From Paraspadella gotoi (taxonomy: Eukaryota > Animalia > Chaetognatha): a stretch of DNA of 64,000 nt. Numbering within the stretch: the first letter of the stretch is position 1; every line of letters begins with the position of its first letter. Under the pieces are notes generated by a model. That model searched no databases. It was not told the DNA's origin and saw only the letters and a list, made by a program, of their open reading frames with translations. The position numbers were made by a program, and so were the translations under genes. Below are positions 1 through 64,000 of this stretch, one piece after another. The stretch lies in NCBI GenBank assembly GCA_051294375.1, contig CM119263.1:5906382-5970381 (forward strand). The letters are read 5' to 3'.

Positions 1-299
1 TTTATTAATACATCCTGCATATACATTTAATATAAAAGGAAAAAAAATCATAATCAATTAGTGAAACAGGTTTTTTGTTTTTTTCCATTTAAACTCATTT
101 CCACTCAAACGATTCCATCGAAACTTGGTTTCCTGTTCAATCACACACTTTCCTACTCACATACAAAATTCCAGGTCAATCGCCCCATCTATCTATCTAT
201 CAATCTACCCATCCAGCTCAATCACACACTTCCCTACCCACACACAAAATTTCATTCAAATCCATCCATCCAATCATGAGTAATTGGTGTTTTTTGCTA

Positions 300-480
300 A
301 GGTGGGACGGACGGACGGATGGACGGACGGACGGACATAATTTTTTTTGCATAATTTATCATAATTCGATGTTCTGACATGATATAAGTTAGTGCCTGAC
401 AATATTGAGGGGGCGGACCGACGGACCGACAAAGTGAATTATAGAGTCGGGATCTGCTGATAAGCAGATCCGACTAAAAA
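300..480. mobile_element. End of a non-autonomous Helentron/DINE-like element: (GGAC)n microsatellite plus terminal hairpin
   Basis: (GGAC)n at 305-335 and 414-430 is followed by TATAG and a near-perfect hairpin AGTCGGGATCTGCT-GATA-AGCAGATCCGACT (445-475), then an A-run. Similar GTCC-repeat and/or hairpin motifs occur near 2980-3070, 17030-17075, 34150-34215 and 56625-56720. Confidence 0.5.
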
Positions 481-581
481 CTTGTCATCGCTAACAAAAT
501 TTTCCCTCATGGAGCAAAAATATTTTTCATTTTTTTATCATTATAAAAGTAAAAGTAAAAAAAATACTGCAACAAACTCAC

Positions 582-1561
582 CCCCGTGTAAAACACATGT
601 GTCAAAAATCTGCCACTTCCGCCCCCGCCACTACCGCCACTACCAGCCTTCCATCTTATAACGTGCTGCAGCATCAGTGCGGCGATAATCGTCAGTGCAG
701 CATAAAAGATGCAATTTGCTGCGGAGTTTTTGAGGAATCTCCGTCTTTCCTCGATTGTCAAGAAGAGAGAGAAGAGGAGACTGAAGAAGAGGAGGAGGGG
801 AGAGAGGAATTCAATTGGAGCAAGAAGAGAAAGAGAGGAGGAGAGGCAAAGAGAGGATGAGGAGTTGCCAATGAAATGGGAGGAGGTTGTCTCGTACACA
901 ACGGTAAGAATCAAGTCTGAAAATTAATGATAACAAATCAATTATGTATTTTTGTCCAGGCTTAGTAGGTATAGTATATATTTTAGTCAATATTGATAAA
1001 AATCTACATAGGTTAATTAAGAAAAAAAAACGTATTAAACGGAACTCCTAGATCAAATCTTAATGGCAACATTTTCCAGACTACGCCATTTCTGTTCCTG
1101 GTTTCAGACCTTAATTTTAATAATGTTAATATTTAACCTTAATAAATATATAGCCCAATCTCAAACTCAAACTTAAACCCTACCTAACTCTAATCTATTA
1201 CCCTAATTTCTTTCTGAATTTGATCTGAAATTGGACACATTTGGAAAATATGGCTCCAAATTTTACCTGCAGCGACAAAGAGCCACAAAATGATCCCAAT
1301 CATCAATTTTGCCAAAAATATATTTGAAGAATTGACGGGCGACCAAAGTGAAGCCAACGGTATTTTCTTTCTTTCGGTTTTCCACAAAGAAATCGGTGCT
1401 AACGTGATTAAACAAGCACCTGGAATTATACCGAGAAGCAGTTTTAACAGGCAGGGTGACAAATCAGGTGACGGGGTCCACCAGGCCACGTAATCGTCCC
1501 AAATAGGCGTGGCTCCGCAAAGAGACGAAGAAAAGATGGCGTTTGAAGTTGTACAATTCAT
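582..1561 (-). CDS. ABCC/MRP-type ABC transporter, first two coding exons (TMD0); gene continues beyond the left edge
   Basis: Exon 1561-1267 (MNCTTSNAIFSSSLCGATPIWDDYVAWWTPSPDLSPCLLKLLL...) splices in phase 1 via GT..AG to exon 916-582 (...LTIEERRRFLKNSAANCIFY...). These resemble the MRP1-type N-terminal 'C...W....W....PD..C' and 'ERR.G..SS..L..FW' TMD0 motifs. A GTGAGT donor follows 582. Confidence 0.72.
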
Positions 1562-1854
1562 TGTCTGAGTAAAATAAAGGGTCAAATAATGAATAATGGG
1601 AATGTTGATGTTTACAATACTATTTTTTCAAAAACCCTAAATAACAATAAAAATGAGTTATTTTGTTTAGACCATTAATTTTAAACGACTAATAATTTCA
1701 ACAATTTACGAGCAAATTGAATAAACAGGTTTCTCGGCTTTGAAAATTCTTCAGAAGTCTGAATTCAGAGATTCAAATTTTAAAGCAAAACAGGTCACTT
1801 TAATCTGAAAAGGGTCGAGTTTAAATATGTAGTATTAGATATGTTATATATATA

Positions 1855-2455
1855 TTAAAGCGTAGCAAAAGTATTATAATCAAGGAGAATCAAAATTTGA
1901 AAAGTAGATCATGAACAGGCTTGTAAACATTTTTAAATAAAAAATTATTTTAAATTTTTCAATTTTTGCATACGCCTATATTTATACATAGTACTCACCA
2001 TAAAAAATATTGAAATTTAAAAATAGTTTTCTCCTATTTTTAAAAAAAGATTCGAATTCCTCACGAAAAGTTGATAAAAGGAAATATAACTCTTTTTAGA
2101 AAATCAATTCATTAAGTTGGTAAAAATCTTAAAAAACGGTTAGAGTGAACCTATAATTTAATTTTAGTATAAAAAATATATTTTTTTAAATTTTTACCTA
2201 CTTAATGAAAGAATATTTGATCAAGACTTATATTTTCTTTCATCAACATTTTATGAGGAATGCTTTCAAAACTAAAAATAAACTATTTTTAAATTTTGAC
2301 ATTTTCTTTGGTAAGTACTACGTATAAATATGGGCGTTTGCTAAAATTGATGAATTTTTTTAAAAAATATTTTTTTATATATCAATTTTCGTTAGTACAA
2401 GATTGTTCGTGAACAACTATTCGAATTTTGATCTGCAACTTTCACTACGCCTTAA
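1855..2455. mobile_element. Palindromic MITE with TTAA-flanked ends (Kolobok/piggyBac-like non-autonomous DNA element)
   Basis: Left end TTAA-AGCGTAG matches the reverse complement of right end CTACGCC-TTAA. Imperfect inverted arms of about 250 bp (e.g. ACGCCTATATTTATACATAGTACTCACCA vs TGGTAAGTACTACGTATAAATATGGGCGT). Inserted in a (TA)n context. Confidence 0.65.
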
Positions 2456-4371
2456 TATATATATATATATATATATTTACTTTCCGAATGAATTTTCAAT
2501 ATGGCGACGATCGAGGTTTCAAAAGTTGTTTGTTTATTACAGTTTAAAACAGGTGACGAGTTAAAAGCAGTTCAATTTGTTTGTAAGCAAATGATGATTA
2601 AATAATAAAATGCGGCCAAAATATAAACAAACGACGAAGCAACTGAAGATTCTACAAATTTAAGCAAAACAATACAGATACAGATTGACTCGGCCACCAT
2701 TTTCCCTATTCGACATTGTCCTTAATATCGGTGTCGCGATCTCTCGAGCGTCAATACAACATACGTTCAATTTTATTAATTTATTAATATGTAAACTTTG
2801 ATTCGAATTAGTAACCAGCGAAAAAATGTTCTTTAAAACTTCTATCTCAAATATATGTGAGTGCAATTGAATTTTAATTGCATGAATTCGTAGTTACTAT
2901 CTTGACTTTAGTTGTTCTTTTTTTGTAAGTTTTATCTCTCTCTCTCTCTCTCTCTCCCTCTCTCTCTCTTTCTTGCTTTCTCGCGAGTACTCGCGGCGCA
3001 ACTCTATAAGTCACTTTTCGGTCGGTCAGTCCATCGGTCACGCGATCCGTCAGTATTTCTATCCGTCGGGCAGTCCCACTTATATTAAAAATGTATATAA
3101 TTTGCCTATAGTTGGTTACTAATTTGTTAGGAGAGAAAAAACCTCAAATCTAAGTGACGGCTCGCGCCGCCTTCAGGAAATCCTAAAACTACGATTAAAA
3201 GACATAATCCGTGCAGTGTTGTATATATGTATATGTGCATAAATACACAGGCTAAAAAAGTTATTGTAGTCCTTTAATCAAGTCAGGTCGTATCATGTCA
3301 TGTCATGTCACGAGAAATAAACGTGATAAGGCAGTCACTGCGGCACAACACATTTTAATTACCGTTCTTGTTTTCCCTTATCCTGTATTTTTTTGTAATC
3401 TTGAATACAATTTGAATGATCCAAATAATCTGGGAGATAATAAACTAAACTATGTGTTTGATCTTAATTAAGTATCCTGATTATAATCCTATTTGAATTT
3501 TGATCTCTCAATTTTGAATCTTATAAGATTTTATTCAACTTGCAAATTCCAATACATTTTGATAAAAAATACAACTGATATACCGCATCGATTTGAAAGA
3601 CATTCAGTTTCAGTTTCAATTCAGTTTTTATTTCATGTTACGTGCGGAAGTGCACGAGTTTGAAAGAAGGTCGCAAGCGTGTAGACACGCGCAATCGGGT
3701 GCGGACACGTGCAGTCGCGTGCGCACTACAAACACTGTATTATATGTCGATTTATTTTGAGAAATTCAAACAAAAGGAAAGAAAAGAAGGAAAGGAGAGG
3801 GAGAGCGATTTTTCACACTCTCCCTCTCACCCTTTCTTTATCGCTCTCTCTCTCTATCACTCTTTCTACTGTTCCTATCTCTATCTCTTTCTCTCTCTTT
3901 CTGTCTCTTTCTCTCTCCCTCTCTCTCTCTCTCTCTTTTCTTCTCTCCCTATTCTCACTCTCTCCCCCTATCTCTCTCACTCTCTCTCTCTCTTCTCTTC
4001 TTCCCCTCTCTCTCCCCCTCCCTATTTATCACTCTCTTTCTCCTCTATTTCTCTTTTCTCTATGTTTCTCTCTCTCCATCAATCTCTCTTCTCTACTCTC
4101 CACCCTCTCTCGTCTCTCACTCTCTCTCTCTCTCTCTCTCATTTTCATTCGATTTCTCTTCCATTTTTGTTGATGGAATCGATTTTCTTCTCTCGGTTTC
4201 GAGTTTCCGCCGCAAAACTCACCCGAAAGTCGCGACTTACCTGACCGGCGCCTGACGAGGCTGCTGCCGGTGCAATGCGAGCGTCAGACAGTGCGCCGCG
4301 TCGCTACTGCTGCTGACGCTGCTGCTCTCGATAACGCCAGCGGAAATCGTGCATCTTGTTTACATTGGACG

Positions 4372-4438
<67 letters not shown>

Positions 4439-5514
4439 AAGAGAAAGAGCTCTCGATCGATTCGTCGCTGAATTTGGAAGTCAACTTTTTTAGATACTTT
4501 CCCCATGAGCCACTCCTCTCTCTCTCTTCCTCACCCTCTCCCCGGACCAACTCCACCGCGGGTTCCTTACTTTTTAAATCCTTTCTTTTTTTCCTTTTTC
4601 TCTCTTTCTTTCTTTTTTCTTCCCTTTCTTTCCTTTTCTTCAGCCTCCCTCATTTCTTTTTTATCATCACCATTTCTGCTCACCTCATTTCTATTGTCTA
4701 TTTCTATCCTCATTGTTTATTTCTATCTCTACTTTCTATCTCCAAATTTATAGACTTGTCAATAACAGAAGGTCAGGTAAAATTCTGGATGTAAAGATAA
4801 AGATTTAAAATTAAATTTACGTTCATTCCTTGAAAGTTGAAAATATCAGAGAACGAAGTTTACCAAATATAAATTTATAACAGCAATACTTCCCTTTTTG
4901 GTATGGCTGCTTAAATTTTTTTTTAAATTTCGCTAAGTTTTAAAACTGTTTAAACAAAAAAAAAATTAAAATTCGATAAATCATTATTACCTTCCGTTTT
5001 CAATTTCATCTGCTCTTTTCTGTATCATTCTCCGATAATTTTCATCTCCATTTAACTCACTTTTCCCTACTCTTCCTCCTCCTTCTCTTCCTCCTCCTCC
5101 TCCTCCTCCTTTTTTCTACCTCACCTCCGCAGCAGCCTTCCCTTTAAAAGGGTGAGTCTTTCTGGGTTTGCCCTCGCCGCCTTTTTTTTAACGGACGAAT
5201 CCCGTTTTATTCTTTTAATTTCAGTTTCGATCGTTTGTTTCAATTTGTTTGGCGAATTTAAACTTTAAAATTCTTATTTGAATTTGTTTAAAAAAATGAA
5301 GATCATAGTAGTTTATTCACAATTTTACCTATTTATGTTTTACTTTACGATAATTTGTTTATTAATTGGAAAATTAAAGTATGAATTATTTTATAAAACT
5401 AAAAATAAATAATTTAATGAATGAAAATTTATTTCCACGAAATTTAAGAATATGAACTCCTCTAAAGCGAATGAACAATTAATTACTTGATTTTCGTTCA
5501 CAATTAATATATAA

Positions 5515-5632
5515 ATCTATAAATTCCTTTTTCTAAATAAACATTTAATTCTACGAATTCGTTCACTAAATAAACACTTAATTCTACTAATTCGTTCAAT
5601 AAATATACCTTCAATTCTACCGATTCGTTAAT
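5515..5632. repeat. ~31-bp AT-rich minisatellite, about 4 degenerate copies
   Basis: Repeated unit AATTCTACNAATTCGTTCAMTAAATAAACAC. Confidence 0.6.
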
Positions 5633-6064
5633 CTCGTTTCAACCTTTTCTCGTCAATAATCGTACAAGTCTTTTTCTCTCTTTCTTCTGCGAATTCAGTC
5701 AGGCAAGACTCTGGCATAGCTGTTCTCTGTCTCAAATCAGCTGTTCCAATTTGTTGCCTGGTTGAGCCGCTCAATCCTTCTCTATTTATTGATTTTATTG
5801 GTAAACAAACAAAAGGCCATCAGATTTAACTTGGCAGTCAAAATAAATCGGTTTTATTTTATTATTTTCAAATCTATTATTAGAATAATAGCACGTACAT
5901 TTTTTTGGATATTACAACTATCACTTTGAATCGTTTTTATTGTTGATTAACGTACTATAAATTGTGCGATTTCATATAATTATCATTTTTTGAAATATCT
6001 ATTAGTGAGAAATAGTGAGAGAGGGTTATGAACATGTAGGCTTCAATTATTTCTATGTTATAGT

Positions 6065-6354
6065 GTAATCCTTTCTGTTTCGTTGCGATTTAGAATTGTA
6101 GAGAAAACAAAGTTTTATTTTTGTGTGACAAAACAACGATTTTATTAGATATTAGCAGACATGTTTTGACTCTTGTTGTGAGACATCATCAGCGCTTTTA
6201 CAGTTTTGAAGTTATGTGAGAGAAAAAAGCAAAATTTTCAATCTGTAAAAGCGCAGATGATGGCTCGCAACAAGGGTCGAAACATGTCTGCTAATATCTA
6301 ATAAAATCGTTGTCTGGTCACACAAAAATAAAACTTTGTTTTCTCTACAATTCT
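6065..6354. mobile_element. Foldback/MITE-like inverted repeat; a second partial copy lies at 19786-19890
   Basis: Arm 6092-6210 is the reverse complement of arm 6237-6354 (AGAATTGTAGAGAAAACAAAGTTTTATTTTTGTGTGAC...). The same left-arm sequence recurs in intron 2 of the secreted-protein gene. Confidence 0.75.
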
Positions 6355-6815
6355 TTGCTGATAAAATTAAGCCTATTTCGTTTATTTTTAATAAAATTAA
6401 TGCTTTGGTATTTAGCTTATTTGAGCTCATTCGGTCAAAGTTAGGAACACTTTAAAACACAATATATCTTCTAGTAACGTCCGGATTGTAATTGCATCTG
6501 TAAGAATGATTTTTTAAACTTGCAAAAACTGACTCAAACGTTGACTACGTAGTTTGTCTAAGAACTAAGTGCTAAGTTGTGCATATATTAGTAGAAGGCA
6601 ATAACACAATTTTTTTAAAAATGAAGCTCCCAGTAAATTTCTACAAAAAATGATATATAATCCCGATACAAAAAAAAATGTCTTTTTTTATTCATGGAAT
6701 CGCGCATTGCCGCAATTAAGTCATTTATTTGTTTGACTACTGCGGCAGAAATAAGCCACAAGTATCAAGTATCAAGAATCAAGATGCAGCAACACCGCAA
6801 TTAGATGAAGCTGCA

Positions 6816-7929
6816 TTAGGTGGCCGCTTCAACGATAACTTTGTACGGTTCTGGTGTCCTCACAAAATGTTTGATTCCCTTCATGTCTGGGAGTTTAGCT
6901 CCAGTTGGGAGGCGAAACTTGACGCGTTGGATAAACCTTAATAGAAAATTGATACATTATATAGAATAAATGATTTTACAATTATTAAACAAAAACGATT
7001 TAGGATTTGATTGCAACACAGTCTGAGTAACTCAAATTGCTGAATTAATTATTAAGACGATATCAAAAATTGCCATTTTACCGTAAAACCTACGTTTTCT
7101 AGCAATTTCTTACCAAAAGTATTTTAGAAATTCTCTGTTTTAATAACCTTTTCTTACCTTACAGTAAACAGAAACTGTTCCATTCTAGCAAGCTTTTCGC
7201 CCAAGCATCTCCTGTTCCCATAGCTAAAAGGAATAAGATTTTCGTTCGGTCTGAATCTCCCATTCGTGTCCAGATGTCTTTCCGGTTTAAACTTCATGGG
7301 TTCATCAAAGAGATTGGGGTCATGATGCACGGCCCAAATGTTGACGATTGTTAAGTCATCGCTGGTCAAATCGAATTCGCCAAATTGGCTCACGGGTTTG
7401 GCGCAACGTTTGGGCATCGAGAAATCCGCCACGCAAGATCTCCGAAAAACCTGTGGTACAGTAATATCATTAGTCGTAATATCTTTAATGCTTCTAACTA
7501 GGTTCTTAAGGTTTCCACAAGAATGACAGACCGATTTAACCTAGCACTCGTAACATACGAATAGAAAGAAATATAATACTAATGAATACGAGAGAATAGA
7601 ATAAAAAAAGAAAAAATAGAATAGATGAGAATAGAATACATTAGATTAGATACAGAATGGCCGGTTAACTTGACGGATTAGAAGCCCTGGAATGCAAAGA
7701 AACGGATCCGCGTACCAAACGTGTCTTTAAGGGCAAACCACACTCTTAGAATCGCACATGCACTTCATTAAGTCGTCATACCTCTTCCATGAAAGCGTGG
7801 AGGTAGTGGAGATCCTTCAACATCCCAAGACTTGGAACTCCGTCCTCTCCCACGATCTCTAACACTTCTCGTCTCAGCTTGTCGTACACCTGGAGATAAT
7901 ATATTACCAATCTGTAATTGCGAAGATCT

Positions 7930-7993
<64 letters not shown>

Positions 7994-9954
7994 CAAGAAA
8001 GAAAGAAAGGACTTACTTCGGGATGATGCAGCAGCCAAGCAATGGTCCAGTTGAGTGTGTGAGTCGTAGTGTCGGTTCCTGCAGCGAAAAGATCGAATGT
8101 GATGTGGAGGAAGTTGTCGAGCGAAAGATGCTCCGCATCCGGACGCTTTCGTCGCTCGGAGATGTAGGCGTCGATGAAGTCTCGATGTTCGTCGTCGTTG
8201 AAGGATTTCTCGTGATCCCTGAGCGTGTCCTTGATGTAAGAGATCACGTGATCTTTGGCGGCGATGATATTTTTGACTCTTTTCGTCTGAAAAAATCGAA
8301 GGAGACCAGGAAAGGCGGAGTAGACCGGATGTACGAAGAAGTAAATAACTGCGTATGTCATTGTCTGTAGTGAGCGATGTAGAGGCGAAGGTCGGCCTAT
8401 ATCGGCTCGTTGATCGAACAACAGCAAAGTGACGCTGTTGGAGATGGCCAGTTGGATGGGACCTTCAGCAGCAACAGCACCATCGAATGCCAAGAGCTCA
8501 TCGATGAGTCCATCAGCCTCGGCGAGGATTTTCTCTTCCATCTTTGCGCGACCGAATCCGAGGGCTAAAGGGGCAGTGGAATAATAGGGGCAGTGGAGTA
8601 ATATGGGCAGTGGAGTAAAAGGGGCAGAGGAGTAAAAGGGCAGTGGAGTAAAAGAGGCAGTGGACTAAAAGGGGCAGTGGAGTAAAAGGGGCAGTGGAGT
8701 AAAATGGGCGGTGGAGTAAAAGGGGCGGCGGAGTAAAATGGGCGGTGGAGTAAAAGGGGCGGTGGAGTAAAAGGGGCGGTGGAGTAAAAGGGGCAGTGGA
8801 GTAAAAATGGGCAGTGGAGTAAAAGGGTGACGATGAATCAAGATGGATTGTGGTGGTAAGTTGAATTACGATCAGTGGGTAAGGGAGAAAAGGTTTTTTT
8901 TGCTACAAATGCGTCATTATGAATAACACCTTAGAATTTTATACCGTAACTATTTAATATTTTTTTATTCCTACATACGTCACTTCCTATAACTTTATTA
9001 ATGACCAAAACAAGGTTTCGTTAAAGATTTGATTGAAAAATAACGAATAACTGTTAGAATTAACCCCCCCGCCCAAAAACAAAGGACCGAGGTGTGGTGC
9101 ACAAAATCAAAACTTGCCCGGCCAAACCCGAATCAAAACTTGCCCGACAAAGTGTTCATGACGAATTTGTGAGTCTCTTTCCAGGCCGGAGTCGAATCGG
9201 GCATCAAGAGTCCTTGACGTTTCGGGTTGAGAATCAAAATGTTTCCGTCTTTCGCTTTGGATCTTTTGGTGTTGAAGGAAAATAAAAAATCATTTGTAAG
9301 AGAGGGAAAATGCATCGATGTAATATAGATTTAAAGTTACGAGCTTTAAGATTAAAGATTTATGAATTGATTTGATTTTACGACGCTCAAAATGCGAATA
9401 AAACAATATAGTATATGCGAGTACATATTTGACATTTTGAATAAATGAATTAAACGTTAATAAGTAAACAGGTAAACAAGTAAATAGAAAAAAGTTACTT
9501 GTAGAATTTTGTATTGATTTGTTCTAAAAATGATTAATTAGTTGATTGATCGAGTTGATTATTACTTTATTGATAAAGTAATTTACGTAATGATTAATGA
9601 TTTGATTGATTGGTTGACCCACCTGTGCGCAAAGTCTTTGTTCGTCATAAAATCTTTTATCATTTTTATGTCATTAATAACGACGAAATTGACAGACGAT
9701 AATTTCTCAGCTGGAAAAAATCTAAAGACTTCGCCGACAGATTTCCTCCAACCATCGAACAGCATCGCCCAATCGTCGACGGGCACTTGGGCGTGGCCCG
9801 TGAGCCAATGCCCGCTCGGCGCACGGGGCACATCTCGCAGCCCCGATGGACGCCGCCGGCGCAGGGCCAAGTATACGAGGGTGACCAGCCCCAGCAACAG
9901 CAGGGTGCGTGGCAGAACATCGATGCTGGAGATGATATCGAATATGACGCTCAT
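6816..9954 (-). CDS. Cytochrome P450, clan 2 (CYP2-like), 6 exons, 506 aa
   Basis: Exons 9954-9623, 9262-9144, 8564-8017, 7889-7782, 7450-7158 and 6936-6816 sum to 1521 nt in consistent phase. Motifs: N-terminal TM anchor, 'LGFGRAKMEEKI', I-helix AGTDTT, K-helix EVFR (ExxR), PERH, heme motif FSYGNRRCLG. Intron 2 needs a GC donor. Confidence 0.95.
8568..8828. repeat. G-rich 17-bp minisatellite (GGGGCRGTGGAGTAAAA), about 15 copies, in CYP intron 2
   Basis: Direct tandem units are visible and abut the exon-3 acceptor. Confidence 0.9.
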
Positions 9955-10277
9955 CGTTGGAGAAAATAAAAAGAAGAAAAAATGAGGAGAGAAAAAGTTT
10001 TTTTTTTTTTGGTTGAACAAAAACGATGAGGGAAAGAATTCGAGTCTCTTATTTATCGAGAGGGAAACTCGACAAATATGGAGAGCGAGATAGAAACAGA
10101 AAGAGAGAGAGACAGAGACAGAGCGAAAATAGTTTGTCTTTTACTCAACTCAAAAGCTGAGCATTTTAAGGAAACTTTGTTTGTTCAGCTTCTTTTTTCT
10201 TTTTTTTCTCTTTCTTTTTTATCGTTTCTCTGTATTTTTTTCCCTCGCTCTTTTTCACGCTCGATTTTAACCAATTC

Positions 10278-10332
<55 letters not shown>

Positions 10333-10429
10333 CTCCCTCTAACCCCGCCTTTGCTCCCACACTATCAGGATAACTCAATTAGTTTTCCGCATTTAGTGTT
10401 CGAAAGAAAAAAGTGTGAAACTTGTAAGT

Positions 10430-10650
10430 TGTGGACGAACAAGTTCAGATAAGAAATGATTATTCTTCACAACTTATAAAACAATAACAGCAAAATGCTC
10501 AGATGCTAAGTCTATTACAATGGTATTTACAAAGGTCAACGTTTGACATAAAGTCAACCGTTTTGACCATAAATAATTGGGAATGAGCGAGGTAGGTTGG
10601 TAAGGTCATGTGTTTGAACCAAGGTTGCGTGTTCTAGATGTTCGTCCACA
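10430..10650 (-). repeat. 3' LTR
   Basis: 11-bp terminal inverted repeats TGTGGACGAAC...GTTCGTCCACA; colinear with 15657-15883. Confidence 0.9.
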
Positions 10651-13600
10651 CATCCCCACCAACCTTTGACCGGTGGGAGAAGGCTTGAAAAGGTTATTGG
10701 ATTGCGTCGTCGGTTTCGTCGTCGTCTCCGGCGGCTGAAGCATCGTCGGAAGGAGTTGATAAAACCCGGATTGATGAAGATTGTCGACGAGCAACTTGCG
10801 GCGTCGTGGAAACGCGAGTGGCGCCGCTTCCGTTTCTGGAGCGGGGCATAGATGGAGCTGCTGAGACGCGCGGGCGACATGTGGTCGCGCCTGCGGTGGA
10901 TCAGGGAGTGCAACTTCCGTTTCGTGGACGAGCTGCTGAAGCACGCAGGGCGACCACATGGTCGCGCCTGCGGTGGTTCAGGTGGTGCGACTTCGTCGGT
11001 GACGCAAGGTTTTCAGTCGATCAACCGGAGATCACTTGACGCCGCGGCCCGGTATTTCGATTTTGAAAGTTTTGGGACAGTTCGAGGACGTTGTAAGGGC
11101 CGTCGTAAGGTGGTTGGAGCGGCGTCGAATGTCCGTCGCGTCGGACGTAGACGCGGTCGGCGTCAGCGAGCATTTCCGGCACATGAGAGGGTGGCGCCGC
11201 ATGCCAAGCGGCGGGCAGAGGCTGCATGTGAGCAAACATCTGCACGGAGATTGTCGAGTTCGCGCGCGGGGCGGCGTCACGTCGTTGTTGGGACCGGAAG
11301 TAGCTCTCCAGGAGCGTCAGAGTCTGCCCAGCGTTAGCTCTGCGGGGAGGCGTCCGAATCTTCTCGCGGAGTTTGCGCGGAGGTCAAGAGAGTCCATGGA
11401 AGCTGCGCCAGCCAGTTATGTCCGGTGGCGTCGCAGTGGGCGCGCAGGGCTGTCTTTAGCGTCCGATGAAGGCGTCGACCATTTCCCGTTGGATTGGGGT
11501 GGTAGGGGTTGTCGTGAAGGGGTCGAAGCCAACTACCGCCGGCCACTTGGCGCCACAATTCCGATGTGATTGGGGCGCCACGATCGGTTGGTGACAACGG
11601 AGGGGACGCCAAAGCGAGAGACCCAGTTTTTTGCAAGAGGCGGCGGCGACGGAGGCGGCGAGGTGTCACGAAGTGGTGCCGCTTCCGGCCAGGTGCGTGA
11701 AGCGGTCAATCATCGTCAGAGATGAGTATGACCAGAGACGGCTGGCAGCGGTCCCACCAGGTCGATATGGACGTGAGCGAAACGTTTGGCTGGTGGTTCA
11801 ATTTCTGGAGCGGCGCGCGGACGTGGCGCTGCGTCTTGGCGCGCTGACAAGTGTCGCATGACGCTGGCCCATCGTGCGATGTCGGATGAGCTGATGGCCA
11901 TACGAAGCGCTCGTCACGAGCTTTTTAGGATGCCGCGAACTACGGATGAGCGATGCCATGGGTGGCGTCGAAAACGCGCCGGCGCCATGACGCTGGAACA
12001 AGTGGGCGTGCCCGGGAGCCGGAGACATCACAAATGAGTGTTCGTGTTGCTGATCGGGACAGTTTTGAGACGGAGCGCCGTATGAGGGTCGTTGAGGAGC
12101 CGCTGGACATCGTCATCAGGGCTTGATCAGCCCCCATTGCCTCGAGTTGACTTGGAGGGCGCCGATGGCGTTGACGGTGGCGGGCAATGTCCTCACGCTC
12201 CTTTCTGCGCGTTCGAGCTCGCTTCAGTCGATCTGACGTTGCGGTGCTGGCGGAGGAGCTGGCGGGCGAAGAGAGGGCGTCGGCGACGACGTTCGCCTTC
12301 CCGGCGATATGACGGATGTCGGCCGGTGTATTCGGCGATGCCCGCCAACTGGAGGTTTGCCTTCATGGGTGTAGGTTCTGCCTTCTTCCGCAGCGCCGGC
12401 ACAAGCGAGATGTGATCGCTGAAAGCGTGAAGCGGCGTCCTTACGACATAGGGCGAAATGGCGGATCGATGCATGAGCAGCGAGAAGCTCCTTGTCGAAT
12501 GGCGCCATTTGCGCTGGTTTGGTTCAGTGGTTTGGAGTGGAACCCAAGGGTTGCCACTGGCCTTCGACGAGCTGTTCGAGGACGGCGCCGACGGCGACGT
12601 CGGAGGCATCGACTGTCAGGGCGAGAGGGGCGCCGTCGATCGGATGGACCAGCATGTGGATCGGCGAGGGCGTCCTTGATTGCCTGGAAGGCGCGTCTTG
12701 CGGGCCGCCAGTTTTGCGGCGCGGTATTTCCGCGGAGAACTTCAAGGAGAGGTCGAGATGATGTGCAGCGTGGGGCACGAATCGGCGATAGTAGTTGAAA
12801 ACCCAAGGAAACGTTGAAGTTCTTTGACACTAGTGGGCGTGGCCATCTCGCGTAATGCCTCTACCTTCGACGGAAGAGGGCGGACGCCATCCTTGTCAAC
12901 GATGTAGCCCAGAAACTCCAGGCTCGGAGGAACCGAAAACGCATTTAGCCGGGTTGACGATAAGGCCGTTGTCGGCGAGCGCGTTGAAGACGCGCTTGAA
13001 GATCCTCTTGATGCTCTTCGTGTGATGAGATGCCACCAAGAAGTCATCTAAGTAAACGAAGACGTGGGGAATGGCCGCTTAGAACTTGGTCCATCATGCG
13101 TGTGGAAGTCCTGGCCGGCGTTTTTCAACCCAAACGGCATGAGAGAATCATAAAGGCGAACGGCGTGATGATCGCCGTTTTGTGGCGATCTTCTTTCGCG
13201 ACAGGGAATCTGGATGATATCCTTGCAAGTCGATCTCGAGAAGACTGTCTTCCCGCGACGTCGGCGTTGAAGTCCATGAGGTGACGGATCGGGTAACGAT
13301 CGTCGACGGTCAGTCGCCACATGGAACGAGAGAGCCATCTGGTTTTCGGGTGACATGTGTAGCGCGACGCCCACGCAGACGTGAGCGTCCGGATAATCCC
13401 GAGTTCCAGCATTCTCGAACTCGGCCTTGGCGGGCGGCGAGCTGATCGGGGGCGAGGCGGCCGGGTCGGGGCAAGACGGGCGGACCTTTCGTCGGTATGT
13501 GATGCTCGAGCCGTGCTTGGGTGGCGCCGAGTGAAGACGAGTTTCGTTAGTTCCGGTCGCCCGTCGAAAGTCCGGAAGTAGGCGTCGCGGACGTGCAGGA

Positions 13601-15656
13601 CGCGGGGCGGCGCAGCGGCGGCGGTCGTGAGCATGCAGTTATGACCATGTAGTCGTCGAGATCGAGAGTATTCGGCGTTGGTTGATCAACGCCGAGATGA
13701 TGCTCCATCAAAAAGTCGGCCGCCGAGAATGGGCGTGGCGACGTCGGCGATGATGACGAGAAGGAAAAACGCGTTTCCCAATCTAATCCTCATCTCTTGG
13801 ATGCCGAAATTTCGATGGGCGTGCGTTAGCGGCGCGGAGTGGCGGGGCGTTAGCGGCGGCGAGCGCCGCTTTGACGGCGGCTGGGTCGCCTTTGCGGCGG
13901 CGTGGTCCAGCGGCAGAGGCGGGGATGAGCGTCGCCTCTGAGCCCACCGTCGACGAGGCCACTCCAGGCAGCGTCAGGGTTCCGCGCACTAAGAATAGCT
14001 TCGAGTCGTTTCGCCAGCGACGCGGGCGACTAGCGGCCGCTCGGCGTTGCTTTGACGGCGCATTGGCAGGGCGGCCATCACGGTTCGTCCGTGGCACTTG
14101 AACGCGTTGGCGCCAAATTGTAGTGGTAGAATAGCACTTGGCTTCTCCCATGGCGGTTCGCGGTGTGGCGGGGAGCGGGCGTTAATGTTGGCGCCGTTGC
14201 TGCTGCGTGCGCTGCTGCGATGGGCCGCTGCTGTGATGGCGCTGCTGTGGGAACGGGGCGCTGCGTGAGCGTGGCGGCGGCCGTCGAACTGCGTTCGCGT
14301 AGGAGATGGCGGCGTCTCAGCGTTGCTGCCGATTCATCTAGAAGCTCCAGTGGCTCGTCCGCTGGGACCTCACTGAAAGTGACGGCGTCACCGAGGAGAA
14401 GCTGCGGGTCGAGCTGCGGAGCTGGCCTGAAGGAAGGAAGAATTCGTCGGCGTTTTGGTGATGTCGGCGGGTTTTTTATCCTTCCTGACAGCGTGTTCCT
14501 GACGCTTTGAGGGAGGAGGCAGCAAGAATGGCAGCTTGATGTGGTCCATGGTGAGACCTTCCAAGACGGCGTCGATAGCGGAGAGGTGCTGGGAAGGAGT
14601 GACGCCTTTCAGTGACGTCATCTCACGCCTTTGCGGCACGTCTGTTGGCGTCCTCACCATAGATTTTCTGCAAGTGGAGAATCAAATTTTTGTAAGTTTC
14701 AGGCCTTCGTCGATGCGGAGACCATGTGGGATTAGCCGGTGGCGGAGATGGGGATGCGCTGAGAATGAGCGCCTTCTTCTCCAGCCGGCTAAGTGACGCC
14801 AGTGGCGCCCGAATTCCACAGCGGCGTGGTCTAGCACTCCTCGATGTGGTCTGGTCGAAGGTCGTCAGCTTGGGATTTCTCCTTCTTGCTGTAGCGGCTG
14901 GAGGGCCGTTGAGAGGGTCGGGTTGCCTGTGGGGTGGCGTCGCTGCGCCGTCTTCCACCGATGGAGGCAACTCCGTTGAAGCGGTGCTTGCATCCGCTGA
15001 GGGAGGTTGGGTCTTTCCGTGACCGCGGCGAGTTTGCTGTTTGATCTCGAAGACCATTTGGAAAAGTCTCTCGATTTGCGATTCCGAGAGGCGTCGCGGA
15101 CGTCGAGGCGGCGGCGTCGTGGAATGCGTCGTCGGCGGCCGGCGCTGTCGGATGGGAGGCGTTGCGCGTGGTCACGGCATCGTCGTTTCTTCTTCGTCGC
15201 GGGCGTGGAGGGCGTGTGACGCTGGGTGATGAGAAACGCGGCATTAAGAAGAAAAAAAAAAATATTATTCCACTTTGAAAAAATTATTTCCTTGAAAAGA
15301 AATATATGATTTGCTTTTTAAAAAATATCCAATTTAAAAAATATTTGTTTTGAAGAGTTGTATTGGCAAAAAACGATTCGAATCGAGAGAATTTAGAGAA
15401 GGGGAAAAAAAAAGAATTTAGCAAAAAAACGCGTAAAAGTTTTCTTTCTGAGTAGATTTAAATTAAAAAATTAATTTAAAAAAATGGTTTTGGATTAAAA
15501 AATTGGTTCGGCGATAAACGCGCGGAGTTTGTTTCGTTTTTGTTGAGAAGTAGTTTTCCTTTTTGTTTAGTTTTTTTTTTTTTTGTTTTTTTTTTTTTTT
15601 TTTTTTTTGTTTCGTTTTGTTTCTTTTTTATATTTTTTTCGTTCGGGCTCACCACG

Positions 15657-15883
15657 TGTGGACGCACAAGTGTTCAGAGTAAGAATGATTTATTCTTCAA
15701 CAACGTATAAACAATAACAGTCAAAATGCTTCAGATGCTAAGTCTATTACAATGGTATTTACAAAGGTCAACGTTGACCATTAAAGGTCAACCGTTTTGA
15801 CCATAAATAAGTTGGGGAAATGAGCGAGGTAAGGTTGGTAAGGTCATGTGGTTTGACAAGGTGCGTTTTAGATGTTCGTCACA
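15657..15883 (-). repeat. 5' LTR
   Basis: TGTGGACGCAC...GTTCGTCACA; PBS lies immediately inside at about 15643-15654. Confidence 0.9.
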
Positions 15884-17313
15884 AAGTTTTAATTCGAATT
15901 TTGAGGTCTTAGTTGATTTGATTTCAAGTGGCAATCCAGCACATTGCTCTGCGTTAAAGAAACTTCGCAGAGTGATCGAAAATTACGAGTATGAGCACGA
16001 CGATGACAACGATATAACTAATACGACGATAAAGAGGAAGAAGACAATGACGACGACAGAGACACATTCTCTCTCTGGTTAGATCGCTAGTAACAATTCT
16101 TTGAGAATGTTGTCGATTATCTTTTACCAAAAACTAAATTCCTTTTAATTATGTCACTTCATCTTCTCCTCCCTCCTTCCGCCCACACTCCCCCCGTTAG
16201 ATTCCTCTTACTCCCCCCTCTCCCCCCTTTTCATTCCTCGGACTCCATTTTCTTTCCAATTTTCCAGATTGGTTCCCGCAATCGCCGCTTGGGGGCTTCA
16301 TAAACAAAGGGCAATCGACTCGACCTGTCGGCGAGAATCCGAACAAAGAATCTTATGACGCTTCTCATGGGTCAATCGTTCCGAGACTTCCCATTGGTCG
16401 AAAAGAATTCGTTTAATTGCTTAACAATTTTTCTTTTTTTTTTTTATTGAAATTGGTAGAATTAAAGATATCTTTATAGTTTAATTTAATAAACAATTCT
16501 TCAATTGGTTACGTAGTAGAGGGAGGAATGCTGCTGAACTCTGAATGAGCGAAATAATACAAGAAGCTGACTTTTATGAAAATGTAACTAACTGTCCTAG
16601 ATTATACCGCCACGCTATCTTTTTATCACTGAACAAATTCGATTCTTCCTATTGGTGATAGACTGTCAAAAGTCGTTGTTCAAAGGAACAGAAAAAGGAG
16701 GAGGAAGAGGAGGAGGAAGAGGAGGAGGAAGAAGAACCCCGTTGATTTATGAAGACGTTTGAATTTCCTCTTCCAAGGGGGGGGGGCGTTGAACATTACC
16801 GTATTTTCTGGTCATGAAGACGGGTCTAGCGAATAGGAGACAAAGGCTTTAGACAAAAAAGGTTATGAGAACCAAGTTGTAGAACAATAGAAGGATAATA
16901 ATAAAAAGAATACTAAGGAAAAAAGAAACATTTTGCGTTAAAAATCTTATTAATTGTATAATTTGTGGTTAGTAATAAAAAAAATTCTTTGTGCTATTAT
17001 TTTCTCAGTTTCGCATTTGAAGATCCGTTCGCGCCGCTATTCATCCATCCATCCGTCCCTCTGTCCGTCCATCGTTTCCGCATCTCTAAAACAAAAGTCT
17101 CCCCTGACACTATCATTCATTTCTCTCGCTTTTCCTTCTCGCCGCTAGAAATGTGATGTCGCTTCCGAGATGAAAACAAGAGAACAACGGAAAGTCAGAA
17201 TTGAGGCCTTAAGTTGAAGAGAGAGTGCGCTCTCTCTCTCTCTCTCTCTCTCATCTCCTCCTCTCGTCTCTCTCTCTCTCTCTCTCTCTTCTTCTCCCTC
17301 TCTCCTCTCTCCT

Positions 17314-17349
<36 letters not shown>

Positions 17350-17482
17350 CTCTCTCTCACTCTCTCTCTCTCTCTCTCCGTCTTTATCTCTATCTCCTTA
17401 CTTTTTTAATCCGTTTGAGGAAACGTTATGATACTAGAGTCTTTACATCTTTGCATCGTGGGGCCCATAAGATTAAAAGCTC

Positions 17483-17548
<66 letters not shown>

Positions 17549-17735
17549 TCTCTCTCTTCTCCAATCGACTTTAGGGAGCCGGGTTTTGGGTTTCGCGCCG
17601 CTTGGCTCTCAACGACCCGCACGGATCGCTCGGTTCTTAGCGCCGCCCGTTCCATCGGCCCTGGACGCCAGAGACCCTTCATGTCAGATTCGAGCCTCTT
17701 TTTGGAGAGAGAGGAGAAGAGAGAAGAGAGAGAAG

Positions 17736-17789
<54 letters not shown>

Positions 17790-18086
17790 CGCACTCTCTC
17801 GTCAAGTCAAGTCAAGTTTTGTGATTTAGATTAACATAGTAAGTAGATTTACAATTAAATTTGGATGTCCTCGAGCTAAACCATTCTCTCTTTGTTTTGC
17901 AAGATAATTTGTTTATATTTTTGTTTCAGGGTTGAGTCAGCCATTAAACATAACAAATTAATACATTTTACGTCTGTTTATAGAAACGAGAAAAACTTCG
18001 GCGCTGAAAGATTTTTAAGTTATGCGTCCGCGTTGTCAGGAAGACGGTTATTAAGAGTGGGGTTATTCCCAACTCAAAATAAAGGG

Positions 18087-18155
<69 letters not shown>

Positions 18156-18217
18156 AGACAAACAGAGGATCGTAAAAACAATGATTAGCCCATCAGTTGG
18201 ACGAGGCCACCGGGAAT

Positions 18218-18316
<99 letters not shown>

Positions 18317-18595
18317 AAGGAAAGGAAGAGAGAGAGAGAGAGAGATAGAGAAAGCTTTAAAGGATGTTAAAAAAACGAAGATGCGTAAAACTATAAAAAA
18401 GATGGGAAACTTGACAAAAATTTAAGCTAAAAATACAATGTGAATATTGAAAGTTGGTTTCAGTATTTTAATGAAACGATATAATATCAATATTATACAC
18501 TGATATATTTTATAGGTTGCAAGGCAACTTATAAGAGACAATATTTACTCCACTCAATTCTTTCATATTTTCTTTTGCTCCACAAATGAACACCT

Positions 18596-19094
18596 TCAAT
18601 TTTTCTTCGGCTCCTCTAACCGAACCCTCCTGTCGAGCCTCTTGGCCTCAGTATCGATGCATCTTCTAAAGGGATACATTCGACGCGACGATCCTTCATG
18701 TCCACATTTGAAGACAATCTGGGCAGTTCTGGGCGGGGGAAGAGGAGGGAGGGGGGGGAATAGAATATTTGATTGCCTTATTAAAATGAATGAAATCAAC
18801 ATGAATTTGATCTTGGTTTTTAACTTTGGACTAGTCATTGGTGGATTGGGGCCTTCCTTCCTTTGCAAGATAAACCGGTGCTAACAATTTCTCACTTAAA
18901 ACTTTTTAATTATTTTTAATTTCGTTCGTGACACTTTTGCCAATGGAATGATTTAAATATCCGGAAAAAAATGGTTATGACTTTCGTTCGCTTTAAATCC
19001 CTAACGTCTTTAGAAAATTAAGACGTCCTTCCCTTTAATCAGGGTTAATGAGTTAAAAACGAAAAGATTTATTGAGTTTAAAAGGCGAAGGTTT

Positions 19095-19166
<72 letters not shown>

Positions 19167-20495
19167 ACAGAGAGACGGTTCACAGACCTGGAGTGAAGGT
19201 CGGCGAGTGAAACTTCGTAATTGTCGTGAACGTAGGACAAAACTGTTGTAAGTTTGTCGTCGAAAATGGCAAGGCAGCGTTGGATGGGTCCGGGACAGAC
19301 CAGAAGAAACTGGAGCTTGACCTCACCTATTGAGCTAAGGTTGGTCGTGTGTAAGTTAGGGTAGTTGTAAGGAATTAAATTAGTGGGAAGTAGAGCCCCT
19401 GATAGATACACAAATTTAAAAATAAAAACGCAATCAACAAAAATCCCACCATAAATTAATTTGCTAGCTCATTTTCTCAGTCACTCACTCACTCACTCAC
19501 TCACTCACTCACTCACTCACTCACTCACCCCATGAACCAAATGTGAATGGTTTGATTGTAGATGCAAGTTCTCCATCTGTTAAATCTCAAAGCCTCAGAG
19601 TCTAAATCGTCTTCGTCATTCTGAGGTCGCGCGATTGAATCCAGCGGAGTCAAACATTTTTCCAAGATGGCGGACATCGTTTCTTCGTATTCTTCCATCT
19701 GTCGGTCGAAGATTCAATTAGTGAATGAAAATTTAATTTATTTAGATAAAAAATTTTTGCATCCCGATTTTTAAAACATATTATATAATCCTTTCTGTTC
19801 CGTTGCGATTTAGAATTGTAGAGAAAGCAAAGTTTTATTTTTGTGTGACAAAACAAGGATTTTATTAGATATTAGCTGACATGTTTCGACATCCCCCTCC
19901 TTCATCTCCACCTTTTCTCTAAAAAGTATTTCTTCTATCGCAAACCTAATCCATCCCATCACCCTGTGAAGGCTGTAGTATTTTCTTTTTATTCCGACAC
20001 CCTGTACCCACCCCGACGCCGAATTTATAAAAGATCTTGGCCTTGGCGAGTAGAATCCCCCTGTAGTAAGCGCTACATTTGTCCGCTGGATTTTTGCGTC
20101 CGCATTGACGAAGGAATTGATCACGAAATGAGTCGGACAGACGGTCACGCCCATCGAGGAGCTCGCGGTAGATCACTCTGTAAATGGGAACATTCAATAA
20201 GAAATGAGATCGCCCCGTAGGTGATGGACGAACGTCTCTCGAACCGGAGAAACAAACGAATAAAGAGGTAAACGTTAAAGATGGCTATCATGTTCTTATC
20301 ACGTCACCTTGTTTTAGCACCGTCGACTGAATATCCTTTGGGAGCCTCCTCCTCTTCCTCTTCCTCCTGCGGTGGCGTCGTCGTTGTTGTTGTTGTCGTC
20401 CTCCTCCAGGAGCGGAAGGAAAAGCGGCGCCTCTGGCCGAAAGCCGACGCTACGAGACAAAGCAGCAGCAGGAAGCAGAACGGAGCAGCGCGCAT
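18596..20495 (-). CDS. Orphan secreted cysteine-containing protein, 4 exons, 224 aa
   Basis: Exons 20495-20308, 20177-19963, 19326-19188 and 18728-18596 have GT..AG boundaries, phases 2/1/2 and total 675 nt. Signal peptide MRAAPFCFLLLLCLVASAFG, then basic, poly-Thr and poly-Glu segments, then about 165 aa with 7 Cys. Confidence 0.75.
19479..19528. repeat. (TCAC)n microsatellite
   Basis: About 12 perfect units. Confidence 0.9.
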
Positions 20496-21678
20496 GCTGA
20501 GTGCGGGCGAAGCTGTTGGTGGAGAGGAGACGCTGAGGGAACGCTGGAGGTGAAATGATAAAATGCGAGAGGATGAAATGTGATAAATTTGAAAATTGAG
20601 AAGTGATAAAAATATCAGAAGTGATAAAAATTCAGTGATGAAACTGAGGGCTTTAAAAATAATTTGAGAGAGAGAGAAGAAAAGAGAAAGAAGATGAATA
20701 AAAATAAGAAGAGAAAAAGACAAAAAAAAAAAAAAGAAAATAAAAAGGGAAATAATTTCGGGGCGAAGGATTTTGAAACGACGCGCGGAAAGAGATGAGA
20801 AGGGGAGAGAATCTTTATGTTTAATTAAAAGAGAAAAAAATATTGAGAAAATTCGAAAAGAATCACGGACGGTAAACATTAGGATTCGTCGTCATCATCG
20901 ATGTCGTCGTCGTCATCGTCGTCGTCGCGGTCTCGATCGTCGGCTTCATCTTCGTTGCCTTTATCGTTGTATATAACCGTCAAGAACATAAACTAAATAG
21001 TAAATACATTTACGAATATTATAATTTTAAATCTAAATTGTGATAAAATGCTATGTAAATTAGGAATCTTAAGTTACTCACCGACCTGAATAATATTGTA
21101 TATGTAGATTCTTTTTTATGACAAAACCATTGAAGAGAGTGACGAGACTATAAGCTCATTTGTCTTCTTTAGTTAACTCCATAAACACTTCCAAAATACA
21201 GAGGCAGCACAGATCAGGACGGTTAAAAAAAAAGACAAAAGATCAGGATCTCAAGTTTAGACTTATAATATATAGATATAATATATAACAAAATATAATA
21301 TATGATATATATCAAATCAAATGTTTTTTTGATTTAATTTAAGATTAAGATTTTTTGTGTGTGTAAAACGGCAGTCTCGACTGGATTTTCGCGGATTTAA
21401 ATATAAGTCATCATAAAAAATATTGAACCAAATAAAATATATAAGAAGCGGTAATATTTTTTTTTTCATTTGCTTAAAAACGCTAAAAAAAATTAACAAT
21501 TACCTTTTTCTCTTTCCATAAAACTTCGCCTAATCTTGTTCCTTTACACAATTTTATTTCAAAAACAAAAATAATTTTTCTCCCTTTAAGTTTTTTTTCT
21601 TATATTTTTTCTGCGCTAATATTTTTTTCGCCAAAAAATTCTCGAACTCCTTAATTAAAAGATCCTTCTGGCCTCACG

Positions 21679-24600
21679 ATGCCACTCTTCTCACTCAAGA
21701 ATCCCTTCGACGAAGCGGTGGAGGCGGCGACGCCAGCGGAAAATCCTGAAAATGAAGGAATTATCGTTTCTCGGTTTCTTCCCGTCGCCGATAAAATCGA
21801 CGCATGCGCACCAGGTCATTGTTGAGGTTCCCAGTTATTCTTGTAGATGTTTTTGTCCGGCGTCCTAGCTAAGTTTTGTTTATTTTTTTGTTTTCAAACA
21901 GTTTAAGTAAAATCAATAAAATTATCTAAATTTAACATGTAATATAGCGGTAATTACTTCAAAACTTTTATTTACAAAATTTTGAATGTCAACTATTTTT
22001 TGTAAAAGAAAGAGTCATAGTTTTTTGACAAGCATTAGTATTTCTACAAATGTTAGACAAGAAGAAAGTTTATTCCCAATTATTTCAATCAACAGTTTTG
22101 ATAAGGTCTGTTGTTGTCTCGATGCAGTCGTCCAATTTCTGCGCAGAATTCCAGCTGCTCTGCGTCGACAATGAAGCGGCGCTGAGTTGCGCGCGCGGCC
22201 AGCACTGTCGCTGGCAGATGCAGCTTCCCTTCCGCCTCCACCTGCTGCATTATATTAAGCGCGACTACAAAGAGGCCTGACTTGTGGCACCCATCGAGGC
22301 AGTGGACGAGCATTTTGGCGCGATTCTCTGGAAGAGTCAGCAAGAGGCGATTCACCTTTAGAAGGACCTCATAGAACCTCATGTGATCTGGCAGATGGTC
22401 GTCCTCGGGCCAACAATCGACGCTGATGTGCGTTAGATCAAAATCATCATTATCTTCCTTTGGACAGACTCTCATTGATCGCTTTGTCAGAATCTCATCA
22501 ATGCGATCCTTATTCAAACTTTCAACTTTCATCAACTTGAGCTTCTTTTTTGTTTGAGGCCAATAATCTGGAGCCCCGTCGGATCTGCAATTCAGTGCAA
22601 CGATGACTCCAAGTTGTTGCTCCATGACCAGAGTCCAAAAGTCGTCCACCGTGTTCTCTAAAGGCGCTTGAGTGACGATGCAACCGGCCTTCATTAAAAA
22701 TGTGTCAACGAATCCTGCATTGATGTATGTGTTGCCATCTGGAGGAATAAAGGTGGCGATATGCAACATGGAGTGGTCCTGGTAAAAAGGGCCATCTCTG
22801 TAGCGGTTCTTATCAGAATTCTCTGTCATCATTGAGAAAGAGGACTTGGTTACTGTGTGATCAGAAATCAATCCAAGACGATCAAAGAGCTCTGAAAACT
22901 CAGATTGACTCTGATGCCTGCCATTCTCATGTTTCAAGTTAGTCCCACAGTGAATTGCCAGTGCATTGTATACAAGTTTATATTGAGTAGACGTCTGCAC
23001 CATTTTAAACCTAAATTGTCGCATATGTCGAACAGTAGAGCTGACATTGACGACACCTAGGGATTCTGCTTCATCAAGCAAGTTCCAGATTGCAATACAA
23101 GTGCCGGTCCTACCAACGCCGGCGCTGCAATGAACAAGGATAGGAGAATGAGGTGGTTTGCAAGAGATTCTGGACGAGACGACGAATTGACGAACCACAT
23201 GAACAAATGAAGCTATTGTTGATGGTGTACGAGGAATGTCTTTGTCTGGCCATGAAATGAAATGGTACTGCATGACTCTTCGTGGAAGAGAGAGAGAACC
23301 ATCTTCGTTTTCCTTACAAATGTACATTTCACGGATGATATAATTAGAGCGATAGTTTTCATTCTCCAGCCTGACGGAGACACCGCCGAAAGAAAGAGAA
23401 CAGCCAATCCCCTTGGGCCAATATTGCTCACACTTTTTTTTGCCTTCCTCAATCAAGTTGGTAAGCATCACCAACACTTTCACATTCTGCTGCCAGATCA
23501 TCAACCAAAAATCGTCTACAGTTGAACGGCGTGGACCCTGACTGGCTATGAATGCTTTTTTTTCAAAGAAGCCAGGGATGTAATTCGCATTTATGTAGTC
23601 GGATGAAGAATTATCCGTCTTTTTGTCAGATAATTTGTCATTAATCTTGAGGTTGACATACATTTGATTGTCATCTCCACTATCAGAGTTTTCTTGATGG
23701 AGAATTACTCTCGAGTGATCATAGGCAGGGATATCCTGAAATCGATTTTTTCCCTTGTTCTCAGGACGGCTCGACACTTCATGTCCAAACTCAATTTTAT
23801 CTGGAATCGAAGAATATTCTTCTTTAAAATCTTTCGCACTTCTTTCTTCTCCATAAACAAGATTGAAGATATCCTTGACTGAAATGGATCCAACATCTGA
23901 GGCTTTGGCCCAAGTGGCACGCGGAGGGCGCGGCTGCGGGGGCACAACCGCCACTCCCTCGTTACGTGTCTTAGGCAGTGGCTTTTGCCGACCAGATTCT
24001 TCTCGTTGCATCGAAGTATTAAAGGCGATGTTGACGCTGCCCCGATTTTCGGCGGAGAAATTGACGGATTGCGTCGAGTTTCGAGAGATTTTTTTCGATC
24101 GACGGCGAAATAAAATAACAATAGTGATAATTACGGCTAAACAAATGACGAGAGACAAAGAGATGATAAATGGTACAACCCATTCTTGTGAAGAAGGAAC
24201 GCGATTGACTAATTTGTAAACCATCAGCGTTCTATTTTCTTGCATTCCATCCACTTCAGTTTCAATGATGAAACTAAGTTTGTAGGTTTTACTTCCTGAC
24301 AAACGGTTTCCCTCGCAACTTCCGTTTCTAACGATGCCATTCAAAATCTCCACCGGTTTTCCCAAATTTTCTTGTTTTGTGAAAACTGTGATAGGAACGT
24401 TACTGTTAACAGTTTTGCAAGCTGAGTTTGTAGATCTTCTGTGTCTCAAGTGTGTAGCATAATCCTTTTGGTCTTTATTATCTTCAAATGCAATTATGAG
24501 GATTTTTACGACATTTTTATCAGGCCAAGTGACAGGCGCTGGGATCAGACAAACTGCATCGATATCACAGATTATATCATCTTTAATAAATGAAGTTAAC

Positions 24601-27600
24601 GTTACATTTGGCGTTTCAATTTTACATGTTTTTCCAAAATATGAATTTCCACAGTGGCATGAATAATCACCACAAGAATTGGCACAACTCTTACCATTGT
24701 GACATGGATTGTTTTTGCATTCATCTATGTCAACACAAAATCCTGTTGATGTTTCCTTTTCTTTACAAATTTCGTCCGTAGTTAAATTCCAATTTAGCCA
24801 TTCAAAATCCTTTTTATTTTTTGAAATTTGTTGGCAGGTGATTATGTTTTTTACTTTGTTTGACATTTCGTATCCTTTTTTACATGATAAGTTGCACCGA
24901 GAATTATGGAAAGTTTTTTCTGTACAGTTCACATTCCCAATCCCTTTTTTGGTTGTTTTGCTGATAATTTCCGGAAGAGAGCAATTAACGGGATCGCATC
25001 TCGTGGGAGTAATTTCTTTCCACGAAGCCTGGTGATTTATTTTAGCTTGATGACAGTTGAAATTCCCGCCAATACGATAATAACCGGCTTTGCAATCAAT
25101 AGTACAATTTGAGTTGAACGAAGACGAACAGTCAGGATCTTCAGCATTCTTTACGGTGATTGGTTCATAGCAAGCGACTGCTTTACACTTTGGGTATGAG
25201 AAATAGCCCATTGGATTTTCTTCGTCTTCACCTTGTTTACAAACAGAAGTAAGGTTGTCAAAATCTGAAATCCATTGTCCTAACTTACATTCAAATAAGC
25301 ACGAATGTCTGTATTCATAACGGGTATCTGATTCACACGTTTTTAGCACAGTTGTTTGAGATATGTCTTTTTCCTTAATCTGACAATAAATCTTGTTGCA
25401 AGAGGCTAAATTGTTTTTCCAATTTGCATCTTGAGATTCACCTTTTTTTTCCTGTTCACAAAATCGATTCTTTGTGCCGTTTCTGTAAAAACCATCATCG
25501 CATGAGACAGAACAGTAGGTTCCAGCAACGATATGCCCTTTTGTGCAATTAGACTTAGTATTCTGTTTTTTATAGAGATTACAAACTGCTTGACCCAGGC
25601 AATCATTTCCATAATGGCCGTATTTACAAGTTGATGGGCAAACTCCTGAAAAGGTGTTGCACTTTTTTGCGCCAGAACAATTACATTCTAGCGTGCAATT
25701 TTTGCCATAATGTTCATTTTGGCAATTATTATCATTCTTGTCTAATTGTTTTAGAACCAAATCGTCAATGGAAATGCCATTTTCATGGATCGATATTTTA
25801 TGACTAGCTTTATCTGATATTAAAAATTCTTCATATTTTGACCAATTGTAACTTTTTGTCAGAGAAATACTTTGTTCATTGATGCCAATAAAAGTTGAAC
25901 TACGAGAAGAAAGGTAATAAAAGAAACTGAGCTGAGTATCAATTTTCGAATTTAAGTAAATGTCCCTTTGAACTTTATATTGGTTCGTTGCAAACTTTCC
26001 ATTGCAAGCAGTTAGACAGTATTCATAATAATTCTTCTTATTTGACGAGGGTTGGGCATCAGCAGTGCATCCCCCATTTTTTTTATCACAATAGCACCAA
26101 TCTCCCTTTTTATCATTATCAGTTAGCGTACATGAATTGCCCAAATATTTGTCTTTGCTCCACGGCAAACACTTAATAGATTTTCCTTTCGTATTAAAAT
26201 GTTCGTCTCTTAAGATACTTTCCGTTTTTTTGCATTTCTTTTCATAGTAGATGATAGGATACTTAATTGCTGTATAATCTGTTTTGGCGTTTTTATTTAT
26301 TCTAAAACCATAACACTTAAATTTTTTATCATTTTTTACACTTGCGAAGAAAGTTTCGCCCTGTTTAGTGTACAATGTGACTCTATCATTGATGCAGGTT
26401 TCATCTTTGGAACCAAACAGAAAGAAGGAGTTGTCTTTTCCTTCTGGTGCATAGTTTGAAAACTTGCTAGTATGTATATTAAAGGAGAATTTAGAGAGAG
26501 AAAATGGTTCATTGGCGCTGAACCAAATTGATTCGTTTGTCGCAATTTCTTTATTTTTCTTTGCGCACCAATAACCACCATCATAGAAAGCTTTTTTTGG
26601 AAGATACCCAGAGTCGTACACTGATGATGCCCCAACCGTTCCTTCGTTCTCAAAAAAGGGTTTATCCAATTTGACCTCCTCTTCCCCAATGGCCAACGTA
26701 TGATCTCCGATTGGCCCTTCCATCTTTGTCGACCCCACGCTTCCCCATCCGGTCTCGATGCTCCAACCAGAACCAAATTCCGTCTCATGAATTTTTGATG
26801 CTGCAGAATCAAAGTCGACTTTTGCTGCTTCGCAAGCAAACCGCAATTTAGAATTGCAATCAAATGTCTCCAAGCACAGTGTTGGGGAGGTCTTCTGCTT
26901 GACCCAAGCAACGCAATCGTGGTCTTTTCCTTGTGGTGAACGACACCAGGGAAGAGGAAGTTTAGTTGAGGAAAATCTGTCTTGGTTTTGATTCCACCAA
27001 AAGTTGACGTCTGATCCTCTTTTAAAAAATCCCGTCCAAACGCGGAGAGGATTTTCGATCCGTGAGTCGGGCGATCGACGTCGTCGGCGATTTGACTGTG
27101 ATTCCGGGATGGAAATTACATTCGGGTATTGGGTGGCATTTGCAGGGGATGGGAGAGAGAATTTTCCTTCGGGCGTTGAACCGACGAGATTAATTATAGC
27201 TTCGTTGCTTGGGATTGCTTGGTTTGCAAGCTCTTTGTAAATTGTGAAATTTGTGGCGTTTGTTATTTCAATATTCGTAATTGGAGCAAATGTGGAGGCG
27301 ACTGAGGCTGTGGTTGCATCGATTGTCGCTCTGACAGTGGTTGCTTCTCGGTTGGCGACTGAGGTCGTGGTAACAACATTTGTGGCTCCGGCAGTCGTGG
27401 CGTCTTGGTTGGAGACTGAGGTTGTGGTTGCAACGTTTGTAGCTCCGTAGTCTGTGGTGTCTTGGTTGGCGACTGAGGTTGTGGTTGCAACATTTGTGGC
27501 TCTGGCAGTTACGGCATCTTGGTGACTGAGTGTTGTGTGCAACATTTGTGGCTCCAACTGTCGTGGCGTCTTGGTTGGTGACTGAGGTTGTGGTTGCAAC

Positions 27601-28354
27601 GTTTGTAGCTTTGATGGTTGTGTTGTCTTGGTTGGCGACTGAGGTTGTGGTTGCAACATTTGTGGCTCCGGCAGTCATGGCGTCTTGGTTGGTGACTGAG
27701 GTTGTGGTTGCAACGTTGTAGGTCCGGTTGGTTTTGTGGTAAGTCGGCTTGGTTGGTGACTGAGGTTGTGGTTGCAACGTTTGTAGGTCCGGTGGTTGTG
27801 GTGTCTTGGTTGGTGACTGAGGTTGTGGTTGCAACGTTTGTAGCTCCGGTGGTTGTGGTGTGTTGGCTGGTGACTGAGGTTGTGGTTTTAACGTTTGTAG
27901 CTCCGGGGGTTGTGGCGTCTGTGTTGGCGATTCTGGTGACGGCAGAGGATTTAGTTTGGGTTTCAGCTGACGTCGGTTGCTGCAAAATTGTCTTCAATGT
28001 CGGAAGAAATGCTGAGTCACTCTCGCGATAGGATTCCTCTTGAGATCCTTGTCTCCCGAACAATGAAGACAATGGCGCGAGAACTGAAGCAACCTTTGGT
28101 TCTTGAAGGACAGAATCCTCAGTTGTCTTTGTCATCGACATCCCGAGTGCGTCGTCGTCCACGACGTCTTTGAGGCGTTCGATGGAGAATCGCGAAGACG
28201 CGAGTCTGACGCCAAATTTAGTCCAACATCTTTCAACCGATTGTCGCCAGTCGAGTCGCTCGTCCACGATGGTTAATGGAAGAATCTCAGGGCGAAGAGG
28301 AGAGAAGAAGAGAGGGAGAAGGAGGAAGATGGATAGGCAGCGCATGGTAGAGAG

Positions 28355-28403
<49 letters not shown>

Positions 28404-28698
28404 ATTTTCAAAGAATTCCACGTAATTTCAGTTTTCTTTTTTTTTCCGATTGATTTCGATTCCGATTAAAGTTGATCAAAAAAATTCTGAAGTGACGGAC
28501 TTTGCCATGATCCTTTTTTAGAAGTATGCTTCTCAGATAATGACTCTTTCTCTATCAGTGACTCTGTCTCTCGCTCGGACCCGCTTGAGTTTCGAATTAG
28601 TTTTCGTCATCGAGATAATTTACGCGATTTTTTTTCAAGCGGAACTTGAATGGTTTTTACCCGAGTCATGAGGGATAGACTTATGGATAAAAAAACAA

Positions 28699-28767
<69 letters not shown>

Positions 28768-31700
28768 GAGTCAAACAGACAAATTAAATATAAAAATTAT
28801 GAGAAGAAAAGAGAAAAATAGCCACACCTGATAAAATTCCCAGCTGGACTAAAAAAGATTGAAATTGAAAACAAGAATATCTATAATTATAATATTATAA
28901 TAGAATAGAAATATAAATATAACCGTTAACTATGTATTCATAAACTAGTGGATGAATTGACTAACCCTAACCCTAAACGACAACCATAACAACAACTTAT
29001 ATTGACAATCAGGATCAAAAGCGAAATCAACAGCCTGTTCCGATTGCCTTCGTTCAGTTTGGAAACGCGTCAAGAACAACGATTCTTTGGTCAGATGAGT
29101 CTCTGTCTCTCTCTGTCTTTGTTTTAGTCTTTGTCTTTATCACTTTTTATCTGTGTCACTTTGTCCCTCATTTTGATTCTTTGTCTATCTGTCAGTCGGT
29201 CTTTTTGTTTTAGTTCCTTTTCCCTTATATCAATTAACTTTGTTTATTCCATTTCCTGTTGCCTACGAAATTCTGCTGAGTATAAAGCGTCATAAAAAGG
29301 AACGATTCGAAGAGAACGAGAGAAGGGATTTTTTTCTCATTGATGTACTGTATGAAAGTTTCAAGGTTACTTGTTTTAGCATATTTTTGAAGAAAATTTG
29401 TTTAAATATTAGAAAAATACAGTTAATACTTTTGTCAATTAAAGAAAAAACTTTTAAGTTAGCACAATATATTTTAAGAATCTAACAATAAAATTTAGTA
29501 TTATCTACTTTTAGCATATTTGTGAATATTTTAAAGTGTGATGGAGGTTAGTGTTGTCTTTTGGAAATAGAGGGATCATCTAAATTTCTTAATTTTATCT
29601 AATTTTTATATACTTTTCATTCAAATACCATCGATTTGTTTAGAATGAAATCTTATGGGCTTTTTCGTCATTAAAATTTGTATGCAAATTATTTATTATT
29701 ATTTGTTTATATTAATTTTTTATCAGTCAAAGTGATCAGTCGGAATGAGTCAGAGTATTTTTTACAATATCCCGATTCATTTAGGTTTAATCCTTCTCCT
29801 TCCGGTCATTCATTTTATTTTGTCTCCCTCGATACCAATTTTTCGTTAAGCATTAATATTTAATGAGCACTTGGAATCATTTTATCATTTTCCTCTTCCC
29901 CAGGTTGGACTCCACGCGGTCTCCCTTCTCGACTTCCTCGTCAAGAACGCCGGAGTTCAGTTCCTCGGAGTTCTTGATGATCGAGATTTCGTTTTGAAGA
30001 TGAGCGACTTCGTGAAGACAAAATTAGAGGAAAAGCAGCAGCACCACAAACCGGTCGCAGAGTCCCTGAAAGGTGAGCACCACCGCGGCACCACTTTCCG
30101 GTCGCAGAATCCGTGAAAGGTGGTTGTACAACCCCTTATGAATTGCCTATATTAATCGAACAATATCATTTTGAAAGTAATGAGAATTTGAAATTTGATT
30201 AACAGAGAAAGAGACATACAAAATTACCAACCAACCAAGAAGTGACTCGAAAGTTTCTCGCAACGGAAATAAAAAGAAAATTGATATTTTAATTATTTGT
30301 TTAATAACAAAGGCTAAGTAAAACATCTTTAATCAGAATAAAAACCCCCAACTACAGCGCGCATCCAAGAATGGGCTGAAGGAGAAATGAAGCACATAAC
30401 TTGGATTCCTGTTGGTCCATTTGAGGAAAGAAGAAAAGAAAGGAGCAACGTCAGGGGTCTATATAACATCATGAGGAGACAGGGGTGAGAGAGATAAATG
30501 GAAAGATAACAATATTACGTGTTTAAGTAATTTTTATAATTATGAAATTTCAACAGCCAATATAAAAATTATTCATTCTCTTAATAAAAGAATAATAATA
30601 AAATCGCAGGTCCTTGCAAGTCTTTAATCCAGTCTCTCTCACAGTCTAGTTTATTCACTATCGATTCATCTGGCTTCTCTGTTAATAAAGTTGTATAATG
30701 TTTCAAAGAAAAGAAAAAATATTTAAATTGTATAAAAGGATTACTCTATTATGTTATAAATATAACGATATTTTTTCTTTCTCTTAGTTACTCGTTTCCG
30801 CCTTTGAAATTCGTCGATTCTTTGGCATCAGAAACAACGATGGAATCAGAAATCGAGAGAAGAGAAAAAGAAGAATTGGACAGAGCGATTCAGGTCTTTG
30901 TGATTCAAATCTTCAAATCTTCAAATCTTCAAATCATCGCCAAATCATCGCCAAATCATCGCCAAATCGTTTAGGGTCATGGTGATTCTTGTTGCTGTTT
31001 ACTTTAAAACTTTGATTCTTTAAATTATGGAAATCGCCTAATCGCCAAATTTCCTCATCTCCAAACCCCCAGGCTTCCTTGCGCGAAACTTCGCTTCCAA
31101 AATCTCCGCCGCCTCCTTACGAATTTTCCGTCCCTGCACACGTCAATGCTCCATCGCACGCATCAACTTCCGCCTCGCATGCATCGACCTCCGCTTCGCA
31201 CGCTGCGTCACCTTTTTCCCACGCAGCGCCAGCTTCTGCGGCGGAAATCCGTTCTACACAGAATCGGGCAACTTCCATTTATCCTGGATATCAAATTTGT
31301 GAGAGTCACATGAAAATGACATCCTGATGTCATGAAGAAATGCGAAAGAAGACATAAAATTGACGAGATTGAAAACTGTTATAACTTTGATGTGCGATCA
31401 ACACAAAAAAGTTATGGCATGAAAAGGACGATCTTAAGGCATGCTTGGCTGAGCTCATAACCCTCTAGCTTTTTTATCTATCAAGGACTAATATCAATGT
31501 CTCTGCTTGTCTCTGACCGACATTATTTCCTCCCTGCAGTGGCCGACAATCCCTGGCCGCCAAAACTCGTCCGCGCCATCTATGACTTCGAAGCGATGGA
31601 GGCCGACGAATTATCTCTCTCCGTGGGCGATCTCGTCAAAATCTTTGACGCCACCGACGCGAGTTGGTGGCGTGGGAAGAACGCCACATCCGGGGGGGAG

Positions 31701-32814
31701 GGACTGTTCCCCGCCTCATTTGTGGAGGAGGAGGGGAAAGGGGGAGAGTAAGAGAGGGTGGGAGGGGAGGAAAACGTGAGAAGACTGAGGGGAAGGGAGA
31801 AAGGGGAAGGGGGAAAAAAGGAGGTGGTTGGAGGAAGGTGAAACGTTAGAGGGGAAGGAGAAGAGAAAGGGGGGGGAAGTAAGAGGGGAAGCGGAAGGGA
31901 ATAGATTTGAGAGGATAGTTAGAGGAGGATGGGATTATGAAAAAAAGGAACGAGAAATGAAGGGAAGAGGGAAGGAGAGAAAACATCCTCATGTTTTGAT
32001 TCTTCACCCGAGGAGGCGAAAACGTCGTTTTTCCGCTTTATTTCTTTCAAGAAAAAACGAGAAATTCACGAAGAAAGAGGAGGGAAAAAAAGAAAGAAAA
32101 GAAGAGAAGAAAAGAGAGGAAGAGAAGGAGAGAAAAGAGGAAAGGGAGGAATCTCCCTCGATGGTGGCGCCAGTTATCGACGAGGAAAAGATCAAGAGGG
32201 CGCTTCACCTCATTCAACACGTCGATCCTTCGCGAACGAAAGACGAGGATGAAGATCGAAAATTGGAAGAGTTGGAGGCGAGTTTATTGGAGGGGGGCGT
32301 GGGGGGGGGGAAGTGATCAGCTGGAGAGTCAATTGAATAGGGAAATTAGATTTTTAAAATGGTATCAAAATACAATTTTAATAAAGGTTATATTGAATAT
32401 CAAAATAGCTTTTGAAAGCAGGCAGTAGGGTTTTCTTAAATGATAGATATACCATTTTGTATTGTTCAGTGTTTAATGTACTTCCTTCTTCGTATTTTTT
32501 TCCCCCACCGCCAGACGGAATGCCTGGCCATGGGGCCCGAGATCGACGCTACGCTCGAGGCGACGGACAAGCGACATCTGGAGATCATGGATTTGAACAA
32601 ACGTCTGGCAGATGCATTACAGATGTATCACTTTCTCATGATCAGAGAGAAACAGGCGCAAGGTAAGGGGAGGAGGAAGAGGATGAGGAGGAATTGGAAG
32701 ATGACATAAATAATTGAATTAAAGATTTGTAAACTGAAATTAATTAACTAAAGATAGACATTTCTTCCTTAAGATGGCTCTCTGCCCGGAAATCCACAAT
32801 CGACATTTGGTTAG
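21679..32814 (+). CDS. STAM: STAM (signal transducing adaptor molecule, ESCRT-0): VHS-UIM-SH3-GAT/coiled coil, 10 exons, about 487 aa
   Basis: Exons 21679-21814, 29013-29089, 29904-30072, 30358-30484, 30788-30893, 31073-31298, 31540-31747, 32052-32277, 32515-32662 and 32774-32814 total 1464 nt in consistent phase. Motifs: MPLFSLKNPFDEAVEAAT, DCLRSVWKRV, UIM EKEELDRAIQASL, SH3 VRAIYDFEA...WWRG...GLFPASFV, GAT IDEEKI...CLAMGPEIDATLE. The last exon is least certain. Confidence 0.9.
22089..28345 (-). CDS. Intronless receptor-type protein tyrosine phosphatase (about 2085 aa, tandem D1/D2), nested antisense in STAM intron 1; two frameshifts in the repeat region
   Basis: ATG 28345 starts a signal peptide (MRCLSIFLLLPLFFSP). 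Three overlapping ORFs join across frameshifts near 27745 and 27535. TM helix at about 24108-24180. D1 has KNRF, DYINA, WPD, HCSAGVGRTG and QTSTQY. D2 has KNRY, WPE and HCLDGCHKSG. Ectodomain contains CTL, MAM, F5/8-like, kringle-like, EGF, 4 Sushi-like and cbEGF motifs. Confidence 0.92.
27290..27925 (-). repeat. Coding 45-bp tandem repeat (15-aa mucin-like unit ATNVATTTSVTNQDATT.G), about 12-14 copies
   Basis: Repeated GACTGAGGTTGTGGTTGCAAC at 45-bp period. Confidence 0.92.
28699..28766. repeat. (GATA)n microsatellite
   Basis: About 17 units. Confidence 0.9.
30540..30720 (-). mobile_element. Diverged interspersed repeat, possible Penelope-like 3' fragment; same family as 34650-35080
   Basis: Shares TATGAAATT..CCAATATAAAAA and GCAGGTCCYTGCAAG..CTCTCTCACAGTCT.GTTTATTCACT with 34650-34890. 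The minus strand reads ...NKLDCERDWIKDLQ, weakly like the 'E..WI..L' end of a GIY-YIG domain. Confidence 0.45.
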
Positions 32815-33140
32815 GCCGACAAGCCGACAACCCCGTGATCGATTAGTCGACAAGCCGACGATTGATTGGCGGCCTCGTTCGACTGACGTGAGAAATATCA
32901 GTGCTGTTGATTTACCGACAAAACGACGCGAGTGACCGACAGGAGCGAATGACAATGAAATCAAAGAAAAAGTGATAATTTCACATATTGTGTAGGTGAA
33001 ATATTTAATGAGTGATCATTACAAACTTTGAAACACATTTTGTTTCTTTTTTTTGACTTTTAATGCTGTCAGGGACACGATATATTTTATTGTATTTTTA
33101 AAATGTGTATGGTGGACTAAAATCCACCAACGGTTCATCA

Positions 33141-33300
33141 GCGGCCGTTGGTGCCGGAGGCAAGTCATTCGCCTCCCAACCCAAAGGTCCCGGGATCTAG
33201 CGCAATGGTCGCGTAGCAGTTGTGAAACAGTTATGAGGGTCGGGGCCCCTAACCCGCCTGTAACTCGGTGTTACAGCCTGATCCGAAGCTCAGGTACTGC
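33141..33300 (+). mobile_element. tRNA-derived SINE-like element with a partial twister-ribozyme-like motif
   Basis: A-box-like TGGTGCCGGAGG, anticodon-arm-like TCGCCTCCCAAC and a degenerate B box GGGATCTAGCGC, followed by TAACCCGC-CTGTAAC..GTTACAG-CCTGA-TCCGAAGC-TCAGG. Confidence 0.5.
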
Positions 33301-33644
33301 TTATATTGAATGGTTCTGTCACTAACACATAATAATAATCACTGTCTCTTCATCGGTGAGTCTGACTTCCGAACACAACAGCAACAACAACACTTTCTGG
33401 CGACATACCTCAACCTGGCGATGCACTTTCCGCCCACAACACATCATCCCGGAGAATATTGTTAATAAAATAAATATTTTAAATATTTTTCTTTCATTTC
33501 TAGCTTTAAGTTTGATATAATTTACAAACAATATTACATTTGAACCCATCGTTCGTTAGTCTTTTGTCGAAATCGAGAAGCTGAAATCTTCCAGGTTTTC
33601 AACTTCGTCGACGAGACACTGGGCGTCTTCATTTTCGATCTCGA

Positions 33645-33810
33645 ATTGACCAATCAGCGACAAGACCAATCAAGTATTTCCCAATCAGCGACAAGACCGA
33701 TCGATTATCTTCCAACCAGCGACGAAATGGATCGAGTAACGTCCAATCACGAGTCTTAGTTCAATTCCCTTGTGAGGATTCACTTGAGATTCTGACCAAT
33801 CAGCGAAGAG
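33645..33810 (+). promoter_or_regulatory. CCAAT-box (NF-Y-type) array upstream of the microprotein 5' UTR exon
   Basis: CCAAT or CCAAC at 33650, 33681, 33712 and 33743 (31-bp period), plus 33666 and 33796, mostly in the context CCAATCAGCGA. A UTR-exon donor AG/GTAAGT lies at 33913 and an acceptor at 34300. Confidence 0.55.
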
Positions 33811-34307
33811 GCGTCGAAAGAAGGCCGAGATTAAACTGCCGAAGACTTCAAGGGCATCCAAAGGGCATCAGCCATATTTTTAATCTTTTTTAGTTAAATC
33901 TAATATAATTTAGGTAAGTTGTTTGAACTTTTCAACGAAATGTTACCAGCTAAAGTACAAGTATTCACTATGTATGAAAATCAGAATGTGAAATCAGAAT
34001 TACATACTTTTTCCCACATGATAACTAACAATGTTCGGCATTTAGTTAAATAATGACATTAGAACAAAATTAAGGGTTATTTCTAAAACTTTTATGTATA
34101 GATTTTTGGTCAGATAAATATTGAATATTCTTCGTTGTCCATACTTCATACTGTCCGTCCGTCAATTACTACATTGTGGACGCAACAAGTTGCGTCCACA
34201 ACATCCCTATTTAGTCGTTCCTTCAAGGGAAGAAATGGTTGTGTAACCATCTACCAAAATTATTTAACAATTTCGTTGGTATTTTAATTATTTCATTCAG
34301 AATAAAA

Positions 34308-35141
34308 ATGGCGAAATTCGGTTCAATTTTCGCTTTGGCTTTTGTCTTCTTCCTCATCGCTCAATGTTTCGCCGATAATGGATCAGGTTTTTATTATTGA
34401 TACATTTTAAACCAAAGTATTATTATTATTACTTAATCAATAATCATAATTAATTTTTAAAATTTGTTGTTGTTTTTCTCAGGCGAAAGAAATAAAAGAG
34501 AATCAGAAGATTCTGATTCTTCGGTCAACGAACTTTATGGAAGGTAAAGACTTTTTAATTATTAACAATAATTAACAATTGATAAAGACGATAATTATTG
34601 TCGGTTGTGAAGACATAGTATACCACTGTGCAAGTGAGAAGTGTGAGTGCATATGAAATTGGTACAACCAATATAAAAAATAAAAAAATTTTCCATTCAT
34701 TTAATAAATAAGCTATCTTGCCCCTGACTTTGGACAGGCTTTGGTGGTTTAAGGCCTCCATCACTCTTACAAGATAATGACATAGCAGGTCCCTGCAAGC
34801 TTTCAATCAAGACTCTCTCACAGTCTCGTTTATTCACTCCCAGAGTACCTGGCTTCCCTATCAATGAAGTGGAAAATATTTCAAAGAATGTTTCAATTGT
34901 ATGAAAAGACCACTCCCTTAAGTATTAGATCGGGGAATACTTATCGAACTCCGCACTAGCATCAAAATAAAAGGAGCTGAATTTTATGAAATTGGTACAA
35001 CCAATATAAAAATTTTCCATTCATTTAATAAATAAGCTATCTTGCCCCTGACTTTGGACAGGCTTTGGTGGTTTAAGGCCTTTTTCTTTCGACATTTTTT
35101 TAATTCTTGAGAAATTCTTTTTTCAGACAGTTTAATATTAT

Positions 35142-35197
<56 letters not shown>

Positions 35198-35432
35198 ACT
35201 TTCTGTCTGAATATGAACAAAATAGGAATTGATGTCATAGTAATTTTAAAGACCCTTAAAAACCAAACAAAATGATATTAATTACTCTCTTCCACAATTC
35301 CAATTCCATTCCAGACCCTCCCATTACCAATTCGAGATGTACAGACTTGCTGCAGTCTTTGGTTTTATCGGATTTGCTGTCATCATGGGATTCGTCGTCT
35401 ACAAGCTATGCAGCACTCATAACATACAGTAG
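34308..35432 (+). CDS. 85-aa single-pass membrane microprotein, 3 coding exons
   Basis: Exons 34308-34386, 34483-34543 and 35315-35432 total 258 nt (phases 1/2) and give MAKFGSIFALAFVFFLIAQCFADNGSGERNKRESEDSDSSVNELYGRPSHYQFEMYRLAAVFGFIGFAVIMGFVVYKLCSTHNIQ*. Strong AAAAATGG start context. Confidence 0.72.
34650..35080 (-). mobile_element. Interspersed repeat with a partial tandem duplication (34652-34757 and 34985-35080), Penelope-like
   Basis: A ~100-bp near-identical direct repeat; the longer copy is homologous to 30540-30720. Confidence 0.5.
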
Positions 35433-36538
35433 TCATGCTGCAGCGTTTTGATACTGTAGGCGCGCAGCACCGATTGATTACAGTAACACAGCATTTCGGT
35501 GGGCGCCTTCATCCTCATCTCATTCCCACTCGACGCGCGATGGAAAACAACAACAACAACGATTGGGCAACCTTTATAAAAAAAAACATTATGAGCGAAA
35601 AAGCGTTTTAAATGCATTTTGGCTAATTAGCTTAGTTAAAATAAGTTTAAGGATTTAGTAGCATTCGGTGGAGGGCTAGGGTTTGGTCACCCTATTATAC
35701 GGCAGTTAACATCTATTGATGACTATGGCGGATGACAAAATGAAAGTGTCGCCCAAAAGAGAAACAAAAACTTGGATTCATTCGCGCGTCGCTCATTTCA
35801 ATTTTTTTTTCATTTTTGTTCCAATCGCTTCACTTATTTGGGGTAGAAGTCAATTTATAGGAGGTTTTTCGTTTGTTTGGTCTTTTTTTTTCGTTTTAAA
35901 TACATCTTTGTTATGTCATGTTTGAACATACAATTGTATAAATCGTTGTTTAAAACAATACTACCAAAATGAAAACAAAATGTGTAGCAACTTTGTTGAG
36001 TTTAAATTCCATCATTGTCTGAAGTTTCGATTGTTATTTTGTTCTCTTTTGTAATAAATGAATTCAGCTTTAATCAACTTAATCGTTTTAATATTAGAAT
36101 AAAGAATCAGTTTAGATTGGATTGGAATAATTAAAATAAAAAAAATGAAATAATAAGCTTTTGTTTTTCCATTATATATTTCTCATTGGCTACCCTCTGA
36201 CGTAGAGCATCCGAATAATTATAAAACAAAAGACCTCTCAAGATGAAATTCAAACCGAATTCTTAAGTGCATGAAAAAAATTATAAGATTGTATGAATCT
36301 ACATACTAACTACTAAGCTCCGAAATCTTTAAAGTGCTGGTTTTCTAAGTTTGAACTTTTAATTAAAAATATGTATTGATTATTTCTTTCTAAACAGATA
36401 CGTTAAAGAATACTACTAATGTAGATTCTTAAAAAGCAAATGTTTTGATTTTATATTCAAAGTATGAGACCAAAAAAAATAATAGCACAATTTTCAGATC
36501 TGTTTATAATTTGGACAAGAACAACGTGGGATCCCTCG

Positions 36539-36585
<47 letters not shown>

Positions 36586-36826
36586 TGGAAACAAGTTTCG
36601 CCTGTTCGACCGGATTAGTTAGCAATCACCTTGCGAAGTCATCGACATTAGGTAATTAGTGGAGGTAACTCGACAAAAAAAATCAAATCCAAGTTCATCG
36701 GGATAAACTATAAAAGATATCACACAAACAACAATAGAAGACGTAAAAACGATGGATATAACAAAGGGTCTAAACAAAGGAAGGAAGATGGCACCAGATT
36801 TGAGTCACACGTTCAGTTTGATGAGA

Positions 36827-40127
<3,301 letters not shown>

Positions 40128-41282
40128 AATTGCACTGACGAAACGAGTTTTGTTTTTTTTTCTGTTGTTTTATTTAATTTTAATTCTCATTTTTAATTCT
40201 ATTTGTTTCTTTATTATTCTTTCGTTGATTTTGAGTTCAAAAATCTTTCGTCAAGTTTGGATTTTTTTTTTTTTTTTTTTTTTGCTTCATTTACATAACG
40301 AGCAATAAGTTCGGCAATTCTCTCTGTCTCTGTCAGCCGGACATTGCGACGTCGGAACGAGAGAAGAGACGTGAGAGGAGAGAGATGAGGGAAGGAGGAC
40401 TGAGGAGAGACGAGGGATCTGACGAGACAGGAGAGAGGAGGAGAGAGGAGAGACGAGAGAGAGAGAGAGAGAGAGTAGCCGTTTTCTGATGCAGTTTCTC
40501 TTTGCTCGTTTTAGTTACGCAATCAACTTCTGGAGAACATTTCTTGTTTCTTTCCAACTAAAAAAAATAATTGTATACCAATCAATTTACCATTCAATCA
40601 ATCAATAAAATCATTTCGGGCTCCCGTTCCTCTTCGTTTTTTTTCTCAAGCAGCTCGTTCTCTTTTACAAAATGAAAATTTATTGGGAGCCCGAATTTCA
40701 GAGCTCGACTGATCCAGTGCAGCTGAAATGCGGCTGAGCTGCGGTCGGGCTTGACAAAGCGGCGAATGCGGCAGCGGACAGAGTTTAACATTTCGATTCA
40801 CGATTAATTCAATGGGTTTTTTTTTTCAGCGGAGATAATTGGCAATATGGTACTTAAATATGTCTTTATATTATATTAACTTTAAAAGTGTTTTAACTGC
40901 CCAAATAGTCGTTTTAAGAAATAAAAAACGCTAAACTATAGGCGGGGTGAACTTATGCAATGCCCGACTACATTTCTATATTTTCATGACAAAAAAGTTA
41001 TATTTCTTGTCTAACAATAAGAAAATTGATTACAATTTTACTTCATTCTTGTTATTACTCTTTTAATGTTTTATTATTTCCAGCGACGGTCGCGAACCCC
41101 GAACTTTTCCGTCCACTCGATTTCGGCGTCGCGCGAAGCAGGTCGGGCTCGCAAGACCGCGGGAGGGCGATCGAGCCGGTCGGGTCGGTCGTGCCCGTCA
41201 GGCTGCATTCCGTCGCGGCCGCGAAACGGAGCGGCCTCTTTACTGTCGAGGGTCGTTTAGAGTTTGATGACATAACAAGTTC

Positions 41283-41411
<129 letters not shown>

Positions 41412-42030
41412 AAGAGAGAAAGAGAGAGACACCTTTTTAAATTTGAAAATCCTGAATATCGACGATGAAGAAAACTGGACGTGATCAAAAGAGAGGTAAT
41501 GAAAGAGAGGAAAGGTAATAAAGGGTAGAAAGAAAAAAAAGACAAGAAATGAAAAAAGTAAAGAAAAGAAAAGAAAAGAAAGGAAAGAGAGTAAAGGAAA
41601 GAAAAGAAAGGAAAGAGAGTAAAAAATAGAAAAGAAATGAAGGAATGTAAAGAAAAGAAAAGAAATGAAATATTGTATAGGCAGAAGAAAACGAGAAGAA
41701 AGTAAAAAAAGGAAACATATATTTCCTAAAAAATGTATATTAATTTGTTAAATGTTTTTTTTTGTTGCCATTTCCGTTTTTTGTCGTCGTCATTTTTAAA
41801 CTTCGTCTTCTCCGTCGATATTTTTATTTACATACACCGCCTTTCTTTTGCATCGTCGTTGTCGTTGTCGTCTTCGTCGTCGTCGAAGACACATCGTCGT
41901 CGTTGTCGTCGTCGTCGCCCCGTCGTCGTCGCCCCGTCGTCGTCGCTGTCGTCGTCGTCGTCGTCTACGTCGTTCTCACATTCACCGATTTCACCATCTG
42001 CTCTTTTTTTTCGCGTGAGTCAGATTCCGC

Positions 42031-42049
42031 CACGTGATTCTGTCACGTG
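42031..42049. promoter_or_regulatory. Tandem canonical E-boxes with a 7-bp spacer
   Basis: CACGTG-ATTCTGT-CACGTG; the second box lies within the palindrome GTCACGTGAC. About 1.9 kb upstream of the nuclear receptor ATG. Confidence 0.45.
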
Positions 42050-42729
42050 ACTTCAATGATTCATAATCATAAAACCGGATTTCTCTCTTAATTCTTTTTT
42101 TTTTCCTTTTTCTTTTTTTTTTCATTTTTCCTCCTTCCTTCTTTCCTTCCTTCCTTTCTTCTTTCGTTTCTCTCTTTCCTTCCTTCCCTCCTTCCTTCTT
42201 TCCTTCTTTCCTTCCTGTTTTACGGCTTCTTTTTTTCTTTTCCTTGCCTTCCTTCCTCCTTCCTTCCTTCCTCCTTCTTCCTTCTTCCTTCCTTCCTTCC
42301 TTTCTTCCTTGTTTACCAGCTTCTTCCTTCCTTCCTTTCCTTTCGTTCCTCCTTCTCCTTCTATCCTTCCGTGTTAGTTTGCCTTCGCGCTTCTCTGATT
42401 TCCTTTCCTTCCTTCCTTCCTTCCTTTTTCCTCCATTCCATCTCTTTATTATCCCCGTATATATTTTCCTGAGCCTTCTTCATACCCCGTGGCCGAATTG
42501 TTTATATATATATATATAATATGTTTGTAAACTTTGTTAATTCTAGAAAAGAATCACTTTCCACTAAAAAAAACTAAAATAATCAACATTAAATCCGAAG
42601 AATCAAAAGTGAAAAACTGAGCAACAGAAAAAATCCTTTTAACTTCTAAGACTCTTTGCCTCTTTTTCCGACTTCCTCTTTTTACCAAAAATGTCACCCA
42701 AACTTTTTTTCATTCTACCGATTCACGCA

Positions 42730-43035
42730 GCGACACTCCTCTGTCCACTCTCTTTCACCACTGTTCTTCCTCCTACACTCCTATGTTTCTATCCCACGCC
42801 CCTGTTTTCCTTTCTACACTCCTCTGTTTCCCTGCTACACCCCTGTTCCCCCTCGCTATACACTTCTCCGTCCCCCTGCTACAAAAAACCCGCTGTTCCT
42901 GCCCTGCTACACTTCTGCCGTCCACCTGCTAACAACATCCCTGTTCCCCCTCCTACACTTCTCCGATCCCCCTGCTACTTCCCTGTTTCCCCTGCTACAC
43001 TCCTAATTTTCCCCTCCTACTCCCCTGTCTCAAAG
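42730..43035. repeat. Degenerate ~21-23-bp minisatellite (CCCCTGCTACAC..CCCTGTT)
   Basis: More than 10 imperfect units containing CTGCTACAC or CTCCTACAC. Confidence 0.7.
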
Positions 43036-43296
43036 TCTTCCCTCCTACTGCCTCCTCCTTCCCTCAACTTAAATATTTCTTCCTTCTGCTCATCTTAATC
43101 CGGATTTTTATTTTAATCCTTTCGTCTAATTCACATCCGCCCACTAATCCGAGCATCTCAACCACCTCACCCACCATGTCCCACTTTCCATGTCCCACTT
43201 TCCATGTCCCACCTTCCATCTATGTCTATGTCCTCGAGCATTTTCAAGAATTCGGTTTCCATCAATTTTTAATCGGATCCTTGACTTCGCGATTAC

Positions 43297-43355
<59 letters not shown>

Positions 43356-43611
43356 GCTTCTTTCTCCTCTCTTCCTACTTTCTCTCTCTCCTCCTCTCCT
43401 CTCTCTCTTCTCTCTCTCGTGCTCTTTGTTATTTTATAAATCTTTTCCCAGATTTCCCCACTTTTTTCTTTCATATCGTTTTTCGCTGCCTTGGTTGTAT
43501 GTGTTGGGTTGTCTCTGCGTGTTGTTCGATGTGTGTTGCATCTAAAGCAATTTGCCCTTGCTAGTTCCTAGCTCCCCTATTAAGCTCTCTCTCTCTCCTC
43601 TTCTGCTCTTT

Positions 43612-43649
<38 letters not shown>

Positions 43650-45349
43650 TCTCTCTCTCTCTCTCTTCTCTCTGTGACTGGGAAATCGGTCACTGTCTGT
43701 TGCAGATTCTGATCATGTTTTCCATGAATGAAGAAAAAAATGATTTTGTTTAAATCTAATAAAAACAAAGAAAAAGATAGACAATATTCGTGAAAGCAGC
43801 ATTTTTGTTGTTTTTTTTAGGCGAAAATTGAGATCAAAATTTTGTTGAAAAGACACAAAATTCCCAGCGGACGTATGCTTGGTTTAAATGTATACGGTTT
43901 TAAGCAATTGAGTACAAAATATACGACCTGCAAATAGATAATACCTAAAATAATTTAGCTCAAGTATATAATACTTATAGAGGAAGAAGAAACACGTGTA
44001 TAACCGCATGAGGCGAAGCGGCTCAATAACAGTGAAAAGCAGAGAAAATATAAAGGAAGTAAAAAAGAGGAAAAAATCGAAGGTTGAATTCAGATTCGAG
44101 TTAATAGTTTATAATTTATAAACGAAATTCAACTTCGTTCGTTTTTAATTCTTTTTTTTTTTTAGAAACATCAATAAAATCAATAACAATTCTCTTCCAT
44201 CAACGAAAATAAAGAGAGATAGAGAGCGATAGAAATGAAAAGAGACAGAGAGCGAGAGAGTAAAAACAAAAGAGTTTTAACGCAACTCTCTCTCTATCTT
44301 TTTTCTCGCTACAATAATTCTTGCTTTGACTCTGTCTCATCGATCCTTCACTCCCTCTCCCTCTCGCTCTCCCTCTCTCCCCCGCCTTCCCTTCACGCTT
44401 CCCGCTCACAAACAAAAAGGCATCGTCTCTCGCAATTCCTCTTCCCAATTTCTGCTCTTCCTCCTCCGATTGACGGCACGTCGTCGTTGTCGTCGTCGTC
44501 GTCGTCGTCTCGATTCCTTCGTGCACCATAAATTTTTGCACCATGAGTCGTTTCCACGTGCGACGAGGCGACGCTGATTTTCGTTGTTGTTGTTGTTGTT
44601 GTTGTCGTTCCTTCGACATCAAACTTCGACTCAGTTTTTCTCTTTCCTTCGCGATCTGTGAAAATTGAAAATAAAATGACTCTCTCTCTGTCTCGCTCTT
44701 TTTTTCTTTTTCCTTCGCGATGTGTGAAAATTGAAAAAAAATGTCTCTCTCTCTGTCGCGCTCTTGCTTAATCTCTCTCTTCTGCTTTCTTTTCTTTCTC
44801 GATTATCTTAAAGACACGATTTGAAAAATGGATTATTAAACCGCGAAAAAAAGGGAAAAAATTAAAAAATAAGAAAAAAGGACTCAAATTTCTCACCTTT
44901 AATAATCAACGCGTCACAATTTCGACGAAATCTTCGATTTTTTGGGCGAAAAAATCTTTTTTTCCTCAGCAATTTCGTCGCGACGTCGTCGTCTTCGTCG
45001 TCGTGGTCGTCGTCGTCGTCGTCGTTGTTTTCCTTTCTTTCTCCTTCGCCCTTTCCGCCTTTTCTCCCTCTGTTGTCATTCTTCCTTTCTTCGTAGTGAC
45101 TCCTTCCTTCGTCTCCGTAGTGACTTTTGTTTCCGTCCCAACTAAAAATGTCATGATGTCTTTTGTTTCTTTTGCGTCGAATCCAAACGCAGGGAATCAA
45201 AAGCAGGGTGAGCAGTTCGGTGGATAAGGTGTCGGAGGGTGTAGAGGGCTGGGGCATGGGGTTAGGGTTGGGGGTGCCGAGGTGGGGGACGGGTGGGACG
45301 AGAATGGCCGAGCATTGCTGAGCGGGAACAGCAAAAAGCTAACTTCCTT

Positions 45350-48300
45350 GTTTTCAATCGTAATCTTTCTAGTTAGCTAATATCTGTTTTGCTTATTTTT
45401 TTGTAACACAGAACCTTCTCGCTTAACTTCCCAAAACAGTATGTTCACCCGACGTACGGACGTCCCTCGGCGCCGTCTCTCATCTCACTCGCTCTCTCGT
45501 ATCTACTCTCTGCTCTCGTGCCTCTCTGCCCTCCCTCGTCTCTGCTCTCTCCTCTCTTCATCTAATTTATCGCCAGTCCGCCACTCATGGCGGTAATTTC
45601 GGGCTCTGTGCCATCGTTGCACAGACGCGAAAAAGCCGACTTGATTGCGGCGCACAGAATTCTTGGAGCACTCAACGCCAAACGCACAACCGGAAAACTC
45701 TGGTCTAAGCATCTGCACGCCGCGAACGGTCTCGTCACGCCCCGCATTTGGCCCTCACCGAAGAGAGGAGAGGAGCGCCCGGAGCGTCCGCAGTGACGAG
45801 AGACCCGACGCACGTGTCGCACCACACCAAGAGAGAGTCGAGACGAGCAAACGAGACCGAGGACGGAGACGACGAGACGCCGACGGTTAGGAAGCCCCCG
45901 GAAGACCGAAGAGAGAACGAGAGACCTGAAGAACGAATTATCCTACGAACGAAGATACAACTCAGAGTAGAAGCACACACTCTCACACACCAGATTCTCC
46001 TTTTCCTTCAATCTGAGTGACGCCTGCTCGTCTGCCGCCCCCACTGCACACGTGGATTTCCGCTTCCGAGCCCACAAACACAGAGACTAAACCTCTTTCG
46101 ATCTTTGTTGCCACAGTTGATCTTCCAAAATTACGCACCATCTTGTATCTCTAACATACCTGTCTCTTATTTCATCCCTCACTGATTAAGTCGTCCTCAC
46201 AGCACAACACCGCTGTCCACTCGTTCACAAATTCTACACATATAAACGCCAGAACATGCTGATCACCTGAACAACTCACCCCGTCCCTCACATCCACGAA
46301 TATGCACGCTAGTCAAATCACCGCACGTCTTAACCCAATCGCTACCCCGACTGCAAGCTGTGAACAGAGCCATTCCATCGAACAAAAGTACGACAAATCA
46401 AATACATCAAAAAAACAAGCGGAAAGCAAACATATCAAAGGTCTGGAAATCTCCCCCGTTTACTACGCCAATCGAACGCATTCAAGCACCTATCACGATA
46501 ATAAGACAGCAGACAACATGATCTTAAATCATCTGGCACACAGCAGAGCACAAGACACACAGAAGAACGGATTAACACGCCGATTTCACAAGTGGCGATC
46601 ACAGCGCTCTCGCCTACTTCAAGGATTCACGGATTTGAATTTAAGCCGCATTCTCACAGAATCACTTTTTAATAAAACAATTCTCTTCATCTTTTCACTT
46701 TTGCTTTCTTATAAACTACAGAACGGTGTCTCCAATGGGTTCATTCTCAAGGCCCCCCCCCCCCCCTCCCGCCCCCCCCCGCCCCACCCCCCCTCCCACC
46801 ACCCGACGACGCCCCCCCCCCCCCGCCCCCCCCCCCCCCCCCCCCCGACCGCCCCACCCCCCCCGACCCCCCCCGCCCCCCTCCCGCGCCGCCCCCGCCC
46901 CCCCGACCCCCCCCCCCCCCCCCCCCCCGCCACCGCCCGCCCGCCCCCCCGCTCCCCCCCGCCATCGCCCCCTCCACCCGCCCCCCACCCGCCCCCCCCC
47001 CCGACACGCCCGCGCAACGCCCCCGCACCCACCCCGCCACCTCCGCCCCCCCCCCGCCGCAGCCCCAGCGCCAGCACCCCCCGGAGGCGCGAGCCCCCAC
47101 CCCCCCCAGTTCTCCCCGACCACTCCCTCCGCCGAGCCGCGCCGCCGCCGCGCCGCAGCCCGCCCACTCTCGACGCCCGGCCGGCCCCACGTTCCCACGG
47201 AGCCCGCCCTCCGCCCGCCGCGGCCCAACGCCGACGGCGGCCGCCGAAGACCCGCGCGGGGAAACGTTCTGACTCTTGTCTTGCATTATACATGTAGATT
47301 TTGCTTTTCGAAATCTCACGTATTCTTCTTTTCCAAACTTTCCTTACCGTTCATCCTGCTTCAAATCGCTCTCCCTCTTTTTCCACGTTGTCTGTGAAAA
47401 CTGCCTAAACGGAAAAAAATGGCAATACAATGCTGATGATCTTCTCAATCAGAATACATCCACATACGCGCCCTCCTTTCTTTCGTCGTGCGTTCCGTCT
47501 CGCTGGTCCGTCGTTCCGTGTCCCTACCATCGAGAGCGTGAACAAACGAATGTTGTTTTGCGTCTTGAACGGCGAACATTTCTTCGTGTTCTCTGAGAAG
47601 TCAGGCATTTCCTTCTCGGTGGAGCGACGGAGGAGGAGGAGGAGGAGCAGATGGGGACAACAAGCGAGAAAAGGATGCAAAAACCCAACTGGATAACGAA
47701 GAAAGCAAAAGCAAAACGCGGTCATTTGGCCGGAAAAGTTTGATAAACATGCTGACAAGAACAACGAGGGAAAACATTGGCAAACATACGAGAGCCGGAG
47801 AAAAAAAAGCAACAATAGCAGATGGAGCCTTCGGGAAAATAGGAGAGGGAGTGGCAAATAGAGATGGAGTAGAATTGAGAGAGGGGGTGGAAATAGAGAG
47901 TGAGTGGAAAATTAAAGAGGAGTGGAAATTAGAGAGGGAGTGGAAAATAGGAAAGAGTATGAAAAATAGAGAGGGAGTGAGAATTAGAGAGGGAGTGGAA
48001 AATTAGAGAGGGTTGGGAAAAAAGTAAAAGAGATCGTGATTAAAAATAGAGAGGGGGTAGAAAATGGGAGAAAAAGGAGTGGCAAGATAGGCTTCAGACG
48101 AGCTGAGAACGAAAACATGACAGGCACGTGGAAACACGGTAACTACGGAGATGTGAAAAATGGAGGCGAGGTGCGAAAAACAGAAGGGGAGTGGAAAAGA
48201 AAAAACAAAGAAAAAAGCTAAAAGAGAGCAGAACACAACAAAGTGGATTAGGCCCGAGGGAAAGAAGAGAAAAGGACAATGGACAAAGAAAACAGAGGAA

Positions 48301-50487
48301 ACTAAAGAGGGAAATAACAAAGGAGAATAAGGGAAAGGACCAGACCATAGAGCGGGATTAGAAAAAGGAAGAAAGAACATGAAAAAGAAATCAAACAAGA
48401 AAAAGGGAGGGAAAAAGACAAGGACATGAAAGATAGAACAAGAGAAAGCATAAAAAGGCAATGAATCAATCGAAATGCCGCATCACCTCCTTTCTTTGCC
48501 CATCTTTCGCTTCGTCGGCGTCAGTCCAGTCGTCAATCCTCGTCCAGCTCGACAAAAGCAACTTCCAGAGAAGAACTCGAAAAGGAAATGAGTGAATCTT
48601 CTACGAGTGAATAAGTGGAGGAACGTGACGAGAGAGGACGAGCAAAGGACAGAGAGAGGGCAGCGCAGGAAGACGGGAAAGGAAGACTGAACCAAAATCC
48701 GGGAGGCTGAGACTCCGAGGTAAAAGCAGAATAGAGAAAAACACAAAAGAAAAACTGAGACACGGAATGGCGTGTGACAGGAATCGTTAATCGCCTTTTA
48801 CCTCAACTTAATCAACCACATCGCCAGAAGCCAACCTCTGTAACCATTCCAAAGATTCTACAGCGCTATACACACGACTTTACCCTCATCTGACGCACAA
48901 CTTCACGCGACGTGTAGATCGACCCCATCACGGAGTGTGATATTAACCCCAGCACGCGACTTATATCTCTCTCGACCGCTGAGTTCCGAAACATAAGACG
49001 TCTCCAGCTGGGGAAAGATGCCTATGGCATTACGGGATCGACACGACGACGTTGAAGACAGATGACCGACGCGACGAGCGATATGGTGAAAGACACATTA
49101 GAGGACCGTACGGACGATGACAGAACAAGACCGATGTCGACTGTTCAGACACAACGGTCGACCGACGACCGAGTGACGCACGAACGACAGGCACGACGTA
49201 TGAAGCACGCTACCCGATGACTGACACGACCGCAACGCCATGAAGAAAATGACGACGCGACGATATCGAAAACACCAGACTGATGTCAATGGTAGACGAC
49301 CGAGGAGGACGGGGGACGATACGACGACAACGATTGACGCGGCACAAACCTCGTGACGATCTTTGCCTGTCGTATCACGAAACTAAACGGATTTTCTTTG
49401 TGTTGGGTGAAATCGCAGGATGAACGTAAACGGACGATCGGCACGACGACGTATTTCCGACGACAACGATGAAGAACGACGACCGACGATGATCCGACGA
49501 GCCGACACCGCTAGGCAAGACTAGGAAGGAACGACTACAAGGACGAAACTGAACGACTACGACACTGGTCGACTCGACCAAGAGCGGGACGACGACCGGC
49601 GCATGGAAGACGAACACGATAAAGACGACTGCACACGACGATGACGAGTAAAAATCGAGTCGCACATCACGCTGCACCGTAGACAAAAAACAACATCTTC
49701 ATCGATCAGACCGCACAAGCGACGACCGACGACGACGACGACGTACCGACGACGCACGACTTACCTTCCATTCCCGCAGATCTCGCAATACTCCTGGTCT
49801 TACCTTTGTGTACCACGTTTATCGCCGAACAAATTCGACCGTCGTTGTTTACTCGGGGGCTGTCGCTCAGCATCCCTCGTCGTACGTAGACCGTCGTCGA
49901 TCTCGTGTCGCAGAGTGCGTCCGCCGAGCGTGCACAAGCCTCGTTCGTGGCCATCAACAACTCCGGCAAATTGTTTCCCCCGGAAGGACGCTTTTGAAGG
50001 AACGGATTGCTGCAAGGAGAAGTTGATTGAATTCTCTGCCATTCATTCATCTTTAACTAATCTATTACCCTATTCAATCTTCGTAACTCCTATCTTTGAT
50101 GTAACGCAGGGAATTCCGGGTCGATGTGCATTGAATTGATTGGATGAATTATCTGATTGACTGATTTGACCTGTGCACCCTTGATTGACTTGATTCTGAT
50201 GACTTTTCCTACCAACTCCTTCCCCGTGTGCTCCGTCTAGTCGAATGTTCTGAGCAGCAAATGTCACCTCGATCGAAGCAACTACAGGCGTATCTGTAGC
50301 TGCGAGATCCAAGTCGGCCATCTCCGACTCCTGCGAGACGGTAGATAAAGTAATTTAAAAAAAAAGAAATAAGAAAAAGAAACATACCGCCCGGGCAGAA
50401 ACACAGAGAAAGACGCGAGCAAAACGAATAAGAAGAAAGCAAGAGACTCTGTGAGAGAGAGAAGAAGAGAGACGTAGAAGAGAGGCC
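45350..50487. other. Low-quality, probably single-read sequence including a poly-C tract at 46753-47250
   Basis: No coherent exons, scrambled simple repeats and irregular homopolymer runs; ends at the N gap. Confidence 0.6.
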
Positions 50488-50512
50488 NNNNNNNNNNNNN
50501 NNNNNNNNNNNN
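50488..50512. other. Assembly gap (25 N)
   Basis: Run of 25 n. Confidence 1.
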
Positions 50513-53500
50513 GAGGACGATTTCGCGGCCAAGGCGGCGAACTCCGTTTCATCGACTCCCACTCTTCCCATGATGTCAAAAACAATCTTCTGCAGTTGCG
50601 CGTCACGATCTGGACCCCAACGATCGACGCCCCGCTTTCGATTCCGTCACTTGGATTCGACTCGAGGAGCACGACGCTTCCCTGGCGAGGGGAGAAGGGA
50701 GGAGGGCGTAGGGGGGGGAGATGAGAAAGAGGGGTAAGGGAAGAAGAAGAGGCAAAGGGGGAGAGAGAAGAATGTTTAATTGGAAAAGGGGATCAATAAA
50801 TGGAAAAAGAAAACCTTAATGAGGAGAAAAGGGAAAAGAGATGAACCAATGGCAGTGAAGAGCCAAAGAAATATAATTGACATCGAAGTGTTCGAATTAT
50901 TCACGACTATACTTTTAAACGTTTAATTTAAGACGAAAAGTTTAAGCATCTGATACCACAGTTGTTCACCTGTTTGTTCGAATTCGATCTAAAAAGCAAA
51001 CTAATGAATGATGAAGTTCCATCGCTGAATCCTTTTTAGCAGGCGACATCTGATCGTCGACGTTTGTAAGTGGAGCTGGGGAAAAATCGGGAACCTGATT
51101 AAACGAAAGGGGAACTGACCGATGTGATTTGAGTAACGCACTGTATATTTGTTTTTTGTCTTGTTAATGTCTTTTTTAAGCGGTTAATGACCACAGTAGC
51201 GAATAGAGTTAAAACAAATTAATCCGATTTAATAATTATAAAAACAATAAATAATTTTGATGACTAGAAGAATCTCAATTTGAGTGCAAAAATCTTTACT
51301 TTTCCCTCGCCCAATGAATTAGACAGACGCAATTCCTCGAAGGCGAAAGTCACTTTTAATCTGAGGAGACACAAGCAATTGTGGATCGCCGGCATTACTT
51401 AGGAACATTAAGCGACAGAAAAACAGATACAGAAGAGAGACAGAGAACTATTTAGTGGGAGGAAAAAAAAAAGGACGGAACACTACGAATGAGGGAAAAA
51501 CGTGGAAAAAAAAAGTATGTAGGAGCGACACAACAAGAAAGTAGCCTCGCATCGAGGGAAACGGATTGATCGTGAAGACAAGAGTTTCTTGTAATGTCAA
51601 TGGAGTTAAAAATATAGTTTTCTTTTTTTATTACATCCTTCCCTTAAAAGTTTAGAAGGAAAAACCAAATTATAAATTAATGTAATTTCCTTATCTCTTG
51701 TCCCTATCCCGGCCACTGCTCTTGTAAAAACATAAAGGAAAACTAACAATGAAAAAATTTAAACTAAATTATTTCTTATATTTTTATTTAAACTGTCACT
51801 TGCCCGACTTTGAAAGTTTGATGAAACACGCAACGAGAAGATTATTTCAATAAAGGCAACGCCCCTCACCAATATATACCAGTGAGTTTTTATACCTTAC
51901 CCCGATCTAGAGTTGGAAAAATCAACGTCTGCACGCTTGGAGATTTGATGTATTCGCAAAACCCAAGGGGAAATTCTCGTCTCATCGTGTTTACAGTGGA
52001 GCCGGCGGGCGTACACGTTATCGATCCCCGCCATCATGTTCCGAGGCCAGTATACGTTCATTTTTCTATTCACCCTCGTCCTGATTGCTAAATGAGAAAA
52101 AGAAGAAAGTTTGTTTTTTTAGGATTGTAGCGGCGCAGCGAGGAGGTCAATAAATTAAGAAGAACGATGATATAGGGCTAATCTTTTTATCTTTGAGATC
52201 CAATATTATCTTAAAGGGAACAAATCTCTTAGGAAACGCGGATAGAACTAATACTGAATATTGGATTTTCACATACTTGGAAAAAAAATATAATACAAAC
52301 TTATATTACAACATAGTTTAGCTGACAAATCAGGCGCCCGCATTTATGAGAATAAGAATCAAAAATACATTAATTAACATTTGAATCAGCAATCAAGCAA
52401 TCAAACAGGAGGAAGGAACTCACCTGTTTTTAAAGTATTTTCAGGGCAGGGCGCCTGCCTACCTGCCCCCAGTCCAAGGCGGGTGTCGCTTCATTCGATG
52501 CTTTCCTCCTGGCATATGGATCCTCTCTCACGGTGCCTGGATAGAGGATGTTGAGATGGACAGGGAGAGAGGGATGAGAGGGAGAGCGAGAGGCGAGGGT
52601 TGAGAGAGGGAGAGGTGAGAGGGATGAGAGTAGAGGGCCCAGAATAAACAAGGGAGACCAGGTCTTAAAAGTTTGACTCCCCCGTTTCATTTTTGTTTCT
52701 TCTTTTTCTCATTTTCCTATTCTTTTTTCTTTTCTTTCTTTTTCTTTCTCTTCTTTCTTTCTTTCTTTCGTTCTTTTTTTTTCTTTTCTTCTTTTTCTTT
52801 TCTTTTTCTTTCTTTCTTTCTTTTTTTCTTTCTTTTCCTTCTTCCCTCTCTCACCCTCTCTTTTCATCCCAATTTCAAGGCATTTTAGGGAAGCGACAGT
52901 ATTGGCAAGAATTTCTCGTGGTTTTTCTGATGACGCCAAGATTGGAAATTTTCCTTGCATTTGTAAGTGACGGTCTTTCTGCACAGGTTGCGTTTGAAGA
53001 ATCCTTGCATCCTTCGCAACATGACAAACTGAATAGTGATACGGGAATCCTCGATCGCCCTGTTGGGGGTATGAGAGGGGAGAGCTTTTGTTTGTAATGT
53101 TTTAATCATTAGAATATATTAAAACATTAAATATATTTTAAACAGGAGTCTATGTTTCAAGGAAATGAGTACGACTGCTACTTGAGCCCTAGGAAAGCCA
53201 TACGAATTCAAAAACTACCCCAATCAGGCAACAGCCACAACGACAAACAACTACCAAATATCCATTTCACGACCGCCACAATAATATTAACAAGAACAAA
53301 ACGGTTCGACCACAAAAAAACAAAATCCCGAACTTGGGAAACTCACGAGCAAAATTTAGACCAAAACTCGGCCTTCTTCCCCATCGAGAATTTATGAAAG
53401 TCTATTGGACGCCGCCCGGACCTTCCGCCTTCGTCGGAGAGTCCACATGCGGTCTTGCCCGCCGAATCGGCCGCTTGCCGCACTCCACGCTGCCGCACCC

Positions 53501-56500
53501 TCGACCCACCGCTGCACGCCGCCCGACTTGCCGCCGACGCCGACGCGCCGACGCCGCCGACCGCCCGCCGAGGACGCCTGCCAAAAAAACTCTGCCTTTC
53601 CAAAATCTTCGCATTGACTTCAAACGGCTTTATCGACATAATTTGCTACTGACGAAAACGAAGTTTTGTTTTTTTTTTTTCTTGTTGTTTTATTTAATTT
53701 AATTCTCATTTTTAATTCTATTTTGTTTCTATTACTTCTTTTTGCGTTTGATTTTGAGTTCAAAAAATTTTTCTGTTCGCTCAAGTTTAGATTTTTTTTT
53801 TTTTTCTTTTTTTTTTTTTGCTTCATTACATAACGAGGTAATTCGCGGAATTCTCTCTGTCCTCTTAGTTCAGGCCTACATGCCGACGTCCGCCGAACGA
53901 GAAGAAGAGACGTAGAGTGGGGAGAGGGAGAGAGAGAGACTCGAAGATAGAGAGAGATGAGAGGAGAGAGAGAGACAGAGAAGTAAGAGAAGAGTAGAGA
54001 CGAAGAGATGAGAGGAGAGTAGCCGTTTTCTGACTTTGCAGTTTCTCTTTTGCCTCGATTTTAGTTACGCAATCAACTTTCTGAAGAACATTTCTCTGTT
54101 TCTTCGTTTCCCAAACCCTAAAAAAAATAATTGCTTATATAGCAATCAATTTTACCATTCAAATCAATCAATTAAAATCATTTTTCGGGCTCTGTTTCCT
54201 CTTCGTTTTTTTCTCAAGCAGCTCGTTCTCTTTTACACAAAATGGAAAAAAATTTCGGAGGAGCCCGAATTTCTCAGAGCTCGACTGAATCCACGTGCAG
54301 CTGAAATGCAGGCTGAGCTGCGGTCGGTACTTGACCGTAAGGCGGCGACTGGCGCGCAGCTGGACAGAGCGTTAACATTTCGATTCACGATTAATTCAAT
54401 GGGTTTTTTTTTCAGCGGAGGATTAGTTTGGCAATTATGGTAACTTAAATATGGTCTTTGTTATATTAATATAACTTAAAAATTTATTTTAACTGCCCAC
54501 AATAGTCGTTTTAAGAAATTAAAAAATAAACTGCAAAAACTCTATAGGCGGAAATGGTAAACTTATGCAAATGCCTCGAATACATTTCTATGATTTTCAT
54601 GACAAAAAAGTTTATAGTATCTTGACTTCGAACAATTTAAAGAAAATTGCTATTTTACAATTTTTGTACTTCATTCTTGTTATTAACTCCTTTTTAATAT
54701 TTATATTAATCCAGGCGAGGGTTATCGGCGAACCCCGAACTCCTTTTCCGTTTCCACCTGATTTCGGCGTTCCGCCGAAACAGGTCGGGCTGGCCCAAGC
54801 ACGCGGAGGCAGCGACTTTGAGCCGGTGATTCGGGTCGGTCTATACTTATGTTCTGCAATACAGCTTATCGTGCCCCGTTCAGGCGCATTCCGTCGCGGC
54901 CAGCGAAACGGAGCGGCGCATCCTCCTTTTTTACTGCTTTCGAGGGTCGTTTGAGGCACAGTTTTCGATGACATAACAAGTCAAACTTGAGGAGAGAGAG
55001 ACGACGAGAGAAGAACCGAAGAAGCACAGTCTAGCACGAGAGAGAGAGACAGAGAGAACAGAGAGGAGAGGAGGATGACGAAGGGAGAGAGAGAGAGAGG
55101 ATGACGAGAGCAGCATTTTTGAAAATTTGAAAATCACTGAATATCGACGATGAGAAAACTATCGTACAAGGAGGTTAAGGGTGAAAGAAGGGAAGCGAGA
55201 ATAAGAGGGTGAGAAAGAAAAAAAAAAGACTAAGAAAATTGAAAAAAAAGTAAGAAACAGGAGAAAGAAAAGACATAGGCAAAGAGGTTAATAGGAAAGA
55301 AAAGAAAGGAAAGAGAGTAAAAAAATAGACAAAGAAATGAAGGAATGTAAAAGAAAAGAGAAAGAAATGAAATATTGTCATATAGGCAGAAGAAACCGAG
55401 AGAAGAAAAGTAAAACAAAAAAGGAAACGCTATTATATTTCCCTAAAAAAATGTTATATTAATTGTTTAAATGTTTTTTTTTTAGTTTTGCCGAAATTCC
55501 CGTTTTTTTGCCTGTCGTCCCAATTTTTTAAAACTTCGTCTTCTCCCGTAGCATATTTTTATTTACATAACACCGCCTTTCTTTTGCATCGTCCAATGCA
55601 CGCAAAACGGCCCGACCAGTATTTAAAACCGGCAAGAAACACACCAGAGCTTTTATTGTTTTTTTTTCTTCTTGACGTAGGCAAAAAGAAAAAAAAATCG
55701 GGAACAAGAAGAAATAGTTGGCCGAGGGGCGCTACATGAGACCGGACTCCGCCGGACTGGTCCTAGCGGCATTCGGTTTTTTTAAGGCTACGAAATGCCT
55801 CATGGCTGGTATGAAATTTATCAACTGGCGGTTTTCCCTATAAAACCCTCCCCCTCCATCCAGAATCCCGAACTACCCGTCCTTATATATAACTGAATTC
55901 ATACATCACCCATTTTTAAGGATTAACGTCTAATTTTTTTTAACGTTATAGCATATAGAACCTGTAAATTAAACCATAGTAAAATCAAGCAAAAATTGCC
56001 CAATGATACTAGTATACCCTGAACTAATATCAACCGACCGTGATAAACACTAGATTAAGACATGCCGTCCAGTGTTTAAAATAGGCCGTGTGTGTTAAAA
56101 TTTGTATTACACTGACCAACAGAACCAAAATCGTTAACAAGACCAACCGTGTACTTGAGGACAACTATATAATTATCGAACCAGCCGTGTATTCACGACC
56201 GACCAGTGTATTCAGATCCGACCGTGTATTAAGAACGAGGAAATAATAGTAAAACTCGAACAGCGGTATACATTAAGACCGACATGTCGAGGCCCATGAG
56301 ATGATGACGCACCGATCTCGGGAACAAGACACCGACAGTATGTCAAGGCGGTCCAACCCAATCTGTACAGCGAACACTGTGACAATCCGAAAGCGGGCAG
56401 CATTTTGACAGAACCCGATAACCCGGAGCGATACTATGAAAAATTGAGAGGAATAAAAGATTGAACCCGGCGAAGCTATAATAACCCTGCGTCGCTTCCT

Positions 56501-59500
56501 GGTCTTGTTTATTGTTAGTAAAGAAATGGTATAATATTAAATAATCCCCGCATATCCCCTGGTCTCGACTTTAAAAATTTGTTTTTTAATATTATTTTCA
56601 ACATTTTAAAATTGTTTGCCTCCTAATTATCGAGCTTGACGGCGAAGCCAGCTGGTCAAGGCTCTATAATGTTTTAGGGTTGCTTCTTTGTGACGTCGTC
56701 GTCGTTCGTTCCGTCGTGGGTCACCCGCTGTTCATATATAAAAACTACTACGCTTTATAGGTTGGCTGTGACTTACCGTTTTTTTAAAATAAAAATTATT
56801 ATGAATTATGATAATAGTTTTACAAAGCTCTTTTCTTCCGCGTGCGATCATAGTAATTTTCAAAGATATTAGTAATAATGGCTTTTCATCTTTGAAAATA
56901 GTCTGTGATATTTTGCAATATACATTTGGGATTTAATTATTTTTGTTGAATTTCCACTTCATTATGATTTACTGCATACTATTGACAAAATTGAGATTAT
57001 AGTTACTATTTTATACTAATATCCAATTTAGTTATTATAAGACAAACTCCGCTTTAAACTAATTTACATATTCGCCAGTATTCTATAATTATTCGCGCAA
57101 GATTGAAATTCAAAAAATTCTGTTTTTTTAAGACGGCTCTAATAAAAAATGGTACTCAAAGGATTTTTTAATGCACGAAGCTATTACTCTTAAATTTTTA
57201 ATACAAATAAACAAAATTACGAAATCTTTACAAGCTGCGACTTGCGAAAACTTAATTGGTGAAATAATGTTCCAATTTGTAATAGCCACTAATCCGTAAC
57301 GATTTTTGCTTTTCTTTTATTTATATTATATATATTTTTTTTTGATACGACGCTGCCTTTTCGTGGAATTCGTGTGGTTCTGAAAGATACGAGTTAAGTT
57401 TCTTTCTCCTGTCTCTGCTGGTTTTCGCACCGCCACGTCGTCGTCGTCTTACGTTCTCGCAAGCACTCGTCGTTCTGGGTTGTTTCCGCGGATCTCTTTT
57501 GGCGCCGTTCGCTCCGTGATCGTGGTGCGTATTTTTTCCGCACAACACTTCGCATGTTATTATTTTTTCTCTTTCTAAAAAACATATATATTTGATCAGA
57601 GCGCTCTCCTTTCTGAATCGTTTAAAATAAACGAGTTAGGCTCTCTCTCTCTCTCCCTTCCTTCGGTGCCTCTTCGTCGTCGTTCTCGCTCCTCCCTACG
57701 TCTCTCTCATCGTTCGTTCTGCTGTCTTCTCTCTCTCTGCGCTTCTCGTCTTTTTTTTCTTGTCGTTTGTACATATACAAAAATTTATTCCACCGTTTTT
57801 GCTTTACCAACTCGTTTTTTGAAAAATTTCTTATTATGTTCCTTCCTTCTATTCATACTTTTTATCGTTTATGCCTCACATCCAATTTACTTAACCGCGG
57901 AGCTCCTCTTTCCTTTTCCAATACACATCAACAATTTACTCCCAACGTTTCTTTTTTTTTTCTGAGTATAAATTATAATGATGAGCGTCCAGGTGGAATA
58001 TTTTCTCCGCCTAGACGGATGAAATTGTCTTGATCAGAACAGGTGACTTCACATAATTGATACTTTCATTCCAACTTAATCATTTATTCAAACAATCGCG
58101 GAGTTATATTGATTTCTCCCTCTCCTCTCAATTGTTCTTCGGTTTTTTTTTTTTTCCTGTTTCCTTTTTTTTCATTTTATTTATTTTTTCCTCCTTCTTT
58201 TTCCTTCCATATTCGCGTTTCTCTCTCTTTTCCATATTTCCACCTACTGATTCGCCTCGTACTCACTCTTGCTTTAACCTTTCTTCGCTCTTTTCCTTTG
58301 CCTTTTCTCTGCCACTTCTGTTTCCTTCCTTTTTTTACGCTCTCTTTTTTTCCTTCCCTCTCTCTTCCTTTCTTCCTTCCTTGCTTCCTTTCCCTTTTAT
58401 ACGGCTCTTTAGCTTTTTTCTTTTCTCCTTCCTTCCTTCCTTTCCCTTCCTTCCTTGCCTTCCTTCCTTTCTTCCTTTTTTACCCTTCTTCCCTTCCTTC
58501 CTTTCCATACTTCCTTCCTTCCTTCCTTATTCCTCTCCTTCTCCTTCCTTCCTTCCTTCCTCCTTTCCGCTGGATTCCTTCACTTATTGACCCCCTAACG
58601 TATTTAACGCTTTTTCCGTTCATTCCCGATTCGCTAACTTACTACTTTATTAAATTACCCCTATATTATTTTCTTGGAGCCTCTTCATACCCCTGTGGGA
58701 ACCGCTATATTGGTTTACCGATATAAACGCTACTACTTATATAATATGGTTTAATAAACTTTAGTTTAATTCTAGAAAAAGAAATCACTCTCCACTAAGA
58801 TAAAAAATATAATACTCAAAAGTGCAACAGTTGTACCTAAAAATTCTACGTTAGGACGTTCAAATGTGATGAGACAGGGAAAACTCTGTGCTACTCTCTA
58901 GGCAACAGAAAAAATTATACTCCTCTTCTCTTCTCTCTTTAACTTCTTTCCTTTAAGACTCTTTTCCTCTTTCTCTTTTTTCTCGCCGTGACTCTTCCGC
59001 TTCTCTTTTTCTACCCCCAATCAAATATCACTCTTCTCCTCATCTATCATACTACACTCTCTTCTTTTCATTTCTCTAACCTCGACTCATCTCTCTCTTC
59101 TTCATATATATCGCTCTCTTTTACAAAGAGACACACGAACTATTCCTCCTCTGTTCACATCCAATGTCACGCATCCCGTCTCTCACATATTCGTCTAGTC
59201 ACTGGTCTCTCTTCTCTCCTCTCTCTCTCCCCTTCTACCTCTTCCTATATTCTCTTTCTTTCTCTATCTGTTCTCTCTCTCTCTTTCTCTTCTTTCTAAT
59301 TCTCTCTCTCTTTACTCGCCGCTATCAAAAATAATTTTTAGTCAACCTTTTTTTTATCCGATCTCCGTCTCATTGCGTCTTCTACAGATCGCCTCATGGT
59401 GGTTTACACACGAGTTTCCGGCTTCTCTCTACTCTCTCTTTCTTTTTTACAAAAAACAAATACATACTCTCTTTCACGTCACTTTTTTTTCACTCTCTCT

Positions 59501-62500
59501 CTCTCTTCTCCTCTTTCGTTTCTCCTGCTCCTCTCTCTCTATGTAGACTCGCTATCATGCCTGTCTCTCTTTTGATAAACACCTCTCCTTTGATTTCATT
59601 CTTCTCTCTCCCTCTCTAAAAACTTTTATTAGTTTTCGCCAATATTTTCATTTTTTTTTTCCTATACAAAATCCCAAATTTATACATTCCGAGATTTTCA
59701 TGGATTCTCTTATAAGATATTACATAACGCGGGCAAGATACAAATATATCCTAATGTCAGGGCAACTGTATCACACCACTGTTGACTATTCCCTACCGCC
59801 TTTGCTGCTGTACATATAGCTGCTTACATATCGTTTCTCCTCGAAATTGGGCAATCCCACTCTGCCGCCTCGGCTACTTCCCTGTTTTTCACTTAATTTA
59901 ATTTATCAGTATGCATAACTCTACTTTTAACAAACAAAACTATTATTTTTTGCTTCGCTTCTTTTTATTATCTGCTTATAACACCTCTCTGGATCCGTGG
60001 TCTCGTCAATACGCCCTACTTCCATTGCGCTAAATTACTTAGCTCTAAAAATATGGAGTTGCAGAAGGAGAGACTATTGTCCCAATATCCTCTCAACTTT
60101 AATAAATACATATTTATACTTTTTCTCTTGTTGTCAGTGTCCTAATATATTTCTTTACACTTTAAAATCTCTGTGTAAAATTGTAAATATTTTTTTTATT
60201 TTTTAATCGCTGTTATTCGATATTAATCTTCTTTTCATCTTTATACCTCTCGTTCTCTTTCAACTAATCCGAGCATCATCAATAATAATCCTATCTCGAT
60301 GTTTAGGGATACCCACACTAAATTTATTATGTATCTAGATCTTTAATCTACTAGACAAATATGTAAGATTCTCTGACCTCGTCCGGCATCCTTTCCGGTA
60401 TATCTTTCTTAAAAGAATAAGCAACACAATCTCTAACAAATTTCATTCAAATGAAGGAAAAATAGCTTCGTCCCCTACTCAGTATAATTAGCGTCGGATT
60501 CAAAACGATGATTTCAGCTTCTGGTCCTCACGAGGCCAGCGTCCAGTCTTTCTGATTTCTAAAGACATTTTATATTACACGGAGCAGTGAGTAGTAACTG
60601 GACCACGCCTCTCTCACTTCTTTCTTCTCTCTCTCTCTTCTCTCATCATCCTTCTCTCTTCTTTTTCATTCATACCACGCATTTGTTTGTTTTAAATTTA
60701 CGATGAATGAAATCTTCACTCGGGCGTCAAATGAATGTTACTATATCGCATCCAGATGATTATCTATCTATGGAATATCTTAATTGAAATGATTATATCA
60801 CAATCAACTGATATGCACTATGATCGCAGATAACAAGATCATTTGATTATCACCACCTTCAGATTATTTTATTATCATCGCCCATCAATTATTGGTTTAT
60901 CATCGCATCAATATTTGGCGTGTATCATCGCGCATCAATATTTGGTTATCACAAAAAGTAGGGCTCGTCTCCTTGATGCTTTAAGATTTATTTTTTTTTA
61001 TTTCACTTTTCTTATTCCTCCTTCTTTATTTTTTTGTTTTCTTTATATTCCTTTTCCATACCTGGTTGCGTCTCGATAGAAAGATTTTATCGATATAAAA
61101 CACCTACAATTACATATTTATTTTTCTTAATTATTCTCTTTTTCTTGTAATATATTCAATTTAAAATCTTCGTCTTAAAAAGATCTTTTTTCTATCTCGT
61201 AAAATAAACCCAACTGTAATTTAAGTTTAACATTTAAAATTTATAACTTAACTTTTATCTTCTATCATACACCTCTCAAAAATCTTTAATTTCTTATATT
61301 TTTACTTATTTTTTCTTTATTCATCTCATATTACGTTTTTTTTTAATACATCTCATATACACTTTCTTCATGTTTTACTATAAACACTCTCACAGTTACT
61401 CGAACCCAAAACCGGGATTGACTCTGTTCTCTCGCATTCGCGCTCTCGACTGTTATTGTGCAATTGGCCTAATATTTATATACTTAAATCTTTTCCCAGA
61501 TTTCCTCACTTTTCTTTCTTTATATTCGTTTTTCGCGTATTTGTCACTAACCCTCTCAAGATCTCTTTAGACACACTCTCTCTTCCTCTATATCTCTTTG
61601 TTTTCTTTTTTTACACCTTCTAACAAGTGCATGCCATTTTTGCTCGTGAACAAAAACAGCAAATACAATATGCACTAAGTTTCACTACCCATAGATAAAG
61701 ACTCTTGCATCATCACTTCAATCTATCTCAAAATTTCATTTCTCTTACTCTCATAATACCTATCAGTTCTTGTCTACTCTGCTCATCTCTCTACTCATCC
61801 ATCTGCTCTCTCGGTCTATACTCTCTTCCGCTCCTCCTCATCGGCTCATCTCCATTCTCTCTGAGTGACTGGGAAGATGTCGTCACTTACTGTCTGTTGC
61901 AGATTACTAGATCATGTGGTGTTTACCTTAATTAATGAAAATTGATAGATAAAAAAAAAAATAATGATTATAATTAATAAATTGTATTCTATTAATATCT
62001 ATAATTTATAAAATTAAACAAAATGAAAAAAGATTTAGAACAATTATTACCAGAGAGATGAACAGCACATAGTCTGCATTTTTGTGTTTTTGTATGTCCT
62101 CTCTCTAATTATTGTGAAGCTTCTGAACGCATGAAAAGATTTGAATCAAACATTTTAGTTTGTTGGAAAACGAAGACCAACTAAAATTGCCACAAGCGGA
62201 CGTAATACTATGACGTAAAACGATGACGAAATGAGCGTTTCGGTGTGTTTAATATTTAGTTTGTTGTACGCCGCGTTTTTTGAGCAATACAAAGTTGACG
62301 AGTACAAAATATACGACCTGCAAATAGATGAATACCCTAACAATTAATTTAGCTCAAAGGTGGGTCTAAATAGAAATGCCTAATAGTATCTTTTGTGTCT
62401 CGTTCAAGGAAGAGAATAACGTATGAATGACATTCGTGGTATTAACCGCATAGGACGAAGCATGGGGGTGACTCGCATACCTAGTATGAAATACCAGTAT

Positions 62501-63680
62501 ACCTGGTAAATATATAAGCATCGATGAAAATGAGTCACTTAAAAGGATATAGTGTATGATAATATAAAAAACAGAAGGAAAAAATAAAATTACTATTGAG
62601 ATAGTGTGTTGTACTAATTGTTTTGGAATTTATTCTTATGATATCTAGAGTTATAGTAGTGTTTTTTTATATATATTTTATATAACGAAATTTTTCAAAT
62701 TCTCCTGGTCTTTCTTGGGATACTGATGATATGAAATTCTTTTTTTTTTCACAGGATAACATCAATAAATATCCATTCTATACTCAAATCTCTCACTACC
62801 AAAGTAGTCAACGAAAAAATCAAGAAGATGGCCTCCAAGAATATTTTCCTGATTGGAGAAGAGTCTGATAGAAATGAAAGAGTTACAGAGAGCAAGATTT
62901 GGATAGAGAGGTTAAAACTCAATAAGAGTTGCGTCGATTCTCATCTGCAAACTAACGCAAATTTCATCTTCTTGCAATATAACTTTTATCTTTCTCTCGC
63001 TCAACAATAATTCTTTAATGCACTTTTATGACTCTTGTCTCATTCGATACGATTCAAACATCGGCTCTAAACTGCATCACTCTCTCCTTTGCTACTACCA
63101 TCTTCCTTCCCTCTCACGCTTCTTCCCGTCTCACCCAATAGTCAAACAACAACGCATTCTGTCTTTATCTCGACATTAATTAGCTCCTCTTTGACACCTC
63201 AATTGTTTCTCGCGCCTTGTCGTGCTTATATCCTCTCAAGCCGTCCATTGTCAGGCACCGATTGACTGGCACGTACGTTCGACACGTCTGTCGTCGTTAC
63301 GATCCTGTTCTAATCGATTTCCATATATCTGTGGCTGCACTGTATAAAAATTAGAAATTAGCAGGAAGTTCCAGACCAGGAGAGGTTCAGGTTTCCGACG
63401 TGCGACGCAGGCGACTTCACGCGCACACGAGAGACTGATAAGTAACTTATATTTCGTATGTTGTGTTTGTTGTTGTCGTTCCTCTCGAATCAAACTTCGA
63501 CTCAGTTTTTCTCTTTCTCCTTCGCGCAATTGTCTGAAAATTGAAAAAAACATACTCTCTCTCTGCTTCGCGCTCTTGCTTAATCTCTCTCTTGCTGCTT
63601 CGATTTTCTTCTCGCATTAACTTAATGACACGATTTATGGAATAAAATGGATTTTATTTAAAGCCACGCGTGGTGTAAAA
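50513..63680 (-). other. Indel-ridden same-orientation copy of 37402-44840 (nuclear receptor exons 1-7 and upstream DNA); probable uncorrected long read or haplotype duplicate
   Basis: Colinear anchors: 50513=37402, 52855=39470, 53631=40120, 55570=41835, 58770=42541, 60263=43143, 62300=43910, 63490=44619. Differences are mostly single-base insertions that hit exons and introns equally. Confidence 0.88.
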
Positions 63681-64000
63681 AAAAAAAAAAGTGTGTTTCC
63701 AGAGACAAAAAAAATATGTGACATAGACAAGGAAATAAGAGGGAAAGAATAGGTGAGTAGATATTGAGGATCAGAAGTTGTAAAGTTGGGAGGGCAGACC
63801 TTGATGGTGAGTTTTGAAAAAATTGTATATGTGCCTCAAACTCTCTGTTTATAAATGAAAAATCGACGCGACGGAGAGAGACGAAAACAAAACAAACAGG
63901 GTAATAAACATAAATAATAAAAGATATATTTTGCAATTTGCTACATACAAAGACAGATAAGGTAGTTTAATTAATATAAATAAATTAAATGATGGCAACC

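Follow-up and report, generated by a model that had tools for sequence, protein, structure and literature searches.

The locus raises the question of how a whole receptor tyrosine phosphatase (RPTP) gene, in which no introns are seen, came to lie between two exons of an opposite-strand host, and whether it is an intact gene in its own right. The window analysed here is a 64,000-nucleotide stretch of the Paraspadella gotoi contig CM119263.1 (assembly GCA_051294375.1), and all coordinates refer to it. The answer that we favour, with a confidence somewhat above even, is that an old copy of a spliced mRNA inserted in intron 1 of STAM is today an intact, independently transcribed RPTP gene, and that its nesting is positional. 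The host gene was laid out as follows.

21679-21814, plus strand: likely STAM exon 1 (ATG, 45 codons, GT donor, phase 1; in frame with exons 2-7)
21815-29012, plus strand: STAM intron 1 (7198 nt, GT..AG)
29013-29089, 29904-30072, 30358-30484, plus strand: STAM exons 2-7, first part (exon 2 with an AG acceptor)
30788-30893, 31073-31298, 31540-31747, plus strand: STAM exons 2-7, second part
29013-31747, plus strand: content of exons 2-7, namely VHS, a UIM-like helix (by eye) and SH3
Downstream of 31747 to about 32660, plus strand: GAT-like exons of STAM (by eye)

The sequence of the host is that of a VHS-SH3 gene, which is likely STAM. Its candidate domain order is VHS, UIM, SH3, GAT, with a sub-threshold VHS match (E 2e-4) in exon 3, SH3 in exon 7, and a UIM and a GAT that were seen by eye and gave no search match. 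STAM1/2 were the best solved SH3 matches after GRB2, and the joined exons 1-7 gave 349 codons without a stop. Searches of the PDB with single exons matched nothing, and of the 44 candidates in the homologue search one was an SH3 protein, itself unrelated. Exon 1, which we take to resemble the STAM N-terminus, had no match in Pfam, the PDB or the Atlas as sole query; it supplies the N-terminal length of the VHS domain that Pfam left unfilled, the match beginning at profile position 61.

The phosphatase lies on the minus strand at 28345-22089, a span of 6257 nt that takes up 87% of intron 1, the share given in the earlier note. The description there of exons 1 and 2 as flanking a 7.2-kb intron was borne out by the GT/AG ends, the phase 1 boundary and the in-frame join, and the remaining STAM introns are indeed below 1 kb (introns 1-6 measure 7198, 814, 285, 303, 179 and 241 nt; introns 7 and 8 were judged by eye). 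The other recognisable genes of the window, a P450, a nuclear receptor, STAM itself and a secreted protein of no known kind, are all split, also as claimed. An LTR retroelement in the window is the expected exception.

The nesting is real, and the intron that harbours the phosphatase is likely the first of STAM. We considered the possibility that 21679-21814 is not the first exon of STAM, or that the region is misjoined, and hold it to be very improbable. Exon 1 by itself matches nothing and has a weak donor (GTCATT), but its phase and length fit, and STAM has other donors just as weak (GTCAGA, GTCTTT). In-frame stops lie just upstream of exon 2, and no credible alternative first exon was found between it and the phosphatase, where a single candidate of 16 codons was seen. 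Contigs do not bridge the (AG)n and (ATAG)n tracts (28346-28410 and 28683-28781); since a contig of the DNA run X1 (21000-27412) holds both exon 1 and the phosphatase, a misjoin at these tracts would alter the length of the intron only. None of the four runs showed the 21814^29013 junction, and the RNA-like set had no contig on STAM exons, a lack that was not taken as STAM silence.

Transcription of the phosphatase was assessed from the contigs of runs X6 and X7, which are identical and were counted as one RNA-like data set. X7 was typed as RNA by a tool's guess and X6 is labelled "DNA?"; the contigs are strandless and no run is recorded as RNA. The set had zero depth at 21000-21717, 28539-28897, 29616-30333 and 31052-31750, where X1 mostly continues, and X5 was taken as DNA-like because it spans STAM introns unspliced. 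Over the phosphatase, one contig of 5484 nt (21960-27443) aligned with no mismatches or gaps, and two others covered 27757-27843 and 27815-28345. The absence of introns expected of a retrogene was thus observed over 22089-27443 and 27757-28345, that is, 5944 of the 6257 coding nt (95%), while the 313 nt at 27444-27756 are bridged by no listed contig. A small intron or a true lesion could lie within this interval. At the 3' end, the long contig stops 7 nt past a likely polyadenylation signal.

21967-21972, minus strand: AATAAA, likely polyadenylation signal of the phosphatase (contig end at 21960)

These data suggest that the phosphatase is likely expressed without splicing; transcription would begin at its own start near a (CT)n tract and end at a poly(A) signal that likewise belongs to it. 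Two joints found in X6/X7 only, 22312-23488 and 27040-28247, were rejected as splices: their ends are not GT..AG, the sequence on each side is about 22-35 nt long, and different PTP-like residues are encoded by the loose ends, which points to paralogues or other organisms. Paralogue contigs are present in the RNA-like set, and the absence of these joints from the DNA runs was not used as evidence. The idea that the whole mucin-like insert described below is an intron was likewise discarded, because RNA-like contigs pass both of its borders.

The reading frame is broken in the assembly, which the earlier note had missed.

22089-28345, minus strand: receptor tyrosine phosphatase coding span (about 2085 codons; assembly frame broken within the repeat)
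27297-27930, minus strand: 57-bp tandem repeat (Thr), 11 copies
27773-27710, 27595-27538, 27537-27487, minus strand: repeat units bearing indels

The long ORF runs over 22089-27674, and the ATG at 28345 sits in a different frame. Three of the ten measured repeat units depart from 57 bp (64, 58 and 51 nt), giving a net shift of +2. We consider these frameshifts likely to be long-read assembly errors because they are indel-only and because raw-read sequence is seen elsewhere in the window. Repeat units 2 and 3 are set apart by 9 gap bases and no substitution, and two nearby LTRs by 24 gap columns and 2 mismatches; 50513-55593, which adjoins an N gap, copies 37402-41857 at 78-81% with gaps in the hundreds. 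In addition, the halves of a domain that is uninterrupted in the homologue P0264 are encoded one in each frame, and some 1,780 codons have remained open, catalytic motifs included, when compared with an orthologue-like protein at 41% identity. Alternatively, the lesions might be real, and the locus a recently broken, still transcribed gene giving only a 278-residue secreted peptide. In the assembly as it stands, the frame is indeed shifted by +2 and the ATG frame meets a stop at 27509-27511, and no listed contig shows the interior of the repeat. Against this, every lesion falls within a single stretch beyond short-read resolution, the adjoining 5.4 kb match read contigs gap-free, and the same indel-only noise occurs in other repeats of the window; we regard a truly broken gene as quite improbable. 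Annotators will call this gene truncated or broken owing to the likely assembly error at the repeat. One variant was observed in X5, at position 22325 (Asn to Asp), a single change that says nothing about selection.

The above findings are consistent with an intact single-exon gene, which would derive from a spliced-mRNA copy inserted long ago in a STAM first intron of ordinary size. The part of intron 1 outside the RNA-like cover amounts to 145 plus 667 nt (about 810), similar to STAM intron 2 (814) and as expected from an insertion. The earlier note had proposed a retroposed or otherwise intron-purged RPTP; its unspliced, antisense and likely transcribed state was upheld, with a single exon in the RNA-like cover, but the scars of retroposition were not found. 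There was no target-site duplication beyond the shuffle level (no shared word exceeded 8 nt, a length reached or passed in 466 of 500 shuffles), nor a distinctive poly(A) relic, the A-rich tract at 21870-21894 being one of 43 alike in the window. Since such scars fade with age, their absence argues only against a recent event, and the long branch of the phosphatase together with the 41% identity of its orthologue-like relative means that any such event was old. With no duplication, relic or parent found, retroposition is plausible but old and unproven; we take an RNA-mediated origin as likely.

Another route would have the introns lost earlier, or stepwise in place, and the intronless gene then moved at the DNA level into the STAM intron. 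The long branch, the old split from P0121 and the lack of retrocopy scars suit this account, as do the long unbroken ORFs of the relatives P0121, P0395 and P0297 over several domain borders. ORFs of 855 aa in a 3041-nt contig and 685 aa in 4664 nt, also from relatives, would indicate an already intron-poor family if the contigs are DNA. However, these contigs may be RNA and several of the ORFs end in unrelated tails, so the relatives tell little about how the gene is built. In a rough control on 62 metagenome loci, which carry no assigned taxa, contig ends or DNA/RNA status, 43 lacked any unbroken 100-residue stretch of D1, and in 5 such a stretch reached at least 200. Moreover, the neighbouring genes keep many introns, so the genome is not intron-purged, and a single cDNA would be the simplest route to losing all introns over 6 kb. 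Earlier loss followed by DNA-level movement therefore seems to us a possible yet distinctly less probable origin. As a 6-kb single-exon RPTP, the gene offers a clean case in which to ask how large intron-rich genes shed every intron.

STAM and receptor PTPs both operate in phosphotyrosine signalling, as is well established, and the phosphatase transcript ends about 140 nt from STAM exon 1. Selection might therefore have kept the nesting, either because phosphatase read-through into the STAM start damps STAM or through shared enhancers. In C. elegans, nested genes can drive host transcription, according to PMC12274878. Conversely, nested pairs in Drosophila resemble each other in expression and GO terms no more closely than pairs taken at random (PMC3814207), and strong anticorrelation is described as rare in mammals (PMC11694760). 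The suggestion of co-regulation or interference with STAM gained nothing in its support, and we consider such coupling unlikely. Improbable too is a fuller scenario, in which an undescribed invertebrate RPTP subfamily, born of an ancient retroposition and without introns ever since, carries a lectin domain opened by a 370-residue mucin loop that a disulphide of the lectin itself holds and furin cuts, and in which termination on the STAM promoter tunes ESCRT-0 sorting in the expressing cells. The place of the phosphatase within STAM would instead be positional and not a signalling partnership, its independence being likely, and STAM would splice it out together with the rest of intron 1. With the poly(A) site 140 nt away from STAM exon 1, interference is open to a direct test.

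The gene is predicted to encode a type I surface receptor about 2,085 residues long, with an adhesion or recognition ectodomain.

28289-28345, minus strand: ATG and predicted signal peptide (hydropathy only), directly after the (CT)n tract
28154-28288, minus strand: likely C-type lectin domain, first half (residues 20-64 against P0264 21-65, 36% identity, pairwise E 4e-8)
27048-28153, minus strand: mucin-like Ser/Thr-rich insert (1106 nt, about 370 codons, Ser+Thr 28-38%)
26820-27047, minus strand: likely C-type lectin domain, second half (matches P0264 and the lectin region of P0253; end approximate)
26238-26660, minus strand: discoidin / F5-8 type C / CBM32-like beta-sandwich (4a42_A, Z 10.1, rmsd 3.0, 114 aligned)
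25590-26162, minus strand: tentative kringle-like, MAM-like and EGF-like modules (borders approximate)
24627-25589, minus strand: sushi repeats (about five by cysteine pattern) and one calcium-binding EGF
24099-24188, minus strand: single predicted transmembrane helix (hydropathy)
22959-23759, minus strand: PTP domain D1, predicted active (WPD, HCSAGVGR and Q-loop intact)
22125-22877, minus strand: PTP domain D2, predicted inactive (WPE; Cys-X5-Lys in place of Cys-X5-Arg; borders approximate)

The ectodomain of about 1,390 residues has an unusual predicted mix of lectin/mucin, discoidin, kringle-like, MAM-like, EGF and sushi domains. A C-type lectin domain is likely split by the mucin insert of some 370 residues, which is absent from P0264 and ends near a polybasic RRRRR site. 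Lectin fold motifs were found in both halves; the second half had no Pfam match by itself and no EPN/QPD sugar-binding motif, and the structure model was not confident in this region. The 4a42_A match rests on a low-confidence model (mean pLDDT 47), and the same region also matches the F5/8 region of P0253. For the next modules, the homologue P0292 gave a weak Kringle match (E 0.005), and the MAM-like and EGF-like assignments come from motifs by eye; MAM and kringle folds were absent from the fold-search lists, which one domain filled. Pfam found Sushi in two stretches (E 7e-6) and EGF_CA (E 0.006), with sushi-repeat proteins as best matches. The membrane-proximal domain did not match a home-made RPTP profile (predicted fold poor, pLDDT 30), and an RHRR site lies about 85 residues before the helix.

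The signal peptide, the single helix by hydropathy and two PTP domains, detected by Pfam as two Y_phosphatase stretches, make this a tandem-domain receptor PTP, the signal peptide being separated from the rest by the frameshifted repeat. D1 is predicted to be active and would take phosphate off tyrosines, and D2 would be dead. The D1 motifs lie at residues 1475 (WPD), 1515 (HCSAGVGR) and 1560 (QTSTQY), and its motif 1 reads KNRF in place of KNRY, with the F also in P0121. The D2 substitution pattern is common to P0121, and a C-terminal YxN motif follows D2.

PTPRA and PTPRE were the best solved PTP matches, and identity to the 120 full-length matches listed was 26-38%; the sole close relative among the searches was an orthologue-like protein at 41% identity. 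R4 receptors (PTPRA/PTPRE) are defined by a short glycosylated ectodomain. Membership of R4 was rejected on the long multi-domain ectodomain and the AU test (p 0.002; p 0.007 with CD45 added), and that of R2A (LAR) on the lack of any Ig or FN3 Pfam match and the AU test (p 0.0001), with the reservation that long branches may bias these tests. The tree had 21 rows, 12 of 33 earlier rows having been dropped as long or redundant, and no R2B rows. Membership of R2B (MAM-Ig-4xFN3) was set aside because the MAM-like motif was seen by eye only and no MAM, Ig or FN3 match was obtained. The sister branch was P0001 (support 100/99), a join between long branches that may be false. Among the 62 metagenome loci none was orthologous, the best long segments reaching 26-40%, and literature searches among open-licence papers listed no report of the locus, an intronless RPTP or such an ectodomain. 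As an RPTP, the protein seems to fall outside both R2A and R4, with mucin inside a lectin-like domain and an ectodomain unmatched in the searches run here.

The locus is an ordinary nested gene that encodes a new RPTP variant, and since the arrangement is of a known kind, it matters little by itself; the protein matters more. Whole single-exon genes on the opposite strand of a host's first and longest intron are likewise known among the nested genes of Drosophila, C. elegans and mammals, and such antisense nesting within first introns is a common case (PMC3814207, PMC11694760). According to PMC3814207, Drosophila nested genes are mostly insertion-born, 71% are antisense and 37% of those single-exon, but their median coding length is near 0.9 kb, compared with 6.3 kb and 87% of the intron here. 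Tandem RPTPs (R4 PTPRA/PTPRE, R2A LAR, R2B PTPRK) likewise have one membrane pass, an active D1 and a dead D2 (PMC7959691), features that are predicted here, while the present phosphatase has no Ig/FN3 match and no introns seen; R3 and PTPRK receptors share its C-terminal YxN motif and membrane-proximal polybasic site. Furrowed-like and fucolectin-like lectins offer, as a lead from Atlas clusters with scores of 0.76-0.77, the same lectin, discoidin, sushi order; they lack a phosphatase, whereas here the lectin is split by mucin and lacks the usual sugar-binding motif. Although identity to P0001 (Mercenaria LOC123524141) and P0007 (Bulinus) is 31%, with one short sushi match shared between the ectodomains and no split lectin, both combine F5/8-type, sushi and tandem PTP domains as found here.

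The gene hosting the phosphatase was read as STAM. Exons 21679-21814 and 29013-29089 of the plus strand connect in frame across a GT..AG intron of 7198 nt, and exons 1-7 give 349 stop-free codons. A VHS match lies within exon 3 (Pfam, E 2e-4, starting at profile position 61), and the 71 codons from exons 1 and 2 approximate the length missing from it. Exon 7 holds an SH3 match (Pfam), for which the best matches among solved structures were GRB2, then STAM1 and STAM2. Exon 1 searched singly gave no Pfam, PDB or Atlas match; its product presumably resembles the STAM N-terminus. In-frame stops lie immediately upstream of exon 2, and only one alternative first exon candidate, of 16 codons, is present between exon 2 and the phosphatase. 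On these sequence grounds (frame, VHS length, SH3 matches, upstream stops and near-absence of alternative first exons), we take the host to be STAM and the nesting to be real, the exon 1-2 junction being deduced. The earlier note's placement of an RPTP antisense within intron 1 is partly confirmed: its coordinates hold, but the exon 1-2 junction was not seen in read contigs of four of the nine runs containing the locus, compared over 21000-31750. In DNA run X1, a single contig (21000-27412) links exon 1 with the phosphatase and another (28782-30933) links exon 2 with later exons; the microsatellites between them are unbridged by contigs, and a gap there could alter intron length only. STAM introns 2-6 measured 814, 285, 303, 179 and 241 nt, all below 1 kb as previously noted. 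Of the six STAM donors measured, three depart from the consensus (GTCATT, 21815-21820; GTCAGA, 29090-29095; GTCTTT, 30894-30899), suggesting that this genome has relaxed 5' splice sites. Introns 2 and 4 contain short high-copy repeats (29543-29582 and 30588-30710; summed depth in thousands in DNA runs), and similar sequence is found again near 34680-35080.

On the minus strand, the phosphatase extends from an ATG at 28345 to a stop at 22089, a span of 6257 nt that fills 87% of intron 1. Its frame is split in the assembly: a 1861-codon ORF has its upstream end at 27674, and the ATG is in a different frame. The break is located in a 57-bp Thr-rich repeat; of the ten units measured, three deviate from this length, at 64, 58 and 51 nt. 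Other features of the window are as follows.

6800-9958, minus strand: cytochrome P450 gene, several exons
10430-15883: LTR retroelement with direct repeats spaced by 5.2 kb and an RT-RNase H match, judged by eye as likely Ty3/gypsy
18600-20482, minus strand: secreted protein gene, about five exons, signal peptide followed by Thr and Glu runs
34309-35432, plus strand: small three-exon gene, signal peptide and one hydrophobic helix, read by eye
36900-40130, minus strand: nuclear receptor gene, intron-split, zf-C4 and ligand-binding matches
45440-50480, before an N gap: poly-C run and garbled retroelement-like stretch, which looks like raw read ends

The frame breaks in the repeat are likely assembly errors, for several reasons. 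Between repeat units 2 and 3 there are 9 gap bases and 0 substitutions, and the retroelement's paired LTRs align with 24 gap columns but only 2 mismatches. Past the N gap, 50513-55593 is a copy of 37402-41857 at 78-81% identity with hundreds of gaps, resembling long reads that have not been polished. Read contigs align without gaps along the 5.4 kb leading up to the repeat. Finally, residues 20-64 after the ATG resemble residues 21-65 of protein P0264 (E 4e-8) and the long ORF picks up near its residue 70; the two frames encode halves of a single domain. Every listed contig ends at the repeat edges.

Many indels also break the frames of the retroelement, likely as assembly noise. The stretch 50513-62000 repeats the nuclear receptor region 37402-43700 at 70-81% identity with dense indels; it is likely a false duplication built of raw long-read sequence, and this second copy of the nuclear receptor is unlikely to be a genuine gene. 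One P450 intron contains a 20-21-bp tandem repeat near 8560-8830. The secreted protein gene lies head to head with STAM and has no Pfam match.

Runs X6 and X7 (the latter RNA by automatic guess) gave identical contigs and were counted once. One contig spans 21960-27443 and two cover 27757-28345, with zero depth at 21000-21717, 28539-28897, 29616-30333 and 31052-31750. The long contig terminates 129 nt beyond the phosphatase stop, 7 nt beyond an AATAAA. Such cover is what an unspliced mRNA would leave. It includes 5944 of the 6257 coding bases, with 27444-27756 outside it, and the contigs carry no strand or level. The gene had been described as intronless, which agrees with this cover, but without mention of the broken frame. 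Two joints with short sides in the same data suggest that paralogues are expressed or that the sample contains other organisms.

The product has a predicted signal peptide, a single membrane helix and two PTP domains. D1 retains WPD, HCSAGVGR and the Q-loop, and D2 carries WPE and Cys-X5-Lys, matching, as expected, the predicted active D1 and dead D2 pair that PMC7959691 describes for tandem RPTPs. The ectodomain likely starts with a C-type lectin domain, split by a Ser/Thr-rich insert of 1106 nt ending near RRRRR. The lectin halves would be joined by the usual long disulphide, judging from one cysteine in the first half. The lectin domain is without the EPN/QPD motif and may not bind sugar. 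In the krill protein P0253, discoidin domains interrupt the lectin domain at the corresponding loop (by eye), and the site therefore tolerates inserts. A discoidin/CBM32-like sandwich follows in a low-confidence model (Z 10.1, rmsd 3.0, 114 residues). Next, weak matches or inspection by eye hint at kringle-like, MAM-like and EGF-like parts; then come sushi repeats, a calcium-binding EGF and an unassigned membrane-proximal domain with RHRR.

Full-length matches listed were mainly LAR-type (26-38% identity), and shorter-protein matches mostly PTPRE-type (~32%), the exception being P0121 (40%). This protein shares with the phosphatase the membrane-proximal domain, a Tyr-bearing D1 insert, the D2 lesions and a YxN tail, and the tree unites the pair with 100/100 support, on a long branch. 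AU tests rejected grouping with the PTPRA/PTPRE subtype R4 (p 0.002; p 0.007 with CD45 added) and with the LAR subtype R2A (p 0.0001), in a tree that left out 12 of 33 rows and whose long branches may affect these rejections. About ten protein fragments tile the ectodomain. Together with the P0121 clade, they argue that the phosphatase is an old gene of a lineage-restricted receptor family. One of these fragments, P0395, is a receptor with the same ectodomain modules but no phosphatase, and the family may comprise catalytic and non-catalytic members. P0395 and P0297 combine discoidin-, MAM-, EGF- and sushi-like modules with a short Tyr-rich tail. Of 62 metagenome loci, none was orthologous.

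Genes next to the nest retain introns. RPTP genes in general are usually intron-rich, which is partly backed by the introns of R3 RPTP ectodomains (PMC5336234) and by a rough control on metagenome loci. A single cDNA copy is the simplest route to losing every intron of a 6-kb multi-domain gene, and intron 1 minus the RNA-like cover leaves ~810 nt, a length close to that of intron 2 and consistent with insertion into an ordinary-sized intron. The retroposed or intron-purged insertion proposed earlier is partly supported, gaining from this remainder, but neither a target-site duplication nor a distinctive poly(A) relic was found around the phosphatase. As these marks are missing, earlier loss of introns across the family, followed by a DNA-level move into the STAM intron, stays a fair alternative. 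We lean slightly towards an old retrocopy that would have inserted in the STAM intron and would now work as an independent receptor phosphatase gene.

Interference or co-regulation with STAM had also been suggested; no result on this locus showed a functional link, and the ~140 nt between the phosphatase end and STAM exon 1 is the one local point favouring transcriptional interference. Nested structures are described as including nearly 10% of Drosophila genes. Within the data given by PMC3814207, 71% of Drosophila nested genes are antisense, 37% of these being single-exon, and the members of a nested pair resemble each other no more than those of random pairs do. For mammals, PMC11694760 describes nesting as favouring first introns, with strong anticorrelation rare; in C. 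elegans, a nested gene can induce its host, as described in PMC12274878. No report of the receptor appeared in the open-licence literature searched. It is a new variant of RPTP, and its nested arrangement belongs to a known class, within which it is large.

Follow-up and report, generated by a model that had tools for sequence, protein, structure and literature searches.

C-type lectin (CTL) domains are recognized by a set of named motifs, among them the W-x-x-[AS]-x-x-x-C helix, the L-A-S strand and WIGL, and by canonical cysteine pairs. Sea-urchin 'PTPRLec' receptor PTPs carry such a domain together with tandem PTP domains, a combination shared with the locus described here. In the insert domain of the insulin receptor and in the mucin-like domain of filovirus GP, a disordered, glycosylated stretch contains a furin site, and two disulfide-linked chains result. 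The heterodimerization domain of Notch has an SEA-like fold. Within it, a furin site lies in the disordered S1 loop of the folded domain, and the cut gives two chains with little structural change (passages of PMC2726630). Receptor tyrosine phosphatases (RPTPs) of the LAR type become two-subunit receptors through a penta-arginine furin site (passages of PMC8711739). CD45 is a PTP whose N-terminus forms a glycosylated mucin-like region that acts by size exclusion, and R3-PTPs project disordered loops of 44-108 residues from their FN3 domains (passages of PMC10815196). Our literature search found no described case of a CTL split by a mucin insert, and a domain-insertion survey of 2026 has no C-type lectin passage in its main text and 0 matches in 3 of its supplements (PMC13114784). 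The earlier note's remark that no example was known to it thus holds for CTLs in the literature searched; the same design logic, however, is described for Notch and partly for other RPTPs.

The window, a stretch of 64,000 nucleotides from the chaetognath Paraspadella gotoi, contains on its minus strand an intronless receptor tyrosine phosphatase gene of ~2100 residues, ending at 22089 (Table 1). The tip of the receptor, at its N-terminus, is a CTL-like domain that is split in two by an insert of ~370 residues, Cys-free and Thr-rich, at the alpha2-beta2 loop. We read the locus as an RPTP gene whose frame breaks are likely assembly errors, and in whose product the two halves likely refold and a cut at RRRRR would leave a predicted disulfide-linked two-chain domain with a predicted O-glycosylated arm; we give this reading a probability of roughly 0.55. 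The tandem PTP pair and the frame-breaking units were both absent from the earlier note.

Table 1. Features of the receptor gene, in window coordinates.
Feature	Position	Strand	Basis
Start codon and predicted signal peptide (~residues 1-19)	28289..28345	-	ATG 28345 in ACCATG context; hydropathy 2.0-2.9 in first windows
N-half of CTL-like domain (beta1, alpha1, beta1', alpha2)	28154..28288	-	Ungapped alignment to P0124
Insert part 1: unique Ser/Thr-rich, Cys-free spacer, ~74 codons	27931..28153	-	Stop-free in coding frame; 2 and 4 stops in the others
Insert part 2: tandem array, ~11 x 57 bp (19-aa Thr-rich mucin-like unit)	27297..27930	-	TRF score 660
Mid-array zone with three off-length units (64, 56, 53 bp)	27478..27764	-	Frame-breaking in assembly
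Insert part 3: unique spacer, ~83 codons, with three N-glycosylation sequons and penta-arginine	27048..27296	-	Stop-free in coding frame; 3 and 2 stops in the others
RRRRR, predicted furin-type cleavage site	27075..27089	-	Sequence
C-half of CTL-like domain (beta2 'VWTG' to 'FACE'), five Cys	26829..27047	-	Pfam Lectin_C; P0124 alignment
Linker and F5/8 (discoidin)-like domain, kept across family	26250..26828	-	Approximate boundaries; no direct Pfam match
Cys-rich, weakly kringle-like module	26004..26234	-	Homologue P0127 vs Kringle, E 0.0048 (sub-cut-off)
EGF-like, sushi-like repeats and calcium-binding EGF-like domain	24636..25724	-	Sub-threshold Pfam: Sushi, EGF_CA, EGF
RHRR, second furin-like site, ~90 residues N-terminal to membrane	24435..24446	-	Sequence
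Transmembrane helix	24111..24167	-	19-residue window with highest hydrophobicity
PTP domain D1	22959..23759	-	Pfam Y_phosphatase E 3e-113 (two stretches); WPD, HCSAGVGRTG, QTxxQY intact
PTP domain D2 (degenerate HCLDGCHKSG) and stop codon	22089..22820	-	Pfam; sequence

Both halves of the domain are contiguous in a natural homologue, P0124, which has a 4-residue alpha2-beta2 loop where the insert sits. The N-half aligns without gaps to P0124 residues 21-65 (16/45 identical, 36%; pairwise E 4e-8), and it is the sole significant match to these residues in the window (E 2e-8; runner-up 3.4). The alignment of the C-half begins at P0124 residue 70, with 33-34% identity; since the N-half is as close to the homologue as the C-half, similar constraint on both is suggested. 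All six cysteines (6/6) match between the split domain and P0124, including the alpha1 and the final one. The N-half stops at 28154 and beta2 begins at 27047, a gap of 1106 nt or ~369 codons, close to the ~380 residues first estimated. The earlier note was also right in placing a predicted signal peptide directly ahead of the N-half (IVDERLDWRQSVERCWTKFGVRLAS follows the hydrophobic N-terminus, ATG 28345, minus strand) and the remainder of the domain, VWTG...FACE, in a large downstream ORF. Its view of the two as one split CTL-like domain is upheld by their alignment to P0124, with the long Cys-free, Thr-rich insert between them, but the halves are out of frame as assembled. P0124 belongs to the only unbroken homologue cluster (2 near-identical members) among 23 matches, none of which is a second copy carrying the insert; that the insert was gained, and not lost elsewhere, is thus judged from the CTL fold in general. 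No paralogue was found within the window.

The assignment of the split domain to the lectin fold is likely but weak. As in Pfam Lectin_C (PF00059), the W-x-x-[AS]-x-x-x-C helix, the L-A-S strand and both canonical cysteine pairs are present (Cys40, encoded at 28228-28226, in the N-ORF; Cys254, Cys273 and Cys281 in the C-ORF), and VWTG aligns with the WIGL-like beta2 strand, WTG standing for WIGL. Unlike that domain, the split one is interrupted for ~369 residues at alpha2-beta2, has two additional conserved cysteines, and scores under the curated cut-off: the C-half matches positions 41-106 of 107 (E 0.0025, 19 bits versus a cut-off of 22.6), and Pfam scans of the N-half and of P0124 gave no match. 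On a profile of two krill CTLs the joined halves score 18.8 bits, against 2.3 and 8.3 bits alone, so that adding the N-half lifts the score from 8.3 to 18.8, a value reached by 0/500 shuffled-N and 0/167 other-segment controls; P0124 scores only 9.9 bits on this profile. The ESM Atlas gave 0.93 for the C-half, with Lectin_C in 23 of 30 matches, and 0.88 for P0124. AlphaFold models of P0124 were poor (mean pLDDT 33 and 37); all listed Foldseek matches and the top 32 VIA rows of the second were CTLs (E at least 0.007, Z at most 4.1), its input alignment already containing a true CTL. PDB matches of alignment A5 were set aside as circular evidence, as A5 includes a krill CTL, and PDB searches with P0124 or family-only profiles returned no CTL. 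The EPN/QPD and WND calcium-site motifs are absent, the aligned stretches reading SPQ and LETFD, which makes function as a sugar-binding 'lectin', as the name in the earlier note implied, doubtful; the domain probably serves as a scaffold or in protein binding and not as a calcium-dependent sugar binder.

That the two halves fold together around the insert is likely, with weak model support. A two-chain model of the halves scored 0.37 (best of 3 controls, 0.07), with at least 74% of contacts shared between runs and a partner pLDDT of at least 56. The mark used is reached by 51/78 solved pairs and 2/108 mismatched pairs; at scores of 0.60 or less, it is reached by 5/78 solved pairs and by all 4 passing mismatches (of 180), and known-fold halves can pass through likeness to solved structures. 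The proposal that the insert loops out of a two-chain fold thus keeps weak model support. The proposed disulfide between Cys40 and the final cysteine of FACE is consistent with the conservation of both in P0124, the pairing itself being predicted. Alternatively, the ORF may be continuous and the fold broken, the N-half being a relic or pro-piece that cleavage at RRRRR would shed with the mucin as a secreted fragment. The strong divergence of the domain, its lack of sugar-binding motifs and the weak two-chain support would agree with this, as would the position of RRRRR 9 residues N-terminal to beta2, which resembles a pro-domain boundary. We nevertheless consider shedding unlikely, given that Cys40 and the final cysteine are both retained, that the two halves appear similarly constrained, and that a C-half devoid of beta1, alpha1 and alpha2 would, from CTL anatomy, miss half its core and leave a cysteine unpaired.

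The insert consists of a spacer, the Thr-rich array and a second spacer with RRRRR. The repeat unit, earlier taken for a 15-mer, is in fact 57 bp (19 aa) in 7 of 10 delimited units, with 29-43% Thr and little Pro, from which composition dense O-glycosylation of the array is predicted. The description as a mucin stalk fits this array, which makes up only ~210 residues out of 369; the two unique spacers account for the others. No sign emerged of the length polymorphism proposed in the earlier note. The polybasic site reported at ~27070-27095 is present as RRRRR. It lies in a predicted disordered stretch, contains two overlapping R-x-R-R matches and, with RHRR, is one of two R-x-[KR]-R motifs in the ectodomain; it is the sole furin-like site of the readable insert, lying C-terminal to the array with none N-terminal to it. 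If RRRRR were left uncut, the halves would fold together into a single-chain domain from which the mucin projects as a closed loop, comparable to the FN3 loops of 44-108 residues in the R3 phosphatases CD148, GLEPP-1 and PTPRQ (passages of PMC10815196). Neighbouring glycans could mask the arginines, and RHRR near the membrane could be the site used instead. But five arginines in predicted disorder offer two overlapping matches, and LAR-type RPTPs are cleaved at penta-arginine (passages of PMC8711739), which makes an uncut loop improbable in our view.

As assembled, the two halves do not share one frame and the net shift is unrestored, owing to eight scattered 1-4 bp indels in three units over ~290 bp. 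This zone falls inside 27444-27814, a region unspanned by two flanking contigs, which agree with the assembly at every letter and stop on the same repeated 30-mer at a distance of 401 bp (seven whole units make 399); 5.3 kb of contig-confirmed flank contain no indels. Both spacers are stop-free only in the required frame (rough chance 0.002), the N- and C-ORFs both enter the array in the Thr-rich frame, and ~1800 codons are open 3' of the last break. The best sequencing runs contain 0.95 of the gene's words, between a 1.7% loss (indels alone) and 6.4% (no mid-array word indexed), which favours neither reading of the frame. Contigs over the spacer 27931-28153 are identical in 2 of the 4 runs compared, and these runs did not differ in sequence; X2 and X3 seem to be a single data set, possibly the one from which the assembly was made, and X6 and X7 have no contig on 27931-28345, an absence that can be false. 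Assembly error is the likely cause of the frame breaks in the mid-array, and we infer one continuous ORF through the insert. Genuine breaks would make the locus a recent null allele or young pseudogene, encoding a 278-residue secreted fragment only and no receptor. Three off-length units with a net shift stand in the assembly, tandem arrays mutate via slippage, and an intronless gene could be a retrocopy; yet slippage normally alters whole units, whereas here small indels crowd into one zone with none in the confirmed flank. The window has assembly blemishes elsewhere too, and P0147, a second family member, has the same long open architecture, so we regard a null allele as quite unlikely. Less probable still is an insert that is wholly or partly an intron, with an mRNA encoding a normal or less interrupted domain. 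Although 338 GT..AG pairs could join the frames, and some (donor 28020 with acceptors within the array) would remove the breaks, only 2 of them remove the whole insert, both with poor donors and both also deleting beta2 (VWTG); no acceptor has a clear polypyrimidine tract, both spacers are open in the coding frame only, and the remainder of the gene is intron-free.

The rest of the gene has a tandem receptor-PTP layout, with a single transmembrane helix followed by D1 (Q-loop QTSTQY; KNRF replaces KNRY) and D2, and with AATAAA at 22074, 3' of the stop codon. In the ectodomain, the F5/8-like region aligns with regions of P0123, P0133 and P0135 that match F5_F8_type_C, a direct Pfam scan of the Cys-rich module gave no Kringle match, and the EGF and sushi modules follow the order seen in P0147, which reads GRRS at the position aligned to RHRR. 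A same-strand overlapping frame of 259 aa (26336-27115) had no Pfam or meaningful PDB match over the portion examined. Like LAR-type (R2A) and other tandem RPTPs, the protein would be a type I membrane protein with an intact D1, a degenerate D2 and a penta-arginine site. Unlike in LAR-type receptors, the ectodomain is built of CTL-like, F5/8-like, kringle-like, EGF and sushi modules instead of Ig and FN3, neither of which had a Pfam match in the receptor; the penta-arginine lies within a domain at the far end of the ectodomain, and the predicted link is a disulfide. D1 falls outside the supported LAR-like group of a 22-row tree and has no supported placement. PTP searches returned generic RPTPs (26-38% identity), with no Lectin_C domain among the 120 matches listed. 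Word-based searches found nothing for the ectodomain (1023-3257 aa) and only P0124 itself with alignment A5, and no related loci were found in JGI metagenomes or viral contigs.

Under our preferred reading of a folded, cleaved domain, the arm would stay on the N-chain, because the cut is C-terminal to the array. Cleavage would turn it from a closed loop into a free-ended tentacle, which weakens the earlier suggestion of an activation switch: one end of the arm is freed but the arm remains attached. By analogy with the mucin region of CD45, the arm is most likely a steric spacer or shield at the receptor tip, which may restrict how ligands reach the receptor, how receptors pair or whether they enter tight cell contacts, and thereby tune phosphatase output. 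The mucin of CD45, in contrast, is terminal and splice-varied, and the R3 loops are shorter, with no repeats or cleavage reported in the passages cited above. Notch differs in its SEA-like fold and non-covalent subunits, and no tandem mucin array is reported in the cited passages; the insulin receptor and filovirus GP have unrelated host folds and are alike in design only. The third CTL of a krill protein (CAL4114092.1, P0123), an unannotated database entry, is interrupted twice, by 442 residues at this same alpha2-beta2 loop and by 85 residues after beta2, so the loop tolerates inserts. Unlike the present insert, those of the krill protein are folded modules (three F5/8-like repeats), with no furin site noted and no membrane or PTP part.

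The components of the proposed design, furin loops inside domains and mucins on PTPs, were already known separately, which limits the surprise. A wider proposal, which we make tentatively and hold to be possible at best, is that the alpha2-beta2 loop is an unrecognised insertion hotspot of CTLs in marine invertebrates, taking folded domains in krill and, in the present gene, a mucin of tandem repeats plus a furin site. On this view a two-chain lectin-fold cap would sit on an undescribed family of intronless RPTPs, and the number of repeats would determine how long the tethered glycan arm is and thereby tune signalling. As CTLs are regarded as compact, Pfam overlooks a domain whose parts lie hundreds of residues from each other; in the present case it sees the C-half alone, below the cut-off. 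The finding of two independent splits at one loop suggests that cases of this kind go unnoticed in CTL counts and receptor annotations of invertebrates. If made as predicted, the protein would hang a length-variable glycan arm on the tip of a receptor with the fold kept, and would offer a clean test of steric RPTP regulation via repeat number.

The 5′ end of a long minus-strand gene, which encodes a receptor tyrosine phosphatase (PTP), contains the split C-type-lectin-like (CTL) domain; this larger gene around the domain went undescribed in the earlier note. Both PTP domains lie in the large ORF (Pfam E 3e-113); the first (D1) retains the WPD, HCSAGVGRTG and QTSTQY motifs, and the second (D2) is degenerate. 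This ORF is free of introns, whereas a cytochrome P450 gene elsewhere in the window is broken into several pieces, one of which matches Pfam p450 at E 5e-24. We infer that the N-terminal and large ORFs form one continuous ORF of about 2100 residues. The stop-free frame overlapping the C-half of the domain gave no matches for the part tested and is probably incidental.

Features of the phosphatase gene and its surroundings
Feature	Coordinates	Strand	Remarks
N-terminal ORF	from ATG 28345	-	hydrophobic leader
CTL N-half	28154-28288	-
Insert spacer 1	28153-27931	-	unique
Tandem array	27930-27297	-	about 11 units of 57 bp
Insert spacer 2	27296-27048	-	three N-glycosylation sequons and RRRRR
RRRRR	27089-27075	-	read from sequence
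CTL C-half	26829-27047	-
Large ORF	27674 to 22089	-	1861 codons stop-to-stop; transmembrane helix, two PTP domains
RHRR	24435-24446	-	membrane-proximal
Stop-free frame	26336-27115	-	259 codons; same strand as C-half
Cytochrome P450 gene	7768-10140	-	several pieces
GC-rich stretch	about 11000-15170		broken frames
Coding-looking piece	about 32119-32316	+	short
Poly-C tract	46753-47066		noisy
N run	50488-50512		25 bases

The split itself holds as first described, the N-terminal motif ending at 28154 and a beta2-like strand starting at 27047, with a gap of 1106 nt. A search with the C-half and the part downstream of it against 1.84 billion representatives returned 23 hits, among them P0124, a protein from an ENA assembly in which a leader is followed by the unbroken domain. 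The N-half aligned to P0124 residues 21-65 without gaps (16/45 identical, pairwise E 4e-8) and the C-half alignment starts at residue 70, indicating that the insert stands in for the 4-residue alpha2-beta2 loop. Each cysteine of the domain (one in the N-half, five in the C-half) has a counterpart in P0124, and the readable part of the insert contains none. When the 23 hits and one cluster member were tested (24 proteins), the whole N-half was matched by P0124 and its near-identical twin P0146 alone; the krill protein P0123 (CAL4114092.1) matched 13 of its residues, and the remaining C-half matches start at or after beta2. Past its CTL-like domain and a conserved linker P0124 diverges. It stops at 334 aa, and no membrane helix could be seen by eye; the protein may be secreted, or a degenerate member of the family.

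The domain is probably a CTL, but a divergent one. The C-half covered positions 41-106 of the 107 of Lectin_C at 19 bits, below the 22.6 cut-off, and the N-half by itself had no Pfam match. ESM Atlas gave 0.93 for the C-half, with Lectin_C in 23 of 30 hits; its 0.88 for P0124 counts as no more than a lead. When scored on a profile built from two intact krill CTLs, the halves gave 2.3 and 8.3 bits separately and 18.8 joined, a value reached by none of 500 shuffled (best 16.9) or 167 swapped (best 13.1) controls. Counting against this assignment, P0124 scored only 9.9 bits on that profile and had no Pfam match; PDB searches with family-only queries retrieved no CTL. AlphaFold models of P0124 were of poor quality; with the better one, every Foldseek hit listed and each of the first 32 VIA rows was a CTL, but the scores were weak and the input alignment included a CTL. 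A two-chain model of the window halves scored 0.37 against 0.07 for the best control (contact agreement at least 74%, partner pLDDT at least 56); this is graded weak: scores of 0.60 or below belonged to 5 of 78 solved pairs and to every one of the 4 mismatches (of 180) that passed, and the two parts of a known fold can pass through likeness to solved structures. The domain lacks the EPN/QPD and WND calcium-site motifs of sugar-binding C-type lectins, making calcium-dependent sugar binding unlikely.

The array unit, previously taken as a 15-mer, is actually 19 residues. Seven of ten delimited units are 57 bp and the others 64, 56 and 53 bp, which puts the two ORFs out of frame in the assembly. 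Were these breaks real, the gene would be a null allele, which we consider improbable; the off-length units are likely assembly errors, since they reflect eight small indels scattered over three units, and the Thr-rich frame is the one in which both ORFs enter the array and the only one open through both spacers (rough chance 0.002). The flanks also agree with contigs, for 22000-27290 in all four runs without any difference and for 27931-28345 in two of the four, although runs X2 and X3, which do not differ in contigs or depths, could represent a single data set and could be what the assembly was built from. Both flanking contigs also end on copies of one 30-mer repeat; the spacing of these copies is 401 bp, where seven whole units would span 399, which favours the error reading too. 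The contig comparison covers the flanks of the array; the copy number of about 11 is approximate. The identity of the 22000-27290 contigs across four runs from three studies suggests a clonal or inbred source. Elsewhere, the poly-C tract and N run are signs of local assembly trouble; the GC-rich stretch resembles a decayed retroelement by eye (no Pfam match in two frames tested), and the plus-strand piece, which we take to resemble STAM-like adaptors, had no Pfam match. Removal of the whole insert by splicing is very unlikely: of 338 GT..AG pairs that could join the frames, just 2 would excise all of it, and both would also take out beta2.

Among named proteins, the best relatives of the ectodomain come from krill. 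P0147, a 1292-aa protein from a 4214-bp ENA contig, lacks its N-terminus, so the CTL region falls outside the record; it is apparently intronless, if the contig is genomic. It shares with the window gene the order F5/8-like, Cys-rich module, EGF, sushi-like, EGF, membrane, D1, D2, which makes the two members of one sparsely recorded family. In a D1 tree of 22 rows, made up of the window protein and 21 of the 120 matches listed but not P0147, the window protein had no supported placement. In the third CTL of P0123 (residues about 1068-1712), 442 residues forming three F5/8-like repeats are inserted at the alpha2-beta2 loop, and 85 more, PAN/apple-like by eye, after beta2; against a profile of the protein's own intact CTLs its parts scored 29.7 and 33.8 bits separately, rising to 79.0 once they were joined and the beta2 piece was included. 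There is thus at least one other protein in which the loop accommodates large inserts.

The split, its site, the insert composition and the receptor layout are observed in the sequence. The polybasic furin-type motif reported earlier is present in the second spacer as a predicted site; besides it the only ectodomain R-x-K/R-R is RHRR, in the membrane-proximal region where RPTPs are usually processed, and the N-terminal ORF has none. In other CTLs the cysteine equivalent to Cys40 of the N-half is bonded to the final cysteine. We favour, at a probability of roughly 0.55, a reading in which the halves would fold together around the insert, Cys40 would bond to the final cysteine and a furin-type cut would follow RRRRR. 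As the array precedes this site, cleavage would leave it attached to the N-chain as an arm with one free end, probably O-glycosylated; such an arrangement suits a role as steric spacer or shield more than that of a switch which the cut takes away. The same cut could instead shed the N-half and array as a pro-piece, which the matched cysteines make unlikely, and an insert kept as an uncut loop, despite the polybasic motif, is slightly less likely again.

Further systems for comparison with the cleaved, arm-bearing domain are the insulin-receptor insert domain and filovirus GP. Lectin-bearing PTPs exist in sea urchins; the literature searched yielded no source for them. In Notch, the furin site sits on a disordered loop within a domain whose fold is barely altered by cleavage (PMC2726630). 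Cleavage of LAR-type PTPs at a penta-arginine yields two subunits that stay associated (PMC8711739), and CD45 has a mucin-like region while loops of 44-108 residues project from FN3 domains of R3 PTPs (PMC10815196). Our literature searches, which had poor coverage of subscription papers, turned up no CTL interrupted by a mucin or at the alpha2-beta2 loop; this is limited evidence. The architecture is real and unusual, with support now exceeding that of the sequence-only reading, and the split domain is a new form of already known cleaved-receptor designs.
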